Assembly (NCBI GenBank): GCA_047967505.1
Contig: CM106538.1
Origin: Dipteris shenzhenensis
Lineage: Eukaryota
Direction: 5' to 3' (one strand)
Length of the DNA stretch: 64,000 bases
Shown: positions 1-64,000 of the stretch, one piece after another
Position numbering within the stretch: position 1 is the first letter of the stretch
How the letters are laid out: every line of letters begins with the position of its first letter
Made by a program: the position numbers and the translations under genes
The notes under the pieces: model-generated
What the model was told of the DNA's origin: nothing
The model's database searches: none
Seen by the model: the letters and a program-made list of their open reading frames with translations, nothing else

Positions 1-704
1 ACATGCTACAATTCTCGGATCAGCGGTGCCTTGCCGCTTTCTTACATGAGATGACCCGCCACCGAGATACTTCTCTCCGAGCACGGCGACACGAGCAGCA
101 CACACAACGTGAGGATATCCAGCGGCCTATCACTGACTTCTTTCAGCCACAGGATACCTCTTCTCAGTCTAGCCGACGACGCGGACGTGAGCGAGAGCCA
201 GAGTCACGACAGCTGCGTCAGCGGACAGATTCACACATCCAGGTCCATGACATCTCGTCTCTGCTCTCGGCCCGCCCCACTGGGGTTACCGTTGCCCTCA
301 TCCACAGGGCCACTCGCCGCCCCCGACGATCGAGCTCGACTAGGCCGCGTGACGTCAGAGGCCAATCATCTATCGCAGGGTTTTTTCCGATTTCCCATTT
401 GATGATCCCTCTATGACTGGTCTCTGACGATCACCACCTGCACATGTATACTGTATCTCCCTCCTCTGTCCCACTTTTTTGTGTCCCCCCCTTCTTCTTC
501 TCTGTATCATCTGGAGGTAGACACATATATTTTTTGTATCAGGACTAGACATATAGTCCTTCATAACCTCTTTTTTTGTAGAAACGGTTGGTTGGCCCGT
601 TTTGAGACCACCACCGTTATGCTCATTGTATCAGTTATCTTTAGTCTCATAGACCTTCACGGTCTCCCGAAGACTTTAATAAACTTTCTTTCTTTCTTTC
701 TTTC
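1..704 (+). mobile_element. 3' end of RTE-X-like LINE (ORF C-terminus 3-416, 3' UTR, terminal hairpin, (CTTT)n tail)
   Basis: Peptide DQRCLAAFLHEMTRHR...RQLRQRTDSHI..HDISSLLSARPTGVTVAL aligns with copies at 7650-7860(-) and 20400-20750(+). The 20400 copy carries the EEHFIFRCPVYYEI motif. 3' UTR motif GTCTCATAGACC..GGTCT is shared with 20904-20933; AATAAA at 678-683, then (TTTC)5. Confidence 0.7.
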
Positions 705-3700
705 TCCTCCACCCGCCATCCCTCCCGCCCCCCTCCTCCACCCTCGCCCCCTCCCTCCTTCTCCCCCGCCCCACCCGTCTCCCTCTGCCAGCCCCCTCTC
801 CCTCCCCGCCAACCCCCTCTCACCTTCCCGCTCCCCTTCCTCCTCCCTGCCCTCCCTCTCTTCCCCGCCCTCCCTCTTCTCCACCCCCCTCCTCCACCCA
901 TGCCCCCTCCCTCCTCCCGTGCCCACCCTCTCCTCCGCCAGCCCCCTCTCTCTCCCTGCCAACCCCCTCTCCCTCGTCCCTCACCCTCCCGTCCCCTTCC
1001 TCCTCCCCGTCCTCCCTCTCCTCCACTCGCTAGCCCCCCCGCCCCTCTCCTCCACCCTCATTCCCTCCCTCCTCCCCCGCCCACCCTCTCCTCCTACCCG
1101 CCTTCCCTCTCTCCCTTGCCAGCCCCCTCGCCCACTCTTCCACCCGCCCCCCTCCCTCGCGTCCCGTCCCCTCCTTTCCTCTCTCCCGCCCACCCTCTCC
1201 CTTCCAACCAGCCAGCCTCCTCCCCCCCTCCCTTCATAACCCATAGCTCCCCTCCGCCTCGCCTCCCCCGTCTCCTCCTCCCCCCGCTGTTGCCTCCCTG
1301 CCTCCTCTCCTCTTCTTCCCCTCTCTCCTATCCTCTCCTATTCTTCTTCCTCCAGCGCTCGTGTTCCAGGGCGTCTTGGGCAGCAGTTTCACGGACGAAA
1401 CTTTTTCAGTGTTTGAATCGGCCTTTTCACATCGATTGGCGAATGGATCCCCACTCAGCCAATCTTCGTCCACTTCCACCGTCCACGAGAATCGTCATTT
1501 TTTTAGAAGACGAGTTGTAGCAGCTCAAGAAAGATGTGGAACTAGAGGGCTCCACATCTCTTTTCGCGCGCATCTTTGGGTCACACCCTTCCAGATCACA
1601 GACTAGAGACTAGATGTTGGCGGCGTTACCAGGAGATCTCGCCCCATACCTCAGAGATGTTCGACTTTTGGGACGTGGATTCTTCCAAGTGATTTTCGAC
1701 TCCCACGAGTCCACAGCCCTTGTTCTCAAAGCTAATCCTTTGGCTTTGGGTTCGAGGAGGAATTTTCTTTTGCCCTACACCTTGGGCTTCGATCCGATCG
1801 AGGAGGACAGTCAGGTCACATCACTGTTCATCAGATTTCCTGGTCTTTCTCAGGTCTACCATCGACTTCTTGCTACTATCAGAGCCACATTCGGAGTGTT
1901 CACTAAGATTCCCCTCGTTCCTGACATGCCTTCTTCCTCGGCAGAGCAGTCAGAGCGGACGGGGTGCCTCGAGTTAGGGTCATTGTCTCTGATCCTAATA
2001 TCTCAGATGACCACATCATGCTTCAGCGCCCAGATGGCTCTCTCTTTCGATAGAGAGTCGAGCTTGCAGGTAGACAGGACGAGTGCAGGATTTACAGGAC
2101 TCGTGGACACTTTGCTACAGATTACTCAAAGAAGAGAAAAAGATCCAAGAGGTCTTTTGGTGCGGATCCTTCACGTACTACCCCGACTGCATCTCCCTAA
2201 AGTTCTGTACCACGCACTCCAAAACCACCAGGAGCAGCAGGACACCTTGCTTCGCGCATCCCAGGACCACCAGGGGCAGCAGGGCGCTCAAAGCCCGCAG
2301 CACATCGAGTACCACGATGGAGAGCGATCAGAGCGGCTCTCTTCCCTCAGGAGGAGACCTTTGATCCGACTTAGACAGACGCCATCCAAACTCCAGAGCT
2401 AGATGTTGCTGCAGCCCAGACACTACAATTCCACATCAGGAGGGGCCTTTAGATGCATCAGTACTAGCCCCAGTCACTTTGGTTTCTGATCATGAGAGGG
2501 CTACCGATACTTCTTCCCCATAGACTGTTCTTGCCACAGTCAGGACGACTGAGGGAATGCATGCATAGATGAGAACTCCAGATTCCTCTTCAGCCCAGTC
2601 ACAGGCCTCCTCAGCCCCCAGCTCCAGTTCTGCTGATAGAGGCCTGGCAGATCCTTCTCCTCCATCTTCCACGAGTGCAGGTCTTGTTCGTACTCCTCGG
2701 CCAGATCTGCGTCTCATGAACTCTTTTTCGGCACTGGCAGACTCGGCGACTTTCATGGGTGAGGAGGAGTTTGTGCCCTCCACCTTAGGAGTCCCGGTCA
2801 TTGGGATTCCTTTTGATAGGGCTCCTTCTCAGCAGGTGTGGGGATCCTTTCACCTGTTGAGTTTTCTGCCCTCAGCAGGAGTGTTTCAGCCCAGGGGAAG
2901 CTGGTCTCCTCTACTAGGTTGGGTAAGCCTTTCCACCCAGCATCCTCCTGTCAATGAGGATAGTCAGCTAGAACATTGAAGGCCTAGGCGGAGTTTCATA
3001 CCTTCACCGTAGGCAGCTGATCCAGAATCAGCTTCATGCAGGTGTATTGGAGGTGCTATTGATATTCTTTTTAGCAAGGGACAAAGTTGGATGCCAGTGA
3101 TTGCTCTAAGTCTGGCAAACTTCTTTCAGGACATACCTTCTGGTCACCTGCTATGGGCACAAGGGGAGGTACTTGCATTCGGTCTCTCTTTCTATTCTAC
3201 CCTTGGTTGCTTCTCAGATGTAAGATTGGTATATGTCAGCAGTTAGCTGGAGACCCATCACTCTATTGAGCACTTTTTATGAGATTCTGGTGAAAGCCAT
3301 CAGTATGCGGCTACAGATTTTTCTTCCAGGTTTGATTCATGACAGGGTTTGTGCATGGCAGAAGTATTTTCAATAATATTTTCTCATTTTGGGAGGTCTC
3401 AGAATGGGCCATGCAGAGCCGGAAAGAGCTCTGGGATAGTGAGTTGGCAGATGACACGGCTGTTTTTTTGGATGCCTCCCCAAGGACACTCACTTCCTTC
3501 TGGACAGCCTTGGATTTATTTTGCATGGCTGGAAGTGCACACATTAATTGGCATAAATCTAATGGGTTTTGGATTTGCGACGATGACACCCCGGATTGAG
3601 GTAATGATATTGGTTTAACTTGGGTATAGAGGGGTGTCTCCGTCAGATATTTGGGCTGCCAGGTTGGGGTGGGCATCTCTCTATCATGGTTTGTATGCTC

Positions 3701-5625
3701 ATCATGGTTCTTCTAGCCAGATCATGGTTTGTATGCTCTTCTTGGTGCCACTCTAGGAATTGTATTACTCAGCTCAAGAGACTCGTACGAAACTTTTTAT
3801 GGAGTGGTCTAGATGGCACAGCTGATGTTATATCCAGGGTGGCTTAGGAGACCTTGACTTCCACAAGAGAAGGGGGTTTGAATATCATTGACCCGGATCT
3901 ACAGTGCAGAGCCTTACTCTGCAAGGTCGTTGTGAGAGAACTTATGCCAGGGCAAGAGCCTTGGGAGGACTTTTTTATCAGATACATACAATCTTGCATA
4001 CCCACTTCAAGAGATGATTGGATACACAATACCAGATGGGTTTGCACCACAGCCCAGCTCATATCTCCTTCTTCCCCTCTTATGGTTGCTACCCTGAAAG
4101 CATGGGCTAGCTTCAGGAGTACTCTTCGCAGAATTCCGCGTCCGCCCGTGAAGAGATTGAAAGGCAGCCTATCATGTGGAACGATAGTATTTTGGATGAG
4201 CATGGCAGACCACTTGGAGCTTCTCTTTACATGCAGTTGTTGGTGAACTGAAAAGAAAGAGTAGAGTGGACACAAACTCAGAATACTTGCATTATGGAAT
4301 GAAGCAGAGTGAGGTCCTTATGTAGGCACCTCATACATGCTCACTGACATCACTGATGACTTCAGAGCTCCACAATCATCTCCTCAATCTGCTCCTAGAT
4401 TCTCTCAATCATCCTATGTGGCTTTCCACCACCTAACTGTGCTTATGGGCACCTAACTGTGCCTCTAGCACTCACACATAGAAACCAAGGTGTGCCTGAG
4501 GCATACACCTTGAGATATCCCATCAGCAGTGGCCCAGATGGGAGAGGGGCCCTGCATCTACTGTGGGAGCATGGAAAGCCTTCAGGAGGCTTCCTGCAGA
4601 CCGACATGCCCAGGTGGTTCATAATCTCAGAGGGAATGCAGGGAGAGTTCAACAGATTGACGCAGCCTTGCCCTTGGATTGGGTGGACACAGATGACATG
4701 TCTATTACTTATTTCACCTGGATGGGGGCATTTTGTCAGTAATGCCAGGAAATTCTAGCTCAGCTGTAGGGGTTGGAGGCCCACCAGAGCTCCTCATTGG
4801 GAGAATTATCAAATTTTTGCAGACTTGCAGAAAATTTTTTGAAAGAGGCTCTGGAAATCCCACTGGAATAGAAAAATCTCTCTTCTTTTGGCTTTCTATT
4901 CATGGTGGGATAGCAGTGAACCATTGGAGATCCAGGTTTGGGGCACCCTACTTACCCTCGTTGCCTTTCTGCTTTGGAGATAGTACAGCACTACCTTTGG
5001 GTTGCAGACAGGCGATAATCATATGGAAGGGGATTGCAAGACTTTTCAGCACTTTTGTTCGCCTCCCCTTCTATATGACCTGGGAATCAGTGGCTTTGAT
5101 CACCCTTTCAGGGCCCCAGGTTTTCTTCGAGAGACATGACTCATCTTGGTCTCTACACGTCCGACGACACCTTGTGGAGTCGTGCTCTTTAGAGGATGTT
5201 CGGCCACTCTCTTCAGGGCTGCTCAATCCTCGGTTGACTCTCCATGGGAGGTCTTAGATAGCATTGTAGGATGGCAGATTTGGAGAGCGAGATGCATTGA
5301 GGCTATGGAGGGTTCTCAGGTTCACCCTTCTCAGATCTTGGCCAGTACTTGGATAGATACGGTGCACACTCTGATGGCCATATGGGCGACCATGCAGGGA
5401 TCCTCTCGAGCAGCCTCCTCTAAGAGAGTTACTTTTCTCAAGGATTGGAGAGACTCCCTCCTTGATGGGTTTGAGTTGGCATTTTCAGCCTTAGCCTTGG
5501 TTTCTTTCTACCTCATTCTTCTGAGGTGTTTTTTATTACATGCTTAGCATGTTGTATTTCCGCACAGAGCTTGCTCTAGTGAGTTTCTTTCTTTCTTAAT
5601 AGAAGTCTCTTTTTTGCAAAAAAAA
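705..5625 (+). mobile_element. L1-like LINE, family A copy 1 (degenerate, large ORF2 deletions)
   Basis: C-rich 5' UTR ~705-1350. ORF1 from ~1443 (MDPHSANL; VRLLGRGFFQVIFD, DUF4283-like; degenerate zinc knuckle near 2080-2125). APE remnant ~2960-3200, RT remnants (GFVHGRSIFNN, SELADDT), zf-RVT-like C-terminus. Ends CTTAATAGAAGTCTCT..GC-A8, the same terminus as the copies at 8983 and 29057. Confidence 0.9.
4238..4525. mobile_element. Solo LTR, 288 bp, inserted in L1 ORF2
   Basis: Ends TGTTGG...CCATCA, with an exact 5-bp TSD GCAGT (4233-4237, 4526-4530). Removing it restores SLYMQW.RWERGP as seen in copy 2. Confidence 0.9.
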
Positions 5626-7559
5626 GAATAGCAAGTCGTTAAAGGTGCTTGTCGTTTGTTAGTTAACGTTCTTCTAGGTAATTTCTTCTTACTCTAGGAG
5701 ACTCTTTATTCCAACAAAGTATTGGCATTTTGATGAGTACTAATTGTTCTGTTTCTTATCAAACTTCTATCTTTTTACTGAATGGATTTGAGGGTATGCA
5801 ACGATGATTTCTTGCGAGACTTGTCCTATTGTTTTTCACTAGGTGAGGAGATTTAGGGGGGGCACATCTGTCTTAGATGTTCTAAACTTCAAAGATTTTA
5901 TGGACAAAGATCCAAATTCTTTCGATGGATGTATTTATCCTCCAGAGGTTTATGAACTTATTGTACAACTAGTGGAGGCTATTGTAGTCTCTTGGATCTT
6001 AGCATTACTTAATCTTTTGTAGTTTTAGAAGTGGATATGTATGATAAATGACAAGCACTTGAGTATGCCGTGATGAATATCATAAAAATGTCCCACATTG
6101 ACTCAAACATGTTTGATATGTCTAAAAGTTGAGTGATACTTCAAATTTTATATGTTTTCTTGTCTTTGTACAAGTAAGAGTGTCTTTATAATCATATTAC
6201 TTCTTGGAAAGGGCTATAATACAAGATAAGTAATAAAGAAACTCCAGTGTCCTACGTTATAATTGTTATATATTTTGAAGTTCGGCTTTAGGTAAGTTAA
6301 GGATCTTTGAATGCATAATAAAATCCAAAGTGGGGAGCTTCAAAGCTCATTTTCTTTCAAGCTCTTAGGTTTTTTCTATTCTTGGAGGTCAGCTCTTATA
6401 TGTATCTGTCAAATTGCAGCAATATTTTTCCCCTGTGAGCAAGGATGTGTACGTGGATATTCATGATGTTCAAATCACCATGCAACTTAGGAGAACAAAG
6501 TTGATGCACTGAAAGCAATTTGATACTTTTTTTGCCATCTTTGGAACGCCAGAAGATTTCCATAACGGCAAGTAAAATTGAATATATGCCACAAGGATGG
6601 ACTGTACTATCTGAAGTCGAACATGCAAAGGCCAGGTTGCCAATTTCCAATATTCTAGCTTTTTTCGAAGCTTGACCATCATCCAATTAGTTTGTTGACG
6701 ACAAGTGAGCACCCCAAAGGGTAACCAAGAGACGAACAATCTGAGTGGATGGAATGATTTCCTTGGGCCACAAAAGACTATGCCAGTTTTTAGAATGCAA
6801 TGGGAGCAGCTTGGACTTTTGAAAATTTACATGAAGAAGCTGCCAAACCATAAATAGAGAGAGCTTGCATCAAAGTAGAAAGATCATTCTGCGTATTCTT
6901 CGTGGTAAAGAAAGAATCATCAGCATAGGCTTGAGCAACCATGCAGCGATTTGCATCCAATTCCAAACCATGAAGGGAGCCTGTAGCCACGAGATGATCA
7001 ATATATTGCAGAATAGGATGGGTAGCAGTGGCATACAATAAAGCACTAAGGGAACATCCTTTACGGACTGAACAACAAAGAGTCCACTCATTAGAGAGAT
7101 CTCCAGCTGTCCCTGTAAACCCAATAAATAATCTGCTGCATTTTTTTTCCAAACCCCAAAGCTCGCATTGTTTGCGAGATGAATTCCCATTGAATTGTAT
7201 CAAAGGCTTTTGCAATATCCACCTGTAAGAGCAGAACATCTTGATGTGTGTATTTGGCATATTCAATCCGAATATAAGCATTGGCAATATTATCTGTGAT
7301 ATGCCTACGCGGAACGAAGCCATATTGCGAAGGATGCAGCTCATCATGCAAATAACCTTTAATACGATCAACAACCATTTTGGCTATGATCTTGTAAATA
7401 ATTGGCATGAGCGTTATTGGTCTCCAATCAGTGAGCAAATCACATAACTGCTTTTTTGGAAGGAGCTTGACAAGTCCTTTTTTCCATGACATAGGCATTT
7501 GCTGATTTTCCCAGGCTGAATTAACCATTTGCAGCAAAGTCTGCTTGAGGATATCCCTG

Positions 7560-7862
7560 GTAGATTACCTTCTTTGGTTTTGATGGGGAGATTTCCATCG
7601 ACATCATCATAACCATCATCATCATCATCATCATCAACAGTAGGACATTAGGATGGATGGGGCTGTGGAACTGGAGGCATGAGGTCAGCAATAGAGCGCT
7701 GTCGCTCCCCCAAGGGTGCAGTCCTAGTACGTCTCCTGGTTGTAGCTCTGCGTTTGACTAGGGCCAGTGTGACCCCCGTTGGTCGGGCTCTGACCCTAAA
7801 CAAGGAGGGGATGTCCCCAAGTATGATCTGTGAGTCAACCCTCTGTTTGAGCTGTCGGGTCA
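7560..7862 (-). mobile_element. RTE-X-like 3' fragment with (TGA)n run
   Basis: TRQLKQRVDSQIILGDIPSLFRVRARPTGVTLALV aligns with 200-310. (CAT)n run at ~7602-7636. Sits where most of the host EN/linker region is deleted. Confidence 0.7.
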
Positions 7863-8982
7863 TAACCAGCAAAAAAATGTCATAACTAGCAAAATGTCCA
7901 GATTTTCCAGCATACATATGCTGATTATGCTCTTGCAAAGCCCACTATATCAGGCTGCAATTGGCGTATATACAGCCAAACCAGTTTCCATTTTCGAGCA
8001 TCTCACAAACCCTGTACATTCGAAGTGACACATTTGAGATGATCAAGCATATCTACAGATATAGGATAGGTATGTACAACAGCAAAAATGCCTTCTATGA
8101 CTTCATTTCCACCTCAGTATTCGGGCCTCGGCCCTGAGAAGAAAACTGAGCCTGAGGAGAAGACAATAATGCAGCAACTTCCTCTTCTGGAAAGAGGGTA
8201 TGATTGGCTGTCACCTCAGCCCAAGTCAAACCAATACCAGAATTCTCAGCCGGTGTTTTGCCCTGAGATGAAGCACCATTCTAAGTGCGAGAGGGCAAAG
8301 GTCTCCTAGGTGAAAAGACTTTTCTTGGGGTTTGCCAAACATCATTCAAAGTTTTTTTCCTTTGCTTGATGATGAGAGGTCGAAGGCACAGAAGGAGAAA
8401 CATCACCATTTGAAGCAACCGGTGTTTTCTCTTTGTCCTGGACAGCAAAAAACCCCTTAGTCTTCATCAAAGAGGCGACAGTAGAAGTCTTGCTCGGAGA
8501 TGGAGACAAATCAGCCTGCACTGGCATTTTTGGAGTACGTGAAGGGCATTGCGAAGCCATATGCCCAAACTTCTTGCATTCAAAGCAAGCACCTGCAAAG
8601 AGACCCATTTCAGTTTATAGAAGGCATTGCCCATGGAAACATTATTCACTGTAACCAAATAAGAGTCTAGGGTTGGATTATCTGTGTCCCACAAAATACA
8701 ATATCTGTTTGAATTGCCATTAGGCCGTGGTGGACAAACCACTTTGCCAAGAGATGCTGCAATTTTTGGCAAAAGAGAAGCCAGACATTGAGGGAAGTCC
8801 ACAACTTCCACCCAGAGAGGGCATCTGTGTCGGATCAACGCCTGATAGTCTGTGGTGGGAGACTAGGGCAACACATGAACCAGCTGCTGCCCAGAGAAAA
8901 GAGGAGAGTGCTCCAATAAAATCTGCCTGTGCTCTTCATATGCCATGATCACTTAAAAAAAAACCCTTGCTGCATAGTGAAC

Positions 8983-11900
8983 TTTTTTTTTTCCCCAAGA
9001 AAGAGACTTCTATTAAGTAAGAGAAAAAATCCGCGAGAGCAAGCTCAAAGCGGACTACATCATGAAATCAGGAGGATAAATAAAACCCCCTCAAAGTGAG
9101 GTGGAAAACAACCAAGGTTGAGGTTGAGAACCTCAACCCTGTAGGAGTCTCAGCGAAGAAAGGAGAATCCTTTCATTCCTTGAAGAAAGAAGGCCTCCTA
9201 GCTGAGGCTGCACGGGAGTCTCCTTGCATACTCGTCCATACGGCCATCAAAGTATGTACGGTGTCTGTCCAGATACTAGCCAATGTGTGCGAGGGATGAA
9301 CCTGAGTACCCTCCAAAGCGTTTGTGCATCTGGCTCTCCAGATATGCCAGGATGCTATGCTCACTGGAATCTCCCAAGAAGTATCCACAGAGGCATGTAC
9401 CGTTGTAAAAGGAAGGTGTGGTACCACATTGAACGAATAGGACTCAATCTGATGACATCGAATCAAAATGGTCCGAGAGGAGTCAAGTCTCTCATAGAAT
9501 ACGTGAGGCCCTGTAAGAGAAAGCCAAGCCATTGAGCCCGATGTCATAAAGAATGGGGAGTGGGCAAAGTGATTGAAAATCCTGGCTACCCCCATCCAAA
9601 TCGTCCTTGCCTGTTTGCAATTCCATAAGCAATGTTGAATAGTCTGCGAAGCAGAGAGGCAACAAGGGCAAGTAGGGTCGGCTCCGAACCTGGATCTCCA
9701 AAGGTTCACTGCAATCCCACCATGGATAGAGAGCCAAAAAAAGAGAGTGATCTTTCTATTCCTGTGGGATTTCGAGAGTCTCCTCCAGAAGCACCTTTGC
9801 AGATCCGCAGTGATATCAAATGTCTCCCAATGAGGAACTCTGGAAGGTCTCCAACCTCTACACTACTGAGCTGAAATCTCATGGCATTACTGATCGTGTA
9901 ACAAAAGAAGGGGATGCTCTTTTCTCGATGCCCTGTCTCAATCCACTCCCACTCTCCAGGGTTCCACTGTAAATACCTAATAGGAACTCCCCTGTAGAGC
10001 CCAAGCCTCCAAGACCCGATGGAGAGTAGCCGGGGGTTTGGGTCGAGGAACCGCTCTGAATTTGATCCTTGCACCAAAAGACCTACAACCTTGATAGGCT
10101 GAAAAGCAGACTCAAGCAAGATGTCCTCTGTGGACCTGAGCAATCTGCCACCATCCTGCACACTAAAAACTAAAGTATCCTCCTGTGCATCTCGAAAGGC
10201 CAAAACCTGAAGCGGAACACCGCCTCTCGTAAAAGTACCTGCCCAAGTGGAGCAAGTGAGTGGCATATCATCTGTGTCTACCCAATCCTCTGGAAGGGCT
10301 GCCTCAATCTGCAAGATCCTTCCTGCACTCCCTCTGCGATGTCCTGTCAACTGAGATTTGGTCTCCTCTGGAAGCATGTGGAAAGCCTTCCAAGATCCCA
10401 AAGATGATGCAGGTCCCCTCTCCCACCTGGACCATTGCATGTAGAGTGAGGCACCAAGTGGTCTGCCATGATCATCTAAAATACAGTCATTCCACATGAT
10501 CGATTGCCTATCAATCTCTTCACGAGAGGAAGGAGGAATCCTCCGAAGAGTGCTCTTGAAATTGGCCCATGCTTTCAGAATGGCAACCATGAGAGGGGAT
10601 GAAGGTGATCTGAGGTGTGCTGTGGTGAAGATCCACCTAATACTGCTCATCCAGTCTCCTCCTGAAGAAGGTGTGCACCTCTGTATGCTGCTAATAAGAA
10701 AGGCCTTCCACGGTTCCTGCCCTGGCATAAGTCCCCGCACCACCATATTGCATAGTAAAGCTTTGCACTGTAAATTTGGATCAATAATATTGAGACCCCC
10801 TTCCTATGAGGGTCTTCCAAGCCACCCTGGCTAAGGCATCTGCTGTACCATCAAGCCCACTCCAAAGAAAATTTCTGATCGGTCTCCTGAGCTGAGTGAT
10901 GCAATCCCTAGAACGGCAACAGCATGAACAAACAAACCAGGCCGTGGCCAAGAGGACCTAGTTAACCACCACAACTCTAGAGGCAAGATCCAGCTTGGTT
11001 GAGCTCCAAAAAAGGAGCTTCCTCCTGATGCTCTTTAACACGGGAGCAAACTGCTGCGTGGAAGAAATATCCAAGCCGACCTGGCAGCCCAAATACTTGA
11101 TAGGCACACCCCTCTGAGTGAATCCTATGTCAAGCCCCCAAACTGGAGTGTCCTCATCATTGATCGAAAAGCCATTGGATTTATGCCAATTTATTTGCGC
11201 CCCCGCCGCCAAGTAGAATAAATTCAATGCTGTCCTGAAAGAAGTGAGTGTCTGTGGAGTGGCATCCAAGTAAACTGCTGTGTCATCTGCCAACTCACTG
11301 TCAAGTAGCTCCTCTTCCCTTCTGATGGGAAGTCTCAGCCCAAAGATGTCAGCTTGAGATCTAACATAGATACTCATAGCTTCGGCCACGAACAAAAAAA
11401 GAAAAGGAGCAAGGGGACATCCGTGACGGACTGATCTGGAAATATGAAATCTCTCACCCCTTACCCCACCAATAAGTACCTGGCTGTGGGCTGATCTGTA
11501 CAAAGAGGAAACACCTCTGATCCAAGCATAAGTAAAGCCAAAACGTAGAAAGATGCCCTCCAAAAAGCCCCAATCTACTCTGTCATAAACTTTCTCAAAA
11601 TCCAAAAGTAGAATGCCTAGATTCTGGTCGCTCTGCATGGCCCACTCTGAAGCTTCCCAGAAAGAGAAACTGTTATAAAAGATGCTTCTGCCATGCACAA
11701 ATCTCGTCTGAGTGTCATGAATAAGATCTGGGAGAAGGGGTTGCAATCAGAGGCTGATTGCCTTGGCCAGAATCTTGTAACAAGTCCCCAGAAGTGTGAT
11801 AGGCCTCCACTGGGACACTAGATTTCCGCAACCTCCTTTCGGGATAAGGTGGATGAGACCCTTTGTAAGTGACCCAGGCATCTCGCCAGAGTCCCAAATG

Positions 11901-14900
11901 CCCTGTAGGGCTGAAGTAATGTAGTCTCCAATCATATCCCAAAATGCAATGCAAAAAGAAGGGATAAGGCCATGGGCATTTGCCCTTGTGAAGGGCTGAA
12001 AGTGCAGTCCTGAACTCTGTGTTGGTGAAAGGTGCATCAAGCAAAACATGCATATCTGGTTTCACCAACAAAGGGATGCTTTGCCAAATAACCTGTCTAG
12101 CATCCTCTCTATCCCGTGTCTCAGGATCAGTAGTAAGAAGGGCGGCATAAAAATCTGAAGCTATGCACAAGACATCATCTGGATCTATCTGTAAAACCCC
12201 ATGTGAGTCAATAAGTTGGGATACACTCTCTCTACTATGTCTAGGGCCAAGAGTAGAGCAAAAGTGTTTATTGACTCTTCCACCCATCTGAATCTAGAAG
12301 GACTCCTGTGCATGAAAGGCATACTCTGCTCTCTGATCAAGCAATATATGCTGATGAGCCCTTGCTGCAGCAAGGCGCTCCTAAATCCAAGCATCTGAAG
12401 GCCGTTTCTACTCTTCCCTCTGCAAAGCTACTCCGGTGCATGAAAGGCATACTCTGCTCTCTGATCAAGCTCTCTGATCAAGCAATATATGTTGATGAGC
12501 CCTTGCTGCAGCAAGGCGCTCCTAAATCCAAGCATCTGAAGGCCGTTTCTACTCTTCCTCTGCAAAGCTACTAACTGTTGGCGAACACCAATCTCACGTC
12601 TGAGAATATCTTGTCTCCTGGTACAAGCAATTGAGAGGTAGAAGTCGCTAATACCAGAAAGGGCAGCACCTAAATGTGATGGAAATGGCTGCCCACCCTA
12701 GACATGAGAAACCCATATTTGTAGGGCTGCCTCTGTAAGGTCCTCCTTTGTGTACAAGGCATCTTGAATCCTGATGCTGGCAGACCGGCCTCTCAAGTGA
12801 GGCTCTAAGATAGCCAGCACAACAGGAAAGTTGTCTGAAGTGGAAACCCCAACAGCAATGCATACCGATCCACCTCTGTCCAGTGCCCTCCATGTTAAAG
12901 TTACCTCCAATCACCATGTTAAAGGCCCTCCTGCATATCGATCCACCATGTTAAAGTCACCTCGAATCACCCATGAATCTGCAATGGGGGCCTAGGAGAG
13001 CAAATCCTTCGACATAATGACACGTTCCCCTCTAATGTTGGAGGCATATAGGTTAAGGAAACCAACCTTACGTCCTCTAATCAAGAGAATAATCCATTGA
13101 GCTCTAGAGGGAATAATGACTCCGTGTCCAACAACTAAGGGGAGAACCGATTGCGAAACTAAAATAGAAGTGCCACTCCTGGTGCCCAAGGCAGGCGACT
13201 AAAAAGTATGACCAGAAAGCAACTTGCTTGACTTTGGCACAATCTCTAGAATCTAGTTTGTCCTCTTGAATAAATAAGATATCAATGGAACCCCCAGTAA
13301 CACGTGGATGAAGCTAATCGCGGATCAGTTGTCTACGACGGCGATGTGGGACGCCACCTAGGCCCTGTATGTTCCAACTAATAATATTGATCGACGGGAG
13401 GATGTAGAGTGGAACACCTTAACCGACCTAGTGGCGGAAACAAAACCCTCAACGGGGGAAGACCTCCTGCTCAAAGAGCGAGGAATGGAACCGAGTGGCG
13501 GAAAATCAATAGGGGAAAGAACCCTGCCACCTGAAGAAGTAGCCTTGTCAACAGGAAACCCAATCATTGACTCACCAAAAGTAGAGGGCACAAACTTCTC
13601 CTCTGGGAAATTTGAAGTATCTGCCAGGGCTGAAAATGAGTTTCTGTGAAGCAAGCCAGACACCGGAGTGTGAAGGATCCCTTCTGATCAATAGTGTAAA
13701 CCATCCCCTTCCCCCTATCCAAGGGAGGAAGTCAGGATTGTCTGCCCAGCCGGGGAGACCTCTACTGCCTCAAGGAGTGTCTGGCACCGCTGGGTCTAGG
13801 GGAGAAGTTGCAACCGGGGAGGAGGTCGAAGCTTCAACGTTTCACACTGTGCGAGGTGAGACTGGAGGGATAGCCCGAGGTGAAGCAGAGTCCACTAGTG
13901 TACGCTCGTGAACTAAAAGAGGGATCTTCACACGAACCGGAACCCATTGGAATGCGTCGGGTGTCTTTGAGGTAGATGGTCGTGAGGCAACTGAGGTAGA
14001 AGGTGGCGGTATCAAAGGATCGCTCAGTGGAGGAGCAGTCTGGCGAGTAGGAGCTAAACCACCATGCTGAGGACGACCGCCATGTGGAAGTTGAGGAGCA
14101 GGTGTTGGACCTGTATCACCCCCTTGTCAAGGTTGAGGAGCAGGTGCTGGACTTGTACCACCACCATCCTGAGGAGGACCGCCATGCGGAGGTTGAGGAG
14201 CAGGTGCTGGATCTGTACCACCCATGTGTCGAGCTCGAGGAGCAGGTGCTGGACCTGTACCACCCCCCTGTCGAGGCCGTGGGGCGGTAGCTATTCCAGA
14301 GGGCTTCTTGGGCCTTTTCTTCTTCTTGGGGCAATCCCTGGCAAAGTGTCCAATGGTCCTGCATATCTTGCACTGGTCCTGCTTGCCTGCTTATAATCTC
14401 TCTTTCTGGCGAAAAGAGGAACCATCCGGGCAGTGGATCATAACATGGTCCATCGTGAGGTTAGGATCCTTACAGAGGACCCTAACTCTAGGTACCGCAT
14501 CAGCCTTGGTTGCCTCTGTTGCAGTCAATGGCAACCGAGGGAGGGGTGGGATCTCGGCAACTGTGCCAAAATGATCCCCAATAACAGAAAGAAGTCGATG
14601 GTAAACCTAGGGAAGCTCGGGAAATCTGATGAAGAGCGAAAAGATTTCCTTATTTGCCTCCACTGGGTCGAAACCAATATCAAAGGTGTCAAAGAAGATC
14701 TTCCTGTGTCTGAGGTGTAAAAACTCAACTTTGAGCACAGTGCTCGCAGCCTCTGGAGTGTCAAAAACCACCTGGAAAGAACCTCGTCCCAGAAGACGAA
14801 CATCTAACAATTGTGGAGTGAGGTCTGGGGGGAGAGCCGTAAGCATCCAGTCTCTGGCTTGGGATTTGGAAGGGTGAGACCCGCAGATGCGTGCTAGCAA

Positions 14901-15936
14901 CGTGGTAGAGCATTCAATCTCTACGTCCTTCTTGTGCTGCTGCAACTCGTCTTTAGCAAAAGTAATAGTTTTCGCGGCCGGTGGAGGTGGAGTAGGATTG
15001 GCTGACGGAATATCCATCGCCAATCAAGGTGAGGAGGCCAACTTTGACATTTTTGGGGCTCCTTCCGCTTCAAAAAACGCTGCGGGAGAAGGAAGAGGGG
15101 GGAGACAGGAAGAAGGAAAAAAAGGCGGGGGTAGGGAGCAGGGGGGTAGGAGGGCTGAGGCAGAAGCGGGGGGAGGGAGCAGGGTAGAGTGAGCGGGGGA
15201 GCGACGAAGGGGAAGCGGGCTGAGAGGGAAGGGGGCTCCTTCCGCTCCAAAAAACGTTGCGGGAGAAGGAAGAGGGGGGAGACAAAAAGAAAGAAAAAAA
15301 GGCGGGGATAGGGAGCGGGGTAGAACGAGGGCTGAGGTAGAAGCGGGGGGGGGGAGCAGGGTAGAGTGAGCGGGGGAGCGAGGAAGGGGAAGCGGGCTGA
15401 GAGGGGAGGGGGCAGCTCAGCGGGAGAGGGAAGGAGGAGGTAGAGGAGAGGGAAGTAGAGACGGGGGGTAGAGGCGGGGGTAGGGAGCGGGTAGAGGCGG
15501 GGCAAAGGGGTAGAGGTGGAAGAAGGGTAGGGGGAGGGAGGAGGCGAGGGGAAGGGTAGAGGTGTGGGAGAGGGGAGCGGGGGCAAGGGTAGAGGCAGGG
15601 GTGAGGGGAGCGGGGTAGAGGGAGTAGGGAAGAGGGAGCGGGGTAGAGGCGGAGCGGGCTGAGAGGGGTAGAGGAGCAGCAGGCTGAGAGGGGTAGAGGG
15701 AGCAGGGAGAGGGGGAGCAGGGCAGGGAGGAGTGGGCTGAGAGAGGAGGGGGCGGGCTGAGAGGGAGAGGAGGGGAGGGGGCAGTGGGCTGAGAGGTGAG
15801 GGGGTGGGCTGAGAGGGAGAGAAGGGGGAGGAGGGGAGAGGCTGAGGGTGGGGGAGGGGGAGCGGCTGAGGCAGAGGGAGGGACTGAAGGAGAGGGGGCA
15901 ACAAGGGAGCGGGGAGGAGCAGCCGCTCAAGAAAAT
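8983..15936 (-). mobile_element. L1-like LINE, family A copy 2, near full length (~7 kb), frameshifted
   Basis: Poly(T) 8983-8992; 14-bp TSD TAGTGAACTTTTTT at 8975-8988 and 15937-15950. ORF1 ~15017-13360 with CKICRTIGHFARDC knuckle; APE ~13350-12800; RT 12050-10950 (LLDFEKVYDRVDW, HGCPLAP, SELADDT); zf-RVT CPCC..TIQHCLWNC. Confidence 0.95.
12308..12573. repeat. ~128-bp tandem duplication inside family A ORF2
   Basis: GTGCATGAAAGGCATACTCTG...CTGCAAAGCTACT occurs twice in succession. Confidence 0.9.
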
Positions 15937-16828
15937 TAGTGAACTTTTTTGACATAGCAACCACCCAAGGTTTTAGTCAACCAGTTACCAACATTTGCAG
16001 CAGCAGGCATACGTCCTGGAGAAAAGATAATGACAGCATGCTTGGCATATTCTTTGACTGGATCAAAAATATCATCCACTTCCACCATGATGCCTGTGGT
16101 GGGAACTGGATCTTTCCAACTTTTTCTAGTATCTTCAAAACATTCGTGCATCACCTCATATACAAGCTGAGCCTCTGCAGAGGCACGATAGGGGTCATCC
16201 TGACCCATGACTTGCTTTTGCTTTTTGCTTTGGACTGATCTTTCTTTTTGAAACATCTTTTCATATGGACAGTCTGCCATTTTTCTGAATAGGAGAAGAG
16301 GTAAAGAAACTGAAATATGTATAGAGTAAGTAAAGAAGAAAGAGTCTCACACACACTACAGAAAAGTATAGGATAGGAACAGGAAGTAGAAAGAAAGAAT
16401 TACAGATATGAAAGGGAATAGAATCAAAAACAGAGAGAGAGGGTAGAAAAAACGAGCAGCCAAGGAACAGAGAAAGGAAGGGCTTCTGTACAGCCAAACC
16501 CAACTTGCAAAAGGACGTGACGGGAGACTTGAAGAAAACGCCAAGCTAGCAGAAGGGTGCAACAGGAGCATGCAGAAATCAGCGCAAAAAAGCATGACTA
16601 CCAGGACTGCTGTACGGAGGGTCGTACAGCCTGTACGGACAACTGTACGTTTTGTATGGATACAAACTGGGGACACGGACTGCAGCAGAGGTGCAACTAC
16701 CAAGAACTTCTGTACGGAGGGCCGTACAGCCTGTACGGATACCTGTACGTTCTGTACGGTTGCAGGAGCAGGGTCGCGGACTGCAACAGAGCTGGAAGGG
16801 AGGCCGAGAAAAAAAACAGGAGCCTATC

Positions 16829-16845
16829 CACACACACACACACCC

Positions 16846-16884
<39 letters not shown>

Positions 16885-16905
16885 ACCACACACTCTCACA
16901 TACAC
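16829..16905. repeat. Compound (CA)n/(TC)n microsatellite
   Basis: (CA)7, C-run, (TC)6, (AC)13, degenerate CA. Confidence 0.97.
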
Positions 16906-17460
16906 TTTTTTTTGGTAAAATCCAGTGCAGTGTATTTATATTGTCATAACTTTACAAGAGGGAAAGTCTCCAAGATGGAGAGTATTCCACAGATCAGAAG
17001 CATAAAAAGAAAAGCTCAATGCAAGATGCATGTATATCACCCTCATGGCAGGCATCATATAAAGATTGCCGCAATGAGGCTCTAAAAGATTCATATGACT
17101 TTTGAAACTGACGGCCCAAGTATGCCAGATTATGCTCTTCCCAGATTGTCCAAAGAGCCCAATATCTCACCCATGAGAAAAAGAGTGAGTATCGAGATAA
17201 AGGTGTCCTAAATCTGCCAAATAACCAAAAATGTTTCCCAAATATGTGACTCGGGAAACGGAGGCGAAGATGATCTGAAATTTTCCCCAGGAGGTTCCGA
17301 GTAGACTGGCAATGCCAAAGCAAATGAGGGACAGTCTATGAAGGAGCATGACACCGTAAGCAAGTGGGTGAAGCAATGTGACGTTTGGCAAGTGTGATTC
17401 CCACTGACAGTGTGCCGGTCATGAAAAAGTCTTTGTTTCAAAGGCATTTTACACCTCCAT
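16906..17460 (-). mobile_element. L1/Tx1-like family B copy 2, 5'-truncated (~555 bp), degenerate
   Basis: T8-GGTAAAATCC terminus identical to copy 3. WRCKMPLKQRLF and DHLRLRFPSHIFGKHFWLFG match the copy 3 C-terminus. Flanked by (AC)n on both sides. Confidence 0.9.
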
Positions 17461-17472
17461 ACACACACACAC

Positions 17473-20320
17473 TTTTTTTTTGGTAAAATCCATTGTATTT
17501 ATATGCTCATAAATTTACAATATGGGAGGTCTCCCACACACTAGCAAAGAACTCCGAAAGAGAGCCCAATAGAAGAACTCAAAAACAAGTAGAGAACACT
17601 TCAAGGCAAGTAGCATCCAAATCCCTTGCAGCAATACTGTCATGTAAAGACTGCTTAAGGGACATTCTGAAGAAAATATATGCCTGAGGAAACTGTTGAC
17701 CCATCCTAGAGTGCAGTCTCTGTGTCCAGATGGTCCATAATACCCAAAAGCGAGTCCAATGAAAGAAAAGGAGTAAAGGAGACATCTGAGATGAGCAGCA
17801 TCCAAACATCCAGAAAAGTTTCCCAAATCTGATAGAAGGGAACCGAAGCCGCAGTAAATGAGAAACCTGAGTGATCAATGTGCGAGAGTGCGGGCAAAAC
17901 CATAATAAGTGAGGAACTGTCTCGCGGGGATGAGAGCAACGGGGGCAGAAAGGAGAAGCAATGCGGCGAGCTGCCAATTTCACCCCAATGGAAAAGGCTC
18001 CCACTATACATCTCCAAAAGAAAAGCCTCTGTTTCAATGGCAATTTGGTTTTCCAGATTTTCATGAGACGGGATTGCCACCAAGATAAAGGCCTATCCAA
18101 ATTCCAAAGAGTGTTGGCATGCTTGTCAATCCATGGCTGTGGAAGAAGAAATCTGTAAACCTTCGAGGCAGTCAGATTGTGTATCGAAAGTGTATATGCA
18201 GCAGGAGGTATGGAAGTCAAATTCCAGTCCATTAATCTGTCCTGTGCAAACAGTGGAGGAACCGGAACAAATGGCTGCATCATAATTGAAAGTGTTCTCC
18301 AAATGGATCTATGATGCAGACCCAAGGAAAATGTCCTGCAAGCTTGTGGAAATGAAAGTGTATAGCCTTGTTGATCCACAACATCACCAACAAATCTTAT
18401 GCCCAATTTCATGAGATTATATGCTTTGATAGGTGCCTGTAAAGCGAGAGGCGATGCAAACACCTTGCTCCAATGGATGCTTTCCAATCGAAAGGAGTTG
18501 CCATGACGAGAGGAAGCACCTGTCCATTTTGCATATGAAAGAATTCTCTTCCAATCATGAATAAAAGCAGTAGAAACAGGGCAACCAGGAATTTTTCCCT
18601 GAAAATTAGACAAAACTGCTTCCCAGTGATCTGTAATCCAATGCCCATATGCATGGGAAGCCATGTTTCCACACATAGCTGCTAACATAATAGCCCATGG
18701 TTGGTTTTGCTGAAAAAAATCAGCAATCATAGTGCTCTTTCTTGCCAACATATGAACCTGGAGATTGAGAATATTCAGCCCCCCATGAGTCTTGGGTGAA
18801 CAAATAGACAGCATAGGTAGTAGTCTCAAAGCTTTTTTAAGAGATTTACTTTTCCAAAATATCTCCATAGCTTGGGACATATAAGAAGCCAAATGCTTGA
18901 AAGACCAAGGAAGAAGAGGCAGATAAAATTGCACATATGCCATAATGATGGACTGTACTATCCGGAGTCGAACATGTAGAGGCCAAGTGGACAAATGCCA
19001 GTATTCCAGCTTCTTATTGATCTTTTGAAGCACCCATTTGAGCTGTTGTTGCGGAGTAATATTCCAGCCAATGGGGTATCCGAGATGTCTGACAATAGTA
19101 AAGGAAGAGATAATGTGGCCTGGCCAAAACAGTGCATGCCAATCAGCTTCTTTCAAAGCTAGAAGTTTTGATTTCTGAAAATTGATATGCAGTCCAGCAG
19201 CTATACCAAAGTCATTCAGTGTATGCATCAAACAAGAAAGATCACTTTGAGAATTCCTTGGCATGAAGAATGAATCATCAGCATAGGCCTGTGCAAGAAA
19301 AGACTTTGCCCCTGGAATTTGCAAACCATGAAGCTGTCCTGTATCTGCCAGATAGTCCATATGCAAGAGTAACGGATGGGTAGCAATGGCATACAGTAAG
19401 GAGCTGAAAGGGCAACCCTGTCTCACTGAGCGAGTCATAGTCCAGGTTCTTGACAACCCACCACCAAGCAAGCACTGTGCAGTGGCATGAGAATAAAGCC
19501 AGTAAATGATGTGGACAAGTCGAGAGCCAAATCCCAATTTTTGCATAGTTTGAGAGATGAAATCCCAATGGACAGTATCAAAAGCTTTCGCAATGTCTAC
19601 TTGCAGAATGAGAACATCTTGTTTAGAATATTTAGCATACTCAATCGCAAGCAAGGCGTTGGAGATATTGTCAGTGATCTGCCTCCTGGGGACAAACCCA
19701 TACTGCCTAGGATGAAGTCCTGCTTGCAATAGGAAGCGAACCCTGAGGACAATCATTTTAGCAATGAGTTTGTAAATGACAGGCATGAGGGAAATAGGCC
19801 GCCAATCAGCCATCGTCTCACACAACCTTTTTTTGGGAATCAATTTTACAAGGCCATGTTTCCAGGATGGAGGTAGAGATTGTTCTGCCCAAGCATGATT
19901 GATCATTAGAAGGAGAGTAATCTTGAGATCACCCCAAAATGCACGGAAGAATTCAACAGTCAGTCCATCCCAACCAGGGGAGCTGCTTTTGCGTAGATGA
20001 CTCAAAGCATCTTCCAGTTCACTAAGCATAAAAGGCTGCTCCAATGTAAGGGCCTGTTCCCGAGATACTATGGGCTGAACATGCATAAGAAATTGAGACC
20101 TGGCTGCATTTACTTGCATCAAATGATCAGGTGGAGAAGAAAGGAGCTGCTGAAAGTGACTAAAACATTGCAATTCCAGGTCTGATTTGGAAGTGGTCCA
20201 GGTGCCATCAGCTTTCTTGATCCTGCAAATATCCTCCTTTCGCCTATCCGCATGGAGACTTTTAAAAAAGGCTTTGGAGGAGCAGCCCTTATCCAAAAGG
20301 GGTTTCATACGAGCTCGGAT

Positions 20321-20321
<1 letters not shown>
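17473..20321 (-). mobile_element. L1/Tx1-like family B copy 3, 5'-truncated, probably young
   Basis: T9-GGTAAAATCC terminus; (AC)6 at 17461-17472 and (CA)~20 from 20322; uninterrupted ORF. Confidence 0.95.
17579..20321 (-). CDS. 5'-truncated LINE ORF2: reverse transcriptase plus zf-RVT (~914 open codons, no endonuclease, no RNase H seen)
   Basis: SPGWDGLTVEFF, WRPISLMP, QYGFVPRR, QVDIAKAFD, VRQGCP, QAYADD, RHLGYP, CPRCSHPRETVPHLLWFC; no stop codons. Confidence 0.93.
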
Positions 20322-20369
<48 letters not shown>

Positions 20370-20378
20370 CACACTCAC
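20322..20378. repeat. (CA)n microsatellite
   Basis: About 20 perfect CA units, then degenerate CTCACA units. Confidence 0.97.
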
Positions 20379-20399
20379 CCATGGAGAGGGGCATATGGA

Positions 20400-20937
20400 C
20401 ATAATTGACATGCAGGAGGTTGAGACGGAGGAGCACTTCATCTTCAGGTGCCCTGTTTACTACGAGATTCAAGGGCGTTTCTATGGCCTCTTTAGAGATA
20501 GCTTTGGGGTTTTGTGTTGATTGCTCTCCTACCCAGACCATAGATGTTTGGCGGGAGGTAGTTAGGCATCGCGAGAGGATACTTCGATCCCGAAGATAGG
20601 AGCAGACTTCTTCCTTAGCAAATCCTCCTCAGAGCTCTATCACCGAGTTCTTGTTGCCAGGTCACATGGACACCCACGAGACGAGCGTTTACCATGATCG
20701 TGATCCATAGTCAGTGACCCGACAGCTCATACAGCGGGTTGACCACTGATGATGGTGATGATGATGAGATAGATATGTAGTCGACCACTGACATGACAAT
20801 GTTGTACATAATACTATCATTTCGTATTTTTCCATTTTGCATTGGTGTGGATGCTCGTTTAGTAGCCCCACCCTCATTGCTCGTTAGTGCTAGGTTTTTC
20901 ACCGTCTCATAGACCCATCGGTCTTATGAGGACTTTG
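20400..20937 (+). mobile_element. RTE-X-like 3' fragment
   Basis: MQEVETEEHFIFRCPVYYEIQGRFYGLF, PDHRCL, RHRERILR, VTRQLIQRVD; (GAT)n run; 3' hairpin shared with 644-674. Confidence 0.75.
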
Positions 20938-21015
20938 AGGGATCAATGTTGGCCGATCTGATGATACAGATACTGTTGTATGCATCTGACATATTCCTTT
21001 ATCTTCCTCAGCAAC

Positions 21016-22503
21016 GAGGCAGTCAATAGAGCGAGCGAGAAAGAGCGAGCAAGCCCAAAAAAGCGAGCGACAATTAGTTGAAGTGATTGGAAAATCAAGC
21101 AAGCAAAGAAAGAATCTAAGTTTTTTATAAAATAATTGCTTGAAGTATAAAGTATTCAAAAGAGTGGTTATGTGTCACATTTCTTGAAATTGAGTAGTCT
21201 AAAGTTAAGGACTATTGTAACATGACTCCATTTGGGTTTGGGAATTATCTTGGGGGCTCACTCATAAACATGTAACATACCACTTTTGTGCATTGAGGGG
21301 TATCTTTTAGTGGGGGGACTTACATGTTGTTTGTGTGCATGAGGGGATTCATAAAATAGCAACTTAATGTAATTTATATATGTAGATATTTTAAAATGTA
21401 AACACATACATAGGTTCAACCATTTACATGACAAAATGTAAATTGCAAGAATAGGGGTAATTTTTAATACATGCTTGCTTGCACATGCTTTATGGGTTTA
21501 TGAAGAGTGATCCCCAGAGTGCAATTAAAAGGTAGAGGATTTTAAAATTGGGTTTTTCTTTTGCCAAAATAGACAGTGTCTTCTCGCTTCCCATTATGGG
21601 AAACCTTGCTTTAAACTTGGTGCAAAAAATTGGACAGAATTTCACAAAATTCATATTCTGATGCACACAATTTTTTTAGATGGTGCAAAAAGGCATGATA
21701 TTGATCTAAATCATGCCTTGTCATTTGATTTGATATGTAACATTATGCCATTTATATTTGACAATAAAAAGATATAGGGATGTAAAAACTCATCTTTTGG
21801 GTCAAAAAAATCATATGTTGACATCTTGCAAAAATACAGGGATATGCGCTCCCTGTTTTGGCCCAAAAGAGGACATTTTCACATCCTTGTATCTTTTGAT
21901 TTACAAGTCCAAATAGGGTCATGTTACATATCAAATCAAATGGCAAGGTGTACTTTAGATGATTATCATGTCTTTGTGCACCATCTAGTAAAATTTAATG
22001 CACCAAAATATGAATTTGTGGTTAATTTGTTGCATTGGTTAGATTAGTGGGAGGTAAGAATAAATCATTAGGGAAGGATATTTTTCCAGTAACAAAGAAA
22101 CATGGGTTTCATTCCAAGAGTGAATAGAGTTTAAAAAGATGCATGGAATCTAGACTAATCCATGCAATGAGTCCTTGGAAACACCCCACATGTGTGGAAG
22201 GTTGCATTGATGATCTCAATTACTCTAGTGGAAAGAGAGAACTTGATTGCGGTTACTATAGGGTTTGTCTTTAATACAAACAATGAATTGGAAATTGAAC
22301 ATACAAACTATCTCATGGATGATGTGAAATTAGTGTTAGTGGCTCAAAAAGTTATATGCATATTTAACCTTCTAGCATTGAGGAAACATATGGACTTTTG
22401 AATAAGTTATTATTTTTTGCTACTGAAATGGGGGATTTATAAATTTTTATTGCTCGCTTTTTTTGGCTCGCTCGCTTTTTGTAGCTCGCCTTTGGTAATC
22501 CTT
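21016..22503. mobile_element. Non-autonomous DNA transposon (~1.49 kb; hAT- or MULE-like)
   Basis: Direct repeat CTCAGCAAC (21007-21015, 22504-22512). Subterminal AGCGAGC arrays at the left end are mirrored by GCTCGCT arrays at the right. AT-rich non-coding interior; the host RT reading joins across it. Confidence 0.8.
21642..22020. repeat. Long imperfect inverted repeat (foldback, arms ~165 bp)
   Basis: CCTTGTCATTTGATTTGATATGTAACAT versus ATGTTACATATCAAATCAAATGGCAAGG; complementarity extends both outward and inward. Confidence 0.85.
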
Positions 22504-23744
22504 CTCAGCAACAAGCTTACGGAGACACCTAGATGTCTTGTAGAGAGAGAGACTTGATAGTCAACCTTGGCAAAACCAAGGTTATGATTTTCAGCAGTAC
22601 TTCACGAACATAGCTTCACTTACAAAGGGGAGCCAGTGGAGATGGTACAGTCTTAAACCTACCTAAGTCTTCGTAGGGTCAGTCTTCACGATGATCCACG
22701 TTGCCAAGGCATGACTCACATGAGGGTCGGGAGCTTTAGCTCGATCAGAGTGGCAGTGCTTTCGGGCACATTCCTAGAATCCCGACGAAGGGATGGCTAT
22801 TTGATACAATAGTGAGACCAACAACCACGTGCGTAGCGCCCTTCTGGGGGGTGAGCGAGTGGCGATGTTTCGAGAGGTTGTAGGTGACTACGGGATCTAA
22901 GATGGTTCGAAGCCCGCCCTCGGTCCCTTACTAAATCATACAGGCAGAGTTTGCTATGACACTGCTCGAGATTGTGCTATCTTTCAGACGGTTACTTACC
23001 TTGACAGGGTTTGGGTCTTACCTGGGAGACTATTGAGGCTAGCACTAGAGTCATCTATACGGCTACTTGAGAGCGGAGTTCACTCGGCTTGATACATACA
23101 CTTTTCTAGATGGTTTGATAGCCAAGGTATGTGTCTCCCCCTTTCACTACAACTTGGATGCTCCTAATCCCTTGGTCCTAGGGAATGAGGTCAACTTTCT
23201 TATATGGCTAGATCTATCAAGCTCTATACGTCACAGACATGGGAGGGGACCAACCACCAAGACCCGGTTCTACCATGACCGCTTCTTGGGAGTGTTGGAG
23301 GATGGAGTGATTATGAAACCCTAGTATGTGGAGGACAGGCTTTCCATGCCCTCAGGATTGCCATTGGACAGATGCGGGTCTCATCCCATCAGCTGAGGAT
23401 TGAGGCAGGGAGAGCCATAGGTACACCTCAGGAGCAAAGGATTTGCAGACTGTTGAGAGAGATAGAGACAGATGAGTATTTCCCATGTACTTGCCCCGTT
23501 TACTATGAGGTGCAAGGATGATAACATTGTCTCTTTCAAGAGGAACACGGTTTTAGACCTCTCGACTGATCCACCTCCAAGATCGGGTCTGCTTTGGTGT
23601 CTATCTGATTGAGATGCGATGACATAAGGAGACCGTATTGCGTGACATCAAAGAGCGTTTTGGGACAGTATCACGAGAGATAGGGGTGCGCCGATGTCTA
23701 TGTCTCTAGGACTCAAGTAGACAAGAGGCCAATTGAAAAAGTGT

Positions 23745-25250
23745 TCCATTGCTTCAACCCGTAGCATCAATGCCTCTATGTCTTGCATACGGTGGAGCAC
23801 GACTTTCTATTATAACCTTTGACCTTAGTTGCTTTGTGACACAAAGGTGTCCATGCATCATAATGAAGCCATCTGTGAGAGTATAATGGTATTGCCGCTG
23901 ATCATAAATCCTTGAGAAATCCTCATTTTGAGCATTATGGTCCTTCATTGCATCCAACTCACTGTGGTAAGCAATGGTTACTGCGGAGACTTGAGGAAAC
24001 CTGTCCGCTCTTTATCAAGCTTAGAGATTACACATTGTGGATCATCAGATCTAGTATCCTTCGCAAAAACTAAGTACGCAGAAATATGATGTTTCATTAC
24101 TGAGCTTTCTTGAAACTCTCAGACTTACTGTTTTTATACCTGCTGGTTTTTCCCAACAATAATGAATAAGCTGTGGTAGCATTCTCAATAAGTTGAGACA
24201 TGTTGGTAACCCTTGTTTTAGTATAGTAATGATTTCCTGTGGCAGCCCACAACAGTATTTTTCAATCTGTTCTGACAAGGGCACATGCCCATAAGAGCTG
24301 ACCAGCAAGAGAGCTTCCCAAAACTTTCTTCCAAGTTATGACAGTGAGCTGCATCCAACTCGTGCCATGCTGTCATAACATTTACCTCAAAGGTAGTGGT
24401 TGACCAAGTAGCTGAAAACACCTGCTTAAACTGAATCCAACTTGTGGGTGCTCTATTTTGGAGCGCTAATTTGTCCACCACGTTAGAGCATTCTCCTTCA
24501 AGAAGGTGGCTGCCTTTCGCATTTTAGATGACTCAGTAAAGTTCACTGTTGGGAAGGCTGCATCAAACTGCTGCACAAAAGTTAAAGCCTTCAGCCTGTC
24601 CTGAGCCCATTAAAGGTCTCAAACTTCACTGCTGCACCACCCTCTTTGTAATGTTTTACCTCCCCTTTGGGTGCCGGATTATCATACACATGTGGCTACA
24701 AAAATGGAGGTTGAATTGCATTCCCTTCGTCCTGTCGTGCATTACCACTACCCATTAGAGGATTTGTCAAACCAGCCCCATGCATACCAAACATACCTGT
24801 AGGAGCTCCAAAGGTTCCTGTTCTTAATCTGTACCAGTCGCGTACTAGCTTCTTGCAGCCCGTTCCAGTCGAAACTTGGGATTTCGTACCTACTCCGTAC
24901 CAGCATGTACTTAAGCTTTAGTACCCGTCTGTACTAGCCCGTGCTTGGAACTACGTACGTCGTCATACCATCAGCAATAAACGCATTGATTACCCCTCTC
25001 GTACCGTTGTACGAATTGTGACCGTGGAGGCGCCAACTTCTGTGAGACCTCCTTTGTAGGCCTTCCTTGGGCTTCCTTTCCAAAAGGGGCTTGCATGGGC
25101 TTGCCACGTGGCAGCCCATGCCTTGGGTTGCTCCCAAGGGCTTCATTTGTCCCTAGAGCCGCTCTAGTGGGGCTTGCATGGGCTTGCCATGTGGCAGCCC
25201 ATGCCTTGGGTTGCTCCCAAGGGCTTCATTTGTCCCTAGAGAGTTCATGT
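23745..25250 (-). mobile_element. Ty3/gypsy internal remnant (gag plus integrase N-terminal zinc domain, most of pol deleted)
   Basis: gag: LKALTFVQQFDAAF..NFTESSKMRKAATFL, APTSWIQFKQVFSATW. Integrase-like LRSKVIIESRAPPYARHRGIDAT. ~83-bp tandem duplication at 25087-25241. Confidence 0.75.
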
Positions 25251-25254
25251 GAGC

Positions 25255-26340
25255 ATAAAAAATCATGCCCTCGTGAGAGGGGGAGAGAGGCTAGAGAGAG
25301 AAGAAATGATACTCAAAGGTAGACTCCATGGAAGGCTTTCATTCATTCATCATCATCAATGAGACGAGTGAAGTACAAGCCTTTATAGGCTAGACACACA
25401 CACTAGCACCAAGTTGATTTGTGATACCTCCCATGGTGACACGTGGCACTGACACATAAAACCTCTACTAGATTTCCTAGTACAACACATCACACACACT
25501 CTTACTAGACCAGACATTGCATTTACAGTGATAGTTGTTAGCCGGTATATGGCTAATCCAAAAGGAGGCATGATTTCTCTTGCATCCCCCTTCAGAGCAA
25601 AGAGTGTGTGACTCAACACGTAAGGAGTAGACCGATCCCCTGTCCACTGTAATATTGCAAAGAGCAAGTCAAACTATCCAGCACCTCTTGTGTGATAGTG
25701 ACTTCTTAGTTAGCTTAGGATCCGCAAGGGTAGACCATCGCTCGTCACCCCCCCTTACTCTGAACTAGGTGGTCAATACCATCATACCAAAGTAGAAAAC
25801 CATACAATCATTTTAGGGGGACAACCTAGGGCAGAGTACCTCTTATTGACTCCAAATAATTCATTTTAGAGGGACAACTCAAGGCTGAGAACCTTTATTA
25901 ACTCTACACAAAAACACACATCATATAGTGCCTAGAATCCCAGTCATAATGCTCCTCAAGAGAGAGTCCGTGAACCTCAATTGTGGTTGCATGTATCTCA
26001 GGTGGCGCTTCAGGTTCGGCCTGATCTTCAACAATAAGAGTGGCATGGGGTAGGATGTGATGGTTTTCATCAATAAGGATGCTTGTCTTTCCATCAATTG
26101 AGGTTTCTTGAGCACTGAAAACAGCCAAGATTTGATAGGATATAGATATTCTTCAATTGTACCAAGAGCCGACCAACAGGCAGGGAGGCTACCAAGAGCG
26201 CCTAGAATACTTGAATGTAGCCTAGCTGTGGAGGCCCTAGGTGATGTAAATGGCTGAGAGGAGGCGAAAACAGAAGCGAATGGTTGCAGGAAGGAGGTAG
26301 TTGGAGGCGGCTCTCTAAATGTGAAAGTGAGAATGTGATC
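25255..26340 (-). mobile_element. LTR (~25255-25584) with PPT and 3' internal region of an LTR element related to 61780-64000
   Basis: PPT GAAGGGGGA then TG at 25584 on minus. Terminal inverted AAATCATGCC/GGCATGATTT. TGACACGTGGCACT.ACACATAA..CTCTACTAGA..TCCTAGTA is shared with 63860-63905; TCATTTTAGG.GGAC and CAGGGCAGA-like blocks are shared with 61900-61980. Confidence 0.6.
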
Positions 26341-26899
26341 TAAAAATTAAAATTAATCATAAAATCCCCTTCTCTCCCATCTAAGGTCACAAAGCGGAGG
26401 AGGCAAACTTCAAAGCAATACAAATGGAGCTCTGTCATTCAGCTTAACTTTCAAGGTTTCACCACCTCAATGTACCCGAAAAGTGGGTAGTGGTACAGAG
26501 GAGACGACTCTTGATCTAGACGGGTGCCTGTTGACATACTCGCCTAGGGAGGGAGGGTTCTATGAGACTTAAACGTGCAACGTTTAGAGAGGTGTGTTGC
26601 CCTATCAGCTAGATTTAGATTTAGATTTAGATGCTCGTTGGGGAGAGACTAAAATGAAAACGTTTAGACTTCACAAGCAGTTGTAGCTTGAATGAAAAGA
26701 TTTTGGACTACCTTTTGACTTGCCTTCTCCTTTAGTGCTAGCCTTCGTCATGGCTGAGTCTGCCCTTCACCTCCGGAGTGCCGAGAGAAACTCAATATGA
26801 AGACTTTGTATAAATGGATGCTTAAGTATGTGTGGGTGTGTGGATTTGTATGTGAGAGCATATTTTTATACTATGGTCTACACCCACTGTTGGGCGCTG

Positions 26900-28645
26900 A
26901 TGATGTCAGTGGGGATGTCATAGTAGCTAGTCCCTGCTATGGATGATGGAGTTTATGGTTTTCAACCTTGTGAGTGACTATGATGAGATTGAAACTGCAC
27001 TATGTTGTGTTTTAGAGTATGAGTTTGGGAATGTTCCTGGATTCATCTAGGTATGTGTGCAACGTTTGGAACTTTGTGGCCAGAGCCAAGAAACTTCCTA
27101 GAGTCTTATACAAGATGAGACGTCTTCTTCTACATAGAGAACCCAGAGCACCCACTACTACTAGTCTGTGGGTACACATGGGAGTCAACCTATCGTGGAT
27201 GTCACTAGAGAGATTACTACAATTTGTGGGTACACATGAGAGTTAACCTATCGCGACGAGACTAGAGAGTCGGCAGGGATCAAGGTGCCTGGTAGCTCCA
27301 ACCAATGATCTCTTACTAGGATGATCTTTATGTAGTGACGTGTCTAGACGGTAGATTGTTATGGATCTTGATTAGGAGCACATCTTTGTGAGACACTTCA
27401 ATTGCAATTTGCTACTTTTTCATAGAGACCTCATGTCTTGTGAAAGAGCTCAAAGAGGAGAGTGAGATGTTGCATTCTATATTTAGACATCATACATTTC
27501 TCTATCCGTTATTGATCATCGACCTTCAAAGTGCAAACTGTCAGGTATCGATCATTGACTTTCACAACACAATCATATTGCTTGACGAGGTAGTTTTTTC
27601 TTGAGTTGCATATCGATGACGTCTAGCAATATCATACGGGCGCACTTTCATAGATATGAACAGAGTACATGATTTGATTATCTAGAACGGTCTGGAGAGA
27701 TGGCCTTCTTCCAAAATCACTTGTTTTTCCTGCAATATACTTATTGGGGGAGTCTATAATTCACAATATTTTCCTTTCTGAAAATTCTCCCTTGCAGTTT
27801 CCAGTGTAGTTGATTGTCTTATGGGATCCCCTACCTTTGCCTCTCATATAACAACTTTCTACATCCCATTGCTCCTACCTTAAGCAAACCACACCTACTT
27901 ATTCTTTAGGTTGTCCATCCCACTCCATACCACATGGAGCACATCCCATCACACCTACATCACATATTAGGAGATTCACTTTGATCACAAATTAGCTCTT
28001 GCATATGCTACTTGTCTCTGTGTTAGGCATGTAGCTATATATTGATGGTATCTCTAACTAGAAGATAGAGTTGCCGTGATCATCCGTTGCCTTCATAATA
28101 TCGCTCTCCAGTCCTTTTCCACAGCAATAGTTCCATGTGCCCACCACCCTTGGATCGGTCTTTTGCAATAGTTGATATGATGGCGAGTGTAAGCTCTTGT
28201 GCATGTCAACTCAGCTTCGAAACCAAGCATCACCTTTCGATTAAGACAAAGACCATATGAGAATATCATCATCTAGTTTGTCAGAAAGATTACATTTTCC
28301 ATAATGAGGAGGTTTAACATAATTTGGACCTTTGATTGAAGTTTCTTGAGCAAAGGTCCCCATCTCCTCTCTCCGATCATTTGGTACACACGCATGTACC
28401 CTTTATGAGAAACTCTATTAGCCGACACCAAACATTCCATAGCTACCTCGCTCTACCTCTTGTTCTCTCTTCACCACGGGTCATATCAAAAAACACACAA
28501 CCCTCAAGCTATTCAATAACCCAGCCAAAACCTGAGGAGCTATGCACAGAGTACATTGTACATGCATGTAGCATCTTAGTCCCAATCTTAGCAAAGATTT
28601 TTAATGAAGCGGTTTGCATCGCTTTTCATCACACTTGAAACGTCA
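26900..28645 (+). mobile_element. Highly degraded RTE-X-like fragments (C-terminal tail, then APE and RT start)
   Basis: HDLII.NGLERWPSS, SVVDCLMGS (APE-like); LCTEYIVHACSILVPILAKIFN (pre-RT); weak similarity of 27000-27300 to the 1-250 tail. Confidence 0.45.
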
Positions 28646-29056
28646 AATGTGACTCTTTGCTTCCATGCATAATCTCCTCAACGATACCTCTCTATGTGAC
28701 AATGTGGTCCATCATAGCATGATTTTCTCGAAAGCCTACCTACTCAACTCTAAATTGCTGTCCCCTATTTGGCTAACCAGGGGACTTGGCTAACCCAAGT
28801 TCAAGTGTCGATGTTAAATCTTAGACATGACATGCATGTTCATAATGGCCTTTTAGTTTTTTGAGCTCATGGGATCACTAACACATTAATCGCGACAATG
28901 GTGTTACGTTCAGGTATGAGGAAAAGCGGTGCAAATTGCTTCATTAAATAGCTTTGCTGAGATTGGGACTAAGATGCTACGTCCATGTGCAATGTATTCA
29001 GTGCATAGCTCCTCAAGTTTTTTGGTGGGGTCATTGTATAGTTTGAAGGTTGCTTG

Positions 29057-29790
29057 TTTTTTTTTTGCAAAAAGAGACTTCTATTAAGTATTAAAGAAAA
29101 CCGTTAGAGCAAGCTCCATACGGGATACACCATGCAATGCATGAAAAGCTCAAGAGCCAAAAAGAAAGAATTGGGGCTGATAGTGTCATCTCAATCCGGT
29201 AGAAACCTTTGAGAAAAAGAGAGAACCCCTCCAAACTTGAAGAAATACAGTCCTCCTAGAAGAGGCTGTCCGTGAAGGGCCTTGCATGCTAGCCCATATG
29301 GCTATCAAAGTGTGAACCGTGTCAGTCCAAATACACCTGTGATGGGTGTATCTGGGTGTCATCCAAGGCCTTTGTACATCTGGCTCTCCAAATGTGCCAA
29401 GAGGAAATGCTGACCAAAATTTCCCAAGAGGTGTCCACTGAAGCATGAGAAGCTCTGAAGGGAGAAAGTGGTACATCCTGAAGAGAGCATGGCTCTATCA
29501 CCTGCCGACGGACCGAGAGTGCCCAAGAAGAAGGGGATAACCAGTCGACCGAGCCCCAAGTCATGAAGAAAGGGAAGTATGAAAAATGCTGAGTATCCAA
29601 GCAACCCCTTTCCAAACAGTCCTCGCCTGCTGATTGCAGGTCGAAAAGCAATGTCGCACTGACTTCTCTGCAGAATGACAGCGAGGGCAAGTGGGATCAG
29701 CCCCAAATTGTGATCTCTAGAGGTTCACTGCAATCCCTCCATGAATAGAAAAGAGTGATCTTTCTATTTTTGAGGGACCAGAGCCTCCTC
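29057..29790 (-). mobile_element. L1 family A copy 3, 3' fragment
   Basis: T10-GCAAAAAGAGACTTCTATTAAG terminus; SVDTSWEILVSISSWHIWRARC matches copy 2. Confidence 0.9.
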
Positions 29791-29799
29791 CAGCTTTCT

Positions 29800-30660
29800 C
29801 GGATGAGCCATTGGTTCCACTTCATATCCTATCAGTAGAGTTTGAGGCTACCTCTCTATAGCTTGAATATAGTCTCCAGGTGGTCACATATCTTTATAGA
29901 TTTAGGGACGTCGGCACCGTGACATCCGGATGGCGCAAGGTACCATGGCTGGCCTTGACCTCGTCTAAGATACTAGAGACAGAGGGGGATCAGGTATGCT
30001 TGATTACATAGATGGTTTACAGAACTTGAAGTCCATATGGACAAACTTCCACCATTCCAGATAGCCTTGAAGGCCATCCACTCTGCTCACCTATCACGAG
30101 GTGAATCATGTCTTCTTTTCTGGTAACTGAAGCCAGAGGCAACAGGGGATGCAATGCAGTGGAGATCCAGAGACTGACAAAAGAGGCACGTGCTCGAATT
30201 GTGCATCACATTAGGATCCTTGACATCTCCTCTTTACTATTTGACTTGGAGAGAGAAATCATTGGAGTTCTGGCAGCGCTTGTCAGATAACAAGCCACCT
30301 CTTGGAGACTATCAGGAGGAGAGGGGGGCCAAGATAGACTGATAAGATTGAGCTCTAGCAGTGCTCCATTTTTTACTCCTTTCCTCAACGATGCCGCCTT
30401 TCTCCAAACCTAGAGCCATTGTTGGCCGACATCATCTCTTCTATCCTGAGGCAATGGTCGGAGTTGATCCCACAGATATCATACATAGGTTCAGTCTCTC
30501 AGATAGTCAGCTGATCAGATGATCGATTGATGAAGGTCTCTTTTCCTTTGTGTCCTTTGCATTTGTGTAGCAAGAATGCGGTGTCTCTCTCCATCGGTAT
30601 TCTTGTCTCATACATCAGCGTTGGGTGTTGATGCCCTCTTTAGTAGCCCACCCCCTTAGC
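29800..30660 (+). mobile_element. Degraded RTE-X-like 3' fragment
   Basis: LHILSVEFEAT..QVVTYL resembles 22930-23000; HHIRILDISSLL resembles 230-265; GGTG.TGATGC.C..TTAGTAGCCC is shared with the 20845-20870 UTR. Confidence 0.55.
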
Positions 30661-31285
30661 TTTTCTCTCTTCTCATATTTCTTGTTCTTCTTTTCTAGTT
30701 TTTTATCTTTCTTTTTGTTGAACTGTCTCTTGTTTGGGTTGGGATTTCGAAGCTTAGTAAACAGTGAGTTTACCCAAGAGATTTGGGAATCTTTCAAAAC
30801 CCGGGTGGCAACTTTAGGCGGCTTTGCTTTGCAAAGCCCTCCCAAACCCAAAACCATCCCCCCCTCGTTCCCCCTCTCGTCCCCTTCCTCCCCTCCCCCT
30901 CCTCCCCAAACACCGTTGCCCCTCCTATGTACTCTTAATTTTGTTTAAAGTCGCTTACAAAACTCCCTTCTACCCTTTCTTCCACTTGTTAAAAAATTTT
31001 CATTTGTAAGATTGGATTTATTCTAGTCTTATTAAGGTCTTGTTTTTTTTATTGCAGTGTTTTTTTGGAGTCCTTTCTCTAGGCCCTTGATAGTGAGAGC
31101 TAATGAATGGTTGTATAAGATGTCGACTAATGTGTGTTCTTATGTGCAGTGTGATCGTCTTTTTAATAGTGATTTTTGTGTTCCCTTCCGAAGTGCTTTC
31201 AATATCTCCATAGAACTTTTCTAAATTGGAAGGTGTACTGTTTCGCTTGATTGGAGTGTTATGTCTATTGCTTTCGCTTTTGCAG

Positions 31286-31452
31286 GGAATAAAATGATCA
31301 TAGAAGAGACAAAAAGGAGCATTCATGATGCTCTTTGCGTTGCACGAAACTTGATCTGTAATAACGCAATAGTGTATGGTGGAGGCTCTGCAGAAATTTC
31401 TTGTTCTCTTGTGGTAGACGAAGCTGCTGACAAAATCCCAGGGGTTGAACAA
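31286..31452 (+). CDS. CCT5: T-complex protein 1 subunit epsilon, third-from-last coding exon
   Basis: TTTGCAG acceptor; [58 protein letters not shown] donor at 31453. Confidence 0.95.
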
Positions 31453-31598
31453 GTGCGTTTCTTCTAGCTTGGATGTTGGGTTTAGGATCAAGTATATATT
31501 TAGGGTTATAGTTTTTTCTGAACCGGCACAAAGTCAGGGCTGGAGATGTAGACAAATGTTACTGTTTCATTAAAACTGGCCTGATTTGGTTGTTACAG

Positions 31599-31712
31599 TA
31601 TGCTGTTAGAGCATTTGCTGAGGCTCTGGATGCTGTTCCAATGGCACTCGCTGAAAATAGTGGCCTTCAAACGATTGACACATTGACTGCTGTGAAATCC
31701 CAGCAAGTGAAG
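31599..31712 (+). CDS. CCT5: T-complex protein 1 subunit epsilon, penultimate coding exon
   Basis: TTACAG acceptor; [38 protein letters not shown] (38 codons, phase 0); GTAGGG donor. Confidence 0.95.
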
Positions 31713-31795
31713 GTAGGGACTTGAATCGGGCTGCCCCTGCACTTTTTGCACTTTTGCTTAAGCTTCATGGCTCTGATTTTATTCTGTTGTCACAG

Positions 31796-31966
31796 GAGAG
31801 AAATCCCCATTTGGGAATCGATTGCAATGATACTGGGACAAATGACATGAAGGATCAGAATGTGTTTGAGACACTAATTGGGAAGCAGCAGCAAATTTTA
31901 TTGGCCACTCAGGTTGTCAAGATGATCTTAAAAATTGATGACGTGATCACACCTTCTGGTTTCTAA
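31796..31966 (+). CDS. CCT5: T-complex protein 1 subunit epsilon, last coding exon
   Basis: CACAG acceptor; [56 protein letters not shown]-stop, the characteristic CCT5 C-terminus. Confidence 0.95.
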
Positions 31967-34129
31967 AACTTTAGTACCTCGTGAATTTGGCCACTATCCC
32001 AGATATAAGGTGGTATCTATGCATGGTTGGTGAGAGTACATCTCAACGTTCGAGTTCGAACAGGTTGTACGGAAACTGCATTATATACATAAGCAGGCGT
32101 TTAATCCTGTTGTCAGAGCCCAAAATTGGATATAGAACATCCTATTTCTACTGTGTTCAGAGCTTTCCACTAATGGGGTCAAACAAAAATTTTGCTTTTC
32201 AAAACGTACTGGTTATATCGTCAGTGTATCGATGGGTTAGTACTATTTAGAGGCTCATTTTATATATTATAAGAATTTGCAATTTCTTTTTAAATGGGCC
32301 CCTCTGAAAAACCTTCATTAAGTAGTAATACAAAAATTTGTTTTGCCCTAGTTAAGTCTTGTTGTGAGTTCTATTCCTTCTGGACATCACAAAGAGCAAG
32401 GTATCCAGGAATTCAATAGACTCGCTATTTTTACCAGAATATAGGAATTTGACCTATTATATTGAAAATAGGTATCTGTTTCTTGTGCCCCTGGTTACAA
32501 ATGGCTCATCTCTGTTCCTGCTTTCTCATTTTAAAAGGAAGGAAATAACTACGAGCCACCTTAGAATTGGGCAACTTATCTTTGCTACTAGGCATCGTCA
32601 ATTAGCCCTGGTAGGGTAGGTTGGAATCAACTTGGTCCCCTAATTTTGCCAACGTACTATTTCATCCAGCTTAAAGTTCAATTGTTCAAGTAGTGTCTTG
32701 TCTTGGCTCCTGGGCATTTTTTCAACATACAAAATTTCAATGCATAGTGATTAAATTTTAGTCTGGACTCGCAAATTAAATCAGGCTTCATAAGCGCCAG
32801 TTCCAGCTACTTGATGCAACTACCAGCTGCTTCACAGAAAGAGAAAGCATGAAGCAACTACACACAATCGGGTCTGACAGGTAGCTAACAGGTTTGACAG
32901 AATTAGTTAGCAGAGATGTGGCTGAAAGCAACACATATACAAGGATAATCAGTTTGGCCTCTGCAGAAGTGCGTAGTTGTGTGACTCTTTGTTTTGGACC
33001 ACCAATAGAAATATTTGGTTGGTTAGAACAGAGCACAGGAGAGATGTCTACAAATGTGAGGGCAGGAAGGAAAGATCTTTGACCAGTCTTCTCTTCAAAG
33101 GTTGAAAGTCTAGTCAATATCTCCATATCGTGCTTTCTCCCCTCTTGAAGCTATTTTTATCGTCTTATTATGTCTTGAGCTATCATGTGTCATACTTGTT
33201 AGCTTCTCCTCTACTCCGGTGCTTTGGTATTGTGATATATTCTTACATGTGGTAATTAATTTGGTTTTTCTTGCACACAAAATGAATATGCCTCAAGCGG
33301 TAGCAGTTGAAGAACCTAAGCAGTGAAGAGATTAAACATGTTATCTTGAAGCAATGGAGGATAGCATCCATACAGAAGGATTGCAAGAAGTAATTTTGGT
33401 ACTCTTGAACGAATCTGGTCTTCTATGTAAGTATCTATCACATTGTAAAAAACAACAGAAGTTATAAGCTGCCCATCGATGCCCAATTTAGAGAAGAGAC
33501 GATGATTTTTGTTTATGCGTGTTCTTTGATCTACTACTCTCTTTATAAAATATTGATATTGAAAGCTAAATCATTAAATTGATTTATACAACATTGCTCA
33601 CCTTTGCCTTTTGAATTTATAAGTCTTTCAAGTGATGTCTTTCAAGTGATACACCTCAAGTAGATGAGGACAAGATTCTTTTATAAATGCCTCTGTCAAA
33701 CTGAATGCATCATTTCTTTTAAGCTTCTTGGAGGTTGTATTGAGTATTTGATTATTTGATCATTTTATCAGTCGCTCAAACATACATGTACTGAAGAAAG
33801 GTTTTATTTTGCCTTGTATTTTTGAGATGGGATATACAATGTTCTTAGAGGAGTATATGCGCTGAATTATTAAGATTGACAAATTTGGGTAGTTGCACAA
33901 AATAGGAAAACATTTTCTTAAAGCTTTCTTTGATACACAAGGCATGTCACACGATGCATATGCACAAAATGTTTCTCCTTCAGGTCTTTTTGATGTGGTA
34001 CATTGATATCTTTTATCCATGCTATCCATAAGGATCCCAAAATATTTATCTAGATTCTTCAAGAATTTTTGTTTATGCTTTGTTAGCTTTGAGCACTCTT
34101 TTAAGTTTGTTATTTCTTGTGGTACTTAG

Positions 34130-34420
34130 TAGCACAATGGATTCGAGCTGAATGGAAAATTGCATTCGGATTATTAAACACATCTTAAGATTTTTGAAGG
34201 AGATTACATTGGATTTGAAAGTTTGCACGTAAACATAATCCCATATTTTACTTTCTTTGGTACCTTCACATAAACATACTCCCATCTTTTACTTAAGAGC
34301 ACAATGGATTCGAGCTACATGGAAAATTGCGTTCGGATTATTGAACACATCTTACATTGGATTTGAAAGTTTGCACATAAACATACTCCCATCTTTTAGT
34401 TTTTTTGGTATCTTCACATT
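34130..34420. repeat. Imperfect tandem duplication (~168-bp period)
   Basis: AGCACAATGGATTCGAGCT...TTACATTGGATTTGAAAGTTTGCAC...CTTCACAT occurs twice. Confidence 0.85.
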
Positions 34421-34829
34421 ATTAAAAAAGATATTCCATACTTTAGTGACATGGCTGCACTAGCAAAATTGATGTGGACATCGCATGTAATTTGCAAACT
34501 TTTGCGTGCATATTTTTCCCGTGAGATGGACTTAGGTCTAAGTTATGATAGCTCTAAGGATAGCGTGTTGTGTTAACAAAGGTGCAATGCAAGCTAGTTT
34601 GAAAGGAATTGCTAGAGTACATAAATATGATGTCTAAGAAAGAGAGATGGAGGCCACAGCAGAGAGCACAGATAGGTTGCAGAGTTTGAAGAGCAAGGAT
34701 ACAGAGGACACAAGGAGGTTGCATTAAGTAGATGTGAGCTTTGTCATCATCCTAAAATGGGAGGCTCATGCATTGCTTTGTATTGAATCCTATACCTCTT
34801 GGTATTGATGTTATTGTGCCGCAAATGGG

Positions 34830-35460
34830 GATACACTGTGGGCTTTGCATAAAAGTGGAATTTTATGATTTGCTGGATCTCCTAAAAAGTATCCATTGAG
34901 GCATGTGCAGGTGTTTTTGAGAGTGAGAAACATCCTCCAAAGAGCATGAATCCACTAAATTTCATCAAACTGAAAGAGACGAAGATGAGTCATGCCTCTC
35001 ATAAAAGGCTTAAGGCCTTGAAAGAGAAGCCAAGCATCCTCATTGATTTGTTATCCCATAAACAATGCACTAAATGGACTCTTATGCAGAAAGGCAACGA
35101 GGGCAAGTTAGGGCTGACCCAAACCTAGACCTCCTTAATTCATTGCAATCCCTCCATCAATAGAAAGCCAGAAGATAATAGTGATCTAATTCTTGAGGGC
35201 TTTCCAGAGTCTTCTCCTAAAGGTTGTTAGCAAGTCTGTATAAATCTAAAAATTCTCCCCTTCTAGCCCCTAAAATGTTGAAACCTCTTGGCATTGGTAA
35301 TGGAGGCAAATGAATGGAGGCTCTTCTAATGGTTTCTCTCACCAGGTTCCCACTACAGATACTCTATGCGGACACCTCCATAGAGCCCAATCCTCCATCA
35401 ACTCGGAATGTGATCTAGGTTAGAGTCTAGATACCAACTTGAAGTCAAGAAACACTACTA
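34830..35460 (-). mobile_element. Degraded L1 family A-like ORF2 C-terminal fragment
   Basis: TTCA.TGCAATCCC.CCAT..ATAGA.AGCCA and CCAGGTTCCCACT..AGATAC.CTAT blocks are shared with 9706-9990. Confidence 0.65.
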
Positions 35461-36299
35461 GGCTCCAAAAGGGGCCTCTAGACCTACATATGGTGGAAGA
35501 ATGCCAACTCTAACTGCAACCCAACGAGGGGCATCAGGTACGAGGTGTGCAATAGCAGGTGCTAGACATGTAAGACATGTTGATGGAGCACATTATTGAG
35601 ATGGGGCCACACCAGAAGACCTCTTAATCCTTTATCGGCTTCGAGAAACTTTTTCTAAAATGATGGGAAGGTTTGGTCTTTTAGAACTAGTTGAGATGGT
35701 ATAAACACCTTTGCTAGGCAAAATCGAGTGCCTGAGAGCCGCAAAGCCTATCCCAACCAACCATGACTGAGTCTATGCGGAGTGCGCCAAGCTCCACCAT
35801 ACCGGTGAGTACTACGGCACCGCATGTATGCTTCTACGAGGGAGGATCCTCATTTAGTGATACCTTTGAGCCAAAAATGCCAAGTGACTATGGGCCCCAA
35901 AATCCAATGGCATAAATGAATGAAAAGAATGAACCTAATGAGGATACATTGCCTAGAATGTCTTCTCCTTGACCCCCATTATATTTGACTTGGAGAAGTA
36001 GCTTAGAGAATACTCCATATCTAGTAGTTGCTCCTTATAGAATGGTGCCAAAACTAAGTGTGCCTATGCCTAGGCCACCCCCAAAGCAGTCGATAAGATT
36101 GAGCCTGCCATTAAAAAAAAAAGATTGAGCCCGCTACGAATACCAACTCTAGAGCCTCGTGGGTAAGGAACCACCAATCCTACCTGTGTTCGATTTACAA
36201 CCTTCTATAATCCTCCTCCAAGACAACCCACTTATGGCTTAGTGCCTTCCCTATGTATAAAAACATTGTGCTACAAATAGTGCTTACAAACAAAGCTAT

Positions 36300-37350
36300 G
36301 AGGATCCTAGTGTAAGTGCTAGGAAGGGGGGCCATGCCACCAACCTTTAGTGGAAGGGATACTAATGCTTTAAGGAATAAGCCGATCACAAACTCCAAAC
36401 TCATCAAAAAATGTTAGGTGAAGGAGATGCAGTGTCCCATGTGGAGAGATTTGACCATATTTGCAAAACTTTGGAGGACATTGGAGACTTTGATAAGATC
36501 AATTGTTTTGGGCTGAGCTTATATTGGAAGGTAGGTCAATGGTGTAGGGCTCTAAACCCTAGGGAGAAAATCAATTGGGACACACCGCAAAGATCATTCA
36601 TAATGGGGTTTGCCCTAGTGGTCCTAAATGGAGCCCCACGACCAACTATACGAGGTCAAGTAGAAGGAGACCAAGTCCCTTCATGACTACATTGCTCGAA
36701 TCAAGCAATTGAAATCATGGTGCAAACCGCATGACAAGAGGATGAGCGATGCACAACTCTTGCCATGCTTCCTCATAGGGATGTGGGACTCCAAGCTCCA
36801 TGACCATGTCTTTGCAATGAATCCAATGTCATTTGAGCTACACAGCAAGATTGATATTACCTTGGGTGACAATATGAAGGAGAAAGCCCAAGACAGGGCA
36901 CACGCATCTTCATCAAAGGTGTCGCAAGGCGACTAGTTCAGGTGAAACCAAGGATATAACCCCACCCGCCAAGGGCATGAACATGGAAGAGTTGGTCACC
37001 AACGTGATGAATTAGCTGAGCCAATACTTAAAGGGAGGAACGGCCAAAGAGGCCCCCATTAATCCTCATCTATTTCCAAGGCACAATAACGTGTGGTGTG
37101 GCACCTGCATAGGGAATCATTGTGCCCAATGTGCATGATGGAAAAATCATGATACTTCACAATGCCACTATCCTAAGGTCTTGCCCCCACCAATGTATGA
37201 TCAGAGCCCACCTCTGACATTGCTCGCACCACCTAACCATCTAGCAAGGGACAATTGACTACTCAAGGAGCCACTTTTGCCAATCAAGGGAAATATAGGC
37301 CTCAAAACCCCCCCTTACCTCCACCCCTCAACAACCTCCACCATGAATAA
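36300..37350 (+). mobile_element. Ty3/gypsy-like gag remnant
   Basis: GEGDAVSHVERFDHIC..FGLSL..KVGQW..INWD; YIARIKQLKSWC; degenerate Cys/His knuckles at ~37090-37170. Confidence 0.55.
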
Positions 37351-37500
37351 CTTCTATGAACTAGGTGGTGATAGTAGGGGAACTGCCAAGTGATTGGGAG
37401 GAACCAAATCACCCCCTTTTGGTGGGTGATTACTCAATATGAGAGTCCTACGAATTAGTATGGGTATATAAGTCACTTTGTTATGGAGGGTGATCAGTAT

Positions 37501-40500
37501 TGTGGGGGTTAAAGGCCACGGTACCTTAACCCCAATTATGTACAATACTCAAACACATATATATATGGATGGCATAGAAGATTAGGGTGTTCTGCACCCA
37601 CCAAAACTTGTGTGGCTCCCCCTCTCTCTCACCTTCTTCCATTCCGCTTTCGTTGGTTGAGATCTCTCAATGAGTATCTAAGCACGGGTGTTCTAGCTAA
37701 GCCCGACTGTGAGCTTGGAGCGCGAAGTCTGCTGCTGCAACTCTAAGGGAGGAAGGAGAAGCTCCATTGTGTGATTTTACTTGCATCTTGGTGTATAGAG
37801 ACCTTTCAAAAACCTTTGGAAAGTTCTTTGAGTGGTTTTGGAGCAAAAAAGACGTTTTTTAAATTATCTTGTTCCAGAGTCCGGAATGACTTGCAGAGAC
37901 AACCATTGCTTGATTTTGGTGTCCATTGCACTTTGGGAATTCAAAAACTCCTTCATTCTTGAATTTGGGATCATTTCATTGGATTTCTGACTCACTGTCT
38001 TTGCTTAAACGTTTTTCTACCAGTGTCTTGGAACTTAAGTTTGAAGTAACCAATCGCAGATCTATCAATTTCGGTGGACGCAGGAGGTACTAAAACTTCT
38101 ATCTTGCTCATCATTTGCACTTAGATGGTGTTTACAAACCCCGGTGATTGGGACCACAGTTTCCAAAACCGTTTGTTCCATTGCGTTTTGAAGGCCCAAA
38201 AACCCCTACCTTAGCTCTTGCACAATTCCGTGGAGATTTTGAGAAGTTTCGTCTCTCTGAGATGCCGAATCGTCTGTTTCTCTATCAAAAATCCATTCAA
38301 GGTTCAAACCTTTGATTTCTTGATTACAGGTCAATTGCAAGGGTTGACTCGTTTCCCATTCATCGGTTGGGATTTTGGAGCTCTGGCAGAAGAGATTTAT
38401 TTGCAGATTTTCTTGCTAGGTTCTATTTTCACTAGCGGTCATTACCATGGGGCTGTAATTTCTTGAATATGCCTTATGCAGATCACTCTGGTTGTAGTCT
38501 GAGCTATGTGCGCTCATTCGTGGTTTGCATTGGGTTGCAACGGATGCTTTACAAGCCATTTAGATGCATTGTGATCCTTGTTGGATGCGCTGATAGGCCC
38601 ATATTACCTTGTGAGATGCTTTATTAATGGACGTTTAGCACAGATGCTATTTTAAGCTGAGGGATAGCTCTACCACATTACAATTGATGCATTGATAGTT
38701 GTATGCTCTCTTCGATGAGACGTTACTGATGCTTATGCCTATGGCCAGTGTTTATGCTTGAGGCATTTGGCTCTTATTGGCATTGGGTTTGCCACTGTTT
38801 TGTAATAGTAGGTTCACATTTTCTTTTGGGCCAGATTTGCTCATATGGATGCATAGTATATGCCAATGAGTCATATGCATTTTGATGCTTCGAGCCTTGA
38901 GTTTTGGTGACAAGGCAAACATATTTGGGTGCACTTGGAATTTGGTATGATTTCTCTCTTGCAGGTACTATCATTTGGGATTTCGTTTCATTTGCATCAT
39001 GGCATCCTCTTTCATGTTTGAAAAGGAAATTTTTAGCATTAAAAAGTTTGATGGGACAAACTTTTCTTTGTGGAAAGAACAGATAAGGAATGTGCTTATT
39101 CAAAAGAAGCAGATTAAACCCTTAGCAGGGATTGAAGCTAAGCCTGCAGATATGTCTGAGGATGATTGGAATGAGTTGGATGCATTAGCAAAGTCTACTG
39201 TTAGACTTCATCTTGCAGAGTCAATTTATTTCACAGTAGTAAATGTGTAGACTACGGAAGATTTGTGGAAGAAATTGTGTGCCAATTATGAGAAGGAAAC
39301 TGCCTCTAATAAAGTTTACCTCATGAAGAGGTTGTTTGAGCTATAAATGAAGGAAGGGGTCTCCATTGCTTCTCACTTGAATGAATTCAATATTATTTTT
39401 AGCTAGCTTCAGGCTCAAAAGATGAATTTTGATGCAGAGACTAAGGTAATATTCCTCTTGTGTTTAATGCCATCCTCATGGGATACCTTCCGTACAGCTG
39501 TTAGTAACTCTGCACCTGGTGGAGTACTAAAGATTGATGATGTTGTGGGTAGCTTGTTGGCCGATGAGATTAGACCAAAGTCTATGGAAGGCAACAAGCA
39601 AGATGAAGCCTTAAATGTGGAAAGGGGCATATCATAGTTCAGGGGGAAGTCCCAAGAAAGAGGGAAGTCTCGTAGCAAATCCACGGCACAAAACATTGAG
39701 TGTTACCATTATGGCAAGAAGGGCCACATGAAAAAGGATTGTTACAAGCTGAAAAGAGAGCAAAAGGATAAGAAAAATAATGCAAATTGGGATCCAAATA
39801 AGAAGGAAGAGAGTCTAAGGGAGGACAAAGGAAAAATGAAGGTCGAGGAAATTAATAGTCACTGATAATAGTGACAATAATATTCTCTTCATGTCTAGTC
39901 TACATGCAGACTTGCTTACCACTTCAGATGATGCATATATCCAGGATTGGATTTTGAATAGGTTGTTCCCTCTTAGACATATTGTGCATGTGAAATAGTG
40001 GGAAGGTAGGTTGTGTGCATCTTGGACATACTGTGCATGTGAAATAGTGGGAGCAAGTGACATAAAGTTTTGTTTTGCAAATGGGTCTGCATTTATTGTT
40101 GGAAAAATGTGAGACATGTGCCTAAGCTAACTAAGAGTCTTATTTCAACGGGTCAGCTAGATGATGCTGGTTTTTAGAGTTGGAAAATTCAAAAGGGATC
40201 TATGGTGTTGGCAAGAAGTAAGCCTGATTTCGGTCGAGGAGACTTGGTTTATTACCAAGAGGGTTAATTGCGATTAACCAGAGAACTAGAGAGCTGACTA
40301 TGGTCAGAGAGTGTTGACTTCGGTCAACGAGACTTGGCATGCGCCTAGAGGGTTAACTACAGTTAATCAAGATGTGCCAACTTCGGTTGGAGAGACTTGA
40401 TTATAATTAAGGCACCTGTATTCATTGGGGACGCCCACCGTGACTAGGATTAGTCCACAGTTTATTATTTGCATGCAACAACGCTAACAATTAATGGGTG

Positions 40501-41784
40501 CCATGGTGGTGCGCTTTAATTAATTGTTGCAAGTACTAAGAAGGGTTGATTTCCCAAGTGCTAAGGGGTGCCAAGTGTGGGACATTATATCCCGTTGTTG
40601 TAATAACCGAGAACCCAGGTACTTCTTTGCGGCATTGTCAGTTGGGGCACATGAGCCAGGATGGAATGAAACTCCACATGAGCCAGGATGGAATGAAACT
40701 CATGCCATTTGGGTTATGTACCACATTTTGAGTTTTTTTGAATTTGAATTTTGTGAGCATTGTCTCTATGGGAAGCAGACTAAAGCAGCCACTGAAAGCA
40801 GGGAAAGAAAGAGCTTTAAAGGCTTGATTTGGTGCATTCAAACATATGTGGTCCCATGCCTACACGGTCCATGTATCGAATGTGCAGGAACTAGTACTAA
40901 AAGGTACTCCCACAGGTACATAGTTAAGAGCAAATGATGGATCATCTATTGGTGGAAATGATGAGCCAAATGTGGCTAATATACAGGCATGCCAGCAATT
41001 TGGAATGCCCTTGAGAAGATCAGCTAGAGTGACTAGACCACCTAAGAGACTTATTCCAGGGCAAACTATGTGATGCTTACTGAATGCGGGGAGCCTTCTT
41101 GCTATAGGGAGGCAATGATGCACGAGGATCAGTGCAAGTGGGGGTATGCTATGCAATAAGAGATGAATTCACTCATGAAAAATAAGACTTGGAACTTGGT
41201 TTCTTTGCCACATGGAAAGAAAGCAATGCCATGTAAATGGGTCTATAAGATGAAGGTAACAGGTGATGATGTGCCTAAGTATAAGGCCTGTTTGGTTGCT
41301 AAAGGTTCAAGCAAGAGAAGGGTGTGGACTTTTATGAGATCTTCTCTCCGATTGTGAAGATGACCACACTTAGATGTGTAATTCGACTTGTGGTGGTAGA
41401 GGATATGCAACTTATGCATATGGATGTCAAGATAGCTTTCTTGCATGGGGATTTGCATGAGGAAATTTACATGGTACGACTAGAAGGCTTTGAAGAAAAG
41501 GGCAAAGAGAATTTGGTTTGCAAGTTGAAAAAGAGTCTCTATGGCCTTAAGCAAGTGCTTAGAGAATGGTATCAAAAGTTTGATGCATTCATTTAGTCCC
41601 ATGGTTTCAGAAGAAGTGAGATTGATCACTACCTCTATACTAAAAAGGCTAAGGATAATAGCTTGATATTCCTAGCACTTGATATGCTATTAGCTAGCAA
41701 GAACGCTTATGAGGTCAATGCATTAAAGGCCAAGTTGCATGAGGCCTTTGACATGAAGGATTTACGAGCTGCAGAACATATTCT
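37501..41784 (+). mobile_element. Copia (Tnt1/Tto1-like) copy 1: 5' LTR 37501-37669, gag-pol with integrase core deleted, truncated in RT
   Basis: LTR TG..CTCTCA with degenerate PBS; gag IKKFDGTNFSLWKEQI from ATG ~38999; GAG-pre-integrase; RT KKSLYGLKQ..EWYQKFD; many stop codons. Confidence 0.92.
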
Positions 41785-43937
41785 TATTGGGGTTAAAGGT
41801 CACTGTATCTTTACCCCGGTTATGTACAATACTCAAACACATATATAAATGAATGAAAAAGAAGATTGGGGTGTTCTGCACCCACTAAAACTTGTGTGCT
41901 CTCTGTTTCTCTCTCTCCCTCTTCCATTCTTGCTTCCGTTGAGAGCACTCTCAACTGGTATCAGAGCCTGGGTGATCTAGCTTAGCGTGCGTGAATGCCT
42001 AGAAGCTTAGTAGCTCTGTGGGAGGAAGGAGAAGCTCTGTGGGAAGCTTTGTGGGTGACTTTACTTACATCCGAGTGTGCAGAGACCTTGGCGGAATGTT
42101 TGGAAAAGTCACTTTGGTTTTGCGAAGTGGTTTTGAGAGCCTGTTAAGTGTTTTCAAAGAAAAAGTCGTTTTTTAAGCTTTTCCCTATTCCGTTCGACGA
42201 CAGAGACTCCATATTGACTTGTAGAGGCAACTATTGCTTGCTTTTGGTGTCCAATTCACTTTAGGAGCTTGGAAACACCTTCATTCTTGAATATGGGATC
42301 ATTTCATTGGATTTATGATTCACTGTATCAGTTCCTATGTTTTTCTGCCCGGGTGTTGGAACTCAAGTATGGAGCAACCATTTGTAGATCTATCAGTTTC
42401 GGTGGACTCAGGAGGTCCTAAAACTTCTATGTTGCTCATCATTCGCACTCCAGTGGAGTTTACAAACAGTTGAGTTTCCAAAAATGTTTTTCAGTCTGTG
42501 TGTTGGACCCAGTGATTGGGACCACGATTTCCAAAACCGTTTGTCCCATTGCGTTTCGAATGCCTAAAAACCCCTACCTGTTAGTTCTTGTGCAACTCGG
42601 TGGAGTATTTCTAGAGTTATAGATCTCTGTGTATTGAATTTCGTCTCTCTGTTATGCATTTTTCATTCTAAGATTTTGAAACCTTAGATTTATGCCACAT
42701 GGCAGTGGATAAGTGTTGACTCCCATTTCTCACTCATCGATTAGGATTTTGGAGTTCCAATAGAAGAGAGATATTTGCAAATTTTCTTGCTGAGTCCGAT
42801 TATGCAATGGCACCCATGTTTTGAGGCATCTCAAGTTCTATTTTCAGTAGCGGTCATTGCCATGGGACCATGATTTCTTGAGCATACCTTATGCAGATCA
42901 CTCTGGTTGCAGTTTGAGCCATGTGCGCTCATTTGTGGTGTGCATTGGGTTGCAATGGATGATTTATAGGCCATTCGGATGCATTGCAATCCTTATTGGA
43001 TGTGCTGATAGGCCTAGATTGAGGCCCAGATTGCCTTGTGGGATGCTATTTTTTATGGACGCTTTGCACATGGATGCTATTTTATGCTGAGGGCAGCTTT
43101 GACACATTGCACGTGATGCACTGATAGTGTTCTGCTCTCTTGGATGAGATATTATTGATGCATATTCCCATGGACGATGTTTATGCTTGAGCGATTTAGC
43201 ACTTATTTGCATTTTGGATTGCCATTGCAATTGGCATTTTCTTTTGGGCCAGATTTGCTCATAGGGATGCATAGTACATGCACATGAGTCAGCTGCATCT
43301 TTTGATGCTTTGAGCTTTGAGTTTTGGTGATATTTCACTCTATTGTGGCATACACATTTGGGTGCACCTAGAATTTGGTATGATTCTCTCTTGTAGGCAC
43401 TAGCATTTGGGATTTTGCTTTATTTGCAGCATGGCATCCTCTTCCATGTTTGAAAAGGAGTTTTTCAACATTAAAAAGTTTGATGGGACAAACTTTTCTT
43501 TGTGGAAAGAACAGATAAGGGATGTGCTTATTCAAAAGAAGCAGATTAAACCCTTGGTAGGGATTGAAGCTAAGCCTACAAATATGTCTGAGGATGATTG
43601 GAATGAGTTAGATGCATTAGCAAAGTCTACTATTAGACTTCATCTTGCAGAGTCAGTTTATTTCATAGTAGTAAATGAGCAGATTACGGAAGATTTGTGA
43701 AAAAAACTGTGTATCACTTATGAGAAGGAAACTACCTCTAATAAAGTTTACCTCATGAAGAGGTTGTTTGAGCTGCAGATGAAGGAAGGGGTCTCCATTG
43801 CTTCTCACTTGAATGAATTCAATATCATTTTCAACCAGCTTCAGGCGCAGAAGATGAATTTTGATGCAGAGACTAAGGCAATATTTCTCTTATGTTCATT
43901 GCCATCCTCATGGGATTCCTTTTGTACAGTTGTCAGT
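41785..43937 (+). mobile_element. Copia copy 2: 5' LTR 41785-41953, PBS, leader, truncated gag
   Basis: PBS TGGTATCAGAGC (tRNA-iMet) at 41956-41967; gag ATG 43431; abuts copy 1 RT at CATATTCT. Confidence 0.92.
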
Positions 43938-46030
43938 CACTGATCTCTGACGACTTAGAACTTATCAAGCTCACAAGTGACTCCAAACAATCGAATGGCG
44001 ACCCAACAGCCATCACTAAGAAGATGACAAAATCTTTGAGATCCCATTAGATTCCCAAAGATTTTGGTCATCCTTATCTTAGCCGAGTATTGACACGTGG
44101 CTATTTGGTAACCACCTCAGGGCTTGATCACAAAGATGGCACATGGCACCTTATCCTCTTGCCATGCCACCCTTATGTTACCATGTCATGATTCATGATA
44201 GCTTGTAAACTACCACATCATCCTTATCCTCCACGTGTCATATCCACCCAATTACCACATCATCATCCAACTGATAGTACCATGTCATCTTATCCAATTA
44301 CCATATCATCATCCAACTAATAGTGCCATGTCATCTTATCCAATTGCCACATCATCAATTGATTGTGTATTGCCACCATGTCTATTGCCATGTCAGCACA
44401 TTGACTCGATTACCATATCAATAGACTACCACATCATCAACCACATCATTAGCCACATCACTCATACCATGTCAACACACTACCACATCATCACTGCCAC
44501 ATGATAGTACACAGCCTCTTATCTTTCCATAGGCAGTGTATGTGAATATAGGTGCCACTTCATCAATGCTCCAGAGGCACACCTCTTGCCAAGCATAGCT
44601 TTTTCCTATTTTTGCCCCTCCACCTAGATCAAGATGTATCTCTTGATCCAGGAAGAATTTGAGGGTACTCCAAAAAGGAAAAGTGCTTGATTTTTTGTGC
44701 TCTACATGCTCATCACATCATGTGCACATTTCAGTGCTTGTATCATACACTTTGTTAAACACGAAGAGATAGAGCAGAGGAAAGGCTACAATAGGAATAA
44801 AATCCCACCTTGGCATGGACAAGTACCGTTGTAATATGAGAAATAGGGAAAGTGGTGAGGAGGAGTAGGGTTGGCCCTCCCTTCAAAAGGTGCTATGTAT
44901 AAAGGCTAGAAAGTTTGACTTTGGTTCTTCATTTATAAGTGTGCAAGTTTGAGAAATAGAAGACTTCCTTCTCTCTAAGTGATGTTGTTCGTGTTCCTCA
45001 TGTTCTTGCCTTTGTGATATGCTCTCACCCCCTTCCCCCTTCTTGCTTCATGCATTCCCTCGCCTTCTCTCTCTCCTCTCCCCTCTTCCTTCTCTCCTCC
45101 CCCTCTCTTTCTCTCTATTCCCTTCTTGAGGATTCACATTGTTGCAACTCCGGAAGCCATTGACGTGACACCTTGGACCACATGAGCTTGCATTTCTCCC
45201 ACAAGGAATAGTAGGAGGTGTGGAGTTCCCTCGACATCCCTCCAAGATCCCCTCTTCTTGTGGAGTCATTGCCAGAGACTACACATTTTTGGAGCTATTG
45301 CTAGGGAGATAGAGGTATACTTTTGCTTGCACATGCTTCTTCCATTATTTCCCATTGCCATGAAGCTTGGTTGTGGATTTTAGTGTAGAGAGTAAGTTGA
45401 AAGAGTGAAAAAAGTGAGTGAAAAGGAAGAGGAAGAAGATTCAAACTGTTTTTCGATAGTTTTGTGTGCATTAGAGATCTCAAAATATAGGAGGGAGTGC
45501 TTTGAATCATTGCTAAGCCTTGGATGAAGTCTCATCCCACTGGAAAGGATGAATGGTGATGATTGGGCTGAAGTTTCAAGGTCTTGGAAATGACAAACAA
45601 TCCATCTTGGGAAGAAAACCTTCCATTTTGTCTAAATTTTCTTGCTTTTTGCTATTTTTGATTTTTTTTTGGTTGCTTCTTGTTGTTTAGTACGTAGATA
45701 AGTTATAAAACAAGTCCTTACACACTCTAAACACTACACATAGGCCCAGTAAACTCAAAGAATCTTGGCAATTCCATTGATTAGAGAGTTCCTAGAGAGA
45801 AGTACTAGGTTAGCTTAATGCAATAAACACGTCAGGTTAATGACCTAGCACACAGCGAGTAATTTCTATCGAGATAGTGTTGACTTTGCTGGGTTAGCGG
45901 TGACCATGTGGGGATAGCATTGACTTTATGGGGTTAGTCTTGTAACACTCTGATATCATCTGACAGTGATGTGATTGATAGCCTGACATCTGACAAAATC
46001 TCTGATAGCTACCATAATCAAAGATCAAAT
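43938..46030. mobile_element. Unclassified LTR-element-like non-coding remnant
   Basis: Dense CCACATCA/TGCCAC/CATGTCA motifs at 44140-44500, CT-rich tract at 45030-45130, PBS-like TGATATCAGAG on minus at ~45948-45958 next to a CA. Confidence 0.35.
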
Positions 46031-47109
46031 CTTGTCCAAATTAGGGGTCAACCTTAACCCCATGCACTTCATATTACTAACTCGGTGGACACATAACCTT
46101 ATTGTCCCAATCTCATCCTCTGTGCACGGCCCTTTATAAGGCAATAGTTTAAGTTCGAAAGACTCAATGAGCTTTGACACTAAAATGGGGGAGAACCCAA
46201 ACCCTGAAGCCACTATGGATCCTAACTCTAATTTGATTAGCCACACCCTCGACCATAGCCTCATGTTTGAGGAAGTCCTTCTCTAATTTTATGGGATGGT
46301 TTGTCTTATTTGACCCTGACTTAGTCAACCCCTTCGCCACACAAACTAGAATACCAAAAGAGCAGCAAAATCCTCTACGAGCTTCTACATCTAATAATGC
46401 TCAAAGCTACCCCGTGCCGGCCTTGACCATGGATGCTCCAGGTCCTCATGTTCAATTCTATGAGGGTGAATGATGCTTTACAAAAACCTCAGAGACCTAT
46501 GTGGGAAAATACCCTCTCACGTAGGATGGCCCCTCATCCCAATCTGTACTCAACTTGGGTAGGATCCCCAAAGGGCACTCCTTTCCCAATGACTGCACTA
46601 TGGAAACCAATGCCTAATGTAACAATGCATATGTCTAGATTACACTTTGGGTCGGTATCGGTCCTTGAAAGATTTTTCCAAAATATCAGAACTCAACATC
46701 AAAAACTCAGTAGTGATAGCAAGGAGAAGACCAAGATGGTGGTTCAATCCCTCTTATATAAACATGAGTGACTTGAAAAGAAACACCCTAAGCAACATCA
46801 TCAGAAACCTAAAAAACTTAAGTAGTGGCAGCAATAGCATACTGAGCAGCAACCCCTTGTACCAGGTCAATAGAGATTTCCTGTCTAGAATGACTCTGAG
46901 AAGCAACACCTTGAAAAGAGGGCTCAGTAGGGTCTAAGCAGCAACACTTGGAGCAAGGTTCGAAGTAGCAGCACCTTGAGCATAGCATCAGCTTGAGTAG
47001 AAGTCTAAGTAGCATTACCTTGAGTAGGGGGTTTCCTATGGTAGTAATGAGGGGCTTATCATGATCATTATCCAAATTACATCTGTTGATATGGCTGGCA
47101 AGATCCTTG

Positions 47110-50100
47110 CCCAGCATGGTGTGTTTTGATTATATGCACTTATCTAGAAGTCAAGTCTCCTTTTCTCCTATCCCACCATGACATAAACATAGCATCAGTA
47201 AGCATCACAACATCATTAAACTAGAAGTTGTTTCTAGATATCTAAATGAGCCACAAAGAATGGGCCATGATTTGGAACCAAAGATCCTGCTTGGTCTTGA
47301 AGGCATCCCCTAATAAAATAGCTTTCCAATTAACTGGTTCCCCAATTTCCATCTAAATGTATTTCCACACTTTTCTAGCATGAGGAAAAGCAACAAAAAG
47401 ATGGAAAATGTCCACCAATAACACCAAGGCATCTTTTGCATTTACCATCTCCTCTCCCTATCCCGAGTCCCCTTGCATTGGCCCACACAAATTTATGAAG
47501 TATAAGCCAAACTAGGCATGACATTTTTTTAGGGACCTTCTTATTCCATACCTTCCCAAATCTTTCATACCATTTCTCTCTATTGTCCTAGAGTAGCCAC
47601 CTTGCATTAAGAGTTCTAAAAAGATCCTCAATATCAGAGGATGGGGTGGGGATTTGGACGAAGAGAAGTGCTTCCCAACCAACCAAATTTGTTGTGGTAG
47701 ATCAAGAAAGTGCCACATTTCCAATGTGTGTTCCCTTACCATAGCTCTAATCTACTCATAACCATTAGCTGTTGGCACTGACTGGTTAATGCAAGTTCCC
47801 TCCTAATTTCTTCCCAAGTCTTCCATCTTAACTGCTCTTTATTCCAAAGTTGTCCCCGATTTTGCAGTCCTTTCTTGAACATAAGGTTGGCTAGGAGAAA
47901 TTGTTCATCATTGAGTTGTGCATTTTTGAAGACAGTAGAGACCCATGTAGAGTCAATAGCCATAAGGGATCCCTTGCCAATAAATTATTAAAAAGCCTTT
48001 ATTTCCTCAAAATATTTCCAAATGGATTGCCAAAGAGGACTCCACTTTCATATTTCTCAAAAGGAGCTAGGCCCAGTCACAGCCTAGACTCAAAATGGCC
48101 TTGATCACCCATGTGGCAGAAAACTTTCTGCCAGCTAGAGCTATGTCAATCACTCCTAACCCACCTTCTCCCTTAGATTTGATGAAGTAGGTCCATCTTA
48201 CTTTAGATATTCTAGAGTTTCCTCCCTAGAGAAAGGATCCCTAGATCCTAATAAATCTATCTAGTTTAGCTTTGGATGGGGCCCAAGATGATAAATAAAA
48301 AATGGATATCGGATAAATATAATGGTTGAGCACCAACATTTTGCCTACAAGATTGGCTTGAGGGCCCCTCCATTTGTCAATATTCTTTTGAAATCTCTCC
48401 ATAAACCAATCCCATCTTTGTTTCATAGATATATCAAATCCCATGGGAATTCCCATCAATTTGAAAACATAACCCTTGTTGATGACTTGGCATCCCTATT
48501 CTTTCAATTTTTCTTGTCCACATCCTTTTAGAGTAGCATACCAAGTCTTTGAGTGATTAATTCTAGAACCAAAGGCCTTGCAAAAGATATCCAGACACTT
48601 CAAAGTGAATTCAACATCTGAACCGTATTTCTAGGTGTGAGAGTTGTGTCATCAGCAAAGTGTTGGTAGACTAACTATTTGCAAAAAATTAGTTCTATGC
48701 CTCTAAGGTTACCTTCCTTGACCTGGCTTTTAAGTAGCCACCCTAAAGCATCAGGTGAAATTGCAAATAGCAAAGGGGCTAGAGTACATCCTTGTTTGAT
48801 TGATCTCTTCAAAGGAAAGGCCTGGGCTCATGTCACCATTGACACATATTTTAGCAGAAGCATTGGTGAGTAGCAACCTCACATAAGAAACAAAAGAGGG
48901 TCCAACCCCAAGGATTGAATAAGGAAATCCCACTCTAATCTATCATAGGCTTTGTCAAATTCCACCTTGATAAAACAAATATTATGTTTAGTTTCTTTGG
49001 CATACTCACATCCCTCCCAAAATTTTAATGATGGCCTCAAGAAGATAATGTCCTTTAATAAACCCTTTTTGTTCCTGCAGAATCCATTCCTTCAGGTTCT
49101 TTTGAACCTTGAGAGCCAAAAGGTCTAGCAAAGGTCTTGTAGCTACAACCAGGGGCCTCCAGTTTCTAAGATCATCTTTAGATCCTTCTTTGGGAATGAG
49201 CTTGATAACTCCCCCATTAATGTGTGATGGCAAAGCCCCATTCTTTAAGCTTTCTTGCCACAATAAGAGAAGATAAGGGCCAATCACATCCCAAAATTCT
49301 TTGTAGAACTCAATGGGCAATCCATCCTCACCTAGACTTTTCCCTTCTGCCATAATAGATATAGTTTCCTTCATCTCTTCCAATGAGAGGGGCCTCTCTC
49401 TAGCCTCTATACCTCTTCATGTGGTATCATAGAAGAAGAGAGCAGGGTTTGGAAGTGACTTTGAATAAGGTTTATGTTATCCTCCTTGGAAGAGACCAAA
49501 GTGTTATCAACATTCTTCAGTAAAGTAATTTCGTCACATTAGCCCTTTTTCTTCAAATGAGTTTGAAGGTTCTTTAATAGGTCTGTCCAACTTTCCTGCC
49601 CACCATTCTCTGAAATATATCATTTAGCCTAATTTGTTCCTGCCTTCCAAGCTCTTTTCTGGCTACCAACAGGTCAGCCTATGCATCTAAGTCCCCCAAG
49701 CTGGCCAAGGCTTCTAATCTCTTAATCATTTCCTAAATGTTATGCATCCTCTATTGAGCTCTAATTTTTCTCCTCGCTATCTTAAGCACTTTCTGAGTGT
49801 TCTCTACTACTACTACCCAAGAGTCAACATTCTCCCAGATTATCTTTATGATAGACTGAACACTCTTTAGGGAGAAAACTTTTAGGTTAGCTTTAAACTA
49901 GGGGGAACATCTTTGCTTAGATCCAAAATCACAATAAAGGAAGACCGGTTTGTGATTTGACAAAGATAAAGATGAGAAAGTCTGAGTTCTCATAGAACTC
50001 AAGCTACCTAAGAATCCCTGGGATAAGTAAAACCTATCAAGTCTAGCCTTCCTCCTATAATCTCTAACCTGACTATTGCACTAAGTGGAATCCCCCTTTG

Positions 50101-51305
50101 GACAAGCATCCGCTAGTTGACACTGATCCTTTTATTCTTCTCAGACTTCTAATTTAGAACCTCTTATCACTGTACCCTTTTTTAACCATCTGTAAGTATT
50201 CCTTTCTACCATATTGAAATCCCCTAAGGCAAAATAATTGCATTTGCACTAACAAGTGATTCCCACATTGTTTTCTGTCTGCAGCAAAGTTTAAAGCATA
50301 TATTGAGATAATTGAAAATTCTTGACCCTTGATAAGGCATTTGAGCATGAACCATCTATTATGGTCATCTTTAACCACTTGTTATACCTCTGCATTATAA
50401 TGAGATAGTATACCAATAGTAGTACCTCCCTTCCCTTCATCATGTGAAGTATACTTTAAGCCTACTCTTTAGACTAGGACCAATTGCTTTGACTCCTTAA
50501 AATGCCAGGAAGTTGGGGGAGAGAGAATTGACTCTTAGTCAGTGAGCTATCTCCCCACCTCTAACAAGATCAATCAACCTCTAGCATTCAAAGTCAAGAA
50601 AGTAACAAATTTATGTGGCATTCTTTTTTGCCCCCTTTTAGCCCTAGGGTTAGGACTATTTACCTATGGGGATGCTACTTTAGCTTGGGACTATCTTCTT
50701 TTATTGTGCACCACAGTAAAAGATTTACCTTGACCAGTGTCCTCCTTGTTTCCTAGACTAGATTTAGCCTATTCCTCTTCTGAATCTTCATCAATTATCT
50801 CCTCCCCTTCCATGGCATAATTTCTGTTAATGTCCTCTTCAACCTCCTTAAACCAACCAGCTTCAATCATGATATCATCCTCAATCTCCTACCTTTTCCC
50901 CCCTCCATCCTCAACCTCCTTCTCCCTAAGAGGTTCAAAGGAGTTTTTGGAGGTAGAGGGGATGGCACTATCTCCTTCCCTTCTTTTGAAGTAATCTTGG
51001 AGGAATTAGTTTTGTGTACTTCCTATCTAGAAGTATCATGTGTTGATGGAGCCTTAGGGACCCATTTTTCTAAAACAATAGGCTGCTTCTAAGCGGGAGC
51101 AGTAGCCTCTTTGGGCTTATTCCTCTTCAAAGCATAAAATTTGACAACATGGCTGGATAATCCACATAGGAAGCTGGAGTTGGGTAAATTCTTGTAGAGC
51201 AAAGGTTGTTCCTTGAATGTGATATGATTTCTATTCAGGATGACCAAGTTTTTAGGGAGCTCCTCAGACAAAAATATCCATCTTGATACAAATCTAAGGG
51301 TTTCC
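47110..51305 (-). mobile_element. L1-like LINE family C (ORF2 and ORF1 C-terminal part), degenerate
   Basis: GKSLGEDGLPIEFYKEFWD, IKVEFDKAYDR, QHFADDT, MGIPMG; APE motifs (ISIYALN, ARLDRFYL, SNHKPV); ORF1 GNP.ICIKMD..ELPKNL..YKNLPNS.FLCGLSSHVVK. Confidence 0.88.
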
Positions 51306-54300
51306 TGTGGGGGTTAAAGGTCACTATGCCTTTACCCCGGTTATGTACAATACTCAAACACACATATAAATGAATGAAGATTAGGGTGGTTCTGCACCCA
51401 CCAAAACTTGTGTGGCTCTCTATTTCTATCTCTCCCTCTTCCGTTCTTGCTTCCGTTCAGAGCACTCTCAACTGGTATCAGAGCCCAGGTGATCTAGTTG
51501 AGCATGCGTGAATGCCTGGAAGCTCAGCAGCTTTGTGGGTGGAAGAAGAACCTTTGTGGGAAGCTTTATGGGTGACTTTACTTGCATTCGAGTGTGCAGA
51601 GACCTTGGAGGGACCTTTGGAAAAGTCACTTTGGTTTTGCAAAGTGGTTTTGAGAGCCTGTTAAGTGTTTTCAAAGAAAAAGTCGTTTTTTAATTTTTTT
51701 CGTGTTTCCTTTGATGACAGAGACTCTGTATTGACTTGTAGAGGCAACTATTGCTTGCTTTTGGTGTCCATTTCACTTCATGCACTTGGAAACACCTTTA
51801 TTCTTGAATCTGGGATCATTTCATTGGATTTCTGAATTACTATCTCAGTTTCTACATTTTTTTGCTCGGGCGTTGGAACTCAAGTTTGGAGCAACCATTT
51901 GCAGATCTGTCAGTTCTGGTGGACTCAAGAGGTCCTAAAACTTCTATGTTGCTCATCATTCGCACTCCGGTGGAGTTTACAAACAGTTTTGTTTCCAAAA
52001 ACGTTTTTCAGTCCGTGTGTTGGACCCAGTGATTGAGACCACGGTTTCCAAAACCGTTTGTCCCATTGCATTTCGGACGCCCAAAAACCCCTACCTATCA
52101 GTTCTTGCATGATTCGGTGGAGTATTTTCAGAGTTATAGATCTCTGTGTATTGGATTTCGTCTCTCTATTATGCATTTTTCATTCTAAGGTTTTGAAACC
52201 TTAGATTTATGCCACATGGCAGTGGATAAGTGTTGACTCCCATTTCTCTCATCGGTTAGGATTTTGGAGTTTCGGTAGAAGAGAGATATTTGCAGATTTT
52301 CTTGCTGAGTCCGATTATGCAATGGTGCCCATATTTTGAGGCATCTCAGGTTCTATTTTCAGTAGCGGTCAATGCCGTGGGACCATGATTTCTTGAGCAT
52401 AACTTATGCAGATCACTCTGGTTATAGTTTGAGCCATGTGCGCTTATTCGTGGTGTGCATTGGGTTGCAGTGGATGATTTATAGGCCATTTGGATGCATT
52501 GCGATCCTTATTAGATGCACTGATACGTCTAGATTGCCTTGTGGGATGCTATTTTTATGGACGCTTTGCACATGGATGCTATTGTATGCTGAGGGATAGC
52601 TTTGACACATTATAGGTGATGCACTAATAGTGTTATGCTCTCTTGGATGAGATATTATTGATGCATATGCCCATGGACGGTGTTTATGCTTGAGCCATTT
52701 GGCACTTATTGGCATTTTGGATTGCCATTGCAATTGGCATTTTCTTTTGGGCTAGATTTGCTCATATGGATGCATAGTACATGCACATGAGTCAGCTGTA
52801 TCTTTTGATGCTTTGAGCTTTGAGTTTTGGTGATATTTCACTCTATTGTGGCATACACATTTGGGTGCACCTAGTATTTGGTGTGATTCTCTCTTGCAGG
52901 CACTAGCATTTGGGATTTTGCTTTATTTGCATCATGGCATCCTCTTCCATGTCTGAAAAGGAGTTTTTCAACATTAAAAAGTTTGATGGGACAAACTTTA
53001 CTTTGTGGAAAGAACAGATAAGGGATGTGCTTATTCAAAAGAAGCAGATTAAACCCTTGGCAAGGACTGAAGCTAAGCCTGCAAATATGTCTGAGGATGA
53101 TTGGAATGAGTTAGATGCATTAGCAAAGTCTACTATTAGACTATATCTTGCAGAGTCAGTTTATTTCACAGTAGTAAATGAGCAAACTACAGAAGATTTG
53201 TGGAAGAAACTGTGTGCCACTTATGAGAAGGAAACTGCCTCTAATAAAGTTTACCTCATGAAGAGGTTGTTTGAGCTGTAGTTGAAGGAAGGGGTCTCCA
53301 TTTCTTCTCACTTGAATGAATTCAATATTATTTTCAGCTAGCTTCATGCTCAGAAGATGAATTTTGATGCGGAGACTAAGGCAATATTTCTCTTATGTTC
53401 ATTGCCATCCTCTTGGGATACCTTCCTTATAGCTGTCAGTAACTCTACACCTAGTGGAGTACTGAAATTTGATGATGTTGTGGGTAGCTTGTTGGCCAAG
53501 GAGGCTAGACGGAAGTCTATGGATGGCAACAACCAGGATGTAGCCTTAAATGTGCAAAGGGCCAGATCATAGTTCGGGGGGATGTCCCAAGAGTCTCATA
53601 GCAAATCCAGGGCACGAAACATTGAGTGTTACCACTGTGGCAAGAAGGGCCATATGAAAAAGGATTGCTACAAGCTGAAAAGAGAGCAAAAGGATAAGAA
53701 AAAGAATGCCAATTGGGGTGCAAATAAGAAGGAAGAGACTCCAAGGGAGGACAAAGGAAAAGTGAAGATCGAGGAGATCAATGCAGTCACACATGATAGT
53801 GATAATGACATTCTCTTCATGTCTAGTTTATCTGCAGAGTTGTTTACTTCAGATGATGCATAATCCCAGGATTGGATTTTGGATTCTGGTGCTTCATTCC
53901 ATGTTACTCCCCATAGGGAATGGTTCTCCATTTATGATAGTGGAAAGACAGGTTGTGTGCATCTTGGAAATGACTATGCATGTGACATAGTGGGAGTAGG
54001 TGACATAAAGTTTTCTTTTGCAAATGGGTCTGCATTTATTTTGAAAAATGTGAGACATGTGCCTAAGCTAACCAAGAGTCTCATTTCAACGGGTCAGCTA
54101 GATAATGCTGGTTTTCAGACCAACTTTGGTTTTGAAAATTGGAAAATTCAAAAGGGCTCTATGCTTTTGGCCAGGGGTGCCAAGTGTGGGACTTTCTATC
54201 CCTTACATGTATCAGGGGTGTTTAGTCATGTTGTTGCAATAACTAAGTAGCCAAGTACTTCTTTGTGGGATTGCAGGTTGGGGCACATGAGCCAGTATGG

Positions 54301-55083
54301 AATGAAACTCTTATGCCGTTTGGGTTATGTAGAGCATTTGAGTTTCTCTGATTTTGAATTTTGTGAGCACTGTCTCTATGGGAAGCAGACTAAATCAGCC
54401 CATAAAAGAAGGGGAAAGAAAGGCTTTGAAAAGCTTGATTTGGTGCATTCAAATGTATGTGATCCCATGCCCGGTCATTAGGCGGGGTTGAATACTATGA
54501 CATTCATTGATGATGCAGCTAGGAAAGTGTGGGCTTATGCTATGTGATGAGTTCCAGGTATTTCAAAAATGGCTGGCCTTGGTTGAGAATCAGTCAGGTA
54601 GAATGCTTAAATGCCTACAGACTGACAATGGTGGAGAGTATCTCTCTCATGACTTTTAGCATTTCTATGACACACGTGGGATTAAGAGGGAGCTCACATC
54701 CCCTCGTACTCCAGAGCAAAATCCAGTTGTAGAAAAGATGAACCGTACCATTCAAGAAAGGTTGCAATGCATGCTTTCCAACACAAGTCTTTCTGGTGGT
54801 TTTTGGGCTGAGGCAATGAAGACTACAGTGCATGTGATCAATAGATCACCTAGTAAGAGTTTGGATGGTGGTATTCCTAAAGAGGCATGGAGTGGCAAGA
54901 AGCCCTCTTACTCTCATTTGCATATATTTGGGTGTGAGGCATATGCACATGTGCCAAAAGAGCTTCGAAAGAAGCTAGATCCTAAGTCTAGGAAATGCAT
55001 CTTTCTTGGTTATGGTGAAAGTGGAGAGATGGGCTATCATCTCTGGGATCCAGAAGCAAAGAAGATCATACGCAACCATGATG
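51306..55083 (+). mobile_element. Copia copy 3: 5' LTR 51306-51470, PBS, gag, protease, integrase; RT/RH absent
   Basis: PBS 51473-51484; CYHCGKKGHMKKDC; WILDSGASFHVT; integrase ..KMNRTIQERLQCMLS..KLDPKSRKCIFLGY. Confidence 0.93.
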
Positions 55084-58000
55084 CCATTTGCAATTTAGAC
55101 ACTCCCAATCGATTCAAAGTGGTCCAAAACTTCTACCTGTGAAGTTGCTTCCAATTCTGTGAAGTTTTGAAGCAGTGGTGAAGCTTTGTCTACTCCAATA
55201 TCTTCATTTTGTCATTTCATGAGTAGTGGGATCTCAACATCTAGGCCTCCATTGGCAGAGCTGTTTGTCTCATTAGATCCGGGACTGTGCCTGAAACATC
55301 TATCTACAAAGTTGCTTGCTATTCTGTGAAGAATCAAGGGAGTTGTGATTCTTTATGTTTTCTCATCGTTTCTTTGCAGGAAATTTCTCAAAGGTTTCAA
55401 GACCTTCTCATTGATTGCTATGTGGCAAATAAGACTACCCCTTATGCTTGAATCTGCCTAAGGTTCATTTTTACAAGTAAATGAAAGCATCAACTGGCTC
55501 TTACTCCATCCTCAAATGAGATTTTGGAGTTCTAGCATAAGAGAGATATTTACATATTGTCTTGCTGAGTTCAATTATGTAGTGACACCCATGTTTTGAG
55601 GCATCTCAGGTTGTATTTTCACTAGTGATCATTGCCGTAGGGCCATGATTTTTGGATATACCTTATGCAAATCACTCTAGTTGCAGTCTGAGCCGTGTGT
55701 GCTCAGTCATGGTTTGCATTGGGTTCCAATGGATGCTTTACAGGACATTTGGATGCATTGTGATCCTTGTTGGATGCGCTAAGAGGCCCAGATTGCTTTG
55801 TGGGATGCATGATCTCTTGGATGAGATTTTGTTGATGCATATGCTCATGGAAAAAATTTATGCTTGAGGCATTTTGGCACTTATTGGCATTGGGATTGCC
55901 ATAGTTTTGCCATTGCAGTTGGCATTTTCTTTTGGGCCAGATTTACTCATATGGATGCATAGTATATGCACATGAATCAGATGCATTTTGATGCCTTGTG
56001 AGCCTCTGAGGTTTGGTGATATTACCTTCCATTTTGGCATACACATTTGGGTGCACCTGATATTTGGTGTGATTTCTCTCTTACAGGTACTAGCATTTGG
56101 GATTTTGTTTCATTTGCATCATGGCATCCTCTTCCAGTCTAAAAAGGAGTTTTTTAGCATTAAAAAGTTTGATGGGACAAACTTTTCTTGTGGAAAGAAC
56201 AGATAAGGGATGTGCTTATTCAAAAGAAGAAAATTAAACCCTTGGCAGGGATTGTGGAGCTAAGCTTGCAGATATGTGTGAGGATGATTGGAATGAGTTG
56301 GATGCATTAGCAAAGTCTATTGTTAGACTTCATCTTGCAGAGTTAGTCTGTTTCACAGTAGTAAATGAGCAAACTACAAAAGATTTGTGGAAGAAATTAT
56401 GTGCCACTTATGCGAAGGGAACTGCCTTTAATAAAGTTTACCTCATGAAGAGGTGGTTTGAGCTACAGATGAAGGAAGGAGTCTCCATTGCTTCTTACTT
56501 GAATGAATTCGATATTATTTTTTGCCAGCTTTAGGCTCAAAAGATGAATTTTGATGCGGAGACTAAGGCAATATTCCTCTTGTGTTCATTGCCATCCTCA
56601 TGGGATACCTTCCATACAGTTGTCAATAACTCTGCACCTGGTGGAGTACTGAAGTTTGATGATGTTGTGAGTAGATTGTTGGCCGAGGATGAAAGTCTAT
56701 GGATGGCAACAAGCAGGATGCAGCCTTAAATGTGCAAAGGGGCAGATCACAGTTTAGGGGGAAGTCCCAAGAAAGAGGAAAGTCTTGTAGCAAATCTAGG
56801 GCACAGAACATTGATTGTTACCATTGTGGCAAGAAGGGCCACATGAAAAGGGATTGCTACAAGCTGAAAAGAGAGCAAAAGAATAAGAAAAAGAATGCAA
56901 ATTGGGGTGTAAATAAGAAGGAAGAGAGTCCAAGGGAGGACAAAGGAAAACTGAAGACCGCCGAGGAAATCAATGCAGTCTCATCACTGATGATAGTGAC
57001 AATGACATTCTATTCATGTCTAGTCTACCTATAGACTTGCTTACCACTTCAGATGGTGCATATTCCCAAGATAGGATTTTGGATTCTTGTGCTTCATTCC
57101 ATGTTACTCCCCATAGGGAATGGTTCTCCACTTATGATAGTGGAAAGACAGGTCGTATGCATCTTGGAAATAACTATGCATGTGACATAGTGGGAGCCTA
57201 GTGGGAGTAGGTGACACAAAGTTTTCTTTTGCAAATGGGTTTGCATTTGTATTGAAAAATGTGAGACATGTGCCGAAGCTGACCAAGATTCTTATTTCAG
57301 CAGGTAAGCTAGATGACGCTGATTTTCAGACCACGTTTGACTTTCAAAGTTGGAAAATTCAAAAGGGCTCTATGGTTTTGGAAAGGGGTGCCAAGTGTGG
57401 GACATTGTATCCCTTACATGTATCAGGGGTCTCTGATCATGTTGTTGCAATAACTGAGCAACCAAGTACTTCTTTATGGCATTGTAGGTTGGGGCACATG
57501 AGCCAAAATGGAATGAAACTCTTATGCTATTTGGATTACGTACCGCATTTGAGTTTTTTTTAATTTTGAATTTTGTGAGCATTGTCTCTATGGTAATCAG
57601 ACTAAATTAGCCCATAAAAGCAGGGGAAAGAAAGAGCTTAAAAGGCTTGATTTGGTGCATTCAAACGTATGTGGTCCCATGGCAACACAGTCATTAGGCG
57701 GGGCCAATGAATACTATGTGACATTCATTAATGATGCAACTAGGAAAGTGTGGGCTGATGCTATAGCTCAGAAAAGTGATGTGTTCTAGAAATTGCTGAC
57801 TTTGGTTGAAAATCATCCAAGAAGAATGCTTAAATGCTTACGAATTGAAAATGGTGGAGAGTATCTCTATCATGACTTTCAGCATTTCTGTGATACACGT
57901 GGGATTAAGAGGGAGCTCACATCTCCTCATACTCCCGAACAAAATCCAGTTGTGTAAAGCAGATGAATCGCACCATTCAAGAAAGGCTGCAATGTATGCT

Positions 58001-60376
58001 TTCCAATGCATCTTTCTGGTGGTTCTTGGGTTGAGGCAATGAAGACTACAGTGCATGTGATCAATAGATCACCTAGTAAGAGTTTGGATGGTGGTATTCC
58101 TGAAGAGGCATGGAGTGGCAAGAAGCCCTCTTACTCTCATTTGCATATATTTGGGTGTGAGGCATATGTATATGTGCCAAAAGAGCTTCGGAGGAAGCTA
58201 GATCCTAAGTCTAGGAAATGCATCTTTCTTGGTTATGGTGAAAGTGTTGAGATGGGCTATCATCTTTGGGATCTAGAAGCAAAGAATATCATACAAAGCC
58301 ATGATGTGGTCTTGAAGAAAAAGATGCATAAGACATCCATGAGGGATGTGGAAATGAGGAGAATCACTTTCGAGGATGTGAATCCACTTGCATATGTTGA
58401 TAGACAGCAAGCTGTCCATGCACCAAATGTGTAATTGTGCCCCTAGATACTCCCACAGGTACACAATCAAGGGCAGATGATGGATCATCTATTGGTGGAA
58501 ATGATGAGCCAAATGTCGTTGATATGTAGGTGGGACAGCAAGTTGAAATGCCCTTGAGAAGATCAACTAGAGTGTCTAGACCGCCTGAGAGATTTGTTGT
58601 CGGGACAGACTATGTGATGCTTAGTGATTGCAGGGAGCCTTCTTGCTATAGGGAGGCTCTGATGCCTGAGGATCTACACAAGTGGGAGTATGCTATGCAA
58701 TCAGAGATGAATTCACTCATGAAGAATAAGACTTGGGACTTGGTTTCTTTGCCACATAGAAAGAAAGCATTGCCATGTAAATGGGTCTACAAGATGGTCA
58801 CAGGTGATCATGTGCCTGGACTTTGATGAGATCTTCTCTCCGGTTGTTGTTGTTGTGAAGATGACCACACTTAGATGCATACTTGGACATGTGGTAGTAG
58901 AGGATATGGAGCTTATGCAGATGGATGTCAAGACAGCTTTCTTGCATGGGGATTTGCATGAGGAAATTTACATCACAACCGGAAGGCTTTGAAGAAAAGG
59001 GCAAAGAGAATTTGGTTTGCAAGCTAAAAAAGAGCCTCTATGGCCTTAAGCAAGCACCTAGAGAATGGTATCAAAAGTTTGATGCTTTCACTCGGTCCCA
59101 AGGTTTCATAAGAAGTAAGATTGATCACTGCCTCTACACTAAAAGGGCTAAGGATAATAGCCTGATACTCCTGGCACTTTATGTGGATGATATGCTACTC
59201 CTGGCACTTTATGTGGATGATATGCTATTGTCTAGCAAGAACACTCATGAGCTAGATGCATTGAAAGCCAAGTTGCATGAGGCCTTTGACATGAAAGATT
59301 TGGGACCTGTAGGTCATATTCTTGATATGCACATCACGCGTGACCGGAGTAGGAAACTCCTTTGGCTTTCACAAAAGGAGTATATTTCAAAAGTATGACA
59401 ACGTTTCAATATGGAGGAGGGGAAGGCAGTAAGTCCTCCATTGCCTCCATATGTGAAATTGAGTTAGGGAGATAGTCCCAAATCAGATGAGGAGAGGGCC
59501 ATGATGGCCAAGGTTCCTTATGCATTAGCAGTTGGGAGTCTTATGTATGATAGCTACTAGACTAAACATTGCATTTGCAGTGGGAGTTGTTAGCCGTCGG
59601 TATATGGCTAATCTAGGAAAGAGGCATTGGGAGGCAGTTAAGTGCATCATGAGGTACATGAAGGGTACCAAGGAGGTGTGTATCTGCTTTGGCAGAGGAG
59701 AGATGTGTGTATTTGGGTACATAGATTTAGACTATGCAGGGCATGTGGATAGCAGGAGATCCACTTTTGGCTATGTGTTCACCTTTGCAGGTGGTGCAAT
59801 GTTGTGGATGTCTCGTGCACAAAAGTGTGTTGCTTTGTCTACCACAGAGGCTGAGTATGTTGTAGCCACAGAGGGTTGCAAGGAGGCTATATGGCTTGAT
59901 CAGCTAGTGGGAGATTTGGGGATTCATACAGGTGTACCGACATTACATAGTGATTCCATGAGTGCTATTCATGCAAAGACCAAGCACATTGAGGTCAGGT
60001 ACCATTTTATCAGGGAGGTACTTGAGGACAAGCGCATAGAGCTTGTCAAGGTTCTTACAAATGATAACCCTGCAGATATGCTGACGAAGAGTCTACCTAG
60101 TCATCGGTTTGAGTATTGTCATGTATTGATGTGCTTTGGATACTACACTCACTGGTTGTTCTCCCTTAAAGGCACATTGGCCTTTAAGTGGGAGGTTGAG
60201 GGGGTTAAAGGCCACTGTACCTTAACCTCGGTTATGTACATTATTCAAATTTATATATATATGGATGACATAGAAGATTAGGGTGTTCTGTACCCACCAA
60301 AACTTGTGTGGCTCTCTCTTCTAGCTCTCCCTCTCTCTCACCCTCTTCCATTCCGCTTCCGTTGAGAGCACTCTCA
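55084..60376 (+). mobile_element. Copia copy 4: partial leader, gag-PR-IN-RT-RH (frameshifted), PPT, 3' LTR 60197-60376
   Basis: All pol domains are in Copia order; RH DYAG..RRST.GY..ALSTTEAEY, KHIEVRYHFIRE, NPADMLTK; PPT AAGTGGGAGG; no 5' LTR. Confidence 0.93.
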
Positions 60377-61200
60377 ACAAGGATTCTAGAGCATCAGGAA
60401 AAAACTCCTTGGTCCACCATTCCAAATATAGGGGCTGGTGCCTCATTGTCCAGAGCCCATATTGAAGGGCTTTGATAGTCATTTCAAGATTTTCAAACAA
60501 GTATGCAAAAAAGCCCTTTTTAGAAATCTAACATTTAATACATTCATCCCCATCCTAATCCAATTAGTTATGATCCAAGTTTCAATGAAGTCCATAGTTA
60601 TGATCCAATTTCATTCATCCTAACCCAATTAGTTATGATCCATGTTTCAATGAAGGCCATAGGGGGTCTAACACCAAGAAAATGTCCTAACAATGCATGG
60701 GTACTCAACCATCTCATAGAGTCTGTAAGAAGCTTGTCATCATCAAGAAATGCCAAGATGCTTTTATCTTTACCAGGTTGCTCACTCTCACCTGAAACTT
60801 TATGTGTTCCTGCCGTACCTAATTTTGGAGTGCTTCCTATTGCTTGAGTGTGCACGAGTGACAGGCTATTCTCTTCTCACTTGGGGAGGGTACTTCTTTG
60901 TTGCTCTTAGTCTACTCAATATCTACGTGATTTTCTCCTCTCTTGTTGAACCTCCACCAGTTCCGTCTTTACGTTGATTCCTGACACTCCCATCACTTGC
61001 ACTTACATTGAGTTTGTTGTCTTTTGTGGTTCTAGCTCTATCAGCTCCTCCTTCATGTCATATGATGGCAGATCTGAGACTTGTATCCTTAGGTCCTAGA
61101 TCAGGATTTCTTTGATTTTTCCTTTACATGTCATATCCTCTTCTGAGTTGGCGAGTGCTAGCGGCTGCAACTTGGTATAGCAGCCTATAACCAAGGACCC
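60377..61200 (-). mobile_element. L1 family C ORF1 N-terminal part (DUF4283-like), separated from 47110-51305 by the Copia block
   Basis: HALLGHFLGVRPPMAFIETWI..VLNVRFLKRAFF..QYGLWTMRHQPLYLEWWTKEFFPD. Confidence 0.75.
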
Positions 61201-61779
61201 ATCTAAATATGGAGGATGTGATACTGAGGGAATGCTGAAAATCCTACCTCATGGCTTCTAAGCTGCAAGCGTATAAGAGGGACGTTCATGTCCTCCTCCT
61301 CTTCCTCCTCGACTACCAAAGGGTTTGAGTCCATAGCACGGCAGTGGAGGGAACAGTTCCTCTGGTGTGACAGCCAAACAAGAGAAAATATCTTTGTCCT
61401 TTGCCAATGAGGGGAGACTGCTTCATCTTCCAAGTCAATATCATAATCGAGCAAAGAAAAGGGGAGCAGGCCCTTGGTCTCTGTGTCGTGTCTTATCTGC
61501 AAAGGTACAATAGGTCCATCTAGACTATGTAGAATCTTACCATGCCCAAGACACTCACCTTATTTAGGACTACCTTGGATTTGTTTTGCACTACAGTAGG
61601 GGCTCATACTAATTAATGACAAAATGATGGATTACTATAGCTCAGAGGCTAAAGTTTGAGCATGTTTAGAGGTTGATCCAAGCACTCTCATGGCTTGAGA
61701 CTCAACATGACTCAGAGGCTCACGTCTCAGCATGGCTACATGACCAGCTCATAGGTCTAGGACTACACCAACATCCTGG

Positions 61780-64000
61780 AACTTTGCCAGGCATGATAAA
61801 GAGACCCTATCAAAGCCAATACATGGCTCCCACAATACATCCCCCTCTTGACTCCAAAATAGGATGACATGGAGCCACACACCATAGATAGCAAAACATC
61901 ATTTTAGGAGGACGAACCTTTATGGACTCAACGAGATTATTACATTCAAGTTTTTGGGGGACTACCCAGGGCAGAACACCCACCAACATCAAGCTCATGG
62001 ACTTATTTTAGAAGACATATTCATCATCCTCATCTACCTCCTAAGGGAAGGATAGATTTTAGAGATGAGTAGTGAGAGAAAAAGCTAGTGTCAGAGTGTT
62101 ATCATCTTCTTCTTCACTAGTGGTAGCTGTAGCCAAGTTAGCATGCTCCTTGGATTGTTGTTTGGCAAGCTTCTGAAAACAACGGTCCTCTATATGGCCA
62201 AGCTTCTTACACTACATACATTTGAAAGGTTTGAATGGCTTCTTACCCTTGGAATATAATGCATGCTCCTCATGGACATCTTTGTGCCTTTGTTCATGAT
62301 CAAAAAGCATTGCAACCATTTCATCAAAGGACATATCCCATGCTACTTGAAGAGCTGGTATGATATCACAAAACTAAGAAATATCCTCAATGCTAGAAAG
62401 GATGAATGCCACTTGATCATCTTCCCCAACAAGGGCCTTCAAAGTGAGTCTAGTGATGAGGGATTCCATATGATATAAATGAGTATGAAGAGAATCTTCA
62501 TGCTTCATATGGAGCTTAAAGAATTCCTATTTGAGAAACACTTTGGAATTGATAATTTTGTTGTGAAATAAGCGCTCTAGCTTGGCCCACAATTCATGTG
62601 CAGTGTTATCAAAATCCAAGTGATGAATAATGTCATTCATCATTAGACAAACCCAAACCAATGATAGAAAGACCTTTGTCATTGAGAGTTTCCCAAGCTA
62701 GATTTTTCTTTTCGTCAGATTCAGGTTTCTCATCTTTGCCCACCCCACTAACCACCTTCTACACACCTTCCTTCATAAGCAGAAGCCTCAACTTGGTTTG
62801 CCAAGTTGGAAAGTTCTTACTAGAAAACTTTTCAATGACAATTCCCACTTTGGAATACTCCATGTCTGCTTCAAATATTGCAGCAATATGGGTTGAAGTG
62901 CAAGCTCATAGCAAAGGCTAGAATAGTATGGGATGTGGCAACAAATCAACTTATAGTCGGGGTAGAAAACGGCTAACAAAAGGCATCGGACCAGCTAGAA
63001 TAGCATAGCCAGCAGCTCATGTTGCAATCAGGGCAAATGGCAGCATTCTTGAGGCATGAATAGCAACAGCAACAACACTCTTCTAGTAGGTCATTTCTTC
63101 AAAAACAGGCTCCAAATGAGATCATTTTTAGGGCAACCAGTAGTAGAAACATCTCCACAATAGTAAGCAACTATTTCCTTCACAAAAACACCCCCAAAAC
63201 CGCAAAAACGAGCTATCTTTAAGCAAAAAACGGACTGCTTTTGAGCAAAAAACGAGCTGTCTTTTCCTCTATGAAGACACCCACTAATGCCCACAAGAAT
63301 AGTGCCCAAGTTTCTCCAAATCTAAGCACAAAACTATAGGAAACTTGAGGTTGATAGTCGTAGCAGAAACCCACAGCAAATCATGTAGCAGCTCCATGAA
63401 AACAACACCAAAGTCGATGTAAATCAGCAACTCATGGAGAGGCTAAGGGTGAAGGAAGAAGGGTTTCCTTCCAAGGGGAAAGAGGAAGAGTAGCTCCTCT
63501 TTTGGGGCCTCCCTCACCTCAATCCCTTGGAAGAGCAAGGGGCAAGAGGGAAAGAACTAGGAGAAGGAAGGATGGCGGAAGAAAGAAAGGGAGGTGGCTC
63601 TAATACCACATGAAGGAACATGGTGGAGAGGGAGAGGGAGAGAGAGAGGGTAGGCTAGGGAGAGAGAAGATAATACTGAAATGGAAACATAATGAAAGTG
63701 AAAGGAAACAAAAATGAGCAATAGACCAAAATGGAAAGACTCACATTAATAAAGCTTGATGTAGACTCCTTGATGTGTGTAGATGTGACACACAAGTACA
63801 ATCATATGTAAAATAGTACACACTAGAATACCAAAGTGTATATGGGATATCTCCCAATATGACACGTGGCACTCACACATAAGGCTCTACTAGAACTCCT
63901 AGTAAACAAACTAAAACACACTCAACTTGACTTCATGGTCTAACAATATATATGTATGTATGTATATATACAAAAGATGGTGAAAGGAATAGAAGAGAGG
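61780..64000 (-). mobile_element. LTR element with Copia-type gag; LTR from ~63611 to window end, PBS at ~63596-63608
   Basis: PBS-like TGGTATTAGAGCC; gag IEKFSSKNFPTWQTKLRLLL..TAHELWAKLERLF..KCM.CKKLGHIEDRC (62100-62870); no pol motifs seen after gag. Confidence 0.8.

Follow-up and report, generated by a model that had tools for sequence, protein, structure and literature searches.

Can a plant LINE lineage use dinucleotide repeats as landing sites? The question is raised by the stretch of DNA analysed here, a 64-kb window in which three diverged L1-like LINE copies lie head to tail, all on the minus strand, and in which all five copy junctions of this one locus, three of three at 5' ends and two of two at 3' ends, adjoin (CA)n on the plus strand. 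This arrangement had been pointed out in an earlier, sequence-only reading of the stretch, and reading the sequence again confirmed it. As far as the sources cited here describe them, microsatellite-specific LINEs of the APE type are all from animals (PMC3812793, PMC4494074), and the precedents that the sequence-only reading had named, Kibi, Koshi and Mino, are as these papers state them. One of the two gives a working rule, by which a LINE is microsatellite-specific when the same repeat is present at more than 20% of its flanks (PMC4494074). In the green lineage, the microsatellite-biased retroelements that we found in the literature are Penelope-like elements only, as described in PMC8557442, and a literature search for a plant LINE of the microsatellite-specific kind found none. 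Microsatellite-specific insertion is already known in animals, and the evidence presented here comes mainly from one locus.

Results

In the sense of the elements, that is, from right to left on the plus strand, the array opens with tract A (20322-20378), which consists of (CA)20 and then CTCACA units on the plus strand, reads as (TG)n in element sense and flanks copy 3 on its 5' side. At 20379 this tract adjoins an opposite-strand fragment of another retroelement-like frame; a 45-residue frame to the right of tract A gave no Pfam match. Copy 3 (17482-20321, minus strand) is 5'-truncated, has a 3' end reading ...TGGATTTTACC and is followed on the minus strand by an A9 run (17473-17481, T9 on the plus strand). 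A minus-strand (GT)6 (17461-17472, (AC)6 on the plus strand) separates it from copy 2 (16914-17460, minus strand), a 3' fragment of ~550 bp with the terminal motif TGGATTTTACC and, at its 3' end, an A8 run of the minus strand (16906-16913, T8 on the plus strand). Between copy 2 and copy 1 lies tract C (16829-16905), a compound, impure (CA)n/(CT)n/C6 tract on the plus strand that reads GTGTATGTGAGAGTGTGTGG(TG)n(AG)n G6 (TG)n on the minus strand, in element sense. Copy 1, also on the minus strand, extends from 16828 down to ~6411, interrupted by an ordinary L1 nested within it (8983-15936, minus strand) that belongs to another family, outside the lineage studied. Its part A (15937-16828, minus strand) carries a putative 5' UTR and the ORF1 N-terminus, and its part B (6411-8982, minus strand) carries the rest of ORF1, an APE remnant, a deletion with filler and the RT. 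The putative 5' UTR contains an internal direct repeat of ~100 bp and showed no homology to the 5' UTRs of relatives, so that the 5' boundary at 16828 is still placed by inference; this and the loss of the 3' end of copy 1 are as the sequence-only reading had cautioned.

The three copies differ widely in their coding content. An open frame at 17579..20362 in copy 3 comprises 927 codons, the first 13 of which are read-through of the microsatellite, leaving the 914 element codons counted earlier. It contains RVT_1 (E 3.5e-30) as well as zf-RVT (E 1.9e-10), each of which passes its curated cut-off, and stays open through both domains to a normal stop. The 5' truncation point is equivalent to ORF2 residue 406 of 1315, and longer copies in sequencing runs extend beyond 20308/20320. 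Copy 1 has suffered at least three frame changes, a large deletion and the nested insertion, and has no equivalent of ORF2 residues 114-534 when an intact relative is taken as reference. Within its part B, the rest of ORF1 lies at 8982-8405, an N-terminal remnant of the APE at 8050-7850 and the RT, with frame changes, at 7555-6411; the remnant is 33% identical to residues 47-113 of the ORF2 of L002, a member of the sister family described below (E 3e-5). Neither in the window nor in our searches did we find an APE domain belonging to a (TG)n-flanked copy; copies 2 and 3 are 5'-truncated.

Between copies 1 and 3, amino acid identity in the RT is 55-65.5% over residues 146-389 (the sequence-only reading had estimated ~60% by eye) and is 37% in the degraded stretch 391-549. 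Copies 2 and 3 share 49% of the last 142 residues, and their match at the DNA level is limited to the last ~60 nt (80%). The copies are also of unequal age, copy 3 being fully open, copy 2 having two in-frame stops and copy 1 being heavily degraded, and this unequal decay favours successive insertions over tandem duplication. The copies are thus supported as separate, diverged insertions of one lineage, which agrees with the independence that had been claimed for them. A single composite event or rearrangement, by RT template jumps from a 5' end to the 3' end of the next RNA, by retrotransposition of a composite made by read-through or by recombination of one microsatellite tail with another, would also account for the head-to-tail order and for the lack of target-site duplications between copies, and one enzyme could recognise the conserved terminal ~60 nt common to the RNAs. 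We consider it improbable: decay is very unequal among the copies (although degenerate RNAs could be mobilised in trans, so that the argument from age is not decisive), the pure (AC)6 and (CA)20 differ in purity from the compound tract C, and a template jump would not leave a tract of 77 bp.

The nested L1 offers a comparison within the same window. It ends in A10, is bounded by the target-site duplication AAAAAAGTTCACTA, and its RT is 29% identical to that of copy 3; (GT)n adjoins neither of the two 3' ends of the ordinary L1 family in the window. The fact that its target-site duplication is exact argues for a locally sound assembly. A faulty assembly, with pieces of a repeated family misjoined through microsatellites, might be suspected because no contig spans a junction among the matches listed (small runs, searched as contigs). 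We hold it to be barely credible, however, since collapsed repeats would not be as diverged as these copies (~50-65% amino acid identity), the flanking sequence is unique, and the nested L1 has kept its exact duplication.

In element sense, copies 2 and 3 both end in TGGATTTTACC-A8/9-GTGT. The sequence TGGATTTTACCAAAAAAA has two exact matches in the window, when 0.15 are expected and none of 100 shuffles reaches two, and both matches are at these 3' ends, where GTGT comes after the A-run, just as the sequence-only reading had it. The 19-mer gave 27 chance matches in bacterial genomes, with GTGT next in none of the 27 and no LINE among them, and the viral contigs searched gave no match. The register is the same at two of two window 3' ends, the A-run being followed by G, and in the X1 consensus (from the sequencing runs described below) the T-run is likewise preceded by ...CAC. 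For the 3' ends, RNA folding yielded small hairpins only, with z-scores of -0.6 to -1.7. As for the repeats, pure (CA/TG) runs of at least five units occupy 105 of the 64,000 bases (0.16% of the window), and four of these five runs sit at copy junctions; (CA)n runs of at least six units are, in the 64 kb, solely the junction tracts. All three copies are collinear with the TG strand.

These ends could also be read as a tail of the lineage's own, of the form A8-9(GT)n and arising by read-through or RT slippage, with new copies homing to the tails or ends of resident copies and not to free microsatellites. The ACC-A8/9-GTGT register is constant across subfamilies that are ~50% identical in protein, two of the three 5' junctions in the window are the tail of the upstream copy, and 3' tails of microsatellite type are known in other LINE clades, as reported in PMC3747384. 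An encoded tail alone would leave unrelated 5' flanks, whereas at this single locus three of three 5' junctions lie in (TG)n. Tract A (57 bp) stands upstream of copy 3 with no family 3' end before it (tblastn, in the window), so that a 3' tail alone cannot account for it. Tract C is long and impure, with (AG)n and G6, and resembles an old genomic microsatellite. Short runs of A8-A11 are also present in the other LINE families examined; the A8/9 run need not be element-encoded, and as such runs are general in the LINEs here they are poor evidence for an encoded tail. Taken together, we regard an own tail as rather unlikely.

To look beyond the window, we used three small sequencing runs, in which parts of the stretch are represented (shares of 0.14, 0.11 and 0.06) and which contain 128, 55 and 36 contigs of the family; of the 128 from X1, 37 resemble the stretch at 95% or more. 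Among the runs listed as matching, none was of RNA. The comparison left out the repeat at 17455-17485, and hence the 3' junction of copy 3. Among the matches listed, most contig breakpoints correspond to internal divergence and not to junctions; breakpoints at X2 17202, X3 17344 and X1 18991, for instance, reflect internal divergence or longer copies. The further flanks among these matches amount to two 3' and one weak 5'. Two X1 contigs match the 3' end of copy 2 and run on past the A-run as ...CACACAGACACACACACACAC, a CA-rich flank that is unlike the window's own, and in one contig of another organism (X4) a 76-bp fragment adjoins CTCACACACACACACATG, a (CA)7, which is a weak case. Among database proteins, P0062 belongs to a different subfamily (~48% identical to copy 3), and its frame passes the stop to ...GITKKKCIHM; this C-terminus would back-translate to ACC-AAAAAAAAG-TGT-..., fitting ACC-A8-GTGT. 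An N-terminal CVCV/HTHT run was present in none of 211 other database proteins, which start at ATG and are uninformative on 5' flanks; of the 212 proteins in all, the window's own frame is the only one with a CVCV run.

Such flanks might be expected if fragile or open (CA)n tracts were a non-specific hot spot that receives many elements, three copies of an abundant family having met there by chance. Plant and human elements are often flanked by microsatellites according to a review (PMC12477314), the family is abundant (128, 55 and 36 contigs in the three small runs), and the opposite-strand retroelement-like fragment at 20379 adjoins tract A as well. Against this, the three copies have a common orientation and the two 3' junctions a common register, LINEs of other families in this window, like the three sister-family loci (L001-L003), are away from (TG)n, and the extra 3' flanks from contigs are, among the matches listed, again CA-rich. 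We find this explanation highly improbable.

The sister family, represented by L001, L002 and L003, falls in the same strongly supported clade as copies 1 and 3 and is as close to each of them as they are to each other. It is intact, with two insertions that are 99.8% identical, and the ORF2 of L002 contains Exo_endo_phos (E 1.6e-11). Its end reads ...GTGTTACT-A10/A11 with ordinary 3' flanks in two of two cases, and its three 5' junctions are all outside (TG)n, one of them adjoining (GA)6. These ordinary flanks count against a (TG)n preference of the whole clade, and the earlier claim that the preference has persisted across subfamilies is not borne out by this equally related family. In a metagenome scan, all eight loci recovered were of the sister family or of remoter relatives, and the GGATTTTACC end was found in none.

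The nearest database proteins to the elements are from the fern Adiantum. In an RT tree of 23 rows (quick search), copy 1, copy 3, L002 and two Adiantum proteins form one clade with SH-aLRT 100 and a long stem; an angiosperm L1 clade (98) and a clade with a coral protein (99) stand apart from it, and the branching order among these clades is unresolved. We place the elements in a deep clade of L1-like type. A tree of the C-terminal region, comparing the (GT)n-ended copies with L002, left their grouping unresolved, 9 of its 12 inner branches being weak. The ORF1 pieces of copy 1 align to the ORF1 of the relatives P0002 and L002 with 30-52% identity, and the ORF1 of these relatives scores 23.3 bits for zf-CCHC (cut-off 20.8) and 24.8 for DUF4283, just under the cut-off of 27.2. 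On these matches, ORF1 is classed with that of plant L1 elements, having a DUF4283-like part and a CCHC part. The label "Tx1-like" given in the sequence-only reading finds no support, as nothing in our results would put the elements in Tx1. That clade is described as one of animals (PMC4494074).

Discussion

The stacked copies suggest that the lineage prefers TG/CA repeats as landing sites. The explanation that we favour, with somewhat better than even confidence, is that an L1-like, APE-type LINE lineage, probably of a fern, inserted successively and preferentially into (TG)n/(CA)n, in a strand- and register-specific manner. The anatomy of the array, the orientation and register that the copies have in common, and the differing extent of their decay are observed directly; the full pattern is present at one locus, whose five junctions are interdependent, involving three tracts and stemming from no more than three events. 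A preference of this kind may extend to the whole genome.

The insertions could have come about as follows. Nicking of the CA strand would produce a ...CAC-3' end, and reverse transcription would start at the short A-run of the RNA. The CA primer may pair with GU repeats beyond the A-run of the transcript, which would aid priming, and these GU repeats would be carried on the RNA as read-through from the source copy; the endonuclease may contribute its share to the specificity. Each insertion would leave (TG)n on both sides, so that a resident copy would still have a target on its upstream side. Copy 1 would thus have been inserted first, copy 2 into the tract upstream of copy 1, and the young copy 3 upstream of copy 2, the element sense strand being always collinear with the TG strand.

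The known systems resemble this one in part. The sequence-only reading places Mino in the R1 clade. MinoAg1 of Anopheles gambiae is described as an APE-type LINE that likewise lies inside AC/TG dinucleotide repeats (PMC3812793). Mino is, however, an insect element, whereas in those described here ORF1 is of plant-L1 type, the C-terminus bears zf-RVT and an A-run precedes the repeat. The Tx1-clade elements Kibi and Koshi of teleost fishes, like the crocodilian Tx1 families in (TTCC)n/(TTTC)n, are, according to the accounts in PMC4494074 and PMC3812793, members of the L1 group that carry an APE and insert into microsatellites, as our elements may do too, but their targets are TC-type repeats and not TG/CA. 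The Togen families of fishes (NeSL-related) are reported to be (TG)n-specific (PMC4640811) and so have the same target repeat, yet they use a restriction-like endonuclease instead of an APE and belong to another group of non-LTR elements. The Chlamys Penelope-like elements of green algae and spike mosses show, in the description available, a (CA)n insertion bias, unreadable target-site duplications and tandem arrangements (PMC8557442); their endonuclease is of the GIY-YIG type and their RT of the Penelope type, and they are not LINEs and lack both ORF1 and APE. Finally, ordinary plant L1 elements, including lineages of the "stringent" type, whose 3' end is conserved, are described with the ORF1/ORF2 architecture, short A tail, 5' truncation and conserved 3' end seen here (PMC3747384). 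These ordinary elements occupy A/T-rich sites and make target-site duplications, as the nested L1 does, in contrast to the studied copies, which are embedded in (TG)n and show no duplication that could be read.

Target-specific LINEs show how retrotransposons can persist without damaging genes, and they are studied as tools for site-directed insertion. It is possible, although we would put it somewhat short of an even chance, that a deep fern branch of L1 evolved strand- and register-specific (TG)n integration independently of the animal R1 and Tx1 elements, with a specificity that lies largely in pairing between the GU tail and the nicked CA strand and with young members that are mobile, and that it is the first microsatellite-specific LINE of land plants. 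If this were true, target specificity would have arisen again, in a third branch of APE-type LINEs, and comparison with the non-specific sister family (L001/L002) would be a natural route to the determinant of specificity. Such a lineage could also help to explain how dinucleotide repeats are spread and interrupted in the very large genomes of ferns.

Structure of the stacked copies

Direct reading of the sequence bore out the three stacked, same-orientation L1-like copies with (CA)n junctions that the sequence-only reading had described. On the minus strand, a tract that is (TG)n in the element sense (tract A, 20378-20322) is followed by copy 3 (20321-17482) and its A9 run (17481-17473), (GT)6 (17472-17461), copy 2 (17460-16914) and its A8 run (16913-16906), a 77-bp compound, GT-rich tract (tract C, 16905-16829) and copy 1, which runs down from a 5' edge that we infer at 16828. 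The common register of the two 3' ends also held, GTGT directly following the A-run in copies 2 and 3, and the 18-mer TGGATTTTACCAAAAAAA had exactly two matches in 64 kb, precisely at these ends (0.15 expected by chance; two matches reached in 0 of 100 shuffles). Pure CA/TG runs of at least five units amounted to 105 of the 64,000 bases of the window, and four of the five such runs were junction tracts, the fifth being a 10-bp run at 25394.

In copy 3, one frame is open over 927 codons; minus the first 13 (microsatellite, translated VCVC), this gives the approximately 914 counted earlier. Copy 3 carries RVT_1 and zf-RVT domains, begins at ORF2 residue 406 of the 1315 of an intact relative and continues in a single frame to the normal stop; its truncation was confirmed by contigs extending beyond 20308 and 20320, which enter upstream ORF2 sequence. 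Copy 2 is the terminal ~550 bp of an element, with two in-frame stops and 49% protein identity to copy 3, DNA-level conservation between the two being limited to the last ~60 nt (80%).

Copy 1 was present as suspected, but more broken than had been described. Comparison with relatives placed its ORF1 N-terminus at 16328-15975 (minus strand), next to a nested, ordinary L1 of another family (8983-15936, minus) that ends in A10, is flanked by the duplication AAAAAAGTTCACTA and has an RT 29% identical to that of copy 3; past it, ORF1 picks up at 8982, exactly at its break. By the same comparison, an endonuclease remnant (8050-7850, minus) comes next, then a gap where ORF2 residues 114-534 would lie, and finally an RT (7555-6411, minus) in which the frame changes at least three times. 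The 3' end of copy 1 is absent, as anticipated, and the identity of its RT to the copy 3 RT was 55-65%, in line with the rough 60% estimated by eye. The 550 bp upstream of copy 1 ORF1 did not match the 5' UTRs of relatives and hold a ~100-bp direct repeat: in this putative 5' UTR, two such units (16597-16797, minus) are 80% identical, with CTGTACGG-like words repeated, and are reminiscent of the promoter monomers of some L1 5' UTRs.

Evidence for the proposed insertion into (TG)n

The microsatellite association in the window is far beyond chance and specific to this lineage. Neither of the two 3' ends of the ordinary L1 family in the same window adjoins (GT)n: one leads into its target-site duplication, the other into GAATAGC. 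A8-A11 runs are general among the LINE families seen here, so the A8/9 run alone is no proof of an encoded tail. Insertion into (TG)n rather than a simple 3' tail is argued for because the 5' junctions of all three copies lie in (TG)n, because the search of the window for family members found no family 3' end ahead of tract A, and because two random landings exactly at the 5' edges of resident copies are not credible. Moreover, decay is very uneven (copy 3 intact, copy 2 with two stops, copy 1 heavily damaged), as is tract purity ((AC)6 and (CA)20 pure, tract C compound). These differences fit successive insertions, each in the tract upstream of the preceding copy.

Outside the window, we compared contigs of small sequencing runs covering parts of the stack, matched at 80% likeness and with 17455-17485 (the copy 3 3' junction) left out. 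The family was abundant (128, 55 and 36 contigs in three runs of one organism), and 37 of the 128 contigs of run X1 were at least 95% alike to the stack. Two X1 contigs match the copy 2 3' end and, past the T-run, read CACACAGACACACACACACAC, unlike the flank in the window itself; they therefore probably come from different loci, with a 3' flank of the same type and in the same register. In a second organism, one contig had a 76-bp fragment adjoining CTCACACACACACACATG, which is weak evidence.

In the mechanism that we favour, the CA strand would be nicked, leaving a ...CAC-3' end, and cDNA synthesis would start at the A-run. Beyond the A-run, the RNA would continue with GU repeats that derive from the flank of the source copy and pair with the CA primer, which would be the simplest account of the constant G-first register. 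The endonuclease itself may or may not recognise the repeat; no endonuclease domain of a (TG)n-flanked copy turned up in the window or in the searches.

Family placement and the sister family

The nearest database proteins were three hypothetical proteins from the fern Adiantum nelumboides (50-63% identity), together with metagenome and run-assembly proteins, all others being at most about 36% identical; this makes a fern the probable source of the window. A sister family (loci L001-L008) came out of a metagenome scan. L001 and L002 are 99.8% identical across 5449 bp and different outside that span, so that they represent the same young, intact element inserted twice, with an ORF1 of 420 codons (DUF4283-like part and CCHC knuckle) and an ORF2 of 1315 codons (Exo_endo_phos, RVT_1 and zf-RVT). 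The RT tree placed copies 1 and 3 together with L002 and two Adiantum proteins in a single long-stemmed clade (support 100), separate from one angiosperm L1 clade and from another clade that includes a coral protein; the tree resolved neither the order of these clades nor the branching within the fern clade. Nothing connected the lineage to Tx1 in a comparison set without a Tx1 reference.

The preference may have persisted across subfamilies, as suggested. In P0062, a related protein belonging to a different subfamily, the stop is gone and the sequence runs on to ...GITKKKCIHM, a tail that, on back-translation, would be encoded by ACC-A8-GTGT. Against a habit shared by the whole clade, the close sister family has ordinary flanks: its 3' ends read GTGTTACT-A10/11 followed by GAAAACG or GTTTTGA, and none of its three 5' junctions is in (TG)n, one adjoining (GA)6. 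The element start next to that (GA)6 is GA-rich as well. At neither insertion of the intact sister element (L001 1-71; L002 785-825) did the flanks show a target-site duplication of at least 6 bp. Either only some members of the clade have the (TG)n habit, or the locus studied here is an exception.

Other elements in the window

The ordinary L1 family occurs at three places (8983-15936, minus; 1420-5625, plus; 29057-29793). The copy nested in copy 1 is full length with an exact target-site duplication, and long tandem repeats rich in G/A occupy its 5' region (15055-15900); close to the inverted copy, C/T-rich repeats (720-1200) are their mirror image. The 15-nt CACCTCACTTTGAGG (window 9089-9103, minus; L001 5469-5483; L002 6223-6237; 0.01 chance matches expected in the window) is a small hairpin, CCTCA-CTT-TGAGG, which two LINE families with only ~29% RT identity both have in their 3' UTRs; it may serve as a conserved element for 3' recognition. 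On the strand opposite the copies, a 45-residue frame (20379-20520, plus) that ends in VETEEHFIFRCPVYYEIQGRF lies immediately to the right of tract A. It resembles a C-terminal Cys/His motif from a retroelement ORF that the microsatellite interrupts, and it had no Pfam match. The 40 bp at 20715-20753 are 87.5% identical to 7823-7862 within the copy 1 filler. A further LINE-like RT and endonuclease remnant (48292-50426, minus) is 23-28% identical to the LINE families above, and the region 59166-60281 (plus) has a 30-bp segment in two exact tandem copies, coding for ...LALYVDDM, beside a 250-codon frame that may belong to a copia-type retrotransposon.

Relation to known systems

The microsatellite-specific APE-type LINEs in the accounts of PMC3812793 and PMC4494074 are Waldo, Mino ((AC)n), Kibi ((TC)n), Koshi ((TTC)n), Dong ((TAA)n) and crocodilian Tx1 families, and every one of them comes from an animal. 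As far as the respective accounts go, the fish Togen families are (TG)n-specific with a restriction-like endonuclease (PMC4640811), Chlamys Penelope-like elements of the green lineage show an insertion bias to (CA)n (PMC8557442), and microsatellites are landing pads for plant elements generally (PMC12477314). In the literature searched, to which subscription journals and Repbase reports did not belong, we found no plant LINE with microsatellite specificity. The stacked copies are confirmed. To interpret them as (TG)n targeting is plausible and has partial support, which comes in essence from a single locus with a few fragments besides, and a close sister family lacks the habit. If true, a phenomenon well known from animals would gain a member whose host group and branch of the L1 group are both new to it.
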